Translations under genes and position numbers: made by a program
Assembly (NCBI GenBank): GCA_003168335.1
Contig: PMSM01000002.1
Coordinates: 484,899 to 548,898 of the forward strand
Direction: 5' to 3'
Origin: Blastocatellia bacterium
GTDB taxonomy: Bacteria > Acidobacteriota > Blastocatellia > Pyrinomonadales > Pyrinomonadaceae
DNA length: 64,000 nt
Shown: piece after piece, positions 1 through 64,000 of the stretch
How the letters are laid out: the number at the start of each line of letters is the position of its first letter
Position numbering within the stretch: position 1 is the first letter of the stretch
Notes under the pieces: generated by a model
The model's input: only the letters and a program-made list of their open reading frames with translations
What the model was told of the DNA's origin: nothing
Database searches by the model: none

Positions 1-2
1 AA

Positions 3-293
3 GCCAGAAAGCTGCGTTACTACACCGGCGCGATCTACAACAACCTGCGCGAGATGGCGGAAGAACTTTCAATCCTCAAGGAAGGTTATCGCGCGCAGTG
101 GCTGGCAGAGAACCGGCCGTACTGGCTGGACAGTGTTTCAGCTCGCTACGATCAGATGATTTCGATCTGGCTCATGAAGAGCCGCGCGGTGGATGAAGCC
201 CTGCGAAAGTACGAAACGACTTCGACGCTGCCGAACCCGGAGGAATTTGGATTGGGAACGCGGCCGCCAGTCGCGCCGGCACCGAACCGTTAG
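3..293 (+). CDS. C-terminal fragment of an unidentified protein (5' end lies outside the window)
   Basis: Frame 3 is open from the window edge (ARKLRYYTGAIYNNLREMAEEL...) to the stop at 291-293. The visible residues carry no diagnostic motif. Confidence 0.4.
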   Translation, partial: ARKLRYYTGAIYNNLREMAEELSILKEGYRAQWLAENRPYWLDSVSARYDQMISIWLMKSRAVDEALRKYETTSTLPNPEEFGLGTRPPVAPAPNR

Positions 294-300
294 CAAATGC

Positions 301-420
301 GATCCGCGGATTACACGGATTACTCAGATGCCGAAACGAATGAAATGATGATGCCCTTTCGTCGCCGCCTATTTTGACTCTCCACATTCGCGTCTGTGTA
401 ATCTGCGTAATCTGTGGATG
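301..420. repeat. E-type (GATTAC/GTAATC-unit) inverted-repeat element, copy 1
   Basis: Left arm GATCCGCGGATTACACGGATTACTCAGATG, right arm CGTCTGTGTAATCTGCGTAATCTGTGGATG. It ends 10 nt before the start at 430. Confidence 0.75.
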
Positions 421-429
421 AACTGATTC

Positions 430-1551
430 ATGCTCAATAGAGATAATCGTCTCGTCTCGCTCGACGTCTTCCGCGGCATCACGATCGCCGGCATGGTGCT
501 GGTGAACAATCCCGGTTCGTGGGCGCACATCTACTGGCCCCTGGACCACGCCGAATGGAACGGCTGGACGCCGACCGATCTGATCTTTCCGTTCTTTCTG
601 TTCATCGTCGGGGTGGCGATACCGCTCGCTTTTGGCAAGCGCATCGAACGCGGTGACAGCCGTCGCGCGCTCTTCCTCAAAGTCCTTTATCGTTCGGTGG
701 TCATTTTTCTGCTCGGAGAGTTCCTTGCCGGCTTCCCATATTTTCATTTCTCAACGATTCGCATTCCCGGAGTGCTGCAACGGATCGCGGTCTGTTATTT
801 CTTCGCGTCGATCATTTTCTTGACCACTCGGGCGCGCACGCTGGCGCTTATCGCCGTCGTGTTACTGGTCGGGTATTGGTTGTTGATGAAGCACGTGCCG
901 GTGCCCGGCTACTACGTCGGTGATTTGACCAAGGAAGGAAGCCTGGCTTCGTACATTGATCGAAGCATCTTTGGCTCGCACATTTGGAAGCAGGGAATTG
1001 TCTACGATCCCGAAGGACTGTTGAGCACCATGGGCGCGCTGGCGACGACTCTGTTTGGCATACTGACTGGTAACCTGATCCGATCCAAAGATAGAACACC
1101 GATCGAGAAGGTCGCCCACATGTTCATCGCCGGAGTGTGTTGTGTAATCGTCGGCTGGATCTGGAACGCCTGGTTTCCGATCAATAAATCGCTCTGGACC
1201 AGTTCATATGTTTTCTTTACTGGCGGGTTGGCGCTCCAATTTCTCGCTTTGTGTTACTGGTTGATTGATATCAAGGGCTACCAGCGTTGGACGAAGCCAT
1301 TCGTGATCTTTGGAGTGAACGCGATTGTGTTGTTTGAGGGGACCGGAATCATGGCGCGGCTGATGGGCCTGATCAAAATTCCGCGCCCGGATGGCAGTCG
1401 CCCGTCGGTACAGGCCTTTATCTACAACAACGCATACGCATCATGGCTGGCACCGAATCGAGCTTCGCTGGCCTTCGCAATTTCGTTCATTCTCTTGTGG
1501 CTGTTCTTCATGTGGCTGCTTTACCGGAAGAACATCATCATTAAGATTTGA
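430..1551 (+). CDS. Heparan-alpha-glucosaminide N-acetyltransferase-like membrane acyltransferase (DUF1624/DUF5009 family)
   Basis: The N-terminus RLVSLDVFRGITIAGMVLVNNPGSW...W.PTDLIFPFFLFIVG is typical of the HGSNAT-like family. The rest of the 373-aa product has many hydrophobic segments. Confidence 0.7.
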   Translation: MLNRDNRLVSLDVFRGITIAGMVLVNNPGSWAHIYWPLDHAEWNGWTPTDLIFPFFLFIVGVAIPLAFGKRIERGDSRRALFLKVLYRSVVIFLLGEFLAGFPYFHFSTIRIPGVLQRIAVCYFFASIIFLTTRARTLALIAVVLLVGYWLLMKHVPVPGYYVGDLTKEGSLASYIDRSIFGSHIWKQGIVYDPEGLLSTMGALATTLFGILTGNLIRSKDRTPIEKVAHMFIAGVCCVIVGWIWNAWFPINKSLWTSSYVFFTGGLALQFLALCYWLIDIKGYQRWTKPFVIFGVNAIVLFEGTGIMARLMGLIKIPRPDGSRPSVQAFIYNNAYASWLAPNRASLAFAISFILLWLFFMWLLYRKNIIIKI

Positions 1552-1630
1552 TGGGGCGCGGACATCCTTGTCTGCACGGGGTGCGCAGCATGCTCAGCCT
1601 CAGGTTTTTCTAACGGCGCCGGTAGAGATC

Positions 1631-1794
1631 GCGGCTCCGCCGCAGCACATTGCGGAAAGGCTCTGCCTTTCCGGCACGTCTTTTGAGAATTGGTGAGAGG
1701 CTATGCCTCGAACGGAGGCGTAGCCTCCTATTATTTTCAAGGAGTGGTGGACGGTAAGGCGAAGCCTTACCGCAATGTGCGGCGGCATAGCCGC
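1631..1794. repeat. A-type composite palindromic element (BIME-like), copy 1
   Basis: Architecture: [GCGGC-nnn-GCCGC][GCGGAAAGGC-nnn-GCCTTTCCG] ... central GAGGC-nnn-GCCTC pair ... [CGGTAAGGC-nnn-GCCTTACCG][GGCGGC-nnn-GCCGC]. It fills most of the 1552-1795 spacer. Confidence 0.85.
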
Positions 1795-1795
1795 G

Positions 1796-3547
1796 TCAAT
1801 GTCGGACGGTATTACTAACAGGTGGGCCGCACAGAGTGGGCGTTCGATTCGCCGCGCAATACCCCGGCCCGCGCAACACCTGTCCCGCCAGCGCCGGCGT
1901 CCGCTGCCCGTTATCTACTTCGATCTGTCCGTTAACGATTACAAAGTTGATCCCAACAGGATATTGATTCGGCTCTTCAAAGGTTGCGCGATCAATCACC
2001 GTCTGCGGATCAAAGATCGTGAGGTCCGCGAAATAGCCTTCACGAATCAAACCGCGATTCTTCAAACCAAGATTAGAAGCGGGCAAACCGGTCATCTTGT
2101 GAATCGCAAATTCCAGCGGCATCAGATGCTGGTCGCGCACGTAACGGCCGAGGATGCGCGGATAAGTGCCCCAACCGCGCGGATGCGACTTCGATCCAGC
2201 CAACGGACCGTCGGTCGCGCGCGCGCCGCTATCAGTGCAAATGCTGACAAACGGCGACTTCAAAGCGGCTTGCATGTCGCTTTCCTGCATCATGAAAAAG
2301 ATCGCGCCCGTCTGCCCGTGATCCGCGATGATGAAATCAAAGAGAGCATCAAGCGGATCTTTCTTTTCCCCGGCTGCGAATTGCCAAAGCCATTTGCCTT
2401 GCCAGCGTTCTAGATCGCGATTCACGACGGAGCCGATTAAGATGCCGCCCGGTCCACCACTCCCGAGATAAATGTTTTCCCAGGTCTTTGAGTCAGCGCT
2501 GATTTCCCACTTTAAACGTTTGCGCGTTTCGGCATCTTTCAAACGCGCAACCATTTTGTCCGTGCCACCTTCCAAAGCCCACGGCGGCAGGCAAGCGCTC
2601 AATGACGTACTGCCGGCAACGTATGGATAAACGTCGGCGGTGATCTTCAGCCCCTGTCGACGCGCGGCCGCGATGCGGCGGAGCATTTCCGGCATGCGGC
2701 CCCAGTTCTTCTTGTAAGCGGTCTTAAAGTGCCAGATCTCCGCGGGGATCCGCGCGCGGCGAGCGATCTCGAAAACCTCCTTCATCGAATCGTCAATTGC
2801 ATTGGCCTCGCTGCGCTGATGCGTGATGTAGATGCCGCCGTACTGCTGCGCGACTTTCGCCAGCTCGACGATTTCATCAGTCTTTGCGAAACGCGCGGGG
2901 ACATACTGCAAAGAAGTTGAGACACCCAGCGCGCCATCTTTCATCGCGTCAGCGACAAGCTTCTTCATTTGCGCTAACTCAGGCGGCGTAGGCGGACGAT
3001 CGTCGTAGCCAATGACATACTCGCGTACCTGCGTCGCGCCCACGAACGTGCCAAGATTGACGCCGGCGCCCTGTTTCCCCAGCCGCTGAAAATACTCAGC
3101 CAGCGTGCGCCAATCAACCGTCAGGTTGTAGCGCCGGTTGAAATCCTCCTGCTCTTTGAGAGTGCGATCGTTGATGGGCGCGATTGATTCACCTTCGCCG
3201 GTGATCTCTGTCGTTACCCCCATCATGACCTTGCTCATCGCGCGGGGATCGATCAGCACAAATTGCTCTGACTGCCCCAGCATGTCTATGAAGCCGGGCG
3301 CGACTACTTGTCCGCGGGCGTCGATGACGCGTTTGCTCGTCGCGCCGCTGAGATTGCCGACGCGGGCGATCCGTCCGCCTTTGATGGCGACATCGGCTGG
3401 GAAGGCGGGCCTTCCCGATCCATCGATGACGCGCCCGTGCCGAATGATGATGTCGTATTCGGCGGGTGCGGCGGTGCTGGTAGACGGCTGAGAAGACACG
3501 AGAAGCATGGTCGCCAGAGTTACCGCGAGTGAAATTCTGCGTATCAT
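1796..3547 (-). CDS. Secreted N-acyl-D-amino-acid deacylase (D-aminoacylase, amidohydrolase superfamily)
   Basis: Signal-peptide-like N-terminus, then YDIIIRHGRVIDGSG...DVAIKGGRIARVG...VAPGFIDMLGQSE, the D-aminoacylase beta-barrel/metal-site pattern. 583 aa. Confidence 0.75.
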   Translation of the reverse strand: MIRRISLAVTLATMLLVSSQPSTSTAAPAEYDIIIRHGRVIDGSGRPAFPADVAIKGGRIARVGNLSGATSKRVIDARGQVVAPGFIDMLGQSEQFVLIDPRAMSKVMMGVTTEITGEGESIAPINDRTLKEQEDFNRRYNLTVDWRTLAEYFQRLGKQGAGVNLGTFVGATQVREYVIGYDDRPPTPPELAQMKKLVADAMKDGALGVSTSLQYVPARFAKTDEIVELAKVAQQYGGIYITHQRSEANAIDDSMKEVFEIARRARIPAEIWHFKTAYKKNWGRMPEMLRRIAAARRQGLKITADVYPYVAGSTSLSACLPPWALEGGTDKMVARLKDAETRKRLKWEISADSKTWENIYLGSGGPGGILIGSVVNRDLERWQGKWLWQFAAGEKKDPLDALFDFIIADHGQTGAIFFMMQESDMQAALKSPFVSICTDSGARATDGPLAGSKSHPRGWGTYPRILGRYVRDQHLMPLEFAIHKMTGLPASNLGLKNRGLIREGYFADLTIFDPQTVIDRATFEEPNQYPVGINFVIVNGQIEVDNGQRTPALAGQVLRGPGYCAANRTPTLCGPPVSNTVRH

Positions 3548-3624
3548 TATCTCACCAATCTTGTTTCCGGATTTGCAGGACGAGAAATCCTAATCGTTCG
3601 GTTCCGAAGTGTCCAGCTTTGCTT

Positions 3625-3778
3625 GGGAGCGCGGACATCTCGTCCGCACAGCCTGCGCAGCCCGCCCCGTTCCCAGTTCTTGGTGAGTCCTTCGCGCTAC
3701 GCGCTCAATGCGGAACGAGACGAGCACCCCAACGGGGCTGCCCTGCCGGGGACCCCGGCCCGTCCGCGCTCCCAGCTA
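3625..3778. repeat. C-type composite palindromic element, copy 1
   Basis: Left arm GGGAGCGCGGACATCTCGTCCGCAC. The right arm in inverted orientation is GGGGACCCCGGCCCGTCCGCGCTCCC. Confidence 0.75.
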
Positions 3779-3841
3779 CGCGTGGCGCATTTCTGGCGGA
3801 TGACTTTTCCTGATTGACTACGTAGAATTCAACTCCAAATT

Positions 3842-5353
3842 ATGACCGATGCAAACAGAGCTGGAAACACTCAGCCAGTAACGCTGGCAGAGGTTGCCAA
3901 AGCGGTTGGCGGCGAACTTAGCGGCGACGAGCGCGTCCTGGTAACCGACGTAACTCATAACTCGCGCGAGGCGAGACCTGGAAGTCTGTTCGTTGCGATT
4001 CGCGGCGAGCTGTTCGATGCGCACAAGTTTGTGCCGCAGGTAATAGACCAGGGCGCGGTGGGAGTTCTGTCAGAACTGGAAAGACCTGCCGGTTTCAACG
4101 GGGCCTGGGTCCAGGTCGAAGATGTCCGTCGCGCGATGGCCCTGGCGGCGGCCGCTGTCCACCATCATCCCTCGCGCGAGCTGCAACTCGTGGGCATCAC
4201 CGGGACGAATGGGAAGACAACTACCGCTTATCTGGTCGCTTCGATCCCGGAAGCCGCAGGCGAGCCGGTGGCCATGACGGGCACGGTCGAATACCGCCTC
4301 GGCAAAGAGCGTAAGAAAGCCGGACGCACCACGCCGGAAGCGACAGACATGCAGCGACTGCTGCGCCAGGCCGTTCGGATTGGCTGCCGCACAGCGGTGA
4401 TGGAGTGCTCTTCACAGGCGATGGATTTTCATCGTTGCGATGAACTCGACTATGCCGTGGCCGCCTTTTCCAATCTCACGCGTGACCATTTGGATTATCA
4501 CAAGACGATGGAGAACTACTGGTACGCGAAGCAGCGTCTGTTCGACGGGCGGCTCGGGTCCAGACCGACGACTTCGGTCATCAATGTCGATGATCCTTAC
4601 GGAGTCCAGCTTGCGGGCCGACTGGAGCAGGAAGGGCTGCGGGTGGTTCGCTACGCGGTCAAGTCAGATGCCGAGGTCACCGCCAGCAATCCGGAATTTT
4701 CCTTATCCGGCATGCGGTTTCGTTTGCACACTCCCGCGGGCGAGCGCGACTTTCATTCGCCTTTGGTTGGGCCGCCGCATATCTACAACACGCTCACGGC
4801 GGTGGCGAGCGGCCTCGCGCTTGGTTACAGCCTCGATGTGATCGCTAAGGCTTTGGAGAAGTGCACCGGAGCGCCGGGACGATTCGAGCGCGTCGCGCAC
4901 ACAGGCGATTTTGCCGTCGTCGTGGATTACGCGCACAGCGACGATGCGCTGCTGAATGTGCTGCGCACCGCGCGTGAAGTGACGAAGGGCAGGATCATCA
5001 CGGTGTTCGGTTGCGGAGGCGATCGCGACGCATCGAAGCGCGCACCAATGGGCGAGGCGGCAGGATCGCTGAGCGATGTAGTGATTCTTACTTCGGATAA
5101 TCCGCGCACTGAAGATCCAAACAAGATTCTGGCTGACGCGGAAGTCGGCATTCAAAAGACCGGCAAGCCTTACGAAAAGATCGCCGATCGCCGCGCAGCA
5201 ATCAATCACGCCATCGCGCAGGCCCGCACTGACGATCTGGTTCTGATCGCCGGCAAAGGTCACGAGGATTATCAGATCATCGGGCGCGAAGTTTTTCACT
5301 TTGATGACAAAGAAGTCGCGCGTGAAGCGCTGGCCGAGAACCGCTCGCGGTAA
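3842..5353 (+). CDS. murE: UDP-N-acetylmuramoyl-L-alanyl-D-glutamate--2,6-diaminopimelate ligase
   Basis: Mur ligase P-loop GITGTNGKTTT, DYAHSDDAL, GCGGDRD and the DAP-specific motif SDNPRTEDP. 503 aa. Confidence 0.9.
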   Translation: MTDANRAGNTQPVTLAEVAKAVGGELSGDERVLVTDVTHNSREARPGSLFVAIRGELFDAHKFVPQVIDQGAVGVLSELERPAGFNGAWVQVEDVRRAMALAAAAVHHHPSRELQLVGITGTNGKTTTAYLVASIPEAAGEPVAMTGTVEYRLGKERKKAGRTTPEATDMQRLLRQAVRIGCRTAVMECSSQAMDFHRCDELDYAVAAFSNLTRDHLDYHKTMENYWYAKQRLFDGRLGSRPTTSVINVDDPYGVQLAGRLEQEGLRVVRYAVKSDAEVTASNPEFSLSGMRFRLHTPAGERDFHSPLVGPPHIYNTLTAVASGLALGYSLDVIAKALEKCTGAPGRFERVAHTGDFAVVVDYAHSDDALLNVLRTAREVTKGRIITVFGCGGDRDASKRAPMGEAAGSLSDVVILTSDNPRTEDPNKILADAEVGIQKTGKPYEKIADRRAAINHAIAQARTDDLVLIAGKGHEDYQIIGREVFHFDDKEVAREALAENRSR

Positions 5354-5368
5354 CGGATGCCAGTGCTT

Positions 5369-5533
5369 GCGGCTTTGCCGCCCGAGGTGCGGAAAGCCTT
5401 TGGCTTTCCGTGAACGCCGGAAGTTGCGGAGGCTACGCCTCCCACACACTCGCGAGGCGTAGCCTCGCTGAATTCTCCAGGTAAGAGCATCGGAAAGGCA
5501 GAGCCCTTCCGCACATCAGGCGGCATAGCCGCC
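5369..5533. repeat. A-type composite palindromic element, copy 2
   Basis: Same architecture. Left arm GCGGCTTTGCCGCCCGAGGTGCGGAAAGCCTTTGGCTTTCCG, centre GAGGCTACGCCTC...GAGGCGTAGCCTC, right arm CGGAAAGGCAGAGCCCTTCCGCACATCAGGCGGCATAGCCGCC. Confidence 0.9.
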
Positions 5534-5544
5534 GCCTTTGGCTC

Positions 5545-6861
5545 ATGAAAACAAATTCAGCCGCAACCCCAAAGACCTCGCCCGAAGGCCTGCTCCGCGG
5601 TATCCGCAAGTGGGACCTGGTGGCGGTGGCCATCAACGGCATTATCGGCGCTGGGATTTTTGGTTTGCCGGCGAAAGTCTATGCACTGATCGGAACGTAC
5701 AGTCTGATCGCGTTCGTAGCTTGCGCGATCGTCGTCACCCTGATCATCCTTTGTTTCGCTGAGGTCGGTAGTCGTTTCGACGAAACGGGCGGACCATACC
5801 TTTACGCGCGGGAGGCATTCGGTCCAACCGTGGGTTTCGAAGTCGGCTGGCTGAGCTGGTTGGCGCGGCTGACGGCGTTTGCCGCTAACTGCAACCTGAT
5901 GGTGAGCTATCTGGCCTTCTTTTGGCCCGGCGCCAGTGCTCCGCTTCAGCGAGCAATCATCATCACCGTGGTCGTCATTTCGCTGGCCGCGATCAATTTC
6001 ATCGGCGTGCGCCAGGCGGCGATTGCCAGCGATTTCTTCACCATCGGCAAGCTGATCCCGCTGCTAATTTTCGTCGCAGCAGGACTCTTCTTTCTCAGGC
6101 CGAACGCTTATGCCTTTGGTCCTCGACCGTCCGCCGGCGCGTTTTCACAATCGGTCTTGCTACTCATTTTTGCTTTCACCGGATTCGAGATGGCGGCGAT
6201 CCCGGCCGGCGAGGTGCGCGATCCACGCCGCAATTTACCGCGAGCGCTACTTATCGCCACCGGAGTAGTCGCCACGACTTACATTCTGGTTCAGATCGTT
6301 TGCGTCGGGACGCTGCCACAGTTGGCGAGTTCGACCAAACCGCTGGCCGACGCGGCGCAAAACTTCATGGGCACAGCCGGCGCCGCAATCATTTCCGCCG
6401 GAGCGATCATTTCGATCGCCGGGAACTTGAACATTCTGGTCCTTTCGGGATCGCGTCTGCCGTTCGCTTTCGCCGAGCAGAAACAATTGCCCCAGTTGGT
6501 TGCCCGTATCCATCGCCGATTCCTGACGCCGCACGTCGCGATCGCGATCACTGCATCGGCGATGTTGATACTGACGCTGAAAAGTTCGTTTGTCGCAGCT
6601 TTGACAATTAGCGCCATCGCCCGGCTGGTTACTTATGCGGTGACTTGTGCCGCGCTCCCAGTGTTGCGGCGGCGGACGGGAGTGCCGGCTGCGATGTTCC
6701 GAGTTCGCGGCGGGCCGATCATCGCGGTGGCCGCGTTAATCCTCGCGGTTTGGCTGCTGGCGAATAGCACTTTGAGAGAGGCTTATCAGGCGGGGATCGC
6801 TGCATTGGTCGGGTTGGTGATCTACTTTGCTTATCGAACCTATCGGACACGCGCTTCCTGA
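5545..6861 (+). CDS. APC-family amino acid permease
   Basis: 438-aa polytopic protein. N-terminal WDLVAVAINGIIGAGIFGLPA is the APC signature region. Confidence 0.8.
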   Translation: MKTNSAATPKTSPEGLLRGIRKWDLVAVAINGIIGAGIFGLPAKVYALIGTYSLIAFVACAIVVTLIILCFAEVGSRFDETGGPYLYAREAFGPTVGFEVGWLSWLARLTAFAANCNLMVSYLAFFWPGASAPLQRAIIITVVVISLAAINFIGVRQAAIASDFFTIGKLIPLLIFVAAGLFFLRPNAYAFGPRPSAGAFSQSVLLLIFAFTGFEMAAIPAGEVRDPRRNLPRALLIATGVVATTYILVQIVCVGTLPQLASSTKPLADAAQNFMGTAGAAIISAGAIISIAGNLNILVLSGSRLPFAFAEQKQLPQLVARIHRRFLTPHVAIAITASAMLILTLKSSFVAALTISAIARLVTYAVTCAALPVLRRRTGVPAAMFRVRGGPIIAVAALILAVWLLANSTLREAYQAGIAALVGLVIYFAYRTYRTRAS

Positions 6862-6954
6862 GTCACGCGGGCGCTCTCGGCAAATCCGGCGCGTGGTGTA
6901 TGATCCCGTCATTCGCAAAAATGGGACAGCGACTCTCGACGATAGCTCTCAGCA

Positions 6955-9933
6955 ATGGCCATAAGCCCTCAACAGATTGGAAAGCAAGACGCGCTGATCA
7001 AAGAGCTTCGCAAAATTGTCGGTCGCGAAAATGTTCTGGCTGAGCCCGAAGAGCTGCTCGTCTATGAATGCGATGGCTTGCCTCAGCACAAACATCCGCC
7101 CCGCGCCGTAGTCTTCCCGACCTCAACTGAAGAAACTTCGGAAGTCCTCAGCCTGCTCTCGGAAGAAGGGGTGAGTTTCGCGCCGCGTGGGGCGGGCACA
7201 GGACTTTCCGGTGGCGCGCTCGCAGTCGATCGTGGGGTGGTGATCGAGCTTGCCCGCATGCGCGCGATTTTGAAAATCGACACTGAAAATCGCCTGGCCG
7301 TAGTCCAGACTGGACTGGTGAACGCGCATCTTTCGCGCGCGGTCGCACCGTACGGCCTTTACTATGCGCCCGATCCTTCGAGCCAACCTTCGTGCACGAT
7401 TGGAGGGAACATCGCCGAGAACGCCGGCGGTATTCATTGCTTGAAATATGGCACCACAACTGATCACGTGGTCGGCGCTCGAGTGGTCCTGGCCGACGGT
7501 TCTGTCGTCGATCTCGGCGGAGGTTCGCCCGGCTATGATCTGCTCGGTGTCTTCGTGGGCTCGGAAGGGACGTTTGGGATCGCGACCGAGGCGACCGTGA
7601 AACTTTTGCCGGTTCCGCCGGCGGTGCGGACGCTACTGGCTGACTTTACTGATGTTGATGATGCCAGCCGCGCGGTCTCAGCAATTATTTCGGCGGGCAT
7701 GCTGCCGGCCGCGCTGGAAATGATGGACAACGCGATCATCCGCGCCGTCGAAGCCAGTATCTTCGCCGCCGGATTACCTGTAGATGCCCAGGCAGTCCTG
7801 CTCCTCGAGTTAGACGGCATCGAAGCCGGCATCGATGATGACGCGGCGCAGGCTGAAAGCATTCTGAGCCACCACGGCGCGCGTTCAGTGCGTCGCGCGA
7901 CGGATCCGAACGAGAGAAATAAACTTTGGGCCGCGCGCAAAGGAGCGTTCGGCGCCGTCGGTCGTTTAAGTCCCGACATCATGATTCAAGATGCGGTCGT
8001 GCCGCGCTCGCGTCTTCCCGAAGTCCTCGCTGAAACTTATCGCATCAGCGCGCACTACAACCTGCAACTGGCGAACGTGTTCCATGCTGGTGATGGCAAT
8101 CTGCATCCGCTGATCTGTTTTGACCTGCGTCGCGGTGACGATCTCGAACGGGTGCGGCAAGCCGGGCGCGAGATCATGGAAACCTGTGTGCGCGCCGGCG
8201 GTTCAATCACCGGAGAGCACGGTGTCGGCCTCGATAAGATCAGCTACCTGCCTTTGATTTTCAGCGATGATGACATGGACGCGATGCTGCAAGTGCGTGC
8301 CGCGTTCGATCCTTCGGGGCTGTGCAATCCCGGCAAGATTATTCCGTTGCCGCGTGGATGCGGCGAAGCACGGGCGGTGGCGACTCAACCAGTGTCGGAA
8401 CCGGGAGCGGACCGGGGTCCCCAAGCGGGCAGCCCGGTGGTGGATGCGACCGGGTCAAAGCTGGGAGCATCTCATCCGCAAAGGCGCGACAACTCGACCA
8501 GTTCGACAAGCTTAAGTTCGTCGGACGCCCCGCGTGACCGAACCGCACAGAAGCACGCTCTGATTTCCACCAAACTTAATGAAGCGAGGATTGCCCGCGA
8601 ATTCTCGCGCATCGTCGGCGACCAAAGCGTGCGTAGACTTTCAGATTCCATTGCGACTTCGCAAAGCACCGCGCCGGCTGCGGGGCGATCACTTGAACGA
8701 TTCCTTGAAGTAGCGCCGCAATCGACGGAAGCCGCTGCTCAAGTGATGCAACTGGCTATGAAGCAAGACCTGGCCGTGGTTCCGGCTGGGGCGGCTACCT
8801 GGATCGATGTCGGCAACCTTCTCAGTCGTTCGGATTTATTAGTTACGACGCGGCGCATGACCCGAGTGCTGAAGCACGAGCCGGCGGATCTGGTCGCCAC
8901 CGCGGAAGCCGGGTTGACACTCAACAGTTTTCAAGAGCACCTGGCGCAAGCGGGACAGTGGTTGCCGATTGATCCGCCTGATGATGCCAATGGTGGACGC
9001 GCCACCCTGGGCGGCGTGGTCGCTACCGGATTGGGCGGCCCCCACAGTTTCGGTTTTGGCTTGCCCAGGTCATTCGTGATTGGCATGAGGGTGGTGCTCT
9101 CCGATGGCCGCGCGATCAAAGCCGGAGGGAGTGTCGTCAAAAATGTTGCGGGCTATGATCTTTGTAAACTATTCACTGGAAGTTACGGGACGCTGGGCTT
9201 AATCACTGAGTTGACCTTCAAGCTGCGACCGCTGCCGGCCGAAAGCCGAACCGTCATGGCTTCGGGATCACTGGCGTCGCTGATCAACGCAGGCCGCAAG
9301 GTCTACAGTAAGTTCGCCCCGGTCGCCATTGAATTAATCTCCAGCCGCCTGGCGAAAGATTTGGAAATCGTAAACGAGCTTGAGACTGCCTTGATGATGC
9401 GATTTGTTGGATCGGCGCGGTCGGTTGTGGCGCAAACTGCACAGGCCCTCAAACTTTTCCGTGACGATGGTGTTCGGTGCGCAACGCTCGATGAGGAGTC
9501 TCAGCCGTGGAGCAAATTGAGCGCCGTGCCTTTGCAGTCTCACGACGATCTGAGGTGGCGGGTCGCTTTGCGACCTACCGATCTGGTTTCCTTTCTGAGC
9601 GACATAAGTGCCCTGGAAAATGATGAAGCGTCGCACTTAGGGCTGCGCTGGCATGCCGGGTTGGGCGATGGCCGCCTGCGCGCAATTGCTCGTGCTCCGG
9701 TGTATCATCGCGAAGCCGTGCGCGCCCTGGAACGTCTCCGGCAGAAAGCCGAAAGCCTCGGCGGCAGCCTGGTCGTTGAAAGCGCGCCAATCGAGATCAG
9801 GAATGAATTCGATGCCTGGGGCGATTTTGGTTCGGTGGCTGAGTTGATGCAGCGAATTAAGCTTGAGCTCGACCCACAGAATTTACTGTCGCCGGGGCGA
9901 TTTGGTCGCGGGGACGGAAGGACAATCAGGTAG
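6955..9933 (+). CDS. glcDE: Fused FAD-linked glycolate oxidase subunits GlcD (N-terminal) and GlcE (C-terminal)
   Basis: The N-terminal ~465 aa have the GlcD pattern (FAD-binding PCMH domain RGAGTGLSGGA, C-terminal GEHGVG...CNPGKIIP). A low-complexity linker of ~70 aa follows, then a second PCMH FAD-binding domain (VVPAGAATW...VKNVAGYDLCKLFTGSYGTLG) typical of GlcE. Confidence 0.85.
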   Translation: MAISPQQIGKQDALIKELRKIVGRENVLAEPEELLVYECDGLPQHKHPPRAVVFPTSTEETSEVLSLLSEEGVSFAPRGAGTGLSGGALAVDRGVVIELARMRAILKIDTENRLAVVQTGLVNAHLSRAVAPYGLYYAPDPSSQPSCTIGGNIAENAGGIHCLKYGTTTDHVVGARVVLADGSVVDLGGGSPGYDLLGVFVGSEGTFGIATEATVKLLPVPPAVRTLLADFTDVDDASRAVSAIISAGMLPAALEMMDNAIIRAVEASIFAAGLPVDAQAVLLLELDGIEAGIDDDAAQAESILSHHGARSVRRATDPNERNKLWAARKGAFGAVGRLSPDIMIQDAVVPRSRLPEVLAETYRISAHYNLQLANVFHAGDGNLHPLICFDLRRGDDLERVRQAGREIMETCVRAGGSITGEHGVGLDKISYLPLIFSDDDMDAMLQVRAAFDPSGLCNPGKIIPLPRGCGEARAVATQPVSEPGADRGPQAGSPVVDATGSKLGASHPQRRDNSTSSTSLSSSDAPRDRTAQKHALISTKLNEARIAREFSRIVGDQSVRRLSDSIATSQSTAPAAGRSLERFLEVAPQSTEAAAQVMQLAMKQDLAVVPAGAATWIDVGNLLSRSDLLVTTRRMTRVLKHEPADLVATAEAGLTLNSFQEHLAQAGQWLPIDPPDDANGGRATLGGVVATGLGGPHSFGFGLPRSFVIGMRVVLSDGRAIKAGGSVVKNVAGYDLCKLFTGSYGTLGLITELTFKLRPLPAESRTVMASGSLASLINAGRKVYSKFAPVAIELISSRLAKDLEIVNELETALMMRFVGSARSVVAQTAQALKLFRDDGVRCATLDEESQPWSKLSAVPLQSHDDLRWRVALRPTDLVSFLSDISALENDEASHLGLRWHAGLGDGRLRAIARAPVYHREAVRALERLRQKAESLGGSLVVESAPIEIRNEFDAWGDFGSVAELMQRIKLELDPQNLLSPGRFGRGDGRTIR

Positions 9934-10097
9934 CGGCTTCGTCGCCCCGATGTGCGGAAAGCCTATGGCTTTCCGGCAGTCATTACTAGAAGATTTCAGA
10001 GGCTACGTCTCTGAACGCGAGGCGTAGCCTCACGAGATAAGACAAGGGACGCGCGCCGGAAAGGCAGAGCCTTTCCGCACATCAGGCGGCAGAGCCG
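9933..10097. repeat. A-type composite palindromic element, copy 3
   Basis: Same architecture, lying between the glcDE stop and the ggt start. Confidence 0.9.
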
Positions 10098-10125
10098 TTT
10101 TCTAAACCGAGCGAGAGGAATTTTG

Positions 10126-11889
10126 ATGATGAGAGTGACCAGAACTCGCGGAACTATTCGGCTAATCACGACAGCTATTCTTTCTGTCGCGATCACAGCA
10201 TCGCTGACCTTCCAGCCAGACCATGGCATTACTACCCACGCCGCCTCGCGCGAACCCGTGCGGGCGCGGCACGGAGTGGTCGCCGCGACGAATGAGATCG
10301 CTTCGAACGTGGGCGTGGACATCATGAAGCGCGGTGGCAACGCCGTCGATGCCGCGATCGCAGTTGCTTTCGCGTTGGCGGTAACACATCCGGCCGCCGG
10401 CAACCTGGGTGGTGGCGGCTTTATGATGATTCGCTTGAAGGATGGACGCACCACCGCGATTGACTATCGCGAGATGGCGCCCGCCGCTGCGACCCGCAAC
10501 ATCTATCTGGATCAGAACGGAAATGTAATCGAAGGCGAAGGCGGTTCGATCGAAGGGTATCGTGCCGCGGGCGTTCCGGGCACCGTGCGCGGAATGGAAT
10601 TGGCGCTGAAGAAATACGGCTCAGGCAAACTTACCTGGACTCAATTGATTGAACCCGCGCGGCGCCTGGCGGCCAATGGTTTCACGGTCAACTACAATCT
10701 GTCGCGTTCGTTGCGTGGAAGTCGTGAATACCTTTCAAAGTACGCCGAGACAAAACGCATCTATCTAAACAACGGCAAGTTCTACAATGAAGGTGATGTG
10801 TTTGTGCAGCCCGATCTCGCGGCTACGTTTGCGCGTTTGCAGCAACGCGGACCTAATGAATTCTATAAAGGACATACGGCGCAGTTGATTGCCGCGGACA
10901 TGAAACGTCACCAGGGCCTGCTCACTTTGGACGATCTGCGCGGATACGTTGCCAAAGAACGCCAACCTTTGCGCGGCAATTATCGTGGTTACGAAGTGAT
11001 TTCGATGCCTCCGCCTTCATCCGGCGGCGCCGTGCTGATCGAGATGCTCAACATCCTGGAGGGATACGATTTCAAGAAGATGGACTGGGCGTCTTCAGAT
11101 CGCTATCACCTGATGACGGAAGCCATGCGCCGGGCGTTTGCCGACCGCGCGGAGTACATGGGCGACACCGATTTTGCGAAAGTGCCGATAGCGGGTTTGA
11201 TAGATAAAAAGTACGCCGCGCAACTGCGCACAACCATCAACCCCGAACGCGCTTCGTCGAGCGAACAAGTGAAGGCCGGGAAGCCAGCCGGTTATGAATC
11301 AGAAGAGACCACACACTTCACCGTCGTCGATACGGATGGGAACGCGGTCGCGAACACTTACACGCTGAATAATTCGTACGGCTCGGCGGTGGTGGCAAAA
11401 GGGACTGGTCTCATCATGAATGACGAGATGGACGACTTTGCCGCCAAGCCCGGCACGGCTAATCTCTACGGCCTGATCCAGGGCGAGCGCAACGCCGTCG
11501 CTCCGCGCAAACGCCCCCTGTCCGCGATGACGCCGACGTTTGTGCTGCGCAAAGACGGCAGCCTCTGGTTCACGGTGGGCAGTCCCGGTGGGCCAACCAT
11601 CATTAACACCGTCCTCGATGTGATCACGAACGTGATCGACTACGGCATGAATATTCAGCAGGCCATTGATGCGCCGCGCATCCATCATCAATGGCTGCCG
11701 GACGAGTTGGTCTTCGAGCCCTACGGATTGTCAGGGGACACACAGAACGCCTTGATCGCTCGCGGCCACAAGCTCGCGAAGCCCCGTTACCTGGGCGATG
11801 CCGAAGGGATCATGATTGAAGAAAAAACGGGCATGCGTTTGGGTGCGACTGATCCACGACGGAGTGATGGGTTGGCGGTTGGGTATTAG
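10126..11889 (+). CDS. ggt: Gamma-glutamyltranspeptidase
   Basis: Signal peptide, GGNAVDAAIA, GNLGGGGFM, and the autoprocessing/catalytic Thr context EETTHFTVVDTDGNAV, plus GSPGGPTII. GAGAGGA lies 7-8 nt upstream of ATG 10126 (the ORF track starts at TTG 10123). Confidence 0.9.
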   Translation: MMRVTRTRGTIRLITTAILSVAITASLTFQPDHGITTHAASREPVRARHGVVAATNEIASNVGVDIMKRGGNAVDAAIAVAFALAVTHPAAGNLGGGGFMMIRLKDGRTTAIDYREMAPAAATRNIYLDQNGNVIEGEGGSIEGYRAAGVPGTVRGMELALKKYGSGKLTWTQLIEPARRLAANGFTVNYNLSRSLRGSREYLSKYAETKRIYLNNGKFYNEGDVFVQPDLAATFARLQQRGPNEFYKGHTAQLIAADMKRHQGLLTLDDLRGYVAKERQPLRGNYRGYEVISMPPPSSGGAVLIEMLNILEGYDFKKMDWASSDRYHLMTEAMRRAFADRAEYMGDTDFAKVPIAGLIDKKYAAQLRTTINPERASSSEQVKAGKPAGYESEETTHFTVVDTDGNAVANTYTLNNSYGSAVVAKGTGLIMNDEMDDFAAKPGTANLYGLIQGERNAVAPRKRPLSAMTPTFVLRKDGSLWFTVGSPGGPTIINTVLDVITNVIDYGMNIQQAIDAPRIHHQWLPDELVFEPYGLSGDTQNALIARGHKLAKPRYLGDAEGIMIEEKTGMRLGATDPRRSDGLAVGY

Positions 11890-11912
11890 GCTTGAAATCT
11901 TCTGGAGGCTCA

Positions 11913-12107
11913 ATGAAGTTTAGCGAACTTGTACGCCTGCTTGAGAAGAACGGTTTTCATCTGCTGAAAGAGAAGGGCTCAATTCGTTACTATGCTAAGC
12001 CAGGGTACGACAAGTTGGTTAGAGTTGATTTTCATGGCACGAAGGAAGTTCCGACAGGTACTTGTCATGCTATTCTGAAGGCAGCCGGGATTAAGGAAAG
12101 GAGTTGA
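11913..12107 (+). CDS. hicA: HicA-family mRNA interferase toxin
   Basis: The 64-aa product MKFSELVRLLEKNGFHLLKEKGS...FHGTKEVPTGTCHAILKAAGI fits the HicA/YcfA pattern. GGAGG precedes ATG 11913 (the ORF-track start 11892 is an upstream TTG). Confidence 0.8.
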   Translation: MKFSELVRLLEKNGFHLLKEKGSIRYYAKPGYDKLVRVDFHGTKEVPTGTCHAILKAAGIKERS

Positions 12108-12111
12108 CGCG

Positions 12112-12360
12112 ATGATCGACCTTAAGTACTCGCTGTTTATCGAGGCGACGTCGGATCCAAGTTTCTTTGGGTTTTATTCGCCTGATCTCGAAGGCTTCAC
12201 GGGCGTGGGCCACTCAATCGAAGACTGTCTATATAAGGCGAAGTGGGGAATGGAAGAGCACGTCGCTCTCCTTGCCGATCAGAAGTTGCCCATTCCCAAA
12301 GCTAATCCAAATCCAACCGTAGTTGTTCAGAATGAAGCAGAGCTAGCTCCGGCCGCTTAG
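12112..12360 (+). CDS. hicB: HicB-like antitoxin (N-terminal HicB fold only, no obvious DNA-binding tail)
   Basis: The 82-aa product starts 4 nt after the hicA stop. YSLFIEATSD.SFFGFYSPDLEGFTGVGHSIEDCLYKAKWGMEEHV fits the HicB/UPF0150 N-domain pattern. Confidence 0.7.
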   Translation: MIDLKYSLFIEATSDPSFFGFYSPDLEGFTGVGHSIEDCLYKAKWGMEEHVALLADQKLPIPKANPNPTVVVQNEAELAPAA

Positions 12361-12374
12361 CTCCATGAAGAAAC

Positions 12375-13733
12375 ATGGCCTCGGCCCAACCATCCAGCCT
12401 CGCGACTGCTCTGGCATCTGAACAAGAAAAACTTCTCGCCTGCGTGCACTGCGGGCTGTGTCTCGAAGCGTGCCCGACTTACGTGGTTACCGGCGACGAG
12501 AACGACAGCCCGCGCGGACGTCTCTACCTGATGCGCGCCGTGGAAGAAGGACGGCTCGCGGTTGAGTCGGCGACCTTCGAAAATCACATCGATCGTTGTC
12601 TTGGCTGCCGCGCCTGCGAAGCTGCCTGTCCGGCCGGGGTTGAATATGGCCAACTGCTGGAAGCAGCCCGCGCCGAGATTACGCGATCGCAACCCAAGCC
12701 CGGCGGCATCCACGCGTTGCTGAAATTTGTTTTGCGGCACGTTTGGCTGAAGCCGAAGCGTTTGCGCGCTGCTTTCGCGCTGGCTCGCTTTGTGCGTGAT
12801 TCACGTTTGGCCAGGCTCTTACTGCGCAGCGGATTGGCGCGCGGGATCTCGTCCGAGTTTGAGTTCGCCTTAACCTTGCTGGACAGTTCATCATCAATCA
12901 TCGACAAGAATTACAGAGCCAGTAATGACCAAGCATTGCCGGCGCGCAGGATGCCCGCGCACCGCCCGCAAGATGCGGGCGCTCCGGTGGTCCTGCTCTT
13001 CAAAGCCTGCGTCACCGAGGGTTTGTTTCAGAGAGTCAACGCAGCCACCGCGCGTGTGCTCGAAGCAAACGGTTGCCAGGCGCAGGGGCCGTCCGGCCAG
13101 GTTTGTTGTGGCGCTTTGCATGCGCATGCCGGCGAGTTGGATGGCGCACGCACGTTAGCGCGACAGAATATCGATGCGTTTGGCGAAAGCGACACGCCCG
13201 TCATTACCAACGCTGGCGGCTGTGGCGCGATGCTCGCCTCCTACGGACATCTGCTCGCCGAAGATGAAAAATACGCCCAGCGGGCGCGGAACTTCAGCGC
13301 GCGGATTCGCGACATCGGCCAGCAACTCGAGACGGACGGGTTTCGTAATGGCGCGGCGATTGGAGTCGAGCGAACAACTTACGATGCTTCCTGTCACCTG
13401 CTGCACGGACAGCATGGCTCAGCGGCAGCTTTGCAAATGCTTTGGGCGATTCCGAATTTGAACTTCGTGCTCTTGAAAGACAGTGAAGTCTGTTGTGGAG
13501 GCGCCGGCGTTTACAACTTGCTTGAGCCGGAATTGTCAGAACAGGTGCTGGCAGAGAAGCTAAAGCGGATTGAAGACAGCGGCGCCACGGTCCTGGCCAC
13601 GGGTAACGCGGGGTGTCACATGCAGATTGCCGCCGGCGCGCGTTTGGCGGGCATGTCTTTGCGAGTTTGTCATCCGGTTGAACTGCTTGACGAATCGTAT
13701 CAGCGTGCCGGGTTATATGAATCAGAGAGGTGA
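12375..13733 (+). CDS. glcF: Glycolate oxidase iron-sulfur subunit
   Basis: Two ferredoxin-type clusters (CVHCGLCLEACPTY and CLGCRACEAACP) are followed by two CCG (Cys-rich) domains (VCCGA..., VCCGGAG...). Confidence 0.85.
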   Translation: MASAQPSSLATALASEQEKLLACVHCGLCLEACPTYVVTGDENDSPRGRLYLMRAVEEGRLAVESATFENHIDRCLGCRACEAACPAGVEYGQLLEAARAEITRSQPKPGGIHALLKFVLRHVWLKPKRLRAAFALARFVRDSRLARLLLRSGLARGISSEFEFALTLLDSSSSIIDKNYRASNDQALPARRMPAHRPQDAGAPVVLLFKACVTEGLFQRVNAATARVLEANGCQAQGPSGQVCCGALHAHAGELDGARTLARQNIDAFGESDTPVITNAGGCGAMLASYGHLLAEDEKYAQRARNFSARIRDIGQQLETDGFRNGAAIGVERTTYDASCHLLHGQHGSAAALQMLWAIPNLNFVLLKDSEVCCGGAGVYNLLEPELSEQVLAEKLKRIEDSGATVLATGNAGCHMQIAAGARLAGMSLRVCHPVELLDESYQRAGLYESER

Positions 13734-13736
13734 CGG

Positions 13737-14171
13737 ATGAATGAATCCCCGACCCAAAGGCGTCTGGCGATGGCCGGCGCGTTGCTCTTCTTCATTGGAA
13801 TGCTGTCCGGCTTGTGGGCGGGCGTGGCCCTGACCGGCAAAGTGAAAGTTGGCATTCCGCATTTGGCGCTGGCGGCGCATCTGAACGCGTTGCTCGGCGG
13901 GCTTTGGCTGCTGGCAGTAGCCTGGACCTTTCAGTTCCTGCATTATGGCGCAGCGGGCCTGCGCCGGTTGGCGTTCGCGGTTGCGGTTCCCGCCTGGGCC
14001 AACTGGCTCGTTACGCTGATTGCTTCTTTCCTGGGAGTCAGGGGACTCGAGTACACCGGTGACATGAAGAACAACGCGATCGCATTTGCGCTGCAGGCGT
14101 TTGTGGTCCTGCCGACCCTGGTGGCGTGCGGTTTTTGGGTGTGGGGCTTTCGCGCGCGCCGAGGCCGGTGA
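13737..14171 (+). CDS. Small integral membrane protein of unknown function
   Basis: 144 aa with four hydrophobic segments. It starts 4 nt after the glcF stop. No motif recognised. Confidence 0.45.
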   Translation: MNESPTQRRLAMAGALLFFIGMLSGLWAGVALTGKVKVGIPHLALAAHLNALLGGLWLLAVAWTFQFLHYGAAGLRRLAFAVAVPAWANWLVTLIASFLGVRGLEYTGDMKNNAIAFALQAFVVLPTLVACGFWVWGFRARRGR

Positions 14172-14177
14172 AGGGAA

Positions 14178-15401
14178 CTATTGAAACGCGACGTGACCCC
14201 CGACGATTGTCAGCCGCAGATTCCGAGCTTCATCCAGAGCCACCAGATCCGCGCGCTTCCCTTCCTCAATCGATCCGCAATCAACATCGATTCCCAGCAG
14301 GCGCGCAGGATTCAGTGAGGCCATGCGCGCTACGTCGGATTCAAAAATTCCGAGCGAGAGCATCATGCGGACCGCGTCCAGCATGGTGATAACTGAACCC
14401 GCAATGCTGCCGCGGGCGTTTTGAGTCCGGCCGTCTTTCACCACAATCTTCTCGTCCCAGATGTGATACTCGCCGTCGCCAAGCCCGGTGGGCGCAATGG
14501 CATCGCTGATCAAAGAAACTCGGTCCGCGGTCTTGCTGCGCAGAATTAACTTGAGTATGGAAGGGTCGACATGGATTCCGTCGGCGATCACGTCACAGGT
14601 GACCTGATCGTGAATCAGGCCCCAGCCCACCGGCCCAGGCGCGCGATGATGCAACGGCGCCATGGCATTCATGAAGTGGGTCATATGATGGGCGCCGGCC
14701 CGCAGTGCTTCGTCGAGAACGTCGACTGTGGCGCGCGTATGCCCGATTGAAATGATCCATCCGCGCCGGTGAAGTTCGTGGATCAGGGCAACGCCGCCCT
14801 CGATCTCCGGCGCGAGGGTCATCATGTGGATCGCGCTTTCGTGCTTGATTGTCGGGAGCGCATCAAGGTCGGCCGCATTTTGATAAGGGCGAAAGTGCTC
14901 GCGATGAAGCGCGCCGCATTGTTCGCTGTTAACAAACGGACCTTCATAGTGAACGCCAAGAACGCGCGCTGGTGGCACAGACTTCAGTCTGTGATCGCGA
15001 GCGCCGGAATCAGCACAGACTGAAGTCTGTGCCACCGCCTTTTCAATCGCGTGGATCGCTTGTTCGTATTGCTCAATCGTCGAGGGCACCAGCGTCGGCA
15101 ACCAGGCAGTGACCCCCTTACTTGCCAGAAACATTCCGACTCGGCCCAGGTCGTCCGCGTTCGCGGCCATCGTGTCGACACCGGCGGCGCCGTGAATGTG
15201 GAGGTCTATGAATCCGGGGAAGAGAGTGAGGCCGTCCAGATCGACTACGGCATCGGCCGCCGGCAACTGAGGTGTTTCCGAATCAAAAACTCGGACGATG
15301 TGACCTGCTTCGATCAGCACAGCGCCCTGCTCGATCACGCGATCGTGACCGATGATCCGCGCGCCGCGCAATAGAAGCGAGTTGGTCGAATCTGGTGCCA
15401 T
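14178..15401 (-). CDS. nagA: N-acetylglucosamine-6-phosphate deacetylase (carries an in-frame palindromic insertion)
   Basis: GFIDLHIHGAAGVD metal site, LPTL, LGVHYEGPF, SIGHT, THFMNAM, DGIHV and GSIAGS motifs of NagA. 407 aa. Confidence 0.9.
   Translation of the reverse strand: MAPDSTNSLLLRGARIIGHDRVIEQGAVLIEAGHIVRVFDSETPQLPAADAVVDLDGLTLFPGFIDLHIHGAAGVDTMAANADDLGRVGMFLASKGVTAWLPTLVPSTIEQYEQAIHAIEKAVAQTSVCADSGARDHRLKSVPPARVLGVHYEGPFVNSEQCGALHREHFRPYQNAADLDALPTIKHESAIHMMTLAPEIEGGVALIHELHRRGWIISIGHTRATVDVLDEALRAGAHHMTHFMNAMAPLHHRAPGPVGWGLIHDQVTCDVIADGIHVDPSILKLILRSKTADRVSLISDAIAPTGLGDGEYHIWDEKIVVKDGRTQNARGSIAGSVITMLDAVRMMLSLGIFESDVARMASLNPARLLGIDVDCGSIEEGKRADLVALDEARNLRLTIVGGHVAFQ
14971..15036. 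repeat. Perfect 66-bp nested palindrome inside the nagA coding sequence
   Basis: GGTGGCACAGACTTCAGTCTGTG (14971-14993) is the exact reverse complement of CACAGACTGAAGTCTGTGCCACC (15014-15036), with a 20-nt spacer. Each arm is itself a hairpin (CACAGACT-nn-AGTCTGTG). Confidence 0.95.
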
Positions 15402-15481
15402 GTTGTTGAGCTATTAAAACACGATCAGACCCCAAACGTACGAATGCCCGCAGCGTTTTCGCCACGGGCATCCGGTTAGGT

Positions 15482-15500
15482 CTAACGCTCAAAGCGTTAG
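15482..15500 (-). terminator. Hairpin immediately after the TonB-dependent receptor stop codon
   Basis: CTAACGCT-CAA-AGCGTTAG is a perfect 8-bp stem abutting the stop at 15501-15503. A second hairpin (GCCCG...CGGGC) follows at ~15445-15475. There is no clear U-tract. Confidence 0.35.
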
Positions 15501-18500
15501 CTAGAAGATGAACTTCGCCCCCAGTTGAATCGTGCGCGGGTCGCGCACGACGCTGACATTGCCGTACGTAGCAGACGTGACATTCACGATTATCGTCTGG
15601 AAGTTCGTGTGATTGAAAATGTTGAAGGCTTCCGCGCGAAGCTGCACCTGCAGCGATTCGCCAAAGCGAAAGTTCTTACTCATCGTGAAGTCAACACGCT
15701 GGGTTGGTGGGCCATTGATAACGCCACGACCTCCGTTGCCGATGACGTTGGTCACGCCGGTCGTAAGTACCGTGGGGTTGAGCTGGAAACAAGCGGTGTT
15801 GAAGTACTGCTGGAGCGTATGCGGTGCATTAGCGTTTGGATCGCACAGGACGTTCGGCCTCGCGCCGGCGACCAGGGCCGGGACGAATCCCAGGCCGGCC
15901 GCGTCGAAGGAGGAAGTTGCCGGCGTGAACGGTATGCCGCTGCGGTAGGCGAGGATGCCTGATGCTTGCCACCCGCCCAAAAGCTTGCCGGCAAACCCTT
16001 CCTGATTGCGGTAGAACGGCAGCTCATAGACGTAATTTATAGTCAGAACATGTCGCCGATCGAGTGTCGCCCTGCCATAGTCAGCCTTGTTGTTGTAAGA
16101 GTTCTGCGAAGCGGTCGAGCGATCCGTTTGATTGTCCGTCATGTTTCGCGACCACGTGTACGCGAGGCTGACCTGCGAAGAGCCGGTGAACCTCCGCTGC
16201 GCGCTCACCTGTAGGCTGTGATAATTCGAGTTGAACTGCGGCGTAATGATCGCAATCGATCGATAACCCCGGTACGGCCGGATTTGATCGAGGATCGCGG
16301 TGTTGGCGGTCGAAGTAAACGCAGCCCCGGGGTTCTGGCAGGGAATCGTTGGCGTAGTTGAAGCGCCCGCGGCGCAAAGCGTCGCCAGTGCCTTTCCCGC
16401 GGGAACTTCATTCAATTCGTAAGTGCCAATCAGATGTGTGCCCTTCGAACCGAAGTAGCCAGCGGTCACTACGGTCTTACCGTCTTTCCCGAACTGATGC
16501 TGCAGGTCCAGATTCCAATGCTGCATGTAGGGATCCTTCCACTCGGGTTGCACGGCCCGCACGCTCAGCGCGGTTAGCGCGGCTGCCGGACTGACAACAA
16601 TTCCGGTGGGAACGGGCAGATCAAGACGGGGTGTGGTTGCGGCCGTTCCCGATGGCAGAGCGCTCGCCGTAAATGTTTCCTGATAGGGCACGTTCTGACC
16701 AATATTCTGTTCGTACGTACCATTCAGAACTTGATCATAGTAAATGCCATAACCCATGCGAACCGACGAAGTGCCTTTGCCAAACGGATCCCAGGCAATG
16801 CCAAAACGCGGACCCAGATCGTTCTTGGGGGCCTTTACGACCTTATTCCCATAGGGCGAAATTGTTGGCGTACAGTTGTTCGGGCCAGTTTGATAGTTCT
16901 GCGCATTTACTGTAATGCCGTCGCAGAAATTGCCCGTACCAACCACGCGATTGCCGGCGCCCGTGACCAGCGGGGCCGTGGCGGGATTGAACAAGGCGGG
17001 ATCAAAATTTGACAGGCGGCCGTTTCTGTCCTCCGGCGAGCCGAAATATGAATAGCGCAGCCCATAGTAGACTGTGATATTGGGCCGTATCTTCCATTCA
17101 TCCTGGCCATAAAACTCGATGGTCTTCTGCCGCAAATCAGCCGTGTAATCAAAGTGCGCCTGAGTAAAAGTCACATTGCTTCCCATCAGGAAGTTTGCGA
17201 AATTCTGGAAGTTCGTACGGCGCGCAGAATTCGGCTCACCCACCGCAGCGTTTGGAGCCAGCACGCTGGTTTGCTGGGCGCTGTTGGCAGTCGTGTTGAG
17301 GAAACCGCTGAACGTGCCTTCGTTGCTTCCCGCCAGCGCGTTTTCGTTCTTGCGGTAGAGGGAATACTGCCCGCCGAATTTAAAAGCGTGCCGGCCTCTG
17401 GTCCAGGCAACGTCACTCGCGAAATTCGCTTTGTAGGAGAAGTTGTTGTAAGGGCCAAAGCTTTGCAACGCACTGAAGCCGTTTCCTGAGATAGTCGGAA
17501 CGCGATCGCGCGTGTTGGCATAAGCTAGGGGCGGCGTGATCGGTGAATTGGCTAACGCCAGGGTGCCAATGTTGCTGCTCAGAATCGCGCCGTAGCCATA
17601 AGTAAAGCGACCGACGATGACCAGATTTGAACTCGCGACATACGTTGACTGGAACGTGTGGGCTTTCCCTGGCGAATCAGTCGCCGTCGTGGAAACACCT
17701 GGCAATCCCGAGCCTGATGAAAATAATGAATTAACGTCCGTTGTCGGGATCTTGTCATGTTCATAGCGATAATACATCGACAACTTGTTGCTGAAGCTGT
17801 AGTCAAGCTTGAGAATCTCTTGGCGGAAATCCGCTTTACCCAGCGCGGGAAATAAAAGAGCGCGAGTGACCGGATCAGTGGGCAAAGGGAGCTGGTTGTA
17901 GATTGAATTTAGGTACTGTTGAGCGATCGGGTTGATCGCCACCTTAGACGATAACGGCTGGCCAGCCAGAAGGACGTTCGTGCACGGGACAGCTCCCGTC
18001 GTTAACGCGGTAAAGGCACTCACACAGACGTCCATTGGGAAAATTCCCTGGCGCATGTTCAGGTCAGGGACGGTTGAAGAGAGCGTGGGATAGCGAAGGT
18101 CGTGGCGCTGTTCTTCTGAAAAGAAGAAGAACGCTCGCTTGATTGTCTTGGTCGAAGCTCCACCCTCTGCAAGCCGCGGAAGGATGATAGGTCCGCCGAC
18201 GGTTCCACCAAAATTGTTGTACTTGAAGGGGGACCGGTTAGCTTTGCCGTTTGTGTCTCTGCCGAAAGCCGGGCTCGAGATAGTGTTTGATAAGAAATCG
18301 TTGGCGTTCAGTTTCTCACTCCGGTGGAATTCAAATATCGAGCCGTGAAAATGATCCCCTCCGGACTTTGTAACCACGTTGACTTGACCGCCGCCACTGC
18401 GTCCTGACTCCGCGAGGAACATTGACCGCAGGACAACAAACTCAGCAATCGAGTCCACGCTCGGATATGCCTGAATCGTGATGTTCGAGCCACGGTCGGT

Positions 18501-19130
18501 GATATCCGCACCATCGACGGTGTAAGTGTTTTGAGCGCTGCGCGCGCCGTTAACCGAGATATTAATCGTGTTGGCCTGACCGGTCGGATTGGTCGTTCCC
18601 ACATACACCTGATCGGACAGGTTGTCGGAGACGCCCGGGGCGAGCGTAACGAGCTGCACCCAGTTGCGATTGTTCAGCGAAAGCTCACGCGCCTGGTCGC
18701 CGCTGATAACGGTCGCGGCCGTCGGGGTTCTCAATTCAACCGCCAGGGGGTTTGCTTCAACTGTTACTACTTCGCTGATGTTACCCGGTTCGAGAGACAG
18801 CTCCAGGCCACGTTTTTGACCGACGTCCAGTTTAACCTTGGTTTCGATGTGCTTCTTGAAGTTCGGCGCTTCAACGGCTATGTCGTAAGAGCCGGACGGC
18901 AGGTCCGGGGCAGAGAAAGCGCCGCTGTCGTCGGTTGTCACCGTTCGAGCCACGACTTTCTTTTCAGCGTCAGTGATGGTCACGGTCGCACCGGCAACCG
19001 CGGCGCCGTTGGGATCTTTCACCCTCCCGTTGATCGAGCCGTTTATTTCCTGGGCCGAGGCGACGAAAACAAAACTAAAGAGAGCAAGTGCTGCAAACAC
19101 AACGCGCAGAAACTGATGGTGGTGTCTCAT
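15501..19130 (-). CDS. TonB-dependent outer-membrane receptor with N-terminal carboxypeptidase-regulatory-like domain (Oar-like)
   Basis: Signal peptide, GRVKDPNGAAVAGATVTITD (CarboxypepD_reg), a plug region and a very long beta-barrel ending in the aromatic C-terminal residue ...GAKFIF. AGAGGA precedes the ATG. Confidence 0.85.
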   Translation of the reverse strand: MRHHHQFLRVVFAALALFSFVFVASAQEINGSINGRVKDPNGAAVAGATVTITDAEKKVVARTVTTDDSGAFSAPDLPSGSYDIAVEAPNFKKHIETKVKLDVGQKRGLELSLEPGNISEVVTVEANPLAVELRTPTAATVISGDQARELSLNNRNWVQLVTLAPGVSDNLSDQVYVGTTNPTGQANTINISVNGARSAQNTYTVDGADITDRGSNITIQAYPSVDSIAEFVVLRSMFLAESGRSGGGQVNVVTKSGGDHFHGSIFEFHRSEKLNANDFLSNTISSPAFGRDTNGKANRSPFKYNNFGGTVGGPIILPRLAEGGASTKTIKRAFFFFSEEQRHDLRYPTLSSTVPDLNMRQGIFPMDVCVSAFTALTTGAVPCTNVLLAGQPLSSKVAINPIAQQYLNSIYNQLPLPTDPVTRALLFPALGKADFRQEILKLDYSFSNKLSMYYRYEHDKIPTTDVNSLFSSGSGLPGVSTTATDSPGKAHTFQSTYVASSNLVIVGRFTYGYGAILSSNIGTLALANSPITPPLAYANTRDRVPTISGNGFSALQSFGPYNNFSYKANFASDVAWTRGRHAFKFGGQYSLYRKNENALAGSNEGTFSGFLNTTANSAQQTSVLAPNAAVGEPNSARRTNFQNFANFLMGSNVTFTQAHFDYTADLRQKTIEFYGQDEWKIRPNITVYYGLRYSYFGSPEDRNGRLSNFDPALFNPATAPLVTGAGNRVVGTGNFCDGITVNAQNYQTGPNNCTPTISPYGNKVVKAPKNDLGPRFGIAWDPFGKGTSSVRMGYGIYYDQVLNGTYEQNIGQNVPYQETFTASALPSGTAATTPRLDLPVPTGIVVSPAAALTALSVRAVQPEWKDPYMQHWNLDLQHQFGKDGKTVVTAGYFGSKGTHLIGTYELNEVPAGKALATLCAAGASTTPTIPCQNPGAAFTSTANTAILDQIRPYRGYRSIAIITPQFNSNYHSLQVSAQRRFTGSSQVSLAYTWSRNMTDNQTDRSTASQNSYNNKADYGRATLDRRHVLTINYVYELPFYRNQEGFAGKLLGGWQASGILAYRSGIPFTPATSSFDAAGLGFVPALVAGARPNVLCDPNANAPHTLQQYFNTACFQLNPTVLTTGVTNVIGNGGRGVINGPPTQRVDFTMSKNFRFGESLQVQLRAEAFNIFNHTNFQTIIVNVTSATYGNVSVVRDPRTIQLGAKFIF

Positions 19131-19226
19131 GATTTTTCCTCTTTACTGGAAGACGATTTAGACCAACTGACCAACTGTTGGACCGTTGCCCAACGGCCTC
19201 GCCGAACATTTGCGGGAAGGCCGGTA

Positions 19227-19254
19227 ATTCTATTAGGCCGAGACTTACAATCAA
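19227..19254 (-). promoter_or_regulatory. Candidate promoter TTGATT-16 nt-TAGAAT for the TonB-dependent receptor gene
   Basis: On the minus strand, TTGATT is at 19254-19249, a 16-nt spacer follows, and TAGAAT is at 19232-19227. This would give a ~90-nt leader before ATG 19130. Confidence 0.35.
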
Positions 19255-19715
19255 AACTAAAAGAATTTATTAGACCGATAAACTGCCTTGATAGGCGGGG
19301 GGCATCATACTCTTTCAGAATCAAGCCTGCCAGATTTTTCAGAATAATGGATGCTTCCTTCAGATTTTCGGACGAGCAGTCCCCGGAAAAACCGATTGGC
19401 GACTCGAATCGATGCCCTTGATCCTTACTCTGCAAAGGAAATACTTGCATGATGCAGTGATCTTCTCTTACCGCCAGCTCGAAAAGCTATCGCGCGCGCG
19501 CTGGATACATTATCGTAGGCAAATGCTGTGCTCACTAAACACAGTCGTGTGAGGGAGGCGAAAACAAACGACATCGTCTTCCTGATCGCGGTCATGCAAC
19601 AACCAGTAAGCTCGGCTCGGCTCGAAGCTACTTGTTCAGAGAGACGGAAGACTAAACTTAAACGGACGGTTTCGAATCGGACGCGAACTGTGACTGGAGC
19701 CGGCGGGCGCAAGCT

Positions 19716-20402
19716 TTAGCCGCAAACATACGCCTCATGAACGCCGCTCAAGAAATCCCAAAGAGATTTCGCTCCTTGTTGAGCAGCTGCGACTGTCTCG
19801 TCGCGAGCCTGATCGGTGTCGCATGCGTCAGTCATGATTTTCATCTCGATCTGACGGTGGACTTGATCCGCTGACTCGTGGACGGTAAAGAATGACACGG
19901 TCCTGGCATCGTCTATTCCGTAATACTGTTTCAAACCAACTCGTTTCGTCTTAGCCACCTCTGGAATTTGAGACTCGTAGGCATAGAGGACTGCCACCCC
20001 AAGCCGATAATCAGTGTTCGCGGTCAGTGACTTGAGACTGTTCACAGATTCCCTGGTCGAGGGTAGTAGCTCTGCGGTTCTGACCTGGGCCCGACTCACT
20101 CCGAGGCCTTCGGCAAAACGCAGCCACAACTCCGGGTGATTGTCTTCTCCGCGTTCTTCTTCGATCAGGTTCTCGAGGAGTAGCTGTCTAACCGGCAGAT
20201 TATCACAACGGGAGTGTACGGCACTTACATAAGTCGGAAAGGCGCAAACGTGCGCATAGTATTGCTTGGCGTACTCAGCCAGCGTGGTGTCGCTGAGCTT
20301 TCCTTCGTTCCAGAGCTGATAAAAAGGATGCCTCAACATTGCATACTGGCCAATCGCCTCGTCGATTCTTTGCGGCAACAACTGCTGTCGTGTCATGTTC
20401 AC
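19716..20402 (-). CDS. CADD/PqqC-like heme-oxygenase-like diiron protein (putative pABA/folate-related)
   Basis: HPFYQLWNEGKLS..LAEYAKQYYAHVCAFPTYVSAV...LLENLIEEERGEDNHPELWLRFAEGLG matches the CADD family core. By eye the gene is more AT-rich than its neighbours. Confidence 0.75.
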   Translation of the reverse strand: MNMTRQQLLPQRIDEAIGQYAMLRHPFYQLWNEGKLSDTTLAEYAKQYYAHVCAFPTYVSAVHSRCDNLPVRQLLLENLIEEERGEDNHPELWLRFAEGLGVSRAQVRTAELLPSTRESVNSLKSLTANTDYRLGVAVLYAYESQIPEVAKTKRVGLKQYYGIDDARTVSFFTVHESADQVHRQIEMKIMTDACDTDQARDETVAAAQQGAKSLWDFLSGVHEAYVCG

Positions 20403-20492
20403 CCTCCTGATGAGATAAGTCCGATGTTCGAGTGGCGAGATTATAGAACACTCTCGCCGCTTCGTTACTGAATTTCTTTTGAGGTCTGCGCC

Positions 20493-22955
20493 CTATTCGT
20501 AAAGCAAATATTTCCTGCGGGTCCGGTTAAAGCTTTCCAGCGCTGTAGCCCACGAACGAACAACGTCAGCGGCGGGCTCTCCGCGCCGCAAACGCTCGAG
20601 CGTGTCCGCGTTAACCAGCAGGCGCGAATAATTGTCGATCTTCCAGTCGGCGGGAAATAAACTGTGCAACGCCACCGCGATCTCGACGCCGGTGAGCACA
20701 GATTGGAACTGCGAGCGATTGGTTATCAACAGGTTTATGCCACCGCACTCTTCGTTCTTGAAGACCGACGACCTGGGTGTGAAGCGAACGGCAATGAAGC
20801 GCACGCCGGCAATTCTGCGGGCATTCAAATAGCTCGCCAGCTTCTGCCCATCCAACCAGGGCGCGCCCATCACTTCGAAGGGCGTGTCCGTTCCGCGGCC
20901 CACGGAAAGGTTGGTCGTTTCCAGTAAGCCAACGCCCGGATACAGCGCGGCTTCCGTCAGGCTGCGCATGTTGGGTGAAGGATTGATCCAGACGAGACCC
21001 GTCGCGTCGAACCACATCGATCGCTGCCAACCTTCCATCTTGATAACGCGTAAATCCGCGCCGATGTGGCGCTCGTCATTATAGAGTCGTGCCAATTCGC
21101 CAATCGTCAATCCATGCCGAACCGGCAACGTGTGGTAAGCAGTGAAAGAAAGTTTATCTGCGTCGGCAATTGGCCCTTCGACATCGTTGCCGTTAATCGG
21201 ATTGGGACGGTCGAGCACAAATACCGGTAGCCTGGCTTTGCCAGCTTCTTCCATCACGTAGCCCAGGGTCGCGATGTAGGTGTAGAAACGCACGCCGACG
21301 TCCTGAATGTCGTAAACCAGCGCGTCGAGGTCTTTCAACTGGTCGGCTTTTGGGCGGCGCGATTCGCCATAAAGTGAATAGATCGGCAACCCGGTCTGTT
21401 CGTCTTTCGTGTCTGAAACTTTCTCGTCCGCGAGTCCACGAATGCCGTGCTCAGGTGAAAAGAGCGCCGACAATTTGACGCCCGGCGCTTTGAAAAGAAT
21501 GTCGATAGTCGATCGGCCGGCACGATCCCGTCCCGTCTGATTGGTGACCAAACCAATTCGCAAACCCGCAAGCTGTTTGAAGCCATCGCGCTCGAGCACA
21601 TCGATCCCGGTCAACACTTGTGCGTCGGCAACGGGACCAGGGTTAACGATTGTTCGCGCGCTGTTTGAATTCAGGCGAGCAAGACTCGCGAGCACTTCCG
21701 CCGCTGCGCCTGCCGATTCTTCGCGGGCTTTCGTTACCGTAGTGTCGGTGATTGAACTCGCAACGATCGACGCCACTCGTCCGCGCAACGGCCCTACATC
21801 TCCCTTGCCATCCGGATGCACGCGATTACTCAGAACGATCACGAACGAATCGCTCGCCGGATCGATCCACATCGATGTCCCGGTGAAGCCGGTGTGGCCA
21901 AACGAACCGAGCGGGAACAGATCCCCTTTGTTGGTCGAGAAGCTGGTCGCTATGTCCCAGCCCAATCCACGCGCCGATCCGTTTTCGGCAATTGCCCGGG
22001 GTCGCGTCATCGTCGCTACTCCCATCGGACTGAGAATTCGCACGCCGTTGTAAATGCCTCCGTTCAAAATCATCTGGCAAAAGATCGCCAGATCATTGGC
22101 CGTAGAGAACAAACCAGCGTGCCCCGCGACTCCGTTCATGCGAAACGAAGTGGGGTCGTGCACCTGTCCGCGCAACCACTGCTCGCCTTGCGGTCCGGCG
22201 TTCTCACCACTGTCACCGAGATAGTTCATCTGGCCGCGCCGTTTCTCGGTCGGTGCGATTCGGGATCTCAGTCCAGCGTCTGGGTTAAAGCCGGTATCGC
22301 GCATTCCCAGCGGCCCAAAAATATTTTCCCGCGCGAACTGATCAAGCGTCTGTCCGCTTACTCGATGCACTACTTCGCCCAAAGCGATGTAGTTGATGTC
22401 ACTGTAGACAAAGCGCGCACCCGGTTGATTGCGCAGGGGTTCGCGATACAGCCTCTTGATCGCTTCGTCGTACCCCGTCCAGCGCTCTCGCAAATCGAAA
22501 TCAGGAGCAAACCCGGCCGTATGGGTCAGCAGTTGCTCGATCGTGATCGCATCTCGGCCTCCGCCCTTCATTTCGGGTATGAACGTGACCACCGGATCGC
22601 TCAGACGCACTTTGCCCTGCTCGATTAGAATCATGATGCTGGTTGTCGTGGCAACTATCTTGGTCAGACTGGCGAGGTCGAAAATCGTGTCCGCCGTCAT
22701 CGCTTCGCGCTGCGGTTCGACCGCGCGTGAACCGTAAGCTTTGCGCCAGGCGATGCGGCCGTGGCGGGCGACCAGCACCACCGCGCCGGGCAATTCTTTC
22801 TTTTCGATTGCAGCCTGGACGACCTGATCCATACGGGCCAGGCGTTCGGCGGACATGCCGACAGCGGCGGGCGCGGTTTGCGGCAGTTGCGCTGCGATGG
22901 TTTGCGCCAGCAGAACTACCAGCGCGATGGAAAGCCTGATATGCTGGGCCATCAT
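20493..22955 (-). CDS. Secreted fusion: beta-lactamase-fold serine hydrolase (AmiE/PBP4*-like) + DUF1343 exo-beta-N-acetylmuramidase (NamZ-like)
   Basis: Signal peptide. The N-domain has SLTK (FDLASLTKIVATT), YSDINY and HTGFTG. The C-domain has LVTNQTGRDRAGRSTIDILF...LFSPEHGIRG...VYDIQDVGVRFYTY, typical of DUF1343. The start overlaps the nagZ stop (ATGATGA). Confidence 0.8.
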   Translation of the reverse strand: MMAQHIRLSIALVVLLAQTIAAQLPQTAPAAVGMSAERLARMDQVVQAAIEKKELPGAVVLVARHGRIAWRKAYGSRAVEPQREAMTADTIFDLASLTKIVATTTSIMILIEQGKVRLSDPVVTFIPEMKGGGRDAITIEQLLTHTAGFAPDFDLRERWTGYDEAIKRLYREPLRNQPGARFVYSDINYIALGEVVHRVSGQTLDQFARENIFGPLGMRDTGFNPDAGLRSRIAPTEKRRGQMNYLGDSGENAGPQGEQWLRGQVHDPTSFRMNGVAGHAGLFSTANDLAIFCQMILNGGIYNGVRILSPMGVATMTRPRAIAENGSARGLGWDIATSFSTNKGDLFPLGSFGHTGFTGTSMWIDPASDSFVIVLSNRVHPDGKGDVGPLRGRVASIVASSITDTTVTKAREESAGAAAEVLASLARLNSNSARTIVNPGPVADAQVLTGIDVLERDGFKQLAGLRIGLVTNQTGRDRAGRSTIDILFKAPGVKLSALFSPEHGIRGLADEKVSDTKDEQTGLPIYSLYGESRRPKADQLKDLDALVYDIQDVGVRFYTYIATLGYVMEEAGKARLPVFVLDRPNPINGNDVEGPIADADKLSFTAYHTLPVRHGLTIGELARLYNDERHIGADLRVIKMEGWQRSMWFDATGLVWINPSPNMRSLTEAALYPGVGLLETTNLSVGRGTDTPFEVMGAPWLDGQKLASYLNARRIAGVRFIAVRFTPRSSVFKNEECGGINLLITNRSQFQSVLTGVEIAVALHSLFPADWKIDNYSRLLVNADTLERLRRGEPAADVVRSWATALESFNRTRRKYLLYE

Positions 22956-24871
22956 TTTTTGGGGCGCGCTTTCAGTTGGATTCCGGTGCCGCGAGGATAC
23001 AGACCCGGCAGCGAAATCGGCAAGTGGCCAGTGACATCGATTTGTCCCAGCAGCGCTTCGGCACTCGCTTCCTGCAGGCTCTGCATGTCGCCATACGCGA
23101 CGAGATATGTTTGTAGTTTGGGAAAACTGCCCAGCAGATAGGGATTGCCAAAGCTGATTCCGACTATCGGCGTCTGGCGATCAATTAAGGTCGCCAACAC
23201 CTTTGCGCCGGGTTCGGGCAGAGCGACACTGCGGGCCTGACCGGTACGCACACGGCCATACAGGGAAGCAATCACCAGATCCGCGCGGCCGGCCAGGTCG
23301 AGGGCTTTTTTCACCTCCGCCTCGGACGAGCGATCGTCGAGGACGATCGTTACTACTTTTCGCCCTGAGCGGGCCAGGGTAGACACGAAAGGCTGAGTAA
23401 TAAATGAGCGGTCGTCACCGTTGGTGATGGCGAGGTTGAAAACGGTTGCCGTCGGCGGAAGGTTCAGTGGCAGCAGTGCGGCGTCGTTGCGAACCAGAGT
23501 GATGGCATGCGCGGCGATCTCATCAGCCAGTTCCAAAGTCTCCTTGCCTCCCACAATTCGATCTATCTCATCCAATGGCGTGATGCGTTGCTCGATCAAT
23601 CCCAGATCGTATTTCGCAGCCAGGACTTTTCGCGCGGACTCTTCGATGCGCTTCTCAGTTAGCCTGCCTTTCTTGACCGCATCGCGCACGCCGCGAAAGG
23701 CTGCATCCGTATCGGCAGGCTTCAAAAGTAAATCCGCGCCCGCCTCCAGCGCGCGGATCGATGCCTCTTCCTGAGTAAAGTAGAGCGTAAGGCCGCTCAT
23801 GCTCATCGCGTCGGTCACGATCAGTCCGTCGAAGCCTAGTTCGTTACGCAGAATCTTGTTCATGACCGGTGAGAGTGTGGTTGGCATCGTTCCTTTCTCA
23901 GACACAATTTCCCCGGCCTCGTCAGTCTCAATCGGTCCCAGCTTCACATCCCGAGGCAGTGGTGTGATGGCCGTCGGATCGATCAACGGCAAGCCGATAT
24001 GACCATCCATGACCGCGCCAACGCCGGCGTTGACCGCGGCGCGGAAGGGGACCAGTTCGACTGAGTTCAAGCGCTCGCGGGTGACATCAATCTCCGGCAG
24101 GCCGCGATGCGAATCGGTCGCCGTGTCACCGTGTCCGGGAAAATGTTTGGCCGTGGCAATCACTCCGCCGCGTTGCGCGCCCAAGACGAAGGCTGCGACC
24201 AGTTTGGCTACTTCCGCGGGATCCTCGCCATACGAACGCACGTTGATGACCGGATTGGCGGCGTTGTTGTTTACGTCGGCGACCGGGGCGTAAATCTGCT
24301 GCACGCCCAGCGCTCGTGCTTCGCGCGCGGTCAATTCGCCCTGCCGTCGCGCGTAATCCGGATTAGCCGTGGCGCCGACGGCCATGTTCCAGGGGAAGTT
24401 CACCGTATCGTCAAAGCGCATGCCCGCGCCCGCTTCCAGGTCTGAAGAAATCAGCAAAGGGATCTTTGCGAGTTGCTGCATCCGATTGACCAGCATTACG
24501 GACTCGTAAACCGGTCCTCGAAACAGGACGATCCCCCCGACATGGTTGTCCATCACTTGATGGCGGAGATCCTTGAATGCTTCACTGTTCTGATTCAAGA
24601 ACGTTGCGTTGAGACCGACCGCAATCAGTTGGCCAATCTTCTCTTCGATCGACATGCGCTTGAGTTCTTTGTCGGCCCACTTAAGTGCAGCTGAAGACGG
24701 TTTTCGAGAGTACGGCTTGAATGAGTTTTCGCGCAGCGGGGCGTTTAAAAACGCCAGCCGTGGCTCGATGCGAGGTGTCATGCTCCGCGCCATCAGCGGC
24801 GACGTTTGAATAATCAGCACCGCCAGCATCAAGGGCGTGGTGAGTCGACGAATCGTTCCAGTGGTTATCAT
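22952..24871 (-). CDS. nagZ: Secreted two-domain GH3 beta-N-acetylglucosaminidase
   Basis: Signal peptide, GH3 motifs KHFPGHGDTATDSH and VTDAMSM, plus a C-terminal alpha/beta-sandwich domain. At 639 aa it is similar in size and architecture to Bacillus NagZ/YbbD. Confidence 0.85.
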   Translation of the reverse strand: MITTGTIRRLTTPLMLAVLIIQTSPLMARSMTPRIEPRLAFLNAPLRENSFKPYSRKPSSAALKWADKELKRMSIEEKIGQLIAVGLNATFLNQNSEAFKDLRHQVMDNHVGGIVLFRGPVYESVMLVNRMQQLAKIPLLISSDLEAGAGMRFDDTVNFPWNMAVGATANPDYARRQGELTAREARALGVQQIYAPVADVNNNAANPVINVRSYGEDPAEVAKLVAAFVLGAQRGGVIATAKHFPGHGDTATDSHRGLPEIDVTRERLNSVELVPFRAAVNAGVGAVMDGHIGLPLIDPTAITPLPRDVKLGPIETDEAGEIVSEKGTMPTTLSPVMNKILRNELGFDGLIVTDAMSMSGLTLYFTQEEASIRALEAGADLLLKPADTDAAFRGVRDAVKKGRLTEKRIEESARKVLAAKYDLGLIEQRITPLDEIDRIVGGKETLELADEIAAHAITLVRNDAALLPLNLPPTATVFNLAITNGDDRSFITQPFVSTLARSGRKVVTIVLDDRSSEAEVKKALDLAGRADLVIASLYGRVRTGQARSVALPEPGAKVLATLIDRQTPIVGISFGNPYLLGSFPKLQTYLVAYGDMQSLQEASAEALLGQIDVTGHLPISLPGLYPRGTGIQLKARPKK

Positions 24872-24895
24872 GTGTCTCCGAATGAATTTCCCAGA

Positions 24896-26404
24896 TCAAC
24901 TGTCAGGAAGCAGCGGAGGATTCTTTGCCGGCCCTGTTATTAAGCTGACCGCATAGCCAACTGACGAACATATGATCGTCCCCGTCAACACGTACCAGGT
25001 CCATGCTAGTGGCGTCCTGAGCCATACATACAACATAACGCCGAGGGCCACGGCCATTCCGGCCATCACGCCTCTTTGGTTGGCGCGCTTCGTTAGGACG
25101 CCCAGCAAAAAAGCTCCCAACATGGCTCCGTACGGCAACGACGCTATCGTAAGCGCAGTATTGAGGACCGACTTTGTGAAACTCTTTGATGCTATTGCGA
25201 TGACGATCAGCACCAGGCCCCACCCTACCGTGAACCAACGTGACAATCGCAAGAGAGATTCGTCCGATACCTGAGGATTGACCAGCGGTCTATATAGATC
25301 GAGGGCCGTGCTCGATGAAAGCGAATTCAAGGAACCGCTGAGATTAGACATCGCAGCGGCAAAAATGGCAGCGATAACCAGTCCGGATATCCCGTGTGGC
25401 AATTGGCGAACGATAAAGAACGGAAAAATCTGATCGTTGCTCTCCAGCGTGGGTCTTGGTGCACCAGTTTGGTAGTAGGCATAGAGCATGACACCGATCA
25501 GGAGGAATAGAACGAACTGAAACAGCACGACGAATCCACTCAGAATAATTGCCTTCTGGCTGTCTCGTTTATTTCGGCAGGTAAGTAGTCTCTGGACCAG
25601 TAGTTGATCAGTTCCATGCGAGGCCATGGTTAGGAATGTGCCCCCCAGGAGGCCGGCCCAGAAAGTAAACGGCACCGTCAGGTCGAATTTGAACGAGACC
25701 ATCTGAAACTTGTTTGCCGCCGCGGCCTGCGCCGCAATTGCATTCCACCCGCCCGGCACCAGATGCAGCAGTTCGTAGGCTGCCAGCAGAGAGCCCCCAA
25801 CGTAAATTATTAGCTGAATCAAATCGGTCCAAATTACCGCGGCGATGCCACCTTCAAAGGTGTAAACCATGGTCAGCAGTCCGACGATGATAATCGACCA
25901 AAGCCACAGGTAAGGCAGCTGCGGCATGCTGGCACCAAGGACTGCACTGAGCACGAGCGAAGCCGAGAAGATTCGTATCCCTTCGCCCATCGCACGCATC
26001 CCCAGAAACAACGAAGCCGCAAAGTTCTTTGTTTGCGGCCCAAATCTTCTCCGCAGGAGTTCATATGCCGTTAGCAACTCGCCGCGAAAGTACGCTGGAA
26101 TAAAGAGGAAGCTAATGATAAAGCGCGCCACGATATAGCCGAGGACCACCTGCAGGTAGGTGAAGTTACCGCCCTGTTCCGGTCGGGCATAGTTTGCGTA
26201 GGCGATAGCTGGAACACCGATCAGAGTGATCGTGCTGGTCTCGGTGGCCACGATCGAGAGGCTGATGATTATCCAGTGAGTGTTCTTGGCGCCTATAAAA
26301 TAGTCTTTGACGGTCCGTTGCGATCGCCTAAACATCATGCCGAAGATCGTGATCCCGGCGAGATAGATCAGCAGCACCGCGTAGTCTATGGTGGAGAAGC
26401 CCAT
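24896..26404 (-). CDS. Sodium:solute symporter (SSF) family transporter
   Basis: 502-aa polytopic protein with an SSF-type pattern (GG..AVIWTD.IQ, HGTDQ.LVQR). Confidence 0.8.
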   Translation of the reverse strand: MGFSTIDYAVLLIYLAGITIFGMMFRRSQRTVKDYFIGAKNTHWIIISLSIVATETSTITLIGVPAIAYANYARPEQGGNFTYLQVVLGYIVARFIISFLFIPAYFRGELLTAYELLRRRFGPQTKNFAASLFLGMRAMGEGIRIFSASLVLSAVLGASMPQLPYLWLWSIIIVGLLTMVYTFEGGIAAVIWTDLIQLIIYVGGSLLAAYELLHLVPGGWNAIAAQAAAANKFQMVSFKFDLTVPFTFWAGLLGGTFLTMASHGTDQLLVQRLLTCRNKRDSQKAIILSGFVVLFQFVLFLLIGVMLYAYYQTGAPRPTLESNDQIFPFFIVRQLPHGISGLVIAAIFAAAMSNLSGSLNSLSSSTALDLYRPLVNPQVSDESLLRLSRWFTVGWGLVLIVIAIASKSFTKSVLNTALTIASLPYGAMLGAFLLGVLTKRANQRGVMAGMAVALGVMLYVWLRTPLAWTWYVLTGTIICSSVGYAVSLITGPAKNPPLLPDS

Positions 26405-26421
26405 TTGGATCTTTTCGGTTG

Positions 26422-27336
26422 CTAGCCCGACGCGAGCAGCGTGATTGCCTGCGCGACTACGCCTTTCGTTTCCTGCAATGCTCTCTTTGCTTCCGCGGCC
26501 GTGCGGCCGGTCTTGCTCATTACCAGCGCCACCGGCAAATCATCGCCGGCTTCCGCGAGGACTTTTTTGGCTTGCTCTTCGTCCAGTCCCGATTCAAGTT
26601 GCAGAATGCGCAAGGCGCGCGCGCGCAACTTAACGTTGCGCGTTTGCACATTCGTCATGCGATTGCCGGTGACGTAGCCGAGCCGAATCATCGTCGCAGT
26701 CGAGATCATATTGAGCACCAGCTTCTGTGCGGTCCCGGCTTTCAAACGCGTCGAACCGGCGATAACTTCCGGACCAACAACTGGAACTATGCTGATCTCC
26801 GCGGCCTTTGTGATCGAAGATCCGGGCACGCAGGTGATCGCCACCGTGAAGGCGCCGAGTTTTCGTGCCTGCTCAACCGCGCCCACCGTGTAGGGTGTTC
26901 GCCCCGATGCTGCAATGCCGACCAACGCGTCTTGCTTTGTGAAACCGCGCGCCTGGAGATCGCGGGCACCGGCGGCTGCATCGTCTTCGGATGCTTCGAC
27001 GGCGCGATAACACGCTTCGTATCCGCCCGCCATGATCCCCTGTACCAGTTCCGGGGAGACGCCGAAGGTCGGCGCACATTCCGCGGCGTCGAGCACGCCG
27101 AGCCTTCCTGATGTTCCCGTGCCGAGGTAAAAAAGCCGGCCGCCTTTATTAAGTCGGGTGACGATTCCGTCCACCGCTCGCGCAACCTCAGGCAAGACCT
27201 GCGCGACTGCGGCCGCTACGCGCGCATCTTCTTCGCTCATCAGACGCAGAATCTCCGTAGTCGGCAAAGAACTGATTTGCGCCGTGCGCGGATTTTCTTG
27301 CTCAGTTAATGGAGTGGACTCAGGAGCTTCTGGCAT
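26422..27336 (-). CDS. murQ: N-acetylmuramic acid 6-phosphate etherase
   Basis: SIS domain with LFYLGTGTSGRLGVLDAAECAPTFG, IAASGRTPY and STRLKAGTAQK.VLNMIST, as in MurQ. Confidence 0.9.
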   Translation of the reverse strand: MPEAPESTPLTEQENPRTAQISSLPTTEILRLMSEEDARVAAAVAQVLPEVARAVDGIVTRLNKGGRLFYLGTGTSGRLGVLDAAECAPTFGVSPELVQGIMAGGYEACYRAVEASEDDAAAGARDLQARGFTKQDALVGIAASGRTPYTVGAVEQARKLGAFTVAITCVPGSSITKAAEISIVPVVGPEVIAGSTRLKAGTAQKLVLNMISTATMIRLGYVTGNRMTNVQTRNVKLRARALRILQLESGLDEEQAKKVLAEAGDDLPVALVMSKTGRTAAEAKRALQETKGVVAQAITLLASG

Positions 27337-27399
27337 TTCGAGAAAGGTAATTCGCGGACATTATCGGATGTTCACTAATGAAAGTACCGAAACGTGCGC

Positions 27400-28389
27400 T
27401 CAGACCGCAACCGGCAATCCATGCAGATGCTCTTGCGCCAGGCGGCCGGCAGCGACCGTGGGCGAAAAGCTTGGGGCGGCAATAAAAGCCTTCTGGGCGA
27501 CGCGCGCTATTTCCTCGCGCAATGGTGCGATCACAAATTCACCGGCGGCGAAAACACCCCCGACGAAAGCTACCTGAAAGCGCTCCGGCTCCATTTTCAA
27601 CTTGCGAACTACGGTTGCCGCTGCTTTGCCCAGCTCTTTTCCTGCTTCGGTCAAAATATTACGAGCCACGGTGTCCCCCCCCCGCGCCGTTTCAATAACG
27701 CGTTTGCTAAAGCCGGCTATCCGATCGTTGGTGATCGTCGGGGCGTAGATCGCAGTTGATAGATCATCGGCTGTGGCCACCTGAAAATATTCACATGCGG
27801 CTGCGGTCAATGCCGTCCTGGGCCCACGCTCATCACTTGCATGCGCCACCGCCTGCAGCGCACGTCTGGCGATCCATGATCCGCTGCCTTCGTCGCCGGC
27901 GACCGGGCCCCAGCCTCCGGCATACACGTGCTTGCCCTGCCGGTTGACGCCGCAGCAAATTGATCCGGTGCCGGAAATTACGACAATTCCCGGCGCACCG
28001 TCAGTGGCGCCATACAAAGCGATGTCGCCGTCAGTCATCAGCTCGATGTTTTTGATCTCCAGCGTTTCGATTAAGACTTCGCGCATGCGCGTGCGGATGT
28101 CTTTGCGTCTGACACCGGCGAGGCCAATTCCGGCGGCAATCAGATCATCACGATCGATCCGAGCCGCAGAGCACGCCTTGTCGATAGCTTCGCGAATGGC
28201 CGCGGCGCCGTTGGCAATCCCCACGCGTAACGGATTTGAGGGGCCAGATGTGCCTTCACCCAACACCCGATCGCCGTCAAGAATCGCCGCTCGAGTTCGG
28301 GTCCCGCCGCCGTCAACGCCTACAACCAGTTTCCGCAACGGAGCCAGCCGCCGCGGTACCAGGTCCACAGTTGTTTGCGTTGTCGTCAT
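27400..28389 (-). CDS. BadF/BadG/BcrA/BcrD-type sugar kinase (GlcNAc/MurNAc kinase, MurK-like)
   Basis: ASKHA N-terminal phosphate-1 motif VGVDGGGTRTRAAI, then ISGTGS and GGWG..AGDEGSG. It sits directly upstream of murQ. Confidence 0.7.
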   Translation of the reverse strand: MTTTQTTVDLVPRRLAPLRKLVVGVDGGGTRTRAAILDGDRVLGEGTSGPSNPLRVGIANGAAAIREAIDKACSAARIDRDDLIAAGIGLAGVRRKDIRTRMREVLIETLEIKNIELMTDGDIALYGATDGAPGIVVISGTGSICCGVNRQGKHVYAGGWGPVAGDEGSGSWIARRALQAVAHASDERGPRTALTAAACEYFQVATADDLSTAIYAPTITNDRIAGFSKRVIETARGGDTVARNILTEAGKELGKAAATVVRKLKMEPERFQVAFVGGVFAAGEFVIAPLREEIARVAQKAFIAAPSFSPTVAAGRLAQEHLHGLPVAV

Positions 28390-28431
28390 TACGGTCTTTC
28401 GATGTCTGCTGAAGCTGTAGGGATTTCTATT

Positions 28432-28446
28432 CTAGGAACGCCCTAG
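28432..28446. promoter_or_regulatory. Candidate LysR-type T-N11-A dyad in the divergent murK-like/lysR spacer
   Basis: CTAGGAACGCCCTAG is CTAGG-N5-CCTAG and contains T-N11-A. It lies immediately 5' of a TATAAT (28448-28453) upstream of the LysR gene. Confidence 0.35.
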
Positions 28447-28506
28447 CTATAATGGAAACTAAAAGATCTTATCCACGTAATAAACCTCGTTGATGCAGAG
28501 GAAATC

Positions 28507-29457
28507 ATGGACATCAGACAACTAAAGGCATTTGTAGCGATAGCGGAGAGCGGCACTTTCACTGCGGGAGCCGTGCGGGTCCATGTAACGCAGGCGGCCA
28601 TCAGCATGCAGATCCGGCAATTGGAAACCGAGACCCACGCGCAGCTTTTCATCCGTGCTCCACGGCGCGTGATTCTTACAGAGGCGGGCGAGAAACTGCT
28701 CGAGCGCGCGTACACAATCCTGCGCGAGCACGATGCGGCCTTGGAAGAACTCGCCGCGCTCACCGGCGCTCATCGCGGGCGACTCCGCATTGGCAGCGCA
28801 TCAGCGATGGTCAGCGCCGATCCTTTGCCGCAGATTCTCAAAGAGCTGCGCGGGACGCATGCCGGCGTCGAGACCTCTGTCGGTTCGGGAACCAGCGAGT
28901 CGTTGGTGAAACAGGTACTGGCGGGCGAGCTCGACGCGGCTTTTGTGTCCTTGCCTGTCGAGGCGCGCGGAGTGCAAACAGAACTTTTGAGCGAGGATTA
29001 TTTGGTAGCGATTGCCTCGCCTCGCCACCCGATGGCAAAACAAAAGATCGTCAGCGCCTACGCGCTGGCGGGTGAGAAGCTGATTCTCGGAGAGCGCGGC
29101 GGCAATACCCGACGACTCATCGATCAGTTTTTTGCCCAGGCCGGCGTGACGCTAAAGGTCACAATGGAGTTGAGCCGGCTGGCGGCCATCAAGCGCATGG
29201 TGGAAGAAGACATGGGCGTCGGCATCGTGCCCTTGCGGTCAGTTCAGGAAGAAGTGCGGAGCGGAAGCCTGGTGCGTTGGTGGATCGAAGGCGCGCAAAT
29301 CAACTGGCAACTCGGCGTGGCGCGGCTCGTCGGTGGTTACGAATCGCCGATCCATCTAAAGTTCCTGCAACTTTGCCGCGAACATTTCGCCCAACCCGCG
29401 GCGGTGACTCCGCCCTCACGGCAGAAACAAAAACAAAAGAAAAAAGCGGCCGTTTAG
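28507..29457 (+). CDS. LysR-family transcriptional regulator
   Basis: N-terminal wHTH MDIRQLKAFVAIAESGTFTAGA..VHVTQAAISMQIRQLE plus a substrate-binding domain. It is divergent from the murK-like operon. Confidence 0.85.
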   Translation: MDIRQLKAFVAIAESGTFTAGAVRVHVTQAAISMQIRQLETETHAQLFIRAPRRVILTEAGEKLLERAYTILREHDAALEELAALTGAHRGRLRIGSASAMVSADPLPQILKELRGTHAGVETSVGSGTSESLVKQVLAGELDAAFVSLPVEARGVQTELLSEDYLVAIASPRHPMAKQKIVSAYALAGEKLILGERGGNTRRLIDQFFAQAGVTLKVTMELSRLAAIKRMVEEDMGVGIVPLRSVQEEVRSGSLVRWWIEGAQINWQLGVARLVGGYESPIHLKFLQLCREHFAQPAAVTPPSRQKQKQKKKAAV

Positions 29458-29524
29458 AGGCGGGCAGGCAAGGCCCGCCTGGTAACGCTATTGGATCGTG
29501 GCGGGCAGTAGCCCGCCTCTAAAC
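29452..29524. repeat. GTTTAGAGGCGGGC-type inverted repeat spanning two convergent stop codons
   Basis: GTTTAGAGGCGGGCAGGCAAGGCCCGCC ... GGCGGGCAGTAGCCCGCCTCTAAAC. The TAG of the LysR gene (29455-29457) and the TAG of the aminotransferase gene (complement of 29519-29521) both lie in the arms. Confidence 0.85.
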
Positions 29525-30634
29525 AGCATACTGGCTCAGCCCCGCGATCAATCTCTCAATATCCTCTTCGTCATTAAAAAAATGCGTCGCGACCCGAATG
29601 CCCTGCGGCTTTTCGGTAACCACAACTCCGCGGCGAAAAAGATGGCGGACTACTTCACCGGGCTTCTCGACTTCGATCAGTGTTTCCGCTGAACGCGCGG
29701 TTTCATTCTGCAGGGGCGAGAGAACCTTCCAGCCATTTTCGGCCAGCCGTGACGTAAGCCTCCGATTCAACTCCAGCACGCGCGCCTGGATGTTCGCGGC
29801 TCCGCACGCGGTCATTAAATCGACTGAAGCGCCGAGCGAAAAGATTCCCGCGAAATGCGGACAGCCAAGCTCGACCCGCGCCGCAGCATCGTGACGCGGA
29901 CGAAACTCGTCGTTGCGCATGTCGAAAGGCTGCTCGACACTCAGCCAGCCGATGGAACGCGGCAGCGATTGGTTGAGCAGTTCACGGCTGAGATAAACAA
30001 AACCCGAACCGTATCCGGCGAGCAGCCATTTGTGGCCGGTCGCGCACAGCGCGTCGATCTTCATGCGCTTCACATCGATCTCAAACGCGCCGGCGGATTG
30101 ACTCGCGTTAATGACCAGGGCGTGTTTGCCTTTTACTTCTCCGACTTTTTCCGGATCGATGCGAAAGCCGTTCGAGAATTGCACGTGACTGAGCGCGATG
30201 ACGCCAGTGTCGTGCGTCATCGCGCCGGCGATGTCCTCGATTCGCACTTCGCCTTCGACCGCCGGGAGCAGGTGAACGGGAATCCGGCGATGCATCCAGG
30301 GCAGTGTGGTGACGGGAAACTCAAGCTCGCTGGAGATAACTTCACCGCGATCTTCCAGCGCATCCACGATCACGTTCATGCCCGACGAGGTATTCGTCGT
30401 AAACGCGATCTCTTCCGGTTCGGCATTGATGAAGGCGGCAATGTTTTTTCGGATCGTTTCTCGATCAGCGAGCCAGCGATTCCAATGGACGTCGCCGTCG
30501 CTCATCATCTTTCCGTAGTAACCGGAAGCGGCTTCGAAAGATGCGCGCGACACCGGCCCCGCCGCCGCGCTGTTGAGATAGGCGAGCTTTTCCGTTACCG
30601 GAAATTGTTTACGGATGTCGACCCAGTTGATCAT
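29519..30634 (-). CDS. Class V aminotransferase / cysteine-desulfurase-like PLP enzyme
   Basis: LAYLNSAAAGP..., ALSHVQFSNG and the PLP-lysine context DALCATGHKWL. I trimmed the start to Met44 (ATG at 30634) because the longer ORF runs through an intergenic repeat. Confidence 0.7.
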   Translation of the reverse strand: MINWVDIRKQFPVTEKLAYLNSAAAGPVSRASFEAASGYYGKMMSDGDVHWNRWLADRETIRKNIAAFINAEPEEIAFTTNTSSGMNVIVDALEDRGEVISSELEFPVTTLPWMHRRIPVHLLPAVEGEVRIEDIAGAMTHDTGVIALSHVQFSNGFRIDPEKVGEVKGKHALVINASQSAGAFEIDVKRMKIDALCATGHKWLLAGYGSGFVYLSRELLNQSLPRSIGWLSVEQPFDMRNDEFRPRHDAAARVELGCPHFAGIFSLGASVDLMTACGAANIQARVLELNRRLTSRLAENGWKVLSPLQNETARSAETLIEVEKPGEVVRHLFRRGVVVTEKPQGIRVATHFFNDEEDIERLIAGLSQYAV

Positions 30635-30692
30635 GTCGATGACGAAGATTACACGATGAGGTGAGCGGGGCGGTAGCCCGAGGGAGTTCTCA

Positions 30693-30940
30693 GAAGCGCC
30701 AACGGCGCGCAATGCAATAGCCTGGGGCAACGCCCCAGGATTGGGAATCCCCACGTGAAACAAAGCGCTGAAAGCGCGAAATAGACGTTGAAGGTTGTTC
30801 TTTCGATCTATTAGGTCGACGGTTTATGTTCGCCGTTTGATGCGCACGTTTCATGTCGCGCTTTCAGCGCTTGCGTGTTCTCTGATTGTCTACCTGGGGC
30901 GTTGCCCCAGGCTATTACATTTCGCGCCTTCGGCGCTTAA
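30693..30940. repeat. F-type ~250-bp composite inverted repeat, copy 1
   Basis: The left half is GAAGCGCC-AAC-GGCGCGCAATGCAATAGCCTGGGGCAACGCCCCAGG...AGCGCTGAAAGCGCG. It is mirrored by CGCGCTTTCAGCGCT...CCTGGGGCGTTGCCCCAGGCTATTACATTTCGCGCC-TTC-GGCGCTTAA. Confidence 0.85.
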
Positions 30941-30945
30941 TTGTG

Positions 30946-33024
30946 TTAGGCCCCTTCAAACCACATCGTCGCCAGCGGCGGCAGAGTGATCACAGCCGAA
31001 TAATCGAGCCCATGCGCCGGAACCTTCTCAGCCTTGATGCGCTTCACCACTCCGAACCCCCCACCACAGTATTCTTCGTGATCGGTGTTCAGCAGTTGCT
31101 TGTACGTACCCGCGCGCGGCAATCCGAGGCGATGGCCTTCGCGTACCACGGGTGAAAAGTTGCCAACACAGATAATTTCTTTGCCGGTCGCAGGCGAGAT
31201 GCGACGAAACGCGATAACATTTTCAGGAGCGTTATCAACTTCGATCCATTGAAAGCCTGAAGCCTCGGCGTCGGCTTCCCACAACGCGCCGTGTTTCTTG
31301 TAAAGCTTGTTCAGATCGCGAATCAATAATTGGACGCCCCTATGAATCGGCGTCTCAAGCAGATGCCAGTCGAGACTCTCAGTCTCGTTCCATTCGCGCC
31401 ACTGGCCAAACTCGCTGCCCATGAACAGAAGCTTCTTGCCCGGATGCGCCCACATGTAAGCGTAAAGCGCGCGCAGGTTCGCAAACTTCTGCCATTCATC
31501 GCCAGGCATCTTGTTCAGCAGAGAGCCTTTCATGTGCACGACTTCATCGTGAGAGAAAGGCAGAATGAAGTTCTCGCTCCACGCGTACAGCAAACCAAAG
31601 GTCAGCGCAGTGTGATTACCGCCGCGAAACAGCGGATCCGTTTGAAAGTACTTGAGTGTGTCGTGCATCCAGCCCATGTTCCACTTGAAATCAAAGCCGA
31701 GCCCGCCGGCATAAACCGGATGACTGACCGCGGGCCACGCGGTTGATTCTTCGGCAATCATCAAAGTGCCGGGACACTCACGGTGGGTCACTTCGTTCAG
31801 CTCTTTGATCAGAGAGATCGCTTCCAGGTTTTCACGCCCGCCAAACTCATTTGGCACCCACTCGCCTTCCTTGCGGCTGTAATCCAGATAGAGCATTGAC
31901 GCGACCGCATCGACGCGCAATCCATCCAGATGAAACTCGCGCAACCAGAACAGCGCGTTGGCGATGAGAAAGTTGCGAACTTCATTACGGCCATAGTTAA
32001 AAATGTACGTGCCCCAATCGGGATGCTCACCCTTGCGCGGATCCTGATGTTCGTAGAGCGCCGTGCCGTCGAATCGCGCCAGCGCAAATGCGTCTTTCGG
32101 AAAGTGCGCGGGCACCCAATCCATGATCACGCCAAGGCCGCGTTGATGCAGATGATCAATTAAGAAACGAAGATCATCAGGGGTGCCATAACGGGATGAC
32201 GCAGCAAAGTACGCGCTCACCTGATATCCCCATGAAGGACCATACGGATGTTCCTTTAACGGCAAGAATTCGACATGGGTGAAGCCATCCTCGACCAAAT
32301 AGTCAGCGAGCAGCGGCGCGATCTCGCGATAGGTCAGCGGCCGGTTGTTCTCTTCCGCAATTCGCCGCCACGATCCCAAATGGACTTCGTAGATCGAAAG
32401 CGGTTCGCGCCAGGCCCGTCGGTTTTTCCGCTTATTCATCCAGGCGCGATCGCGGAATTTATATTTCGAATTGAAGACAATTGACGAAGTGCTGGGCGGG
32501 ACTTCCATCGTGAAGGCGTAAGGATCGGCCTTGAGAAATGTGCGCCGGCCAGACTTGATCTCATATTTGTAGAGTTCGCCCGCGCGCAAGCCGGGAACGA
32601 AAAGTTCCCACACGCCTGAGCTGCCCAGCCGGCGCAACGGATTCGTCGCGCCGTTCCAATCGTTGAAGTTACCAACGACGCTAACGCTTTTGGCATTCGG
32701 CGCCCACACGGCAAACGCGACCCCGGGCAGGCCTTCGTGCGTCATGACATGCGCGCCAAGTTTTTCATAGATGCGTTCGTGTTTGCCTTCGCCGAAGAGA
32801 TGCAGGTCGAGTTCGCCGAGCGTGGGTGAGAAGTCGGTTAATGATTTGTCTGGTCGCGGTCTTAACGCGCGCGTCGTGCTTTGCGTCTTTGCGCCTTTGC
32901 GTGAGGGCTTCGTCTTCGCCTCGATTTGATCGGGCACTAACATAATGCCCTCGCTTACGCGCGGGCTACTGACCCGGCGTTGCTTCGCGCTTGTCTTCGC
33001 TTTGGGTGTTTTCTTGCCGCTCAT
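30946..33024 (-). CDS. glgB: 1,4-alpha-glucan branching enzyme
   Basis: CBM48 + GH13 pattern: VWAPNA..VSVVGNFNDW, GVIMDWVPAHF, LDGLRVDAVASMLY, MIAEESTAWP and LPFSHDEVVH. Confidence 0.9.
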   Translation of the reverse strand: MSGKKTPKAKTSAKQRRVSSPRVSEGIMLVPDQIEAKTKPSRKGAKTQSTTRALRPRPDKSLTDFSPTLGELDLHLFGEGKHERIYEKLGAHVMTHEGLPGVAFAVWAPNAKSVSVVGNFNDWNGATNPLRRLGSSGVWELFVPGLRAGELYKYEIKSGRRTFLKADPYAFTMEVPPSTSSIVFNSKYKFRDRAWMNKRKNRRAWREPLSIYEVHLGSWRRIAEENNRPLTYREIAPLLADYLVEDGFTHVEFLPLKEHPYGPSWGYQVSAYFAASSRYGTPDDLRFLIDHLHQRGLGVIMDWVPAHFPKDAFALARFDGTALYEHQDPRKGEHPDWGTYIFNYGRNEVRNFLIANALFWLREFHLDGLRVDAVASMLYLDYSRKEGEWVPNEFGGRENLEAISLIKELNEVTHRECPGTLMIAEESTAWPAVSHPVYAGGLGFDFKWNMGWMHDTLKYFQTDPLFRGGNHTALTFGLLYAWSENFILPFSHDEVVHMKGSLLNKMPGDEWQKFANLRALYAYMWAHPGKKLLFMGSEFGQWREWNETESLDWHLLETPIHRGVQLLIRDLNKLYKKHGALWEADAEASGFQWIEVDNAPENVIAFRRISPATGKEIICVGNFSPVVREGHRLGLPRAGTYKQLLNTDHEEYCGGGFGVVKRIKAEKVPAHGLDYSAVITLPPLATMWFEGA

Positions 33025-33052
33025 TTTGAATGAACAACCGCTACCTGATGCC

Positions 33053-33199
33053 GGGAGCGCGGACGGCCCGTCCGCACAGCGCGCATAGCGCGCTCAGTCT
33101 GTCGCCCGCTAAAGCGGGCTCTTCCAATTACAATGGCGCTGATCCCCGGGTTCCGCTGCGCTCCACCCGAGGCTAAACTCTGCCGTCTGCTTCGCAGAC
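33053..33199. repeat. C-type arm followed by a string of short hairpins
   Basis: GGGAGCGCGGACGGCCCGTCCGCAC, then AGCGCGC-ATA-GCGCGCT, GCCCGCT-AAA-GCGGGC and GTCTGC-TTC-GCAGAC. Confidence 0.7.
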
Positions 33200-33305
33200 T
33201 GGTTGAATCGCTACGTCATTAATGTTTCAAGGCTAGCTTCCGAGTTCTGTTTCGCGCAACCCGTCGTTACCAATATGGCCGCTATTCCGCGATCTCGTTG
33301 AATCG

Positions 33306-34877
33306 TCACGTTACCAATATTTCTTTGGTCTGTTGATCTGTTTTCGCCGGCTCGACGAACCGTCGATAAATATCAGCACCAGAGCCTAACGCGGTTACAT
33401 TACTCTTCGCTTCATCAAGAACTTCCAGAAAGCGATCGCGCACCGGAGGCAAGCGCAGTTGCAGCATCAAGTCAATCGCGCGACCAGCGTACTTCAGAAT
33501 CTGAATTGTTTCGATGCCCGAGATGTCGTTAAAGAACCAGCCGCAACTTGTATACATCAAGACCAGCATCCGTTGTAATTCCAGATACGTCAGCCCACGC
33601 CATTGTTCTTCCGCCGACAGCCAACGGCCGGCGTGTTCATAAAGAAACTGTTCGCGCGAATGGTTCTGATCGAGAATCAGGTCGATGCTGTTATCGCGCG
33701 CCTGCCACGGATCGAGAAAAAGATTTCCGCGCGTCGCTTCAAAGTGCCCGGCATTCTCATCTCGTAAAACATCCAGCGCCTGTCGCAGTGGCGTGCGCCA
33801 TCGTTGGTTCCATCCCGCTTCACCGCCGGTGTGACAACCGCAGTCGCGGATCCAGCGACCGACGCCGTGGGGGCAACTCCAGGAAGTTCCTTTGCCATCG
33901 GGACCGTTATTGATCTCGACGTCGAATATCGGTGGATGCTGATCGAGATATTCTCCATAGTTGGTAATCCGGAAACCGTGCGTCGGCGCTTCGACTTTGA
34001 GGGCGTGCGCCAGACAAATATCGCCAAACTTGAAGTGATGACCATAGGTTTCGCCATCGGTCGCGATGTTTATCATCTCTCTGTCGTGAGCAGTCTGCGC
34101 AAATCGATCCACCAGTTCGCGGCTCGACCTCAGCAGGTTTTCAAAAGCAATCGCCCGAGAGGTCGGCCCCTCGTAGAAGAAAACTGCCATCGATCGGCCC
34201 GAGCCATCACGATGAGAATAATGATAGGCGACACTTGTATCGATACTATTCTCATCGACCGTGCGCCAATCTGCACTATCTACCCGGTCGCTACAGCTCC
34301 CGGTTCTGTAACGATCCCGCACCTGCGCGGCTTGATGCGGCGCGAGGATAACGAACCGCACGCCTTCATCGATCAAGGCACCTAACACCCGGTCATTACC
34401 CGCCGTTTCAGGAAGCCACAGCGCTTCCGGATCACGGTCGAAGCGATCACGAAAGTCGGCGATGCCCCAGCGAATCTGTGTGTGTCGATCACGTTCGTTG
34501 CACAGCGGTAAGATTGCATGGCCATAAGCCTGAGCAATCGCATTGCCATGACCGCCGCGAGCGAGCGCGCTTTCGTGATCGGCGTCGATGATACTTGCGT
34601 ATGTACCGGGGTGATTGCTCTTGAGCCAGCCCAGCAGGGTCGGCCCAAAGTTGAAGCTGATGTTGGCATAGTTATTAACGATTCGCTCTTGAGCTGTCGT
34701 GGCAGCGGTCGCTGGTTCGTTGATGCGTACGCAAGCATTGGGCTGGTAGCACTCGGAATAAATCCGCTCGTTCCAATTGTGAAAAGGCGCGGCACCCGGT
34801 TCCGCCTCAACAACTCCCGTCCACGGGTTCTCACGCGGTGGTTGGTAGAAGTGGCCATGGATAATGAGTGCCGGCAT
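33306..34877 (-). CDS. Glycoside hydrolase family 57 protein with DUF3536-type C-terminal region
   Basis: N-terminus LIIHGHFYQPPRENPW is the GH57 signature. ...TDGETYGHH holds the catalytic Glu context. Confidence 0.75.
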   Translation of the reverse strand: MPALIIHGHFYQPPRENPWTGVVEAEPGAAPFHNWNERIYSECYQPNACVRINEPATAATTAQERIVNNYANISFNFGPTLLGWLKSNHPGTYASIIDADHESALARGGHGNAIAQAYGHAILPLCNERDRHTQIRWGIADFRDRFDRDPEALWLPETAGNDRVLGALIDEGVRFVILAPHQAAQVRDRYRTGSCSDRVDSADWRTVDENSIDTSVAYHYSHRDGSGRSMAVFFYEGPTSRAIAFENLLRSSRELVDRFAQTAHDREMINIATDGETYGHHFKFGDICLAHALKVEAPTHGFRITNYGEYLDQHPPIFDVEINNGPDGKGTSWSCPHGVGRWIRDCGCHTGGEAGWNQRWRTPLRQALDVLRDENAGHFEATRGNLFLDPWQARDNSIDLILDQNHSREQFLYEHAGRWLSAEEQWRGLTYLELQRMLVLMYTSCGWFFNDISGIETIQILKYAGRAIDLMLQLRLPPVRDRFLEVLDEAKSNVTALGSGADIYRRFVEPAKTDQQTKEILVT

Positions 34878-34937
34878 AGAATTTGGAGTGCGGCGACTTG
34901 TCGCCGCTTTTTTAATATGCAGCGGGTAAAGAGAAAA

Positions 34938-35927
34938 TCAAAGCGGTGACGAGTCACCGCACTCCAAAGCCAGCCATGCGGCGCCCAACAATCCCGCATC
35001 GTCCCCACACTTTGCGCGCTCAATCCGGCATCGCTGCGCCGGAACCGGGAACGCCCGTTTCCTGACCTCTGCGCGCGCATGCTGCGCAAACACCTCCCAG
35101 GCCGCCGACACGCCGCCACCGATGACGATCATTTCGGGATTGAAGATGTTGACGAAATTCGCCATCGCGATGCCGAGATAAACTCCCGCTCTTTGGAAGA
35201 CGTCGAGCGCCAGCTCATCACCTGCGATCGCTGCGTTACAAATTCTTTCGGAGGTTAGTTCAGTTGCGTTGATTGAGTGCAGCAGGGAATTCGGGTGTTG
35301 GGCCAGCGACTCGCGCGTCAGGCGCACAATCGCGGTCGCGGAAGCGTAAACCTCAAGGCAACCAGTATTGCCGCACTTACACTGAGCGCCACCGAAAGGC
35401 TCTACGGTGGTGTGACCGAGTTCACCGGCGGTGCCATCAGGGCCACGCCAAAGTTTGCCATCCAGGATGATTCCGCCACCAACACCGGTCCCGAGCGTGA
35501 GGCAAATGATCGTGTGATGGCCGCGAGCCGCGCCCTGCCACCTCTCGCCGAGGGCTGAGGCATTTGCATCGTTCTCAAGGAGCACCGGCCGGTGGAGTGC
35601 GCTCTCCAGCGCGGGTCCGAGTTTGTATCCCTGCACAGACCTAAGGTTTGGCGCGTTGACCACCAATCCGGTTTCAATGTGAACGGTGCCGGGGACGACG
35701 ACCGAAACCGACTGGATGCGCGCACCGCGCTTCAGGGCTTGGGCTTCGCAATCGCGCACGGCAGCGGCGACCCGCGCAACGACGTCCTCGGGCTTGTCAG
35801 ATTGCGGCGTGGAATTTCTTACACGTTCGTGAAGGCACCCATTGCGATCGATGTTGGCGGCGCGCAGGTTTGTGCCGCCCAGATCGACGGCGCAAACCAG
35901 TTCATCTTCCTTCGAACCATCGTTCAC
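34938..35927 (-). CDS. ROK-family glucokinase
   Basis: VCAVDLGGTNLRAA, LENDANASALGE and the zinc motif CKCGNTGCLEVYAS. GTG start 3 nt after the stop of the upstream permease. Confidence 0.85.
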   Translation of the reverse strand: MNDGSKEDELVCAVDLGGTNLRAANIDRNGCLHERVRNSTPQSDKPEDVVARVAAAVRDCEAQALKRGARIQSVSVVVPGTVHIETGLVVNAPNLRSVQGYKLGPALESALHRPVLLENDANASALGERWQGAARGHHTIICLTLGTGVGGGIILDGKLWRGPDGTAGELGHTTVEPFGGAQCKCGNTGCLEVYASATAIVRLTRESLAQHPNSLLHSINATELTSERICNAAIAGDELALDVFQRAGVYLGIAMANFVNIFNPEMIVIGGGVSAAWEVFAQHARAEVRKRAFPVPAQRCRIERAKCGDDAGLLGAAWLALECGDSSPL

Positions 35928-35930
35928 GCG

Positions 35931-37097
35931 CTACGCTTTTCTTCTTCCGAACATATCGAACCCGACCGCAGCCACCAGCACTCCGCCCTTAACCACGTAC
36001 TGCGCCCAGTTCTCGACATTCAAGAGTGACATGCCGTTATCCAGGCTAGCCAGAATCAACGCACCCAGCACCGCGCCGAAGACTGTACCTCGGCCGCCCA
36101 TCAAACTCGTGCCGCCAATGACGCATGAAGCGATCGCGTCGAGCTCCATTAAACTCCCTGCATCCGGCGACGCGCTGCCGACGCGCGCCGTGTGCAGAAT
36201 CGAAGCCAGCCCGGCCAGTGCTCCCATCACACAGAACGCAGCGAGGATGTACCGCCGCAAATTGATTCCGGAAAGACGGGCCGCGTCCGGGTTGCCGCCG
36301 ATCGCGTAAAGGTAACGACCGAAGGTCGTGTTGGCGGTTAGAAACGAACCGGCGAGCGCAACCGCGAGCAGAAAGATCACCGGAATGGGAACGCCCCCCG
36401 CTTTGTTCATCAGAAAAATGAACGCGACGATGACGACCGATGGGAACAGGATACGTGTAGCAATCGCGGCGGCGCTCAGCACTTTCAACCCGTGACGTTG
36501 GCGCGCGCGGTTGCGTCGAATGTTCGTCCACGCAATGGCGGCAATGCCCGCGATCGCCAGGCCGAAACCGATGCGCGGATCGATAAAGTCGCGGCCCAGT
36601 GAGCGAAAGAAAGGATGCTCGACGGGAATGGTCGCGCCCTTTGTCAGCTTGAGAATAACTCCGCGCCACGCTTCCAGTCCGCCGAGAGTCACGATGAACG
36701 CGGGAATGTTGACGTAAGCCACCAGGGTCCCCTGGATCGCTCCGATTAACAATCCGACGACGATTGCGGCCGCGAGCGAGGGAACCACTCCCCAGCCCTG
36801 ACTCATCGCCGCGATGCCCCCGGAAAGACCAACCACGGCTCCTACCGAAAGATCGATGTTGCCGCAGACGATCACCATCAACATGCCGACGGCCAGCACG
36901 CCGGTCACGGCCATCTGCTGCAGTAGTTTCGAGAAGTTGACCGCGCCGAGGAACAGGCCGTAAGGATGATATTGATCGATCGTGGCCCATTGAAAGAAAA
37001 GCCAGATCACGATCAGCGCGAGCAGCATCGTGTAAGCTCGCAGCGCTGAGGTGCGAATCTTGAATCTGCCGGTACGTGTGTTGGCTGAGTCAGTCAT
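35931..37097 (-). CDS. Sugar ABC transporter permease (XylH/branched-chain type)
   Basis: 388-aa polytopic protein of the XylH/RbsC-like BPD_transp_2 type (GNIDLSVGAV..., GGTSL.GGRGTV.G). Confidence 0.8.
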   Translation of the reverse strand: MTDSANTRTGRFKIRTSALRAYTMLLALIVIWLFFQWATIDQYHPYGLFLGAVNFSKLLQQMAVTGVLAVGMLMVIVCGNIDLSVGAVVGLSGGIAAMSQGWGVVPSLAAAIVVGLLIGAIQGTLVAYVNIPAFIVTLGGLEAWRGVILKLTKGATIPVEHPFFRSLGRDFIDPRIGFGLAIAGIAAIAWTNIRRNRARQRHGLKVLSAAAIATRILFPSVVIVAFIFLMNKAGGVPIPVIFLLAVALAGSFLTANTTFGRYLYAIGGNPDAARLSGINLRRYILAAFCVMGALAGLASILHTARVGSASPDAGSLMELDAIASCVIGGTSLMGGRGTVFGAVLGALILASLDNGMSLLNVENWAQYVVKGGVLVAAVGFDMFGRRKA

Positions 37098-37118
37098 CTT
37101 GAGAACTGATCATGTTCT

Positions 37119-37144
37119 GTTTAGAGGCGGGGCTACTGCCCGCC
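37119..37144. repeat. Solo copy of the GTTTAGAGGCGGG hairpin unit
   Basis: GTTTAGAGGCGGGGCTACTGCCCGCC lies between the ABC ATPase and permease genes. Confidence 0.75.
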
Positions 37145-37186
37145 ATTCTCTCGGCGCACAATCGGCTTGCCAAGGTTCTTTCAATC

Positions 37187-38716
37187 TCACGCCGCGCGAC
37201 GCGCATGTCCGGTCGCGCACGACATCACCGCTTCCGGAGTCGCTTCACCGCGCGTGAACTCTCCGGTGATGCGTCCTTCATACAAGACGATCACGCGATC
37301 TGAGAGACCGAGCACTTCGGGTAACTCAGATGAAACCAGAACGATGGCCAGGCCTCTTTCCGCCAGCTTATTGATCTGGGCATAGATTTCCTGTTTGGCG
37401 CCGACATCGATGCCGCGCGTCGGTTCGTCGAGAAAGAGCACCCGCGGGTTCGTCAACAACCATTTCGCCAGCACGACCTTTTGTTGATTTCCACCGGACA
37501 GCGTTCCCGCGATCGTAAAAACTGAATTTGCCTTGATGCGCAGTTCGCGCGCGGAACGTTCACCGGCAGCGGCTTCGGCATCTTCATTGGTCACAAACCG
37601 GCCGGAGAGTTTGCGCAGCCCGGCCAGCGTCATGTTCTTCAAAATTGTCTGGTCGAGGATGAGTCCATAACGCTTTCGATCCTCGGTTACAAAGCCGATG
37701 CCATGTTTGATCGCGTCAGAAGGTTGATTGATCTGAACCGGCTTTTGATCGACAAGTATCTCAGCAGACTTGCGACCAGGATGGGCGCCAAAAATTGCCA
37801 TTAGCAACTCGCTTCGTCCTGATCCCATCAGGCCGGCAATCCCCAGCACCTCGGCCTTCCGAGCCGTGAATCCGACGCGATCGACGAGCAGCTTGCCCGG
37901 AACTCCCGGGTCCTCGACCGTGACGTTGCGCGCTTCGAAGATAACATCGCCGCGCTCATGTTTGACTTCGGGAAAAATCTGGCCGACTTCGCGTCCGACC
38001 ATCTTTGCGATCACCCGAGCTTCGTCCAGATCCGATGTCGCTTCAGTGCCAATCGTCCGGCCGTCGCGCAGCACGGTGATGCGATCGCTGATGCGGAAGA
38101 CCTCGTCCAGCTTGTGCGAGATGTAAATCATCGCGACGCCGCGCGCGCGCAGTTTATTCAGAATGCCAAAGAGCGTTTCGACTTCCGCATCGGTTAGCGC
38201 CGCGGTTGGCTCGTCAAGCACGACGATGCGCGCATCCTGCGACAACGCCTTGGCGATCTCGACCAGTTGTTGTTGGCCGATACCGAGGTTGCGCACGGGC
38301 GTGAGCGGATCGATGGCGAGATGAAGATCGTCGAGCAGTTGCTGTGCGCGGCTATAGAGTTTTTCCCAGTTGATGACGCCGAAACGGCGCGGCTCGCGAC
38401 CGAGAAAGATGTTCTCAGCCACGCTCACATCTTTCACCAGCGAGAGTTCCTGATAAATGACCGCGATCCGGGCTTTCTCGGCGTCCCGAACATTCGCAAA
38501 GCATCGCGCGGAGCCATCCAGAAAAATCTCGCCATCATATTCAGGATGAGGATAGACGCCGGCGAGAATTTTGATCAGCGTCGATTTACCCGCGCCGTTT
38601 TCACCGACCAATGCATGAATCTCGCCTGGGCTCAGATCGAAACTAACTCCATCAAGCGCACGAACACCCGGAAAGGACTTCGTGATCTGTTTCATCTCAA
38701 GTAGTGGAGCCTGCAT
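37187..38716 (-). CDS. Sugar ABC transporter ATP-binding protein (tandem ABC domains)
   Basis: Walker A GENGAGKST, signature LSGGNQQKV, Walker B LDEPT (twice). 509 aa, XylG/RbsA-like. Confidence 0.9.
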   Translation of the reverse strand: MQAPLLEMKQITKSFPGVRALDGVSFDLSPGEIHALVGENGAGKSTLIKILAGVYPHPEYDGEIFLDGSARCFANVRDAEKARIAVIYQELSLVKDVSVAENIFLGREPRRFGVINWEKLYSRAQQLLDDLHLAIDPLTPVRNLGIGQQQLVEIAKALSQDARIVVLDEPTAALTDAEVETLFGILNKLRARGVAMIYISHKLDEVFRISDRITVLRDGRTIGTEATSDLDEARVIAKMVGREVGQIFPEVKHERGDVIFEARNVTVEDPGVPGKLLVDRVGFTARKAEVLGIAGLMGSGRSELLMAIFGAHPGRKSAEILVDQKPVQINQPSDAIKHGIGFVTEDRKRYGLILDQTILKNMTLAGLRKLSGRFVTNEDAEAAAGERSARELRIKANSVFTIAGTLSGGNQQKVVLAKWLLTNPRVLFLDEPTRGIDVGAKQEIYAQINKLAERGLAIVLVSSELPEVLGLSDRVIVLYEGRITGEFTRGEATPEAVMSCATGHARRAA

Positions 38717-38784
38717 GATCTTGATGTCCGCTGTTGGGCTGGGCCAGTTTTGCCAAGACCCTTCAACGTGGGCGTCCGGCGTTT

Positions 38785-38843
38785 AGAGTGCCAACTTTAG
38801 TTGGGTCTTTGCCGCGAAAAAGCCCAACTAAAGTTGGTACTCT
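38785..38843. repeat. 21-bp-arm inverted repeat between the ABC substrate-binding and ATPase genes
   Basis: AGAGTGCCAACTTTAGTTGGG ... CCCAACTAAAGTTGGTACTCT, with one mismatch and a 17-nt spacer. Confidence 0.85.
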
Positions 38844-38891
38844 GTACACCGCTAGCGTTGCTCGTGCAATCTACTGCCCACTGCTTACTGC

Positions 38892-39956
38892 TTACTGCTT
38901 GGGCCACTGATCCTTCGGCACGTTCTTATAAACGTCTTCCAGCTTGTGATAGCCGTCCTTGATGACGGTATCCATCACGTTGCTCTTGTCCAGCACCTGT
39001 GGCAGGTGAAGGATCGAAGGAACATCTTTCTTGCCGTTGTTGATAGTCTCCTTCGTTTCAACTTTTTCACCGCGAGCGAGTTTGACTGCTGCATCGACAG
39101 CGCTGAAGGCGAGCGGCTGGATCGGTTTGTAAACCGTCATCGTTTGACTGCCCTGAACAATTCGCTGCACGGCGTCGAGGGCGGCGTCCTGTCCGGTCAC
39201 CAGGACCTTACCAACCAGCTGCGGCGGCAGAGCTGAGATCGCGCCGCCGGCAGTGCCGTCATTCGAGGCCACAATCGCCTGGATATCGTTGTTGTTTTTC
39301 GTCAGAGCGTCTTCGGTTATGCGCAGCGCTTCGCTGGCCAGCCACTCGCGCGCGAATTGTTTAGTTACGATCTTGATGTCGCCGCGATCCACCGCCGGCT
39401 GCAACACGCTCATCTGGCCCTCGACCAGCAGGATCGCGTTGTTGTCCGTCTGCGAGCCGCCAATCAAAACGTAATTGCCTTTGGGCTTATGATCGAGCGC
39501 GTACTGCGCCTGCATCTGCCCGATCTTCACAACCTGGTGCGCCACGTAAAGATCAACATCAGAATTGCGGATCAGACGGTCGTAACTGATGACCGGAACG
39601 TTCTGGCGATGTGCGGCCTCGACAATTGAGGCGGCAATCTGTCCGTTGTGCGGCGCGACGATCAAAACGTCGACGCCCTTGGTGAGAAGGTTGTCGCACT
39701 GTTTCGTCTGCACGGCATCGTCGCCGTTGGCGACTTGTATTTCACACTCGGCACCGACTTCTTTGCACCGTTGTTCGAACAGGGCCTTGTCGCGCTGCCA
39801 ACGTTCTTCTTTCAGCGTGTCCATAGAAATGCCTATGCGCACGGGGCCGGTGCCTTTGGCTCGTTTGCCGGCGTCGCCCCCGGGTCCCTTGACGCAGGCG
39901 GTCAACAAAAGCGCAGCGAGCAACAGTAAGAAAATTGGGCGGGTTCTTGTGTTCAT
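38892..39956 (-). CDS. Periplasmic monosaccharide-binding protein (XylF-like)
   Basis: Lipoprotein-like signal (LLLTAC). IGISMDTLKEERWQRDKALFEQRCKEVGAE...GVDVLIVAPHN parallels E. coli XylF as I recall it. Confidence 0.8.
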   Translation of the reverse strand: MNTRTRPIFLLLLAALLLTACVKGPGGDAGKRAKGTGPVRIGISMDTLKEERWQRDKALFEQRCKEVGAECEIQVANGDDAVQTKQCDNLLTKGVDVLIVAPHNGQIAASIVEAAHRQNVPVISYDRLIRNSDVDLYVAHQVVKIGQMQAQYALDHKPKGNYVLIGGSQTDNNAILLVEGQMSVLQPAVDRGDIKIVTKQFAREWLASEALRITEDALTKNNNDIQAIVASNDGTAGGAISALPPQLVGKVLVTGQDAALDAVQRIVQGSQTMTVYKPIQPLAFSAVDAAVKLARGEKVETKETINNGKKDVPSILHLPQVLDKSNVMDTVIKDGYHKLEDVYKNVPKDQWPKQ

Positions 39957-40065
39957 GTGTGCATCCTTCTTAGCAACAAGTGTTCAATTCAGGGCTCCGT
40001 TGGGGGCCGGATGTTTATAGCCGTCCAGATCGTATTATTCAAGCGGGGATAAGATAGCAGGTCTG

Positions 40066-40440
40066 CTAGTGCTTAAAGTGCTGCACGTAACTCGCCAGCG
40101 AAGAAATCTGTGCCTTCGTCAGCTTCTTGCCAAACGCCGGCATGTTCTTCCTTCCGCGCGTGATTGCATTAACGAATTCACCTGAGTTGTGTTTAGCCCA
40201 CCAGTTGCCGTCGGTAAAATCCGGAGCATTGAAGATTCGACCCATAGACGTGTCGCCCGAGCCGTCGGCTCCGTGGCACTTCGTACATTTTTGTTTGAAC
40301 AAAGCTTCGGTTGGCGGAGGTACGCCCGCGGACGGCGAAACGGTGAAGGCGTGATCACGCGCGGCCTGGTTTAACGTTAACGAATTGACGACCAGAAAAA
40401 TTCCGACGACGAAGAGAATCAACTTGAGCAGAAGCTTCAT
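40066..40440 (-). CDS. Membrane-anchored/secreted class I c-type cytochrome
   Basis: N-terminal hydrophobic segment, a single CTKCHG haem-binding motif and a distal Met region (RKNMPAF). Confidence 0.7.
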   Translation of the reverse strand: MKLLLKLILFVVGIFLVVNSLTLNQAARDHAFTVSPSAGVPPPTEALFKQKCTKCHGADGSGDTSMGRIFNAPDFTDGNWWAKHNSGEFVNAITRGRKNMPAFGKKLTKAQISSLASYVQHFKH

Positions 40441-40499
40441 GTTCAGCAGCGAGACTGTGCAAGATAGACGAGCGGCAGAAACGGCGACTCATGCTTGGG

Positions 40500-40565
40500 T
40501 CAGAAGCCCGACCGTGAGGGAGGGCTTGTCGATGGATGGGCCCTCCCTCACGGTCGGGCTTCTGA
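40500..40565. repeat. Perfect 26-bp-arm inverted repeat (GCCCGACCGTGAGGGAGGGC unit)
   Basis: TCAGAAGCCCGACCGTGAGGGAGGGC (40500-40525) and its exact reverse complement (40540-40565). A half copy sits at 53381-53401. Confidence 0.95.
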
Positions 40566-40708
40566 CAACTGATTGTCGCCAATTTGTGCCGGGCCCATAA
40601 TACTATGAACGATGAACGGGGTTCTAACAGAGACGCATACCCACATCGCCTCGCCACCTAACCGTTCGCGTTCCAGGATCTTGATCTGAGATCTGAAACT
40701 GGAGATGT

Positions 40709-40737
40709 TTGACACTCAATCGACGAGTAACTAGAAT
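40709..40737 (+). promoter_or_regulatory. Sigma-70-type promoter TTGACA-17 nt-TAGAAT upstream of the mini-GntR gene
   Basis: TTGACA at 40709-40714, a 17-nt spacer and TAGAAT at 40732-40737. It lies 34 nt upstream of GTG 40771. Confidence 0.55.
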
Positions 40738-40770
40738 ACGCGCCACTCATAAAACTGGAGGACAAATCGA

Positions 40771-41067
40771 GTGACTCTCAAGATCCGGATCAACAGGAAA
40801 AGTGTCGAATCGATGACCAGGCAGATCACTGATCAGCTCGGAAGTTTGATCAGCGGCGGGGCGATGGCGGTCGGAAGTCTGCTGCCAAGCGAGCGCGCGC
40901 TGGCTAATTCGCTGGGAGTTGCGCGCAACGTTGTGCGCGGCAGTTATGAATATTTGGAGAAAGCCGGCGTCGTCCAGCGCGAAGGAAGAAAAGGACGGCG
41001 AGTGCGCGCGAAAACCTCACGCAAGAAAACCACCAGGACCGCGAAGACGGCAGCCAAGAAACGCTAA
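40771..41067 (+). CDS. Mini GntR-type winged-helix protein with a Lys/Arg-rich tail
   Basis: LPSERALANSLGVARNVVRGSYEYLEKAGVVQREGRKG is a GntR wHTH and no effector domain follows. GGAGGA lies 8 nt upstream of GTG 40771, and a near-consensus promoter sits upstream. Confidence 0.6.
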   Translation: MTLKIRINRKSVESMTRQITDQLGSLISGGAMAVGSLLPSERALANSLGVARNVVRGSYEYLEKAGVVQREGRKGRRVRAKTSRKKTTRTAKTAAKKR

Positions 41068-41108
41068 CGGCGAGTCGGTTTGCTCTGGCCTGATCCTTTT
41101 GATTGACA

Positions 41109-42464
41109 CTAAACAGCTTTGATTGGCGGCGCGGCTTCGTCACCAAGCGCCAGGATCTCGCGGCGAATGGCCGCTCGCTCGGCCAGCAAACGGACGAACG
41201 CACGCCGGCGCGTTACGAACAGCGCCAAGGCGACAAAACTCCCGAAAAAACTATCAATCTCTTCAAAGAAGCGCACGGCGACGTAACCGCAAAATGGGGT
41301 GACAATCAACGCGGCCACGCCGGCGAACCAGCCAACCAGGCACCAGGAAACCACCGCGATCCCGATCCACGTTAACGGAAAAAGGAGCATCGCGGAGAGG
41401 ATCTTGAAGGTCGAAACTACGTCCTGTTCATGACGCGCTAACCGCCGCGAAAGATAACCGGCGAATCGGTAAGCGGGGTAGTGAACGGCGGTGCCGAACA
41501 AAGCCAGCGGCGCCAGCCCGGCGCAAGTGAGCACCTGCGCAAGTAGTCTGAAGATTGTGCGGGCTGCGGTTGGCGGCAGCGAAAGGTCGGCAGAATCGAT
41601 TCCCGCCTGTTTCATTTCATATTCAAAGCGAGCAATGCGCGCTTCGATAGCATCGATTCGCCGGGGAGAATGAGCACGATAAAACGCATAGCCTTCGAGA
41701 AACCTTTGGCGCAGTTCGAGCGAACGCGCCAGGAGCTGTTCTTCATCATGTTCGCCGACTTCAGCGGCGGAAAAGATTTGCTCCGCTCTTCCGATCAAAG
41801 ACAGGGCTTCTTCCTGTTCGGCGTGCAGCATCACTTCACGCAGAGCTTTTTCGATCTTATCTGAAAGCTGACGCACGGCCTCGCGCGGTGGCGTGCCGTC
41901 GGGTTCGAGCGTGATGGGTGCAACCGGCAAACCTTCCGCGAAGTACAGCAGAGCTGAGCTGCGGAACGTCGTCTTCTCAGTGTAGTAAAGTCCAACCGGG
42001 ACGATTTTCAGATCGAGTGCTTCGCCCGACGACGCGGCCGCCAGCGCGATGCGCGCCGCGCCAGTCTTCAAAGTTTTCAAACGAGGCTCGTCGTGCGACA
42101 CGCCCTCGGGGCAAATGCCAATCGTGATTCCGCGCGCCAACAGTTGGCGGGCCGCGACAAACGATTCCGTGTTGCGGGAAACGTCCTGGCCTTCATCCTG
42201 GCGCCGGTATGCGGGCAGGGAATCGAGCGCGCGCACCAGGGAGCCTATTACCGGCATGCTAAACAACGGCGCCTTCGCGAGAAAGGCGACCCGTCGCGGC
42301 GCCAGACAGAGAAGGAACGCCGGATCGACCAGCGCGTTTGGATGATTGAGGACAAAGATAACCGCGCTGTCACGCGGCACATTTTCGAGGCCGGTCACCT
42401 CGATGCGGCGAAAATAAACCCGCAAAGCCACTCTCAATACGGCGCAAATGATTCGCCTTATCAT
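41109..42464 (-). CDS. PlsC-type (lysophospholipid/glycerol-3-phosphate) acyltransferase with C-terminal membrane domain
   Basis: Acyltransferase HX4D block NHPNALVDP, then ICPEG.SHD. The C-terminal ~200 aa contain several TM helices. Confidence 0.7.
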   Translation of the reverse strand: MIRRIICAVLRVALRVYFRRIEVTGLENVPRDSAVIFVLNHPNALVDPAFLLCLAPRRVAFLAKAPLFSMPVIGSLVRALDSLPAYRRQDEGQDVSRNTESFVAARQLLARGITIGICPEGVSHDEPRLKTLKTGAARIALAAASSGEALDLKIVPVGLYYTEKTTFRSSALLYFAEGLPVAPITLEPDGTPPREAVRQLSDKIEKALREVMLHAEQEEALSLIGRAEQIFSAAEVGEHDEEQLLARSLELRQRFLEGYAFYRAHSPRRIDAIEARIARFEYEMKQAGIDSADLSLPPTAARTIFRLLAQVLTCAGLAPLALFGTAVHYPAYRFAGYLSRRLARHEQDVVSTFKILSAMLLFPLTWIGIAVVSWCLVGWFAGVAALIVTPFCGYVAVRFFEEIDSFFGSFVALALFVTRRRAFVRLLAERAAIRREILALGDEAAPPIKAV

Positions 42465-42496
42465 TTAGGTGCGGAAACGCTTGCGCGGCAAGCGGG

Positions 42497-42690
42497 TAAC
42501 CGCGAAGCGGTTAAAGAAAATAGCCGTGGGCAACGCCCACGGATCCTAAGCCATACTATTGTTGCTGACCCTGAAAGGGTCATATCCGTTATGCGACCCT
42601 TTCAGGGTCGGGAATCTCATCCAATCTGATCCGGGGGCGGCGCTGCGCTTGCCCCCGGCTATTGTATTTCACGCTTTCAGCGTGAAGAGG
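42497..42690. repeat. F-type composite element, copy 2 (stems compensated)
   Basis: TAACCGC-GAA-GCGGTTA, AATAGCCGTGGGCAACGCCCACGG, TGACCCTGAAAGGGTCA / CGACCCTTTCAGGGTCG, CCGGGGGC...GCCCCCGGCTATTGTATTTCACGCTTTCAGCGTGAA. Confidence 0.8.
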
Positions 42691-42728
42691 CGTTCGCGCT
42701 GCGCGCTCAAAAGGGCTTCTGATACCAG

Positions 42729-43217
42729 CTAGCCCGGCGTCCACTCCATCTGAAAATGCGTGCCGGTTTCGCTGGTACGCACAAAGCCCGAACGCTCGAA
42801 CAGATTGACGGCGCGGTTGAACCTGATGACTTGCAAGCGCAGCGGTTTTTTAGCGAGCCTCGCTTCGTCCTGCAATTTTCGAATCAGGACGGCGCCGATC
42901 CCGCCGTTCCGATGTTCCGGCAGCAACGCCACGTCGATGCAGCGAATCTCGTGTTCGCGACGCTCCACAGTCAGCCGGCCGGCAGGTTTACCTTCCCACA
43001 AGATTATCTCGTCGCCTGCGCGTTTGTATTCACTCTCATAGAAATGCTGCTGCGCTTCGTATTGCATTCCGAGAAACTCGCTGATGCGATCCTCTTTCCA
43101 GCCGAGTCCCCGCAGATCGTCGCCGCGACTGCTCTTGTAAATTTCAAGGAGAATCTCTTCATCGCCGGCTGTAACCGGCCGGACGCTAATCGAGTTTGCG
43201 CTGTTGGCGTCGGTCAT
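42729..43217 (-). CDS. GNAT-family N-acetyltransferase
   Basis: The acetyl-CoA binding block is LLPEHRNGGIGAVLIRKL. Start trimmed to Met45 (ATG at 43217). Confidence 0.7.
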   Translation of the reverse strand: MTDANSANSISVRPVTAGDEEILLEIYKSSRGDDLRGLGWKEDRISEFLGMQYEAQQHFYESEYKRAGDEIILWEGKPAGRLTVERREHEIRCIDVALLPEHRNGGIGAVLIRKLQDEARLAKKPLRLQVIRFNRAVNLFERSGFVRTSETGTHFQMEWTPG

Positions 43218-43514
43218 AGCGAGCGATTCTAATCGAACAGCCGGGTTTTGGATACGCGAAACCGTGCAGGGCATTGTTCTAATGGCTTCGTGCTTTCTTT
43301 GAGCTTGGACAAGAACGATCCACGAAATCACAGGAAATCGCACGAACAAAACCTGGCTTTGCTTCGTGGGTATTCGGGGATCGTTTCACCGGCCAAAGAA
43401 ACCTCTCACAGATCGGACACACCACAGTGAATGTCCAGTCGCTAATCCGGCCCAAAGGTGCGATAATGCGCGCGCTTTCCCAAACAACTTGAACGAAATC
43501 CGGAGAGGTTATTT

Positions 43515-45554
43515 ATGCAGCGCTTCTTTGTTCTGTCAGTCATCAGTTTGCTCGCGTTCGCGTCGGTCGCGTTTGCCCAGGAACGCCGGTTCACCATCGA
43601 TGATTTGCTGAAAGTTCGTCGCGTCGGAGACCCGCAAGTGTCGCCGAAAGGCGATCTGGTGGCCTTTACCATCACGGACGTGGACCAGACTGCGAACAAA
43701 AGCACGACGCAGATTTACGTCGTCCCACTGGGCGGTGGAGAGACGCGCCAACTGACGAATGACGAACACTCTTCCGCGTCGCCGCGCTGGTCGCCGGATG
43801 GAGAGAAGCTGGCGTTCATCTCAGCGCGCGATGGAGAGAGCCAGATTTGGACCATAGATGTTTCCAGCGGGGCTTTGAAAAAAATTACCGGCCTTTCGAC
43901 TGGGGCGGGCGATCCCGTCTGGTCGCCGGATGGCAAGTGGCTCGCGTTTGCCTCTGACGTTTATCCGGAATGCAAAGATGACGCGTGCAACAAGAAGCGC
44001 GCCGAAGAAGTTGCCCAGAGCAAAGTGAAGGCCCATGTCGCCGAGCGCCTCCTTTATCGTCATTGGAAATTCTGGCTGGACGGAATCAGAAGTCACGTGT
44101 TTGTTGTCTCGTCATCTGGAGGTGAAGCGCGCGACCTGACACCCGGCGATTACGACGCGCCGCCATTCAGTTTGGGGGGGCCGACAGACTACGCCTTCTC
44201 GCCTGACTCGAAAGAACTTGCCTACGTCAGCAATCACGACAAAGTAGAAGCCATTTCGACCAACGCCGACGTCTGGTTGGTTTCGGTCCGCGGCGGCGCC
44301 GCGCGAAACATCACCGCCGCCAACCACGGCTATGACGGCTCGCCAAAGTTCTCAGCCGATGGCCGCTTCATCGCCTATCGCTCGCAGATTACACCGGGTT
44401 ACGAAAGCGATCGCTTTCGCTTGATGCTTTACGATCGCAAGACCGGCGTTGCGAAATCAATTTCTGAGCCGCTGGATTCCAATGTGGATGAATTCACCTT
44501 CACCGCAGACAGCAACTGGATCTACATCGGCGCGGAAGAGCGAGCCCGAGGGGCGGTGTATTCAGTGTCAGTTAGCGGCGGGCCGGTGAAGAAGGTATTG
44601 GGTGAGGGTTTCAGTAGCGATATCAATGTGACCAAAGACGGCAAGACTTTGGTTTTCTCGCGCAGCTCAATGACGCGTCCCAGCGAGATCTTTACCGCCG
44701 CGGCTGACGGCGGTGGGCCGATGGCCTTGACCAAAACGAACGACGCGTTCATTTCATCATTTAATCTCAAATCGGCCGAGGAAGTGACGTGGACCGGAGC
44801 AACGGGAACCAAGATCGCCGGCTGGATCATCAAGCCCGCGAACTTCAATTCAAAGAAGAAATATCCGCTCGCAGTGCTGATTCACGGTGGACCGCAGGGC
44901 GCGTGGAACGATAACTGGGGGTTTCGCTGGAACCCGCAGATTTTTGCCAACGCGGGGTACGTCGTCTTCATGCCGAATCCGCGCGGTTCGACCGGCTATG
45001 GCCAACAGTTGGTCAGTGAAATATCCGGCGATTGGGGCGGCAAGGTTTTCGTCGATATCAAAAACGGTGTGGCCCAGACAGCGGCGCTGCCCTATGTCGA
45101 TAAGAATCGCATTGGCGGCGCCGGAGCGAGCTATGGCGGTTACATGATCGATTGGATCGAAGGACACAACGACGATGCGCGGTTCCAGTTCAAGGTGCTC
45201 GTATCGCATGATGGCGTTTACAATCTCACCAGCATGACCGGCGCCACCGAAGAACTCTGGTTTACTGACTGGGAATTCAAAGGCACGCCATGGACCAACA
45301 AGGCAATGTACGAGCGTTGGTCACCGCACAATTTCGCTGCCAACTTCAAGACGCCGATCCTGATCATCACCAACGGGCTCGACTATCGCGTGCCTGAGGG
45401 CCAGGGCCTGGAGCTGTTCACCGCCGTGCAGCGGATGGGCGTAGAATCAAAGCTCGTCGATTTTCCTGACGAAGGTCACTGGGTAGGGAAGCCGGCAAAC
45501 TCGGCTTTCTGGTACAACACGGTGCTTGGTTGGCTGGATAAGCATTTGAAATAA
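43515..45554 (+). CDS. Secreted S9-family serine peptidase (beta-propeller + alpha/beta hydrolase)
   Basis: Signal peptide, repeated TolB-like propeller motifs (SPRWSPDGEKLAF, PVWSPDGKWLAF), nucleophile elbow GASYGGYM, and a C-terminal D...H (FPDEGHW). Confidence 0.85.
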   Translation: MQRFFVLSVISLLAFASVAFAQERRFTIDDLLKVRRVGDPQVSPKGDLVAFTITDVDQTANKSTTQIYVVPLGGGETRQLTNDEHSSASPRWSPDGEKLAFISARDGESQIWTIDVSSGALKKITGLSTGAGDPVWSPDGKWLAFASDVYPECKDDACNKKRAEEVAQSKVKAHVAERLLYRHWKFWLDGIRSHVFVVSSSGGEARDLTPGDYDAPPFSLGGPTDYAFSPDSKELAYVSNHDKVEAISTNADVWLVSVRGGAARNITAANHGYDGSPKFSADGRFIAYRSQITPGYESDRFRLMLYDRKTGVAKSISEPLDSNVDEFTFTADSNWIYIGAEERARGAVYSVSVSGGPVKKVLGEGFSSDINVTKDGKTLVFSRSSMTRPSEIFTAAADGGGPMALTKTNDAFISSFNLKSAEEVTWTGATGTKIAGWIIKPANFNSKKKYPLAVLIHGGPQGAWNDNWGFRWNPQIFANAGYVVFMPNPRGSTGYGQQLVSEISGDWGGKVFVDIKNGVAQTAALPYVDKNRIGGAGASYGGYMIDWIEGHNDDARFQFKVLVSHDGVYNLTSMTGATEELWFTDWEFKGTPWTNKAMYERWSPHNFAANFKTPILIITNGLDYRVPEGQGLELFTAVQRMGVESKLVDFPDEGHWVGKPANSAFWYNTVLGWLDKHLK

Positions 45555-45562
45555 AGGCGACT

Positions 45563-45659
45563 CAGCCACGGATTAACGCAGATGGGCACAGATAAGACAA
45601 ATTGACTGGTCGCCTTTTTCTTATCCCTATCCGCGTCCATCCGTGTGAATCTGTGGCTG
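45563..45659. repeat. E-type inverted-repeat element, copy 2
   Basis: CAGCCACGGATTAACGCAGATGGGCACAGATAAG ... CTTATCCCTATCCGCGTCCATCCGTGTGAATCTGTGGCTG. Confidence 0.8.
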
Positions 45660-45682
45660 CGGTTTGAGAGTTGAGGTGCGTC

Positions 45683-46138
45683 ATGCCGGGTTGGCTTAAG
45701 GCATTACTCATCGTTGCCATCGTCGTCGTCATGCTCGTGGTCGGAGTTGTTGCGGGCGGAGGCTACTTGTTTGTGCGCGGCAAGGATGCGCTGATCGCGA
45801 GCAGCAGGGCCATCACCACAGAAGGCACGGACTTTGGCCATCAGACGGACAATCAGGGATGCGTCAACGAATCAGTATCGCGTTATAAGAAAGAGCCCGG
45901 CTTCACCAGCTCGATATCGACGGCCATGTTTCTGACGGCCTGTCTTGATGCCAGCCGGCCAACCCGAGGCTTTTGTGCCGAGGTGCCAAACCAGCGCAAC
46001 TATTCGAAAAGCCCCGTATGGCGCATCGAGCAATGCCGTCACTTCGATCTTGCGTCAGACAAATACTGCCCGGAATTCTTTGGCCCGGTCCAGCAGTTCT
46101 GTGAGCGGACGCTTAAACCAAGCAGTCCCGGGTGGTAA
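45683..46138 (+). CDS. N-terminally anchored Cys-rich protein, paralogue 1 (unknown function)
   Basis: MPGWLKALLIVAIVVV... TM anchor followed by an ~110-aa domain with six Cys. It aligns along its full length with the next gene. GAGGTG precedes the ATG. Confidence 0.6.
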   Translation: MPGWLKALLIVAIVVVMLVVGVVAGGGYLFVRGKDALIASSRAITTEGTDFGHQTDNQGCVNESVSRYKKEPGFTSSISTAMFLTACLDASRPTRGFCAEVPNQRNYSKSPVWRIEQCRHFDLASDKYCPEFFGPVQQFCERTLKPSSPGW

Positions 46139-46280
46139 TGAGCTTGATTAAACACAAAGCCACAAAGGCACTAAGGGCAAATGGAAATCGTATGGAATAG
46201 TCGCTCTTGTGGCTTTGGGTCTTGTGGTGAAAGTTTTATCCGCCTTAATCCGCGGCTTGTTCTGAGAAGGGAGAACGAAA

Positions 46281-46754
46281 ATGCCAGGTTGGCTTAAAGC
46301 TTTACTCGCCGTCGCTATCGTCGTCGTGCTGCTGGTCGTTGGAGTTGTAGTCGGCGGAGTTGTCTGGTGGTCCCGTAACAAAGACAAACTGATGGGCCGG
46401 GCCAAAGAGGTGATGACCGAAGGCCGCGAATATGGGCGCAACACCGACAACCAGGGATGCGTTGACGAATCCGTCGCGCGTTACAAGAAAGAACCCGGCT
46501 TCAGCAGCGTGATCTCGACCAGCCTCTTCACCAGAACCTGTCTCGATGCCAGCCGTCCAACTCCCGGGTTTTGCAGTGACGTGCCGAAATCATTGGAGTT
46601 CATGAAGAGCGGTGAATGGCGCACGGCGCAGTGTCGACGCGTCGCTCTCTCGACCGACAGTTATTGCAAGCAACTGTTCCAGCCGGTGCAGGAGTTCTGT
46701 GAAAAAAAGGCGCGCACCTCGCGCAACGACAACGGTAATTCAAATAGTCAATGA
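46281..46754 (+). CDS. N-terminally anchored Cys-rich protein, paralogue 2 (unknown function)
   Basis: MPGWLKALLAVAIVVV..., with the same six Cys positions and shared blocks (TDNQGCV.ESV.RYKKEPGF, CLDASRPT.GFC, PVQ.FCE). AAGGGAGA precedes the ATG. Confidence 0.6.
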   Translation: MPGWLKALLAVAIVVVLLVVGVVVGGVVWWSRNKDKLMGRAKEVMTEGREYGRNTDNQGCVDESVARYKKEPGFSSVISTSLFTRTCLDASRPTPGFCSDVPKSLEFMKSGEWRTAQCRRVALSTDSYCKQLFQPVQEFCEKKARTSRNDNGNSNSQ

Positions 46755-46848
46755 GCCTTGAGATTCTACGAATGCCGAAGTCCTGGTTCGTGGCGAGTGA
46801 AGCTCCGGAGCTTTCGTTTCAATAAACTTCGGTTGCAAGGACCTCATC

Positions 46849-47313
46849 ATGACAACCCTTACCAAGAAAATAATCGCCGGCGTCGTAGTCGTGCTGTTGC
46901 TGGTCGTCATAGCTCTCGCCGCTGTCTTAATCGGCGCGGGTTTTTATGGATGGAAAGCCGCGCAGAGGGCAGGCAACGAGGCAGCTTCCATGCAGGACCT
47001 GAAGACGATCGCGGCAGTCGAGATCCAATATTACAACGGGCATAGTCAGACATTCGGAACGCTCGATCAGTTGATCAAGGAAAATATGCTGACCGCTAAG
47101 TTTTCCGGGAATCCAGCAGCTGTCGACGGTTATATCTTCATCTTGAGCGTAAGTCCTAAGACAGTGAACCAACCAAGTTCGTACATCCTGAACGCCGATC
47201 CCCAGAGTGACAACGCGGGCAAGAACCATTTTTGCATCGACTCGAACAGCTTGACGATACATGTCAATTCAGATCGGCCCGCTGGCGCCAATGATCCTCC
47301 ACTTGGCGACTGA
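46849..47313 (+). CDS. Membrane-anchored pilin/pseudopilin-like protein lacking a prepilin cleavage motif
   Basis: A TM helix is followed by AAQRAGNEAASMQDLKTIAAVEIQYY, the conserved alpha1-C segment of type IV pilin/GspG-like proteins. There is no G/FTLIE leader motif. Confidence 0.5.
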   Translation: MTTLTKKIIAGVVVVLLLVVIALAAVLIGAGFYGWKAAQRAGNEAASMQDLKTIAAVEIQYYNGHSQTFGTLDQLIKENMLTAKFSGNPAAVDGYIFILSVSPKTVNQPSSYILNADPQSDNAGKNHFCIDSNSLTIHVNSDRPAGANDPPLGD

Positions 47314-47334
47314 TCTTATTCATTTCGGCAACCG

Positions 47335-48075
47335 TTGATTTCTGAACCCACCATCGATCGGCTTGCCCTGCGGACTCGGCCGTCGGGTCCGAGCCTGATG
47401 CGTCAGAACTGGGGCAAGCTCTTGTTTATCCATTGGCCGATAGACGCGGAGCTGCTCGCGCCGCTGCTTCCGGCGCAACTTTCAATCGACACTTTTGATG
47501 GCAAGGCATGGATCGGTGTCGTTCCATTCACGATGTGGGGGGTTCGCGCGTCGTTCCTGCCGCCGATTCCCGGCACCAGCGCCTTTCATGAACTCAACGT
47601 GCGCACGTACGTTCACTTCAAAGGCGTGCCGGGTGTTTGGTTCTTCTCGCTGGATGCGGCGAATAGCTTAGCGGTGTGGGGCGCGCGCCAGTTTTACTAC
47701 CTGCCGTACTTCAATGCAGAGATGTCTCTCCGGCAGCAGGGAAACACGATCAGATACAGTGCGACGCGCCACGATGCGCGCGGCGCGCCCGCGGAATTAA
47801 ACGCCGCGTGGGCGACTGGCGAGCCTCTGGCGCGCGCGCGACCCGGCTCGATCGAATTCTTTCTGACTGAACGCTACTGTTTGTATTCCTCTCATCGCGA
47901 TCGGCTTTATCGTTCGCGCATCTTTCATCAGCCGTGGCCGCTGCAGAGTGCGACTCTCGATGCTTATCAATCGACGATGATCCGCTCTCTCGGGATTCCA
48001 GAACCGGCAGGCGAGCCTTTGCTCCATTATGCGGAATCGATAGGCGTTAATATTTGGCCCTTGCGGAAGGCGTGA
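47335..48075 (+). CDS. DUF2071 (YqjF-like) family protein
   Basis: RQNWGKLLFIHWPID...L.PLLP..L.IDTFDGKAWIGVVPFTM is the DUF2071 N-terminal pattern. The TTG start is uncertain. Confidence 0.65.
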   Translation: MISEPTIDRLALRTRPSGPSLMRQNWGKLLFIHWPIDAELLAPLLPAQLSIDTFDGKAWIGVVPFTMWGVRASFLPPIPGTSAFHELNVRTYVHFKGVPGVWFFSLDAANSLAVWGARQFYYLPYFNAEMSLRQQGNTIRYSATRHDARGAPAELNAAWATGEPLARARPGSIEFFLTERYCLYSSHRDRLYRSRIFHQPWPLQSATLDAYQSTMIRSLGIPEPAGEPLLHYAESIGVNIWPLRKA

Positions 48076-48135
48076 TCTTTCAACGTTGCTTCAAAGTTTC
48101 TGAGACCAGTCCAACCAGCCATCGAAGATAGCGGG

Positions 48136-48340
48136 ATATTGTAGCCCACAGCGCCAGCTGTGGGTACCAAGGCGCTTTGAAATAAAGAAGCCCGCGGAGT
48201 GGGCGGCAGAAAATAGCATTTGGCGAGCTGTAGCGTTCCGGTTATGTCGCTCGCTTCGCGAGCTTGATTCTACCTTTGCATACTCCACCCACAAATGGCG
48301 CTGTGGGCTATTGGTATTTCGCCCGCGGCGCGGGCTCGAT
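48136..48340. repeat. F-type-related composite element, copy 3
   Basis: ATATTGTAGCCCACAGCGCC-AGCTGTGGG on the left is mirrored by GGCGCTGTGGGCTATTGGTATTTCGCCCGCGGCGCGGGC on the right. It lies between convergent genes. Confidence 0.7.
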
Positions 48341-48354
48341 CCAATTTTCTGCCG

Positions 48355-49161
48355 TCACACCCGTCGCGCGATCACAAACAGCTCATCCGAGCCCAACAGA
48401 AAAGGTTCGAACTTTAGCGAGCCGTACAGACTGAGCACCTCAAACCCTGCGCGCTCCAGCATTCTTCTTATCTCGGCGGTCGTGTAAATCCAATGCTTCG
48501 CCAGGCGGCTCTCGCTTTGTCCGTTGCGCTCAAAAACATATTCGGTGTCGATACAGCTCTCTTCCGCCAGATACTGCTCCTTAATCGTCAAGAGAATGTC
48601 TTCTATTTGATGCGAGGCTTCTGTTTCAAACTTGGTTAAGGCCGACTCTGCGGCCATGCCGGTTTCAACAACGAACCGCGCGCCGGGCTTTAACGCCCGC
48701 GCCACGCCGCCAAGGAAACTTTCCATGTCCGAGTACGCGAGAAAGCCAAAGCTGTTTCCGAAGCAGTACGCACCACCGTAGATCGCTTCGCCTGTGATCT
48801 TGCGCATGTTGCCGAGCACGAACTCGAGTTCGGAGTTGGCGGGTGCCGAGTTAGCGAGCGTCTTGTCAGTACCACCTGCGTCAGCGGGTGGGCTCAAGCG
48901 AGACATCGCCTCTTGAATGAACTCTTTCGAAATATCCATTCCGGTCACGTGATATCCACGGCTCGCCAGCTCAAACGAAAGTCTTCCATTTCCACACGGC
49001 ACATCAAGCAGATGTGAACCAGCGTCGCACTGAAGCACCTTGATCAGAAAGTCCGCTTCATCTTTTGTTTGCTTCGGCGAGATGGCTTTCCGCCACAGGT
49101 CGAGCGAGACGCCGTGAAAGAAGTTTTCGTGCCAGTTGGATGGGATGGTCATTAGTAGCAC
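48355..49161 (-). CDS. Class I SAM-dependent methyltransferase
   Basis: Motif I LLDVPCGNGRLSFELASRGYHVTGMDIS, then a post-I acidic residue and motif II/III spacing. Confidence 0.8.
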   Translation of the reverse strand: MLLMTIPSNWHENFFHGVSLDLWRKAISPKQTKDEADFLIKVLQCDAGSHLLDVPCGNGRLSFELASRGYHVTGMDISKEFIQEAMSRLSPPADAGGTDKTLANSAPANSELEFVLGNMRKITGEAIYGGAYCFGNSFGFLAYSDMESFLGGVARALKPGARFVVETGMAAESALTKFETEASHQIEDILLTIKEQYLAEESCIDTEYVFERNGQSESRLAKHWIYTTAEIRRMLERAGFEVLSLYGSLKFEPFLLGSDELFVIARRV

Positions 49162-49277
49162 TTCACGGCTGTATCAGCGTGGGAAATTGACTGGCCGGAT
49201 CAGACTCCGAGTCCTGTGATGGCTGACATGGCGGCCTTGCTGGGAGGCGAGAAATGTTGGTGAACACGAAAGCTGTG

Positions 49278-49883
49278 TCACGGTCTGGGCTCGCCAAAAG
49301 TAACTTGTCCCTTCTCGACCAATAACCTCATAATCCAAATCGTGGACTTGTTTGGATTGAGCTCAAACGAGGTGACGATCCCTTGAACCACTCCGAAGTC
49401 ACCTTCATGTTGACGATCTAATTTGTCCTTAAGCTTGACGCGCTCGAAGGCAAAGATATTGGTCCCTTTCGTGTTCGCAGCCGCTCCAAACAAGTCGCCG
49501 GACCCTTCAACGCAAAACGCATTCATCGGGGCTGGGCACTTTGTCAGGAATTTGGTTGCTGGTAACACGACGTCCTTTCCGACGGAATCAGTGAGAATCT
49601 TTCCCAGTTCTTCGTGCGTCATTGTTCTCTGGCTGACCCTTCCGGCCGACGCAAAGATCAGGATGTAGCGAAGTCGAGCCATCGACTTGTTTTCGTCCTC
49701 TTGCTTCAACTGTTTCAGGTATGTCTCTGAAAGCTCGGCGGACTTGCTCCAATCCTCACCTTCCAACGCGGTATATAAGCGCTCCCATTCCTGTTCGGAT
49801 ATGGCTACGGACTTTGATTGTTGACCTTGAGCTGCCAGGGTGCAGATGGCCAATACTAAGAACGTCAGAACTGCTTTTCTCAC
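49278..49883 (-). CDS. Secreted hypothetical protein
   Basis: Signal peptide MRKAVLTFLVLAICTLAAQG. No recognisable domain. By eye it is more AT-rich than the surroundings. Confidence 0.45.
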   Translation of the reverse strand: MRKAVLTFLVLAICTLAAQGQQSKSVAISEQEWERLYTALEGEDWSKSAELSETYLKQLKQEDENKSMARLRYILIFASAGRVSQRTMTHEELGKILTDSVGKDVVLPATKFLTKCPAPMNAFCVEGSGDLFGAAANTKGTNIFAFERVKLKDKLDRQHEGDFGVVQGIVTSFELNPNKSTIWIMRLLVEKGQVTFGEPRP

Positions 49884-49962
49884 CGCTTCACCTCACGTCA
49901 CGCGATGTCATCTGTTGATTGTGACCTCAGACCTTCATCGTCAGCGGATGTTCTTTGATCTT

Positions 49963-50127
49963 CGGCTATGCCGCCTGATGTGCGGAAGGCCTCCGGCCTT
50001 CCGGAATGCTATCTTGATTCACTTTGGGGCTGCGCCCCCCGTTCTACGAGGCGTAGCCTCGCATGAATAGTAGAAGTAAGTCTTGCGGAAAGGCAGAGCC
50101 TTTCCGCACATCAGGCGGCAAAGCCGC
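49963..50127. repeat. A-type composite palindromic element, copy 4
   Basis: Same architecture. The left arm stem is CGGAAGGCC/GGCCTTCCG, and the centre is partly degenerate (GGGGCTGCGCCCC...GAGGCGTAGCCTC). Confidence 0.85.
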
Positions 50128-50135
50128 AAACGATT

Positions 50136-51362
50136 TCACTCCGCCCGTTCCAACGGCGGCAGCACCGCGATGAAATCCTCGGCAAAGCGCCGTCCGTAGT
50201 CATCAAGTAACTCGTTGACCCGTTCGAGTTTTGGCGAGCGCACGATCAGGCCGGCGTGATGTTTCTTCTGCACGCGATAGACGACCTCGGGATCGTTGTA
50301 ATTGGTCGTGTCCGGATACTCCTGTCGCGCCAGCGAAAGAATAATTCCCGCATGTCCCTGGCGCGGCTTCAATTTGATTCGCGCGCCCGAGCCCGCAGCC
50401 ACTTCCAGCCGCGCCCACTCACGCCAAAGGTTTATACCCGACGCAGCTTCCAGAACATCAGCGATATGTGCGCCGCCGACGCGCGACGCAATCTCGAGAA
50501 AGTAGAACTCGCCATTGGTTTCGCTCTTGATGAACTCAGCATGAGTGGCGCCGGCGTCCAATTTCATCGCCTTGATCAAGCGGCGATTAATTTCTGAGAG
50601 CTGCTGCTTGTCCGCGGAGTCATGCGCGATCGTTTGCGAGACGTACGCGCCCCCGCCATGGGCCACCTGCAAAGGCGGCCGGCCATATTTGTTTACGCCC
50701 GCGAAGACAACTTTGCCTTGATCGACCAGCGAATCGACGTGGAAGACTTCGCCAGACACAAACCGCGCCAGTAAATGATACGAGGCGCGCTCGCGCAGAC
50801 TTTCGCGTTTGTTCAACTCTTCAATTACGGCCCAAACTTCTTCAGCACTCTCCAATTTACGAATCCCGATCGCGGAAGCATCGGAACGCGGCTTCAGCAC
50901 CCACGGTGGCGGAATTCGATCGAGATACGCACTAATCTCATCGTTATTGATCGCCGGCACGAAATCCGGGACCTTAATTCCCGCGTCACGCGCTGTGACG
51001 CTCATCGACAGTTTGTCGCGGAAGGTTTTGGCTGTGCTGCTGCTCATGCCCGGCATACACAGGTGTTCGCGCGCCAGCGCGGCGATGACGACATCGAATT
51101 CTTCCAGGGCCACGATGCGATCCGGTCTGGTAGTGCTCGCGATATGGCTGACCAGATCGAGGAAGAGTTCAACCGGCGCATCGTTGGGAACCGCGAAAAG
51201 GTCGGCGAGCGCGTCACGCGGCCAATCTTCGTGCAGCATCTTCTCTCTGGTGATCAGGATGACATTGCAGCCCTGCGCCTGGCATTCGCGCATGAAGTCG
51301 CCGCCTTTGAAAAAGGTGGCGAAGCAAATGATGTTGAGAGCTTTTGTTTGTCCCTTTGCCAT
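50136..51362 (-). CDS. ATP-grasp family carboxylate-amine ligase
   Basis: ATP-grasp core: WVLKPRSDASAIGIRKL, HAEFIK and FYFLEIASRVGGAHI. The start is uncertain, at ATG 51362 or 51398; the maximal ORF to 51470 approaches an intergenic repeat. Confidence 0.7.
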   Translation of the reverse strand: MAKGQTKALNIICFATFFKGGDFMRECQAQGCNVILITREKMLHEDWPRDALADLFAVPNDAPVELFLDLVSHIASTTRPDRIVALEEFDVVIAALAREHLCMPGMSSSTAKTFRDKLSMSVTARDAGIKVPDFVPAINNDEISAYLDRIPPPWVLKPRSDASAIGIRKLESAEEVWAVIEELNKRESLRERASYHLLARFVSGEVFHVDSLVDQGKVVFAGVNKYGRPPLQVAHGGGAYVSQTIAHDSADKQQLSEINRRLIKAMKLDAGATHAEFIKSETNGEFYFLEIASRVGGAHIADVLEAASGINLWREWARLEVAAGSGARIKLKPRQGHAGIILSLARQEYPDTTNYNDPEVVYRVQKKHHAGLIVRSPKLERVNELLDDYGRRFAEDFIAVLPPLERAE

Positions 51363-51499
51363 GATCGAAGTTGCGTCAATATACAACTTTGCTGGCATTT
51401 GGTCAGCAATCGTGTAAACTGGCCGCTCTTTTTGGAGTGCGTGGGGCGCAGCGGCGCCCAGGTCCGACAAACTTTAGGAAACTCTGATCAAGTACTTTC

Positions 51500-51682
51500 G
51501 ACGCGTAGCGTCGGTATGAATTTAGCCCGGCCTTTCAAGGCCGGGAAGAGGCAACGAGGTGTTCGCGTCGCGTAGCGACGCCTGAAACCAAGGGATTCAA
51601 CCGTCGCTACGCGACGAGAACAGAGACTAACCTGATCCCGGCGTTGAAACGCCGGGCTAAGTTCATGCGGACGCTATGCGTC
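51500..51682. repeat. ~183-bp nested palindromic element between the divergent ATP-grasp and CoA-ligase genes
   Basis: The outer arm GACGCGTAGCGTCGGTATGAATTTAGCCCGGCCTTTCAAGGCCGGG is mirrored by CCCGGCGTTGAAACGCCGGGCTAAGTTCATGCGGACGCTATGCGTC. The inner pair is CGTCGCGTAGCGACG / CGTCGCTACGCGACG. Confidence 0.9.
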
Positions 51683-51806
51683 CAAGACACTTAGTCAGAG
51701 GTTCCTTTAGTTTGTCATTGAGTTCCGTGGGCGAATGTTCCATCGAGAGAGATCGACACACTGAAGTTTGTCGGACAACAATGCCGCCGCACTCCAAATT
51801 CGACCT

Positions 51807-53393
51807 ATGATCTTTCGCGGACCATATCCGGACGTTGCGATCCCTGAAGTCTCAATCACCGACTTCATTCTGCAAACAACGGGCAGATTCAAAGACAAGC
51901 CGGCGCTCATCGATGGGCCGAGTGGTCGCAGTCTGACTTATGGCCAATTCGAAGACGCAGTGCGACGCACGGCTGCCGGCCTGGCTCGGAAAGGATTTCG
52001 CAAGGGCGACGTCTTCGGAATCTTCAGCACGAATTGTCCCGAGTACGGCGTGGCTTTCCACGCCGTGGCCATGCTCGGCGGCATTAGTACGCCGGTGAAT
52101 CCGCTGTACACCGCCGAAGAGGCGGCATTCCAACTGAAGAATTCGGGCGCGAAGTTGCTGGTTACCTCGCCGCAGTTCGTCGCGAAGGCGCGCGAGGCCG
52201 CAGAGCTATCAGGGATCGAAGAGCTGTTCGTCTTTGCTGAAGCTGAAAACGCTACGCCATTCGATTCGTTGCTGGAAAGTGACGGCGATGTGCCGCGGGT
52301 CGAGATCAACGCGCGCGAAGATCTGGTGGCGTTGCCCTATTCCAGCGGCACGACCGGATTGGCAAAGGGAGTGATGCTCACCCATTACAATCTCGTCGCG
52401 AACATGTGCCAGATGGATGGGCTCGACTACTTTCATCAGCACGATACATTGCTGTGCGTTTTGCCGCTGTTTCACATTTATGGTCTGGTCGTCGTGCTGA
52501 ACATGGGGCTGCACCAGGGTGCGACAGTGGTGATGATGCCGCGCTTCGACCTGGAACAATTCCTGACTTTGATTCAAAAATATCGCGTCACTCTGTCACA
52601 CATCGTCCCTCCGATCGTGCTGCAGCTGGCCAGGGACCCCATCGTTAATGACTATGATCTGTCGAGCTTGAGGATGATCTTCTCAGGCGCGGCGCCGCTG
52701 GGTGTGGATCTTTCCCGCGAATGTATGAAACGCGTCGGCTGTAGCATTCGTCAGGGCTATGGCCTGACGGAAACCAGTCCGGTCACGCACAGCAGTCCGC
52801 CGAATCCGGACGACATGAAACTAGGAGCGGTCGGCACGGCCGCGCCGAACACCGAGTGCAAGCTGATCGACCTGGCGACAGGCGAAGAGCTGGGTCCGAA
52901 TCAGGAAGGTGAGCTGTGGGTGCGCGGGCCGCAGGTCATGAAAGGCTATCTCAACAATCCGGAGGCCACCGCGCGGACCATCGATGCCGAGCGCTGGCTG
53001 CACACCGGGGACATCGGTTACGCGGATGAAGACGGGCACTTTTTCATCGTCGATCGCTTGAAGGAGTTGATTAAGTACAAAGGTTTTCAGGTCGCGCCGG
53101 CGGAGCTGGAGGCCGTTCTGCTTTCGCATCCGGCCATCGCTGACGCGGCGGTGATTCCCTGCGCGGATGAAGAGGCCGGTGAAGTGCCGAAGGCTTTCGT
53201 GGTTCTGAAAGGCGAAGCGTCGGCGGAAGAGATCATGGATTTTGTCGCCGAGCGCCTGGCACCGCACAAGAAAATTCGGTTCGTTGAGTTTATTTCACAG
53301 ATTCCCAAGTCTGCTTCCGGCAAAATCCTGCGCCGCGTTCTGGTTGAGAAAGAACGGGCGAAAAGAAAGAATGGGGCAGTAGCCCGACCGTGA
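51807..53393 (+). CDS. 4-coumarate-CoA-ligase-like acyl/aryl-CoA ligase (ANL superfamily)
   Basis: A3 motif YSSGTTGLAKGVMLTH, A5 GYGLTETSP, A8 GDIGY.DEDGHFFIVDRLKELIKYKGFQVAPAELE and A10 PKSASGKILRR. Start set at ATG 51807 (MIFRGPYP...). Confidence 0.85.
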   Translation: MIFRGPYPDVAIPEVSITDFILQTTGRFKDKPALIDGPSGRSLTYGQFEDAVRRTAAGLARKGFRKGDVFGIFSTNCPEYGVAFHAVAMLGGISTPVNPLYTAEEAAFQLKNSGAKLLVTSPQFVAKAREAAELSGIEELFVFAEAENATPFDSLLESDGDVPRVEINAREDLVALPYSSGTTGLAKGVMLTHYNLVANMCQMDGLDYFHQHDTLLCVLPLFHIYGLVVVLNMGLHQGATVVMMPRFDLEQFLTLIQKYRVTLSHIVPPIVLQLARDPIVNDYDLSSLRMIFSGAAPLGVDLSRECMKRVGCSIRQGYGLTETSPVTHSSPPNPDDMKLGAVGTAAPNTECKLIDLATGEELGPNQEGELWVRGPQVMKGYLNNPEATARTIDAERWLHTGDIGYADEDGHFFIVDRLKELIKYKGFQVAPAELEAVLLSHPAIADAAVIPCADEEAGEVPKAFVVLKGEASAEEIMDFVAERLAPHKKIRFVEFISQIPKSASGKILRRVLVEKERAKRKNGAVARP

Positions 53394-53413
53394 GGGAGGG
53401 CTCAAACACACAA

Positions 53414-53806
53414 ATGAACACACCAGTTTCACCTGATACAATCGCGCACGCAGTGCGCACATATTTTTTGGCCATTCGCGCGATGGACGCCGAAGCTTTC
53501 GCCAACGCTTTCGCTGAAGACGGCACGACGTTCGATCCCGTGGGTTCGCCCGCGATTACCGGCCGCGCGGCATTGCGCGAGTTCTTTCAATCGATCTGCG
53601 GGAACTTCAAGAGCGTCGGCCTGACTGAAGATTCGGTTTTCGTCGCCGGCAACGGCGCGGCCGTGAAGTGGACGGGATACGGCACCAGCACCAGCGGAAA
53701 AGAAGTGAACTTCGAAGGCGTCGATGTCATTGAAGTGAACCAGGACGGCAAGATTCAAACGATCCATGCTTACTGGAACCCGGCCGGGATGATCGCGCAG
53801 TTGTAA
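53414..53806 (+). CDS. NTF2/SnoaL-like fold protein
   Basis: ~130 aa with the typical pattern (VRTYF.A....D..AF...FAEDG...DP.G......G..A...FF). It overlaps or abuts the CoA-ligase stop, which suggests coupling. Confidence 0.6.
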   Translation: MNTPVSPDTIAHAVRTYFLAIRAMDAEAFANAFAEDGTTFDPVGSPAITGRAALREFFQSICGNFKSVGLTEDSVFVAGNGAAVKWTGYGTSTSGKEVNFEGVDVIEVNQDGKIQTIHAYWNPAGMIAQL

Positions 53807-53822
53807 GAGGCTCCATTCTGCT

Positions 53823-53950
53823 GGGAGCGCGGACGTCCCGTCCGCACCGCGCCGCAGGCGCGCATGTTTTTTCGCTAACATGTAAGAGGTTAATAACCAT
53901 CATCATTTTTCGCGCTTCGCGCTCAGTGCGGACGAGACCTCCGCGCTCCC
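53823..53950. repeat. C-type composite palindromic element, copy 3
   Basis: GGGAGCGCGGACGTCCCGTCCGCAC + GCGCC-GCA-GGCGC ... GCGC-TTC-GCGC + GTGCGGACGAGACCTCCGCGCTCCC (the inverted arm). Confidence 0.85.
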
Positions 53951-54076
53951 AGCAAGGCGATGCTCGGTCCAACGATGTGGAATGTTCCATTACCGGGATT
54001 AGTTGAGTCTTGACGCGCTTTGCCCGGCACTCTAATCTCAACTTTTCCGCAATCACTCGAAGAAGGTTCTATTTCA

Positions 54077-55516
54077 ATGTCACCAGTCATGACCGCCGCG
54101 CCCGCATGGACCATTCCGGGATTTCTCGAATCCCGGGACAACAATCATCTCTTCATTAGCGGCGCGGACGCGACTGCGCTTTCTTATAAGTACGGCACTC
54201 CGCTGTTCGTTTTTTCCGAGCCACGCATCCGCGCCAACATTGCTCGCCTGCAAGCAGCAGCAAAGCAAGTCGAGCGCCCGATCAAATTTTGCTATGCGTC
54301 AAAGGCAAACTCGAACATGTCCGTGCTGAAGGTTGTCCGCGATACGGGCATCGACATCGAGGTCAACAGCGGCGGCGAACTGTACAAGGCGCTGCGCGTC
54401 GGCTTTCGTCCTGACCAGATTATCTTTAACGGCACCAGCAAAACGGATGCAGAGCTGGATGAAGCAGTGCGCGCGGGCATCTATTCCATCAATGTCGATT
54501 CGATCTATGAAATCGAGTTGGTCGAAGACGCGGTGCGTCGCGCCCGCGCCGAACTGAATGCCGGTCTGCCGCCGGCGCGAATAGCCTTGCGGCTGGTGCC
54601 GGAGATTGGCACACGTTCGCATCTTGGTTTGCAGACGGCGCTGCTGACTTCAAAGTTCGGCATCTCTTCGTCGGAAGTCCTGGATGCATTTCGACGCGGC
54701 TTGCAGAATCCGGACCTGATCCATGTGTGCGGCATACACATTCACGTTGGTTCGCAAACACCCGACGTCGAACCATTTGCCGAGGCGTTTCGGAGCATGT
54801 GGAACCACCTGATGACGATTCATCGCGAGACGGGCCTCACCCTCGAGCACATCAATCTCGGCGGCGGCATTCCGGTGAATTATCTGCGCGATCGTTCGCA
54901 AGCGGATGAACTTCCCGAGCACGAACGCGACATGCTGGGCGCTGATCTCGAGCCGTCGGCGGTGCTGACCGCAGCCTTACGGGTGGCGCGCGAATCGGCG
55001 CGCGATGCGGAAGCCGAACACTTGCTCGAGGGCGTGACGATCCTCCTGGAACCTGGTCGCAGCGTTATCGCCGACGCGGGCGTCGTGCTGACGACGGTGC
55101 GCAATATCAAGCGCCGCCCCGAAACGAACGACGTGTGGCTGTTGACTGACGCGGGTTATAACCTGCTGCTCTCGATGAACAATTACAAGTGGTACTACCA
55201 TCTGATTTCCGCATCCAGGGCTGCTGAACCGACTGACGCAGAATATAAAGTCGCGGGTCCGCTGTGCGATTCGGGTGACGTTTACTTTGATATCGAACGC
55301 CACGGTCGCCTGCCCGACTATCGCCGCTTGCCGCTTGAGGTAAAGCCCGGTGAGGTCCTGGCGCTGTTGAACTCCGGAGCTTATTCGCTGGCGCAAATGT
55401 TTCCCTACAACGGCAGGCCGTTGCCCGCGGCGGTGATGATTCGCGAAGGCGGTAGAGCGGATCTGATTCGCAAGCGAGACTCGTACGAGGATCTGCTTAC
55501 GAATGATGTTTGGTAA
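54077..55516 (+). CDS. Fold-III PLP-dependent decarboxylase (Orn/DAP/Arg decarboxylase family, LysA-like)
   Basis: PLP-lysine context FCYASKANSN, then HIHVGSQ, NLGGGIPV, EPGRS.IADAG and GPLCDSGD. Start set at ATG 54077. Confidence 0.8.
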   Translation: MSPVMTAAPAWTIPGFLESRDNNHLFISGADATALSYKYGTPLFVFSEPRIRANIARLQAAAKQVERPIKFCYASKANSNMSVLKVVRDTGIDIEVNSGGELYKALRVGFRPDQIIFNGTSKTDAELDEAVRAGIYSINVDSIYEIELVEDAVRRARAELNAGLPPARIALRLVPEIGTRSHLGLQTALLTSKFGISSSEVLDAFRRGLQNPDLIHVCGIHIHVGSQTPDVEPFAEAFRSMWNHLMTIHRETGLTLEHINLGGGIPVNYLRDRSQADELPEHERDMLGADLEPSAVLTAALRVARESARDAEAEHLLEGVTILLEPGRSVIADAGVVLTTVRNIKRRPETNDVWLLTDAGYNLLLSMNNYKWYYHLISASRAAEPTDAEYKVAGPLCDSGDVYFDIERHGRLPDYRRLPLEVKPGEVLALLNSGAYSLAQMFPYNGRPLPAAVMIREGGRADLIRKRDSYEDLLTNDVW

Positions 55517-55524
55517 AAATCTAC

Positions 55525-55596
55525 CCACAGCTTACACGGATTACGCAGACGGCGCTGAAATTAGATAGTGCTTAATTCTATCCGTGTAATCTGTGG
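55525..55596. repeat. E-type inverted-repeat element, copy 3
   Basis: CCACAGCTTACACGGATTACGCAGACGG ... CTATCCGTGTAATCTGTGG. It overlaps the GTG start that the ORF track uses for the APC transporter. Confidence 0.8.
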
Positions 55597-57053
55597 ATAG
55601 TTCAACGAACTTGAAACCAGAAACTCGAAACTTGAAACTCTCCAACGGGCAATTAGTCCGCGGTCTCGGTCTGACGGCGGCGATCTCAGTCAACGTCGCC
55701 AACATCATCGGCACGGGCGTCTTTCTTAAGGCGCGTGTGATGACCTGCAACGTCGGCTCGCCGTGGACGGCACTTTCGGTTTGGGTGGTGGCCGGTTTGC
55801 TCTCGCTCGCCGGTGCCCTGACTTACGCGGAATTACTCGCGATGATGCCTGAGGCCGCCGGCGAGTACGGCATCATCCGCAAAGCCTACGGCCCGGCGTC
55901 GGGGTTCATCTATGGCTGGACGCAGTTCGTGATTGCTCGCACAGCTTCAGCGGCGGCGCTCGCGGTTGGCTTTGCGATCTTTCTCAACGATTTGCTGAGG
56001 GGCGCGCTCAAAACGATCTATTTCACCATTCACCTGCCACATGGATTCGAAATCTCATTCGGCCGTTTGCAACTAGTCGCGCTCGGCACGATCGCAATCA
56101 CTACTTTGATCAACTGCGCCGCGGTGAAAGTGAGTGGGCACTTTGCCACCGTGCTGACTTCCTTGAAAGTCCTACTCGTGATAGGCGTCGGCGTCGGGGC
56201 TTTCATTTACACCGGCGGCCACTGGTCGAACCTCTCTCTGTCGAATATCGGCGGCACTTGCGAAAGCGTCGCCGTGACGGGTGGCGGGCTGGCCGGGTTT
56301 GGCGCGGCGATGCTGGGCGCGCTGTGGGCCTATGACGGCTGGAACAACATCACGTTCATGGCCGGCGAAGTGAAGCACCCGGAACGAAATCTCCCGCTCG
56401 GTTTGATCGGCAGCATGCTGATCGTGATGACGCTTTATCTCTTCGTCAATTTTGCTTACTACCACGCGCTCACGCCGACGCAGATTGCGAGCGTGCCGGC
56501 TTCTTCGTCAGTCGCGGCCGAAGTCGTGAAGAAGTTTCTGGGGCCGGCCGCGGTGAGTTTGATGGCCATGGGATTGATGATTTCGTCGTTCGGCGCGCTG
56601 CAGGCTTCGATGTTGGCGACCGCGCGCGTGCCTTACGCTTTGGCGCGCAACCGTTTGTTTTTCCAGAGCCTCGCGCGCCTCTCGCCGCGCACGCATGTGC
56701 CGGTGCGCTCGCTCGTCGTGCAAGGCTTCTGGGCCGGCGTCGTTGCGCTCTCGGGCTCGTTCGATACGCTGACCGACTATGCGATCTTTGCGCTGACGCT
56801 CTTCTACGGATTGGTCGCGGCGTCGGTCTTCATCTTTCGGCGTACCATGCCCGACGCCCCGCGCGCGTATCGCACCTGGGGTTATCCAGTCGTGCCAATC
56901 CTCTATTTGCTGGTCACCGGGGCGTTGGTTATCAACACAATCTGGAACGCGCGAAAGCAATCGGCGATCGGGCTGGGGCTGATTCTGATCGGATTGCCAG
57001 TCTATCTGATCTGGTCGAGCAGAAATCACTCTCGTGCAAACGAAGCATCTTGA
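55593..57053 (+). CDS. APC-superfamily amino acid/polyamine transporter
   Basis: Polytopic protein with VANIIGTGVFLKA and YDGWNNITFMAGEVK.PERNLP. The start is uncertain: GTG 55593 lies inside a repeat arm, and in-frame TTG codons lie at 55611 and 55632. Confidence 0.75.
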   Translation: MDSSTNLKPETRNLKLSNGQLVRGLGLTAAISVNVANIIGTGVFLKARVMTCNVGSPWTALSVWVVAGLLSLAGALTYAELLAMMPEAAGEYGIIRKAYGPASGFIYGWTQFVIARTASAAALAVGFAIFLNDLLRGALKTIYFTIHLPHGFEISFGRLQLVALGTIAITTLINCAAVKVSGHFATVLTSLKVLLVIGVGVGAFIYTGGHWSNLSLSNIGGTCESVAVTGGGLAGFGAAMLGALWAYDGWNNITFMAGEVKHPERNLPLGLIGSMLIVMTLYLFVNFAYYHALTPTQIASVPASSSVAAEVVKKFLGPAAVSLMAMGLMISSFGALQASMLATARVPYALARNRLFFQSLARLSPRTHVPVRSLVVQGFWAGVVALSGSFDTLTDYAIFALTLFYGLVAASVFIFRRTMPDAPRAYRTWGYPVVPILYLLVTGALVINTIWNARKQSAIGLGLILIGLPVYLIWSSRNHSRANEAS

Positions 57054-57089
57054 TCGCAGCTAAAAAACACTGTGCCTGCAGCCAGGACA

Positions 57090-57252
57090 GCGGCTCTGCC
57101 GCTCGATGTGCGGTAAGGCTGCGCCTTACCGGCACAGTCAACTTTGAATCTCTCTCGTTGCTTCGAGGCTGCGCCTCGAAGCAACGGAAACAAAGAGAGG
57201 CGAGCCAAGCCGGAAAGGCATAGCCTTTCCGCACATCAGGCGGCGAAGCCGC
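57090..57252. repeat. A-type composite palindromic element, copy 5
   Basis: Same architecture. The left stem is CGGTAAGGC/GCCTTACCG, and the centre is a single extended hairpin GCTTCGAGGC-TGC-GCCTCGAAGC. Confidence 0.9.
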
Positions 57253-57332
57253 AAAGCAATCTTAACGTCGATCGGAGCGCCACGCGTGTTGCTCGCGTTC
57301 ATTAATCAACGTTGTCGCGGGAGAATAAGCTT

Positions 57333-58310
57333 ATGCAGCCGAGAACGTTTACGCTGACAGTCTTATTACTGTTTTTAGCCGTTGCTTCGACCAATGGTCA
57401 GCAATTGTTGTTCACTCGATTGAGCTCCGAAAGTGGGGCGCATGCAACGACCAGCTTGCAGAACCTCGTCAACGAAGCGGCGCATGCGGCATTAACAAAA
57501 TTTGCCGACAAGAAACTCACTGAGAATCAGCTCTCAATTACCCTGATTGATTTGCGTGATCCAAAGCATCCGGTAATGGCCAGCTTTCGCGGCAACGAAC
57601 GCGTTTATCCGGCCAGCGTGGTGAAGCTTTTCTATTTTGTGGCGGTGCATCGCTGGCTTGAGGAAAAGAAGATCCAGGAGACGGATGAGCTAAAGCGCGC
57701 CGTGCGCGACATGATCGTAGATTCATCGAATGAAGCAACGCAGTATGTTGTCGACGTGCTGACGCAAACAACCGGCGGTTACGAGTTGCCGCCGCCAGAG
57801 ATGGAAACGTGGCAGTACAAACGTAATGTTGTGAATCGCTACTATGCGTCACTCGGCTTCAAGAACATCAACGTCAATCAAAAAACGTTTTGTGAAGACG
57901 CTTATGGCCGCGAAAGAGTTTCACGCGGTACGAATGGCGAGAACCGAAACAAACTGACGACTGAGGCGACCGCACGTTTGCTCTCAGAAATCGTCACGGG
58001 GCGTGCCGTTAATCCAGCGCGCACCGCGCAAATGATGGAATTGCTGAAGCGGGATTTTTCCGGCACGTCGAAAGACGCCGACGATCAGGGGCACGGTTTC
58101 ACCGGGATCGCTTTGCAGGGAATCACCGGCGCTAAGCTCTGGTCGAAAGCAGGCTGGACCAGTACGACGCGCCACGATGCCGCTTATGTCGAATTACCAA
58201 ACGGAGCGAAGTTTGTGCTGGTTACCTTTACCACCGATCACGCGAACGAGCGTGAGATTGTCCCGACTGTGGCGCGAGTTGTGATCGATGGGATTGGTTC
58301 GGTGAAGTGA
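57333..58310 (+). CDS. Secreted class-A beta-lactamase-fold serine hydrolase
   Basis: Signal peptide. S-x-x-K (PASVVKLFY), S-x-N-like (DSSNEAT) and K-T/A-G-like (KAGWTS) motifs occur in the correct order. Confidence 0.65.
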   Translation: MQPRTFTLTVLLLFLAVASTNGQQLLFTRLSSESGAHATTSLQNLVNEAAHAALTKFADKKLTENQLSITLIDLRDPKHPVMASFRGNERVYPASVVKLFYFVAVHRWLEEKKIQETDELKRAVRDMIVDSSNEATQYVVDVLTQTTGGYELPPPEMETWQYKRNVVNRYYASLGFKNINVNQKTFCEDAYGRERVSRGTNGENRNKLTTEATARLLSEIVTGRAVNPARTAQMMELLKRDFSGTSKDADDQGHGFTGIALQGITGAKLWSKAGWTSTTRHDAAYVELPNGAKFVLVTFTTDHANEREIVPTVARVVIDGIGSVK

Positions 58311-58330
58311 TTCAGCGACAACGTATTGCT

Positions 58331-58436
58331 GGGAACGCGGGCGCCTCGCCCGCACCAGCGAGGCGCAGCCTCGCTGAATTAGTAAAAGCAACTCCGGAAA
58401 GGCATAGCCTTTCCGCACATCGAGCGGCAGAGCCGC
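58331..58436. repeat. Hybrid element: C-type arm + B hairpin + A-type arm
   Basis: GGGAACGCGGGCGCCTCGCCCGCAC (C-type with a compensated stem), then CAGCGAGGC-GCA-GCCTCGCTG, then CCGGAAAGGCATAGCCTTTCCGCACATCGAGCGGCAGAGCCGC. It ends 8 nt before the PhyH start. Confidence 0.8.
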
Positions 58437-58443
58437 AGCCTCC

Positions 58444-59319
58444 ATGATCGAGGATCTCTCAAACCGCCACGGGCCCATCGGCGATCTCTTCATGGCTCCC
58501 GGGACCATTGAAGAATGGCAACCGTATCGCCTCACCGAAGACCAGATCGCATTCTTTCACGAGTACGGTTATCTCGCCGGCATTCGGGTGCTCAACGACG
58601 AACAGGTTGAAGCGCTCCGCGCAGAACTAACTCAACTGATCGATCCTGATCATCCCGGCCACGAACTCTTCTACGAGTTTCATGCCAATGAATCAACGGA
58701 CCCATCGACCGCACTCTTTCATGCTTTGGGCGCGTGGCGCATCGCACCCGGCTTTCATGATCTGCTTTGGAATCCGGCATTCATGATGCCTGCATCCCAA
58801 ATACTGGGCGGTGCCGTGCGCTTCTGGCACGATCAGCTTTTCTGCAAACCTGCGCATCATGGCGGTGTCGTGGCCTGGCATCAGGATTATTCCTACTGGA
58901 CGCGCACGCAGCCGATGGCCCATCTGTCGTGCTGGATTGGCCTTGATGATTCCACCCGCGAGAACGGATGCGTGCACTATGTTCCGGGCAGTCACAGGTG
59001 GAACCTGCTGCCGATCACCGGCCTGGCAAATGACATGCACGCAATTGAGAGTGTGCTAGCCGTCGAGCAGAGGGCTCAGTTCAAGCCGGTGCCGATTGAA
59101 TTAAGGAAGGGCGAGTGCTCATTCCATCATCCGTTGATGGTTCACGGCTCGTATGAAAACCTGAGCGATCACCGCCGACGCGGCGCGGTAATTAACGTTT
59201 TTCGCGATGGCGTTTGTTCGGCTTCGAATGATGAGCTGCTGGCAGGCGTGCCGCCAATTCCCGTCGGAGAAAAAATGGATGGCCGATTCTTTCCGCTCCT
59301 GCTCGATCCAACCGCATAG
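58444..59319 (+). CDS. Phytanoyl-CoA dioxygenase (PhyH) family Fe(II)/2-oxoglutarate oxygenase
   Basis: HxD facial triad context [10 protein letters not shown], distal HYVPGSHRW and a C-terminal HGS...R. Confidence 0.75.
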
Positions 59320-59325
59320 CACGCT

Positions 59326-60087
59326 TCACTTCATAACGATTCCGAAATCCTGGCGCAGAATGTTTGCATATTCTTCCTGACTCGCAACCGGGCGCTCACG
59401 GCGATCACCGCCTTCAGTCGTAATGAAAAGCATCTCGCTGAGTGTGATTCGTCCCCTCGGGGTTAGTCGCGAGCAGAGGCGCGCTTTGGTGAAGTGCGAG
59501 AGGGGTGACGTCTGTTGATACTCGCACATCCCGGCATAGTCGGAATACTGATACGGCTTTAGCGTGAAGCTATACTGGGGCTTCCACTCATCGTTCGGGT
59601 CAACATCGTTACGTTGCATCACCAGCAGGCGTTCTCCATCAACGACGACGCGATAAGCGCGGTTGCCCTGCACCTGGGCATCGCGCTTATCAAGCAACAA
59701 GGGCTCGACAAACGAGTCGCCAAAGCCAACGTCCACCAGCCACCTCCCGGCGATCGGGACCATTAGCGCCATGTGAGCAAAGTCCGGACTAAAGTTGCCC
59801 TCCGCATTGGCAACCTGGGCCGACAGCATCGCAACCTCGAATCCCAAAGCGCGCAGCAGGGCGGCAAACAAACCGTTAAGCTCGTAGCAAAAGCCTCCCC
59901 GACGCCGGCTTACAATCTTCTGGAATAACGCTTCGTCATCGAGCACGATCGGTTCACGCGCGTGGATACTCAAATTCTCGAATGGCACTGTCAGCAGGTG
60001 CGCGACTTGAAGCTGACGCAGGGTTTCCGCGGTTAGCGCGAGAGGTCCGTCATAGTTGAGCCGTTCCAGGTAAGTCTCAACGTTCAT
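59326..60087 (-). CDS. Arylamine N-acetyltransferase
   Basis: The N-terminus YLERLNY...P..L..L...HL...PFENL and the catalytic Cys context RRGGFCYELNGLF are NAT hallmarks. Confidence 0.85.
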   Translation of the reverse strand: MNVETYLERLNYDGPLALTAETLRQLQVAHLLTVPFENLSIHAREPIVLDDEALFQKIVSRRRGGFCYELNGLFAALLRALGFEVAMLSAQVANAEGNFSPDFAHMALMVPIAGRWLVDVGFGDSFVEPLLLDKRDAQVQGNRAYRVVVDGERLLVMQRNDVDPNDEWKPQYSFTLKPYQYSDYAGMCEYQQTSPLSHFTKARLCSRLTPRGRITLSEMLFITTEGGDRRERPVASQEEYANILRQDFGIVMK

Positions 60088-60197
60088 TTACTTTCTCTTC
60101 GAAGGTCAATTGGTACTGCCGCGCATTATACCTCGCGCCCTTTGGAACAATTTCCAGCAGGACGAAGTCTAACTCGATATCGAGGAGGACAGCCACC

Positions 60198-60710
60198 ATG
60201 ACCACTGCAAAACCCACTGCGCATCACCCGGAAGCATCCGCCGTCCAAGCCAGGCCGCACATCAACGTCACGCCGCTGATTGATGTGCTGCTCGTAATGT
60301 TGATTATCTTCATGGTTGTGTCGCCTTTGAAGCCGGCACGATTTCTGACGAAGGTGCCATCAAAGCCCGACCGCAACGATCGAGTCGAAGCACCGCCGCT
60401 TGGTCTGGTCGTCACTATCAAGTCCGACCGGAGTCTGATGCTGAACAGAACGAGCGATGTTGGTTCGGTCTATGACACCAGCAAGCTGAGCAACATGCTC
60501 GTCGACGTATTCCAGCAGCGCTTAAAGAACCGCGCGTACAGCGACCAGTTGCGCGATCGAATCGATCTTCCTGAGGAAATGCGCATCGAGAGGACCGTTT
60601 TCATCAAGGCCCCGCGGTCTATTCCTTACGCTGATGTGGTGCGCGTGCTCGACGGCATCAAAGGCGCGGGCGCTGGTCCGGTGGGGTTGCAAATCGACGA
60701 TCTGAATTAG
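60198..60710 (+). CDS. exbD: ExbD/TolR-family biopolymer transport protein (no adjacent exbB/tonB)
   Basis: INVTPLIDVLLVMLIIFMV TM signature followed by a periplasmic domain. GAGGAGGA precedes the ATG. Confidence 0.8.
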   Translation: MTTAKPTAHHPEASAVQARPHINVTPLIDVLLVMLIIFMVVSPLKPARFLTKVPSKPDRNDRVEAPPLGLVVTIKSDRSLMLNRTSDVGSVYDTSKLSNMLVDVFQQRLKNRAYSDQLRDRIDLPEEMRIERTVFIKAPRSIPYADVVRVLDGIKGAGAGPVGLQIDDLN

Positions 60711-60738
60711 ACCCTTCAGAACCCGGGCCCTGGTTAGA

Positions 60739-60836
60739 CTCCCTCTCCCTCTGGGAGAGGGTTGGGGAGAGGGCTTGAGATCGAGACCACCTAGCTACGC
60801 CCCTCTTCCCTAACCCTTCTCCCAGCGGGAGAAGGG
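60739..60836. repeat. GGGAGAGGG-type hairpin pair
   Basis: CCCTCTCCC-TCT-GGGAGAGGG (60741-60761) + TTGGGGAGAGGG, mirrored by CCCCTCTTCCC-TAA + CCCTTCTCCC-AGC-GGGAGAAGGG (60814-60836). Confidence 0.85.
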
Positions 60837-60921
60837 AACAGTAACGCGGACTCAAAATTTCCTCGCCAACAACGCTCATCTCTGCTATTCTGCGTTTCAT
60901 CGATAATACAGGATTGCAAGC

Positions 60922-61947
60922 ATGCGCTACGTCGAAAATCCGCCAAATCCCTGGTTGACCCATTCTGTCGAGTGGATCGGCGAGCCACCTGCCGCCAGGA
61001 TTGAAGTCTTTGAAGAGACTGAGACGCGCTCGATCATCAGCAGCAACGACAGTCCGGACGTGGCTTTCGATCATTCGATCAATTGCTATCGCGGCTGTAC
61101 CCACGGCTGTACCTATTGTTTCAGCCGGCCCACGCATGAATATCTTGGCTATGGCGCGGGCACTGATTTTGAAAGAAAGATCATCGCGAAGGTGCGGGCG
61201 CCTGAGCTGCTGCGCAAGGAATTGATGAAGCCTTCTTGGCGAGGTGACGAGATCGTTTTTTCGTTTACCTCAGACCCCTACATTCCGCTCGAAGCGAATT
61301 ACAAGCTGACCCGTCGCTGTCTGGAAGTCTGCGCTGAGTTTCGCAATCCCGTCGGCATCGTCACCAAGTCGGCTTTGATTCGTCGCGACGTTGATGTGCT
61401 GCAGAAACTTTCGGCAGAGGCCAGTGTCGGAGTCTACTTCTCGATTCCGTTTGCGGACTACGCCACGGCCCGCGCGGTCGAGCCTTTCGCGCCCTCGCCT
61501 AACGCTCGCTTCGAAGCGATGAAGACTTTGGCCGACGCCGGCATCCAGGTTGGGATCGGCATTGCGCCGACGATTCCCGGATTGTCGACCGACATTCCGG
61601 GGCTGTTGCAGCGCGCCAAAGACTGCGGCGCCACCAAAGCGTTCCTTAATATGTTGCGTCTGCCCGGCAGCGTGGCTCCTTATTTCGAACAACGGCTGCG
61701 GGAAAAGCTGCCGACCAAAGCCGACCGCGTGTTGAATCGTATCCGCGATGCGCGGGGTGGTCGGCTTAACTCCAGCGTTTTCGGTGAGCGCATGCGCGGC
61801 CGGGGCCAGTACTGGGAAGCGCAGCATAAGTTGTTCGAAGTGTATTCCAAGCGGCTCGGATTCAATGAGCATCGTGCCGGCAGCGAGCGCCACACCAGGG
61901 CAAATACTTTTCGCCGGCCCACCGCGCAGGGCTCTCTGTTTGGGTGA
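60922..61947 (+). CDS. PA0069/Rv2578c-type radical SAM protein
   Basis: CxxxCxxC cluster site [15 protein letters not shown] preceded by NPW... and followed by SDPY. This is the typical architecture of the family. Confidence 0.75.
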
Positions 61948-62161
61948 GGCACGACTTCAACCGCCCGCGACCTCCGTTCCTTTGGGGTCCCTCAACAAAC
62001 TCCCCGACCTTCCTGCGGCACCCGATATTATGATTCCCTACTGCTTTTCTACTTAAACGCTACTTAAACTCTATCTGTGGAAACCTAACGGCATTGACTG
62101 TTATCTTATCCGTGGGGTTGACTCAAGCGGCCCTGGAGAGGTAAAAGGACAGTCGCCTCGA

Positions 62162-63376
62162 ATGTTTATTCCCGTTCGCGAACTCTGGTGGTTAGCCGCA
62201 GGCGGCGCAGGTTACGGTGCGCGTTACATGAAGTTGCGCCTCGACGCCGCGGTGACTGCGCATCGGCGTGGCCGCATTTCCGATCCCACTGGAGAACTGC
62301 TGCGTCTGCAAACTCTCTACGGCTACAATCCGCACTCTTTGGTGAGCATCGCGCCCGGAGCTCTGCTGTGGTCAACGCCGGACGTCGACGGCGCGATCAT
62401 CTATGGCGAGTTCGGCCGGGTCTGGCTGGCCGCAGGCGATCCCCTGGCTCCTTTGGAAGACATGGCCGAACTGGCGCGCCAGTTCGCCTCGTTCGCCAGG
62501 ACCAGGAACCGCGTGGTCGCTTTCGTGCCGAGCAGTGCCGGGTTCGCCCGCATGGTTGTGCCGAATGATTTCAACGCCGTGAAGGTTGGCGCGTCTCCTT
62601 ACTTCGATCTTCAGACCTGGAGTCCGCGCGGCGACTCTGCCAAGAAAATGCGCGCGGGCGTGAATCAGGCGCGCCGGGCCGGCGTCGTAGTTGAAATGGT
62701 TCCCAACGCCGTCGATGAGTTGCTGAAGAAAGAGACAGCTCAGCTTTGCCTGGACTGGTTGGGCTCGCGTCGCACGGCGACGACCTTTGGCTGGCTGATT
62801 GCGCTCGATCCTTTCCTGCATTCGGAATACAAGAAATATTTCGCCGCGCGGGTCAACGGCAAACTCGTGGGCTTTCTTGCCGCCAGTCCCATCCCTGCGC
62901 GCAAAGGCTGGTACCTGGAAGATGTCCTGCGCGAGCCCGATGCGCCGCACGGCACCTCGACACTTTTGGTGGTTGAAGCGTTGGCAAAGTTGAAAGCCGA
63001 GGGTGCCGTGTTGGCCACGCTGGGAACATCTCCGCTGACGACCGATGGCCCTAACGATCTGCCCACCGAACATCGAGTAGTCTCGCGCGCTCTCACAGTG
63101 GCTTCGCACCGGCTGGGCGGTTTCTATAACTTCGAAGGACTGCGTCGCTTCAAAGGAAAGTTCGTGCCGAGCTGGTGGGAGAGCGAGTATGCTCTGGGCC
63201 AGGGCGGCGTGGCCATGCCGCCGCGCATAGGCCATGCGATCGTGCGCGCACTGGTGCCGGGCGGCCTCACGCAAATACTCACGCGCCAAGCTCTGCGAGT
63301 CATTCGTGGCTCAGCCAAGTTGGAAAATGTAACCAAATCCCGCTCTTCATCGTCTAAACCTGCGAGTAAGAAGTAA
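62162..63376 (+). CDS. Stand-alone DUF2156 protein (aminoacyl-phosphatidylglycerol synthase C-terminal-domain-like)
   Basis: LQTLYGYNPHSLVSI.PG...W......GAIIYGEFGRVWLAAGDPL and FYNFEGLRRFKGKF.P.W match the MprF/LPG-synthase catalytic domain pattern. The start is uncertain (ATG 62162 or 62228). Confidence 0.65.
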   Translation: MFIPVRELWWLAAGGAGYGARYMKLRLDAAVTAHRRGRISDPTGELLRLQTLYGYNPHSLVSIAPGALLWSTPDVDGAIIYGEFGRVWLAAGDPLAPLEDMAELARQFASFARTRNRVVAFVPSSAGFARMVVPNDFNAVKVGASPYFDLQTWSPRGDSAKKMRAGVNQARRAGVVVEMVPNAVDELLKKETAQLCLDWLGSRRTATTFGWLIALDPFLHSEYKKYFAARVNGKLVGFLAASPIPARKGWYLEDVLREPDAPHGTSTLLVVEALAKLKAEGAVLATLGTSPLTTDGPNDLPTEHRVVSRALTVASHRLGGFYNFEGLRRFKGKFVPSWWESEYALGQGGVAMPPRIGHAIVRALVPGGLTQILTRQALRVIRGSAKLENVTKSRSSSSKPASKK

Positions 63377-63499
63377 TGTTTGTAGCGCCAGCTGTAGCTT
63401 GCGCCATTCGCGCCCCTCCAAGTTGAACGCGGATCTCGTGGAAGTTTTCATCTGGGAAGCTTCGCGTTCTTTGCTTGTCCGCGGTGAAAGATTCTTCTT

Positions 63500-64000
63500 G
63501 TGAACGTTACCGGACGACTAAAGCAGCGCTACATCGCTTCCCGCGTTGCCCACCGGTATCCGCATGCCCGGTCGAAATTCGTTACCGTTGACGAAGCGCG
63601 TCTGCACTTTGTGATCAAAGGCGCCGGCCGTCCTATCGTTTTGATTCACGGCAATCCCGGTTCTTGTCGGGATTGGGCGAGGTTGTACGGGCCGCTCTCG
63701 ACGCGTTATTGCGGGTTCGCCTTCGATCGCCCCGGCCACGGTCACAGCGACCGTCCCAATCACCGCCCCATTACGGTCGATGTCCAGGCGCAGATGCTGC
63801 ACACCGCGCTCAAGGCACTCAACGTCGAACAACCGATTCTGGTTGGTCATTCATGGGGTGGAGCTTTGGCCCTGGCGTACGCGCTGGAGTTTCAGGACGA
63901 TATGGCCGGCCTGGTGCTGCTCGCGCCCGCGGCTTATGAGAGTGATGACGGTGTTTCGTTCCTGACCAAGCTGCCCGCGCTGCCCATCGTCGGCGATCTG
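63500..64000 (+). CDS. Alpha/beta hydrolase (3' end outside the window)
   Basis: The frame is open from GTG 63500 to the window edge. HFVIKGAGRPIVLIHGNPGS... and the nucleophile elbow LVGHSWGG are present. The gene is not in the ORF track because it is truncated. Confidence 0.7.
   Translation, partial: MNVTGRLKQRYIASRVAHRYPHARSKFVTVDEARLHFVIKGAGRPIVLIHGNPGSCRDWARLYGPLSTRYCGFAFDRPGHGHSDRPNHRPITVDVQAQMLHTALKALNVEQPILVGHSWGGALALAYALEFQDDMAGLVLLAPAAYESDDGVSFLTKLPALPIVGDL

Follow-up and report, generated by a model that had tools for sequence, protein, structure and literature searches.

Peptidoglycan is digested in sequence from its non-reducing end by NagZ, AmiE and NamZ, as has been shown by experiment (Müller et al. 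2021, PMC8054146). The NamZ enzymes require a MurNAc that is free of peptide and bears a free lactyl carboxylate, and whether the product of a given member is a monosaccharide or a disaccharide is not predictable from its sequence. In the Bacillus subtilis enzyme (BsNamZ), Glu92 is the proposed catalytic residue and Arg279 is an active-site residue, and the distribution of NamZ recorded in the 2021 survey comprised Bacteroidetes, Firmicutes, Actinobacteria and gamma-proteobacteria (PMC8054146). The architecture in which a DD-peptidase domain (PF00144) is joined to DUF1343, the NamZ domain, was tabulated by Tripathi & Sowdhamini 2008 (PMC2605481), and a search of the literature on NamZ, DUF1343, GH171 and AmiE/YbbE/PBP4B/YfeW returned no paper on the fused enzyme, only this architecture table. 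In the databases, the fusion is labeled 'YbbC (DUF1343 family)/CubicO group peptidase' by JGI and 'exo-beta-N-acetylmuramidase NamZ domain-containing protein' by RefSeq. We know of no established mechanism for GH171 enzymes and of no solved structure for AmiE or PBP4B.

The locus studied here lies in a 64,000-nucleotide stretch of DNA (the window) from a soil acidobacterium of the Blastocatellia/Pyrinomonadaceae, and the fusion that it encodes is probably a bifunctional, exo-acting periplasmic peptidoglycan hydrolase belonging to a MurNAc-salvage operon. The features of the locus are collected in Table 1. The 820-aa ORF at 20493-22955 has an ATG start and is without an internal stop, while the plus-strand frame across the same interval contains many stops; the coordinates given in the initial annotation were correct, and the strand, which had been left unstated, is minus. 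Every motif quoted there was located in the translation, with SLTK (aa 96-99), YSDINY (aa 184-189) and HTGFTG (aa 354-359) in the N-terminal half, and LVTNQTGRD (aa 469-477), LFSPEHGIRG (aa 498-507) and VYDIQDVGVRFYTY (aa 547-560) in the C-terminal half. The assignment of these halves to a beta-lactamase fold and a complete DUF1343/NamZ domain was borne out by matches to Pfam PF00144, PF07075 and PF20732, all three of which scored far above their gathering scores and are therefore not chance matches. The protein had also been described as secreted. In keeping with this, inspection by eye together with a hydropathy scan revealed an N terminus resembling a signal peptide, in which Arg7 precedes a hydrophobic core (aa 8-21), and then IAA followed by Q. 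The N-terminal 40 aa are also the least conserved part of the protein among homologs, apart from the linker and an N-domain loop (aa 241-260). The fusion enzyme is predicted to be secreted and is most likely periplasmic.

Table 1. Positions of the fusion gene, its parts and the neighboring genes within the window.
Feature	Coordinates	Strand	Basis
Whole fusion gene	20493..22955	minus	820 aa plus stop codon at 20493-20495; one stop-free ORF, three Pfam domains
Putative Sec signal peptide, aa 1-22 (MMAQHIRLSIALVVLLAQTIAA, followed by QLP)	22890..22955	minus	Direct reading and hydropathy scan
Beta-lactamase-fold serine hydrolase domain, AmiE/PBP4B-like, aa 43-387	21795..22829	minus	PF00144, E = 5e-78
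Inter-domain linker, aa 388-445 (variable core about aa 401-440)	21621..21794	minus	Alignment of 73 fusions
Predicted NamZ/GH171 exo-beta-N-acetylmuramidase domain, aa 446-820	20496..21620	minus	PF07075, PF20732, BsNamZ similarity
GH3 beta-N-acetylglucosaminidase, secreted, two-domain, NagZ/YbbD-like	22952..24871	minus	Glyco_hydro_3 N- and C-terminal domains
Sodium:solute symporter (SSF) family transporter	24896..26404	minus	PF00474, TIGR00813
MurQ, MurNAc-6-phosphate etherase	26422..27336	minus	367-394 bits to three NCBIfam MurQ models, above cut-offs
BadF/BcrA-type sugar kinase, MurK/NagK-like	27400..28389	minus	PF01869
Divergent LysR-family regulator, candidate operon regulator	28507..29457	plus	HTH_1, LysR_substrate
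TonB-dependent outer-membrane receptor (TBDR) with CarboxypepD_reg	15501..19130	minus	OMP_b-brl_4, CarboxypepD_reg, Plug
NagA, GlcNAc-6-phosphate deacetylase	14178..15401	minus	TIGR00221, 298 bits (cut-off 226)

The C-terminal half was matched by NamZ_N (PF07075) at aa 467-666 with E = 8e-84 and 280.5 bits (cut-off 26.9), and by NamZ_C (PF20732) at aa 671-819 with E = 1e-43 and 150.2 bits (cut-off 25). Comparison with B. subtilis NamZ gave 45% identity across 379 aa (E = 1e-124), and the structure of BfNamZ1 (PDB 4K05) was matched at 3e-79. Glu502, which lies in a PEHG motif, and Arg687, in GRGT, correspond to Glu92 and Arg279 of BsNamZ, and both were found to be invariant in an alignment of 73 fusions that were drawn from four phyla and are 43-75% identical overall. 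The C-terminal half, which has both Pfam domains, similarity to characterized members, and the Glu and Arg residues of the NamZ/GH171 family, is predicted to be an exo-beta-N-acetylmuramidase of this type.

The genes of the operon are ordered kinase-MurQ-symporter-NagZ-fusion, with the TBDR gene and nagA downstream. The stop codon of the upstream GH3 gene overlaps the ATG of the fusion gene as ATGA, and the GH3 product, which has a hydrophobic, signal-like N terminus, shares 30% identity with B. subtilis NagZ along its full length. The MurQ proteins of the window and of E. coli share 48% identity, and the best PDB match of the kinase was an N-acetylmuramic acid/N-acetylglucosamine kinase (8ZO3, 1.8e-37). 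This setting was compared with that of 80 related loci from species-representative genomes. At least one pathway neighbor was kept in 55 of these, with MurQ present in 26 and the GH3 gene in only 16, while the flanks of the other 25 (up to 8 kb, and shorter at contig ends) contained no recognizable pathway neighbor. The SSF gene neighbors the fusion in 30 of the 80 loci and in other organisms is itself fused to the same two domains, and its product may import MurNAc or muro-saccharides. A TBDR gene was close to the fusion in 28/80 loci, directly following it in several (L012, L047 and L076 among them), and the order fusion-TBDR-NagA recurred in L012, L033 and L047; the receptor may serve in the uptake of peptidoglycan fragments. 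The divergent LysR-family gene is kept in Pyrinomonadaceae loci and would be a candidate for the regulation of the operon. No further copies of amiE or namZ were found in the 64-kb window.

The N-terminal domain contains the motifs S96-x-x-K99, Y184-S-D186, V265-H-D267 and H354-T-G356. In the alignment of 73 fusions, S96, K99, Y184-S-D186, V265, D267 and H354-T-G356 were invariant, position 266 was His in all but one sequence (72/73), and slight variation was seen at positions H279, L282 and S284 of the GHAGLFS motif. By BLASTP, the N-terminal half is 33% identical to B. subtilis AmiE and 31% identical to E. coli YfeW, and alignments showed SxxK, YSD, VHD, GHAGLFS and GHTG(F/W)TG to be common to all three proteins. 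Searches with phmmer returned 156-182 bits to AmiE/YfeW and at most 131 bits to solved structures; the scores for AmpH and class C beta-lactamases were 74 and 62 bits. The domain scored 211-214 bits (213.6 in the cut-off test) on the NCBIfam PBP4B model, NF002968, and 93 bits on the next curated family. However, the equivalog cut-off of this AmiE/PBP4B model is 385 bits, which the domain misses, whereas B. subtilis AmiE and E. coli YfeW reach 757.3 and 890.4 bits, respectively. The original description of this half as AmiE-like is thus upheld in that AmiE/PBP4B is the nearest relative among curated families and solved structures, but it does not extend to orthology with AmiE. Because of these scores the N-terminal half is placed, at the level of sequence, in a sister subfamily of AmiE/PBP4B and, since it falls below the cut-off, MurNAc-L-Ala amidase specificity is proposed for it from context. 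A second, standalone AmiE-like paralog adjoins MurQ in many Terriglobales loci; it was considered as a true AmiE ortholog and rejected, with 110-136 bits to AmiE/YfeW compared with 156-182 for the fused domain.

The chemistry ascribed to the AmiE/PBP4B family varies in the literature. One alternative is that the N-terminal domain is a DD-carboxypeptidase or endopeptidase that trims or un-crosslinks stem peptides, with the substrate of NamZ being supplied by an amidase encoded elsewhere. DD-peptidases, too, typically have SxxK, Yxx and HTG motifs. In addition, the best curated family model bears the name PBP4B, and E. coli PBP4B is referred to in the literature as a low-affinity PBP that has DD-carboxypeptidase activity. 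Note, however, that B. subtilis AmiE, despite its high score on this same model and its 53% identity to YfeW, is a proven MurNAc-L-Ala amidase. Moreover, NamZ needs de-peptidated MurNAc, and no Amidase_2/3 domain was present in the Pfam-scanned ORFs of the 64-kb window (a scan from which several ORFs of at least 150 aa were left out). Repeated, independent fusions with NamZ, in both domain orders, are also a better fit for two steps in direct succession than for trimming at a distant step. A DD-peptidase is therefore regarded as unlikely.

Amidase activity is also preferred over that of a family VIII/EstG-type esterase, which could aid NamZ by, for example, de-O-acetylating MurNAc or by acting on another envelope glycan. 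The best-matching solved structures are indeed carboxylesterases, namely EstU1 (4IVI, 6.5e-37) followed by 7U1B and EstB, and methyl acetate hydrolase was the second-best NCBIfam match. Nevertheless, AmiE and YfeW outscored every esterase (156-182 against at most 131 bits), and the N-terminal domain keeps YSD, VHD, GHAGLFS and HTG, while the alignment of EstU1 revealed neither YSD, the His of VHD, GHAG nor HTG. The MurQ/NagZ/NamZ context mirrors the amiE-containing operon of B. subtilis, and taken together these observations make an esterase quite improbable. Some beta-lactamase-fold proteins act as sensors or binders, and the domain could likewise be a catalytically dead binder of muropeptides or glycan ends that targets NamZ to its substrate. 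In this case, one would hardly expect YSD, HTG and both the Ser and the Lys of SxxK to be invariant across 73 divergent fusions from four phyla; such conservation is what an active enzyme would show, and a dead domain is very hard to credit.

Hundreds of species were found to carry the fusion. All 120 of the best protein clusters at 90% identity, which stem from JGI, ENA, NCBI and Logan assemblies and are 81-97% identical, have the same three domains, and among the 150 top-ranked clusters at 50% identity, both domains were present in 132. At the level of genomes, a single stop-free ORF containing both halves was identified in 79 of the 80 loci, across four phyla, including the closed long-read MAG chromosomes L028 and L031 and the cultured isolate Paludisphaera soli JC670 (L073). 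Although split versions can arise in assemblies, as an in-frame TAA within the linker of a related MAG (L017) illustrates, the merging of two adjacent genes by sequencing or assembly error is effectively dismissed by this agreement among independent assemblies, closed chromosomes and an isolate. Neither a start context nor an internal signal peptide is seen where the two halves meet, and the fusion is taken to be one real polypeptide.

The same counts bear on the proposal that this is a Rosetta-stone fusion. The pair is encoded by separate genes at the B. subtilis locus (L001) and is fused in the loci and clusters described above, and to this extent the proposal was confirmed. In B. subtilis, amiE and namZ are indeed separate genes within one operon, but they are not the immediate neighbors they had been taken for, as nagZ lies between them. 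Furthermore, the functional link is not new, because the sequential action of NagZ, AmiE and NamZ was already shown in 2021 and the architecture was listed in 2008. With hundreds of species carrying it and the architecture already catalogued, the fusion is ordinary rather than new; it reveals no new functional link, no new fold and no new type of system.

The relationship between the two halves was examined through the linker and through other arrangements of the same domains. Column identity in the linker was 0.14-0.30 across the 73 fusions, with gaps in up to 54% of columns, and the domain matches lay anywhere between about 1 and 51 aa apart. Brevibacillus laterosporus encodes the domains in reversed order, NamZ preceding the AmiE-like domain, and further fusions were found in which GH3, AmiE-like and NamZ domains, or SSF, AmiE-like and NamZ domains, are combined in one protein. 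An AlphaFold2 model of the full-length protein, for which 24 close homologs (81-96% identical) were aligned, was unusable, with a mean pLDDT of 35 and a pTM of 0.25. The earlier suggestion that the fusion could channel substrate is unsupported, the linker being poorly conserved and variable in length and a reversed-order fusion being in existence. These features suggest that loose tethering fits better than a fixed interface or channel. The fusion probably forms no dedicated channel, and the gain from it most likely lies in equal amounts of the two activities, export by one signal peptide, and the proximity of two consecutive steps.

The favored interpretation of these data is that peptidoglycan fragments would enter the periplasm from the environment via the adjacent TBDR or, less probably, would arise from turnover of the cell's own wall. 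The co-transcribed, secreted GH3 NagZ would then remove GlcNAc from the non-reducing end and so expose a terminal MurNAc, from whose lactyl group the N-terminal domain, with Ser96 as nucleophile, would cleave the stem peptide. Removal of the peptide would yield a free lactyl carboxylate, allowing the C-terminal NamZ domain to release MurNAc, or possibly a GlcNAc-MurNAc disaccharide. The sugars would be brought into the cell by the SSF symporter and phosphorylated by the MurK-like kinase, after which MurQ would convert MurNAc-6P to GlcNAc-6P and NagA would deacetylate the product. Here we infer both the order of the reactions and the source of the peptidoglycan, be it scavenging or recycling.

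A more far-reaching reading, which is offered tentatively as a doubtful extension, is that the fused N-terminal domain forms a separate AmiE-like subfamily with its own specificity, such as processive removal of stem peptides at the ends of glycan chains. Together with NagZ and NamZ, it might then constitute a periplasmic exo-lytic disassembly line, the parts of which are sometimes covalently joined to one another or to the SSF importer, and through which soil Acidobacteriota, Planctomycetota and Verrucomicrobiota might feed on bacterial necromass via a TonB-dependent receptor.

If the proposed chemistry is right, many soil members of these three phyla, which are missing from the 2021 NamZ survey, own a periplasmic exo-lytic pathway of the B. 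subtilis type, comprising NagZ, AmiE and NamZ. That this pathway is connected in these genomes with MurQ catabolism and a TonB-dependent receptor bears on the use of cell-wall necromass by abundant soil bacteria. The fusion family would also offer a handy single-protein system for the study of two poorly understood enzymes, AmiE/PBP4B and GH171.

Compared with known systems, the fusion is identical in architecture to the catalogued PF00144-DUF1343 proteins, which are known from database listings; the literature search turned up neither biochemistry nor a functional account of the fused form. It resembles the GH171 founder, B. subtilis NamZ (YbbC), in sequence identity (45%), both Pfam domains, the Glu/Arg pair, secretion, and the presence of nagZ and murQ nearby. 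B. subtilis NamZ, however, is a standalone protein of 414 aa, whereas the domain studied here makes up the C-terminal half of an 820-aa protein and belongs to a diderm acidobacterium, from a phylum absent from the 2021 distribution. With B. subtilis AmiE (YbbE) and E. coli PBP4B (YfeW), represented by NF002968, the N-terminal half shares the fold and the SxxK/YSD/VHD/GHAGLFS/GHTGxTG motifs, and theirs is the best-scoring family. The murQ-operon setting of AmiE and PBP4B is also shared, the operon in the window encoding MurQ, a NagZ-like GH3 and a kinase. The fused N-terminal half differs from them in being only 31-33% identical, in scoring 214 bits against 757 and 890, and in being joined to NamZ. 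The B. subtilis murQ-murR-murP-amiE-nagZ-namZ operon covers the same enzyme steps as are found here (NagZ, AmiE-like, NamZ and MurQ), while the Tannerella forsythia MurT/MurK/MurQ pathway is alike in using a kinase and a non-PTS transporter instead of a PTS. In contrast to both, the acidobacterial locus has its amiE-like and namZ parts fused, a LysR-family rather than a MurR/RpiR-family regulator, an attached TonB-dependent receptor and NagA, and an SSF-type transporter with a presumed muro-saccharide substrate.

The gene joining an AmiE/PBP4B-like beta-lactamase domain to a NamZ (YbbC, DUF1343) domain was found to be an uninterrupted reading frame of 820 codons with an ATG start on the minus strand, at 20493-22955 as the initial annotation had placed it, and the plus strand over the same interval carries stops throughout. 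All of the motifs previously quoted were located in the protein, and its three Pfam matches are each well over threshold. On sequence reading and a hydropathy scan, residues 1-22 resemble a Sec signal peptide, in which Arg7 precedes a hydrophobic core and IAA|Q.

Features of the fusion protein (aa) and of its surroundings (window positions, strand in brackets)
Feature	Position	Details
SLTK	aa 96-99	fusion protein
YSDINY	aa 184-189	fusion protein
HTGFTG	aa 354-359	fusion protein
LVTNQTGRD	aa 469-477	fusion protein
LFSPEHGIRG	aa 498-507	fusion protein
VYDIQDVGVRFYTY	aa 547-560	fusion protein
Beta-lactamase PF00144	aa 43-387	Pfam, E = 5e-78
NamZ_N PF07075	aa 467-666	Pfam, E = 8e-84
NamZ_C PF20732	aa 671-819	Pfam, E = 1e-43
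LysR regulator	divergent from operon	
BadF-type kinase	upstream	top PDB match 8ZO3, a MurNAc/GlcNAc kinase
MurQ	upstream	over three NCBIfam cut-offs; 48% identical to E. coli MurQ
Sodium:solute symporter (SSF)	upstream, between MurQ and GH3	
Secreted two-domain GH3	directly upstream	30% identical to B. subtilis NagZ, full length
CADD/PqqC-like gene	19716-20402 (-)	TIGR04305 'putative folate metabolism protein'; between fusion and TonB-dependent receptor genes
TonB-dependent receptor, then NagA	downstream of CADD-like gene	
Mur-ligase-family protein, 503 aa	3842-5353 (+)	Mur_ligase_M + Mur_ligase_C; within 10-17 kb of operon
Gamma-glutamyltranspeptidase	10123-11889 (+)	within 10-17 kb of operon
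Acido-Lenti-1 sRNA match	30893-30937 (+)	Rfam, 48.4 bits, over gathering score
Acido-Lenti-1 sRNA match	30695-30739 (-)	Rfam, 40.4 bits, over gathering score
Aminotransferase-like ORF	29519-30763	

The same three Pfam domains were present in all 120 of the best 90%-identity protein clusters drawn from JGI, ENA, NCBI and Logan assemblies (81-97% identical, 783-873 aa). Relatives were found in at least 598 genomes when one genome per GTDB species was scanned with search patterns from the N-domain; both domains were checked in the best 80 loci, where both halves matched at 43-75% identity in every case and a single stop-free frame spanned them in 79. When 1.84 billion cluster representatives were searched exhaustively with HMMER, 132 of the 150 best matches carried both domains. 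Because the fusion recurs in clusters, species loci and HMMER representatives, the possibility that two genes had been merged by error is ruled out, and the single polypeptide first proposed stands as one example of a widespread architecture. Among the best 80 loci, it occurs in four phyla: Acidobacteriota (Pyrinomonadaceae, Blastocatellia, Chloracidobacterium, Vicinamibacterales, Thermoanaerobaculia, Terriglobales and Bryobacterales), Planctomycetota (Gemmataceae, Isosphaeraceae, Phycisphaeraceae and the cultured Paludisphaera soli JC670), Verrucomicrobiota and Proteobacteria. Two carrier loci, L028 and L031, lie on closed long-read chromosomes.

The sole split case among the 80 loci, L017, has one in-frame TAA within the linker. 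This locus (MAG 'uncultured bacterium', contig CBFHBA010000001.1) is 75% identical and the closest GTDB representative among the best 80. The TAA, at L017:9228-9230 in poorly conserved sequence (...TVAIGRA*TSDAAAELIASL...), separates an AmiE-like ORF from a NamZ ORF without its own signal peptide; sequencing error, pseudogene formation or recent fission could each account for it.

A DD-peptidase-DUF1343 architecture was already tabulated in a 2008 survey (PMC2605481), JGI and RefSeq label such proteins "YbbC (DUF1343 family)/CubicO group peptidase" and "NamZ domain-containing protein", respectively, and the functional link between AmiE and NamZ has been known experimentally since 2021. The window gene is therefore a further case of a catalogued, biochemically uncharacterised architecture, a literature search having turned up neither biochemical nor structural work on it in the fused form. 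The link read from the fusion as a Rosetta stone is thus real, but the fusion adds nothing new to it. Acidobacteriota, Planctomycetota and Verrucomicrobiota are absent from the distribution described in the 2021 NamZ paper (PMC8054146).

The curated family best matching the N-terminal half was NCBIfam NF002968 "PBP4B" (211-214 bits), followed by a runner-up at ~90 bits, AmpH at 74 and class C beta-lactamases at 62. By BLASTP, the half is 33% identical to B. subtilis AmiE (YbbE; E = 2e-53) and 31% identical to E. coli YfeW (PBP4B; E = 1e-59). These two proteins are 53% identical to each other and score 757 and 890 bits, well over the NF002968 equivalog cut-off of 385 bits, whereas the N-terminal half falls under it; on these scores the half is therefore placed in a sister subfamily of AmiE and not among its orthologs. 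The AmiE-like assignment made earlier holds in that AmiE and YfeW are nearest by score and motifs, but does not extend to orthology. With phmmer, the half scored 156-182 bits against AmiE/YfeW and at most 131 bits against solved structures (carboxylesterase EstU1, 4IVI; 7U1B gave 121). The motifs SxxK, YSD, VHD, GHAGLFS and GHTG(F/W)TG are common to the N-terminal half, AmiE and YfeW; in the alignment, EstU1 has no YSD, GHAG or HTG and lacks the VHD His. Across 73 fusions from four phyla, no variation was seen at the catalytic Ser, Lys, YSD and HTG positions, which argues for an active enzyme.

The C-terminal half is 45% identical to B. subtilis NamZ over 379 residues (E = 1e-124), the B. subtilis murP-amiE-nagZ-namZ locus having been retrieved from a metagenome contig via the signal peptide that PMC8054146 gives for NamZ. 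Its top solved structure was 4K05, B. fragilis NamZ1 (3e-79), and the equivalents of the proposed catalytic residues Glu92 and Arg279 (PMC8054146), E502 and R687, are invariant in the 73 diverse fusions. By every feature that sequence can address, the half is thus a GH171 member. Whether a NamZ releases MurNAc or GlcNAc-MurNAc is unpredictable from sequence according to a T. forsythia study.

Conservation within the protein is lowest in the linker (~aa 401-440; column identity 0.14-0.30, gaps up to 54% in the 73 fusions), and the spacing between domain matches ranges from ~1 to 51 residues. The structure predicted from an alignment of close homologs had a mean pLDDT of 35, too low for use. The reverse order, NamZ before AmiE-like, was found in protein clusters P0223 (33 members; Brevibacillus laterosporus, e.g. 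WP_206765358.1) and P0224; these fusions keep SLTK, YSD, VHD, GHAGLF and GHTG, and are found in many complete genomes of B. laterosporus, a cultured Firmicute. The two orders imply at least two independent fusion events and, together with the variable linker, argue indirectly against a fixed interdomain interface. Channelling, as previously suggested, accordingly finds no support; the recurrent, variously arranged fusions favour consecutive action and co-localisation.

Further architectures were also observed. P0186 (1349 aa; three cluster members from Logan assemblies) combines GH3 NagZ-like, AmiE-like and NamZ domains, and its GH3/AmiE junction carries no internal signal peptide; the B. subtilis pathway's three exo-acting steps are here covalently united. 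An SSF domain precedes AmiE-like and NamZ domains in P0173, P0196, P0211 and P0243 (ENA and other sources) and in L084:2196-6362 (a Janthinobacterium MAG), tethering an importer to the periplasmic enzymes presumed to generate its substrate; this speaks for a role of the SSF protein as MurNAc or muro-saccharide transporter. FG-GAP/beta-propeller, beta-lactamase and NamZ domains (P0144, P0156) and NamZ-NamZ tandems with SLH or Ig-like domains (P0238, P0185) suggest surface anchoring or additional binding modules in some lineages.

The fusion lies in a closely packed run of genes on one strand with the upstream-to-downstream order kinase, MurQ, SSF, GH3, fusion, CADD-like, TonB-dependent receptor, NagA, in which the GH3 stop and fusion start overlap (ATGA). 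Pyrinomonadaceae relatives retain the divergent LysR gene followed by kinase-MurQ-SSF-GH3-fusion, and the 80 loci contained SSF in 30, the receptor in 28, MurQ in 26, kinase in 17 and GH3 in 16. The CADD-like neighbour recurs in L009 and L018 and is without an obvious link to peptidoglycan catabolism. The two Acido-Lenti-1 matches, on opposite strands and separated by ~150 nt, lie close to where the aminotransferase-like ORF has its 5' end, and fit an acidobacterial origin of the window. The Mur-ligase-family protein and the gamma-glutamyltranspeptidase might conceivably process the released stem peptides, the former as an Mpl-like recycling ligase, the latter by cleaving gamma-D-Glu. An extra standalone AmiE-like gene, divergent from the fusion, was seen in 11 Terriglobales/Acidobacteriaceae loci (L032, L034, L045, L054, L055, L057, L060, L062, L071, L079 and L082), adjoining MurQ in all but L054, where no MurQ was detected; these paralogs score 110-136 bits against AmiE/YfeW, so that the fused domain is the closer.

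Peptidoglycan is degraded sequentially from the non-reducing end by NagZ, AmiE and NamZ (PMC8054146). NamZ enzymes accept MurNAc only if its lactyl carboxylate is free. In the most economical reading of the operon, the secreted NagZ (GH3) would uncover a terminal MurNAc-peptide, the N-domain of the fusion would take off the stem peptide, and the NamZ domain would free MurNAc for catabolism via the SSF symporter, kinase, MurQ and NagA. The presence of the TonB-dependent receptor suggests that the fragments taken up are exogenous. Here we infer the amidase specificity of the N-domain, the location of the fusion, the transporter substrate and the peptidoglycan source. The enzymatic content of the operon matches that of B. 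subtilis murQ-murR-murP-amiE-nagZ-namZ, but the amiE-like and namZ genes are joined and a kinase and transporter take the place of the PTS, as in the MurT/MurK/MurQ pathway of T. forsythia; in E. coli, yfeW likewise lies within the murQ-murP operon.
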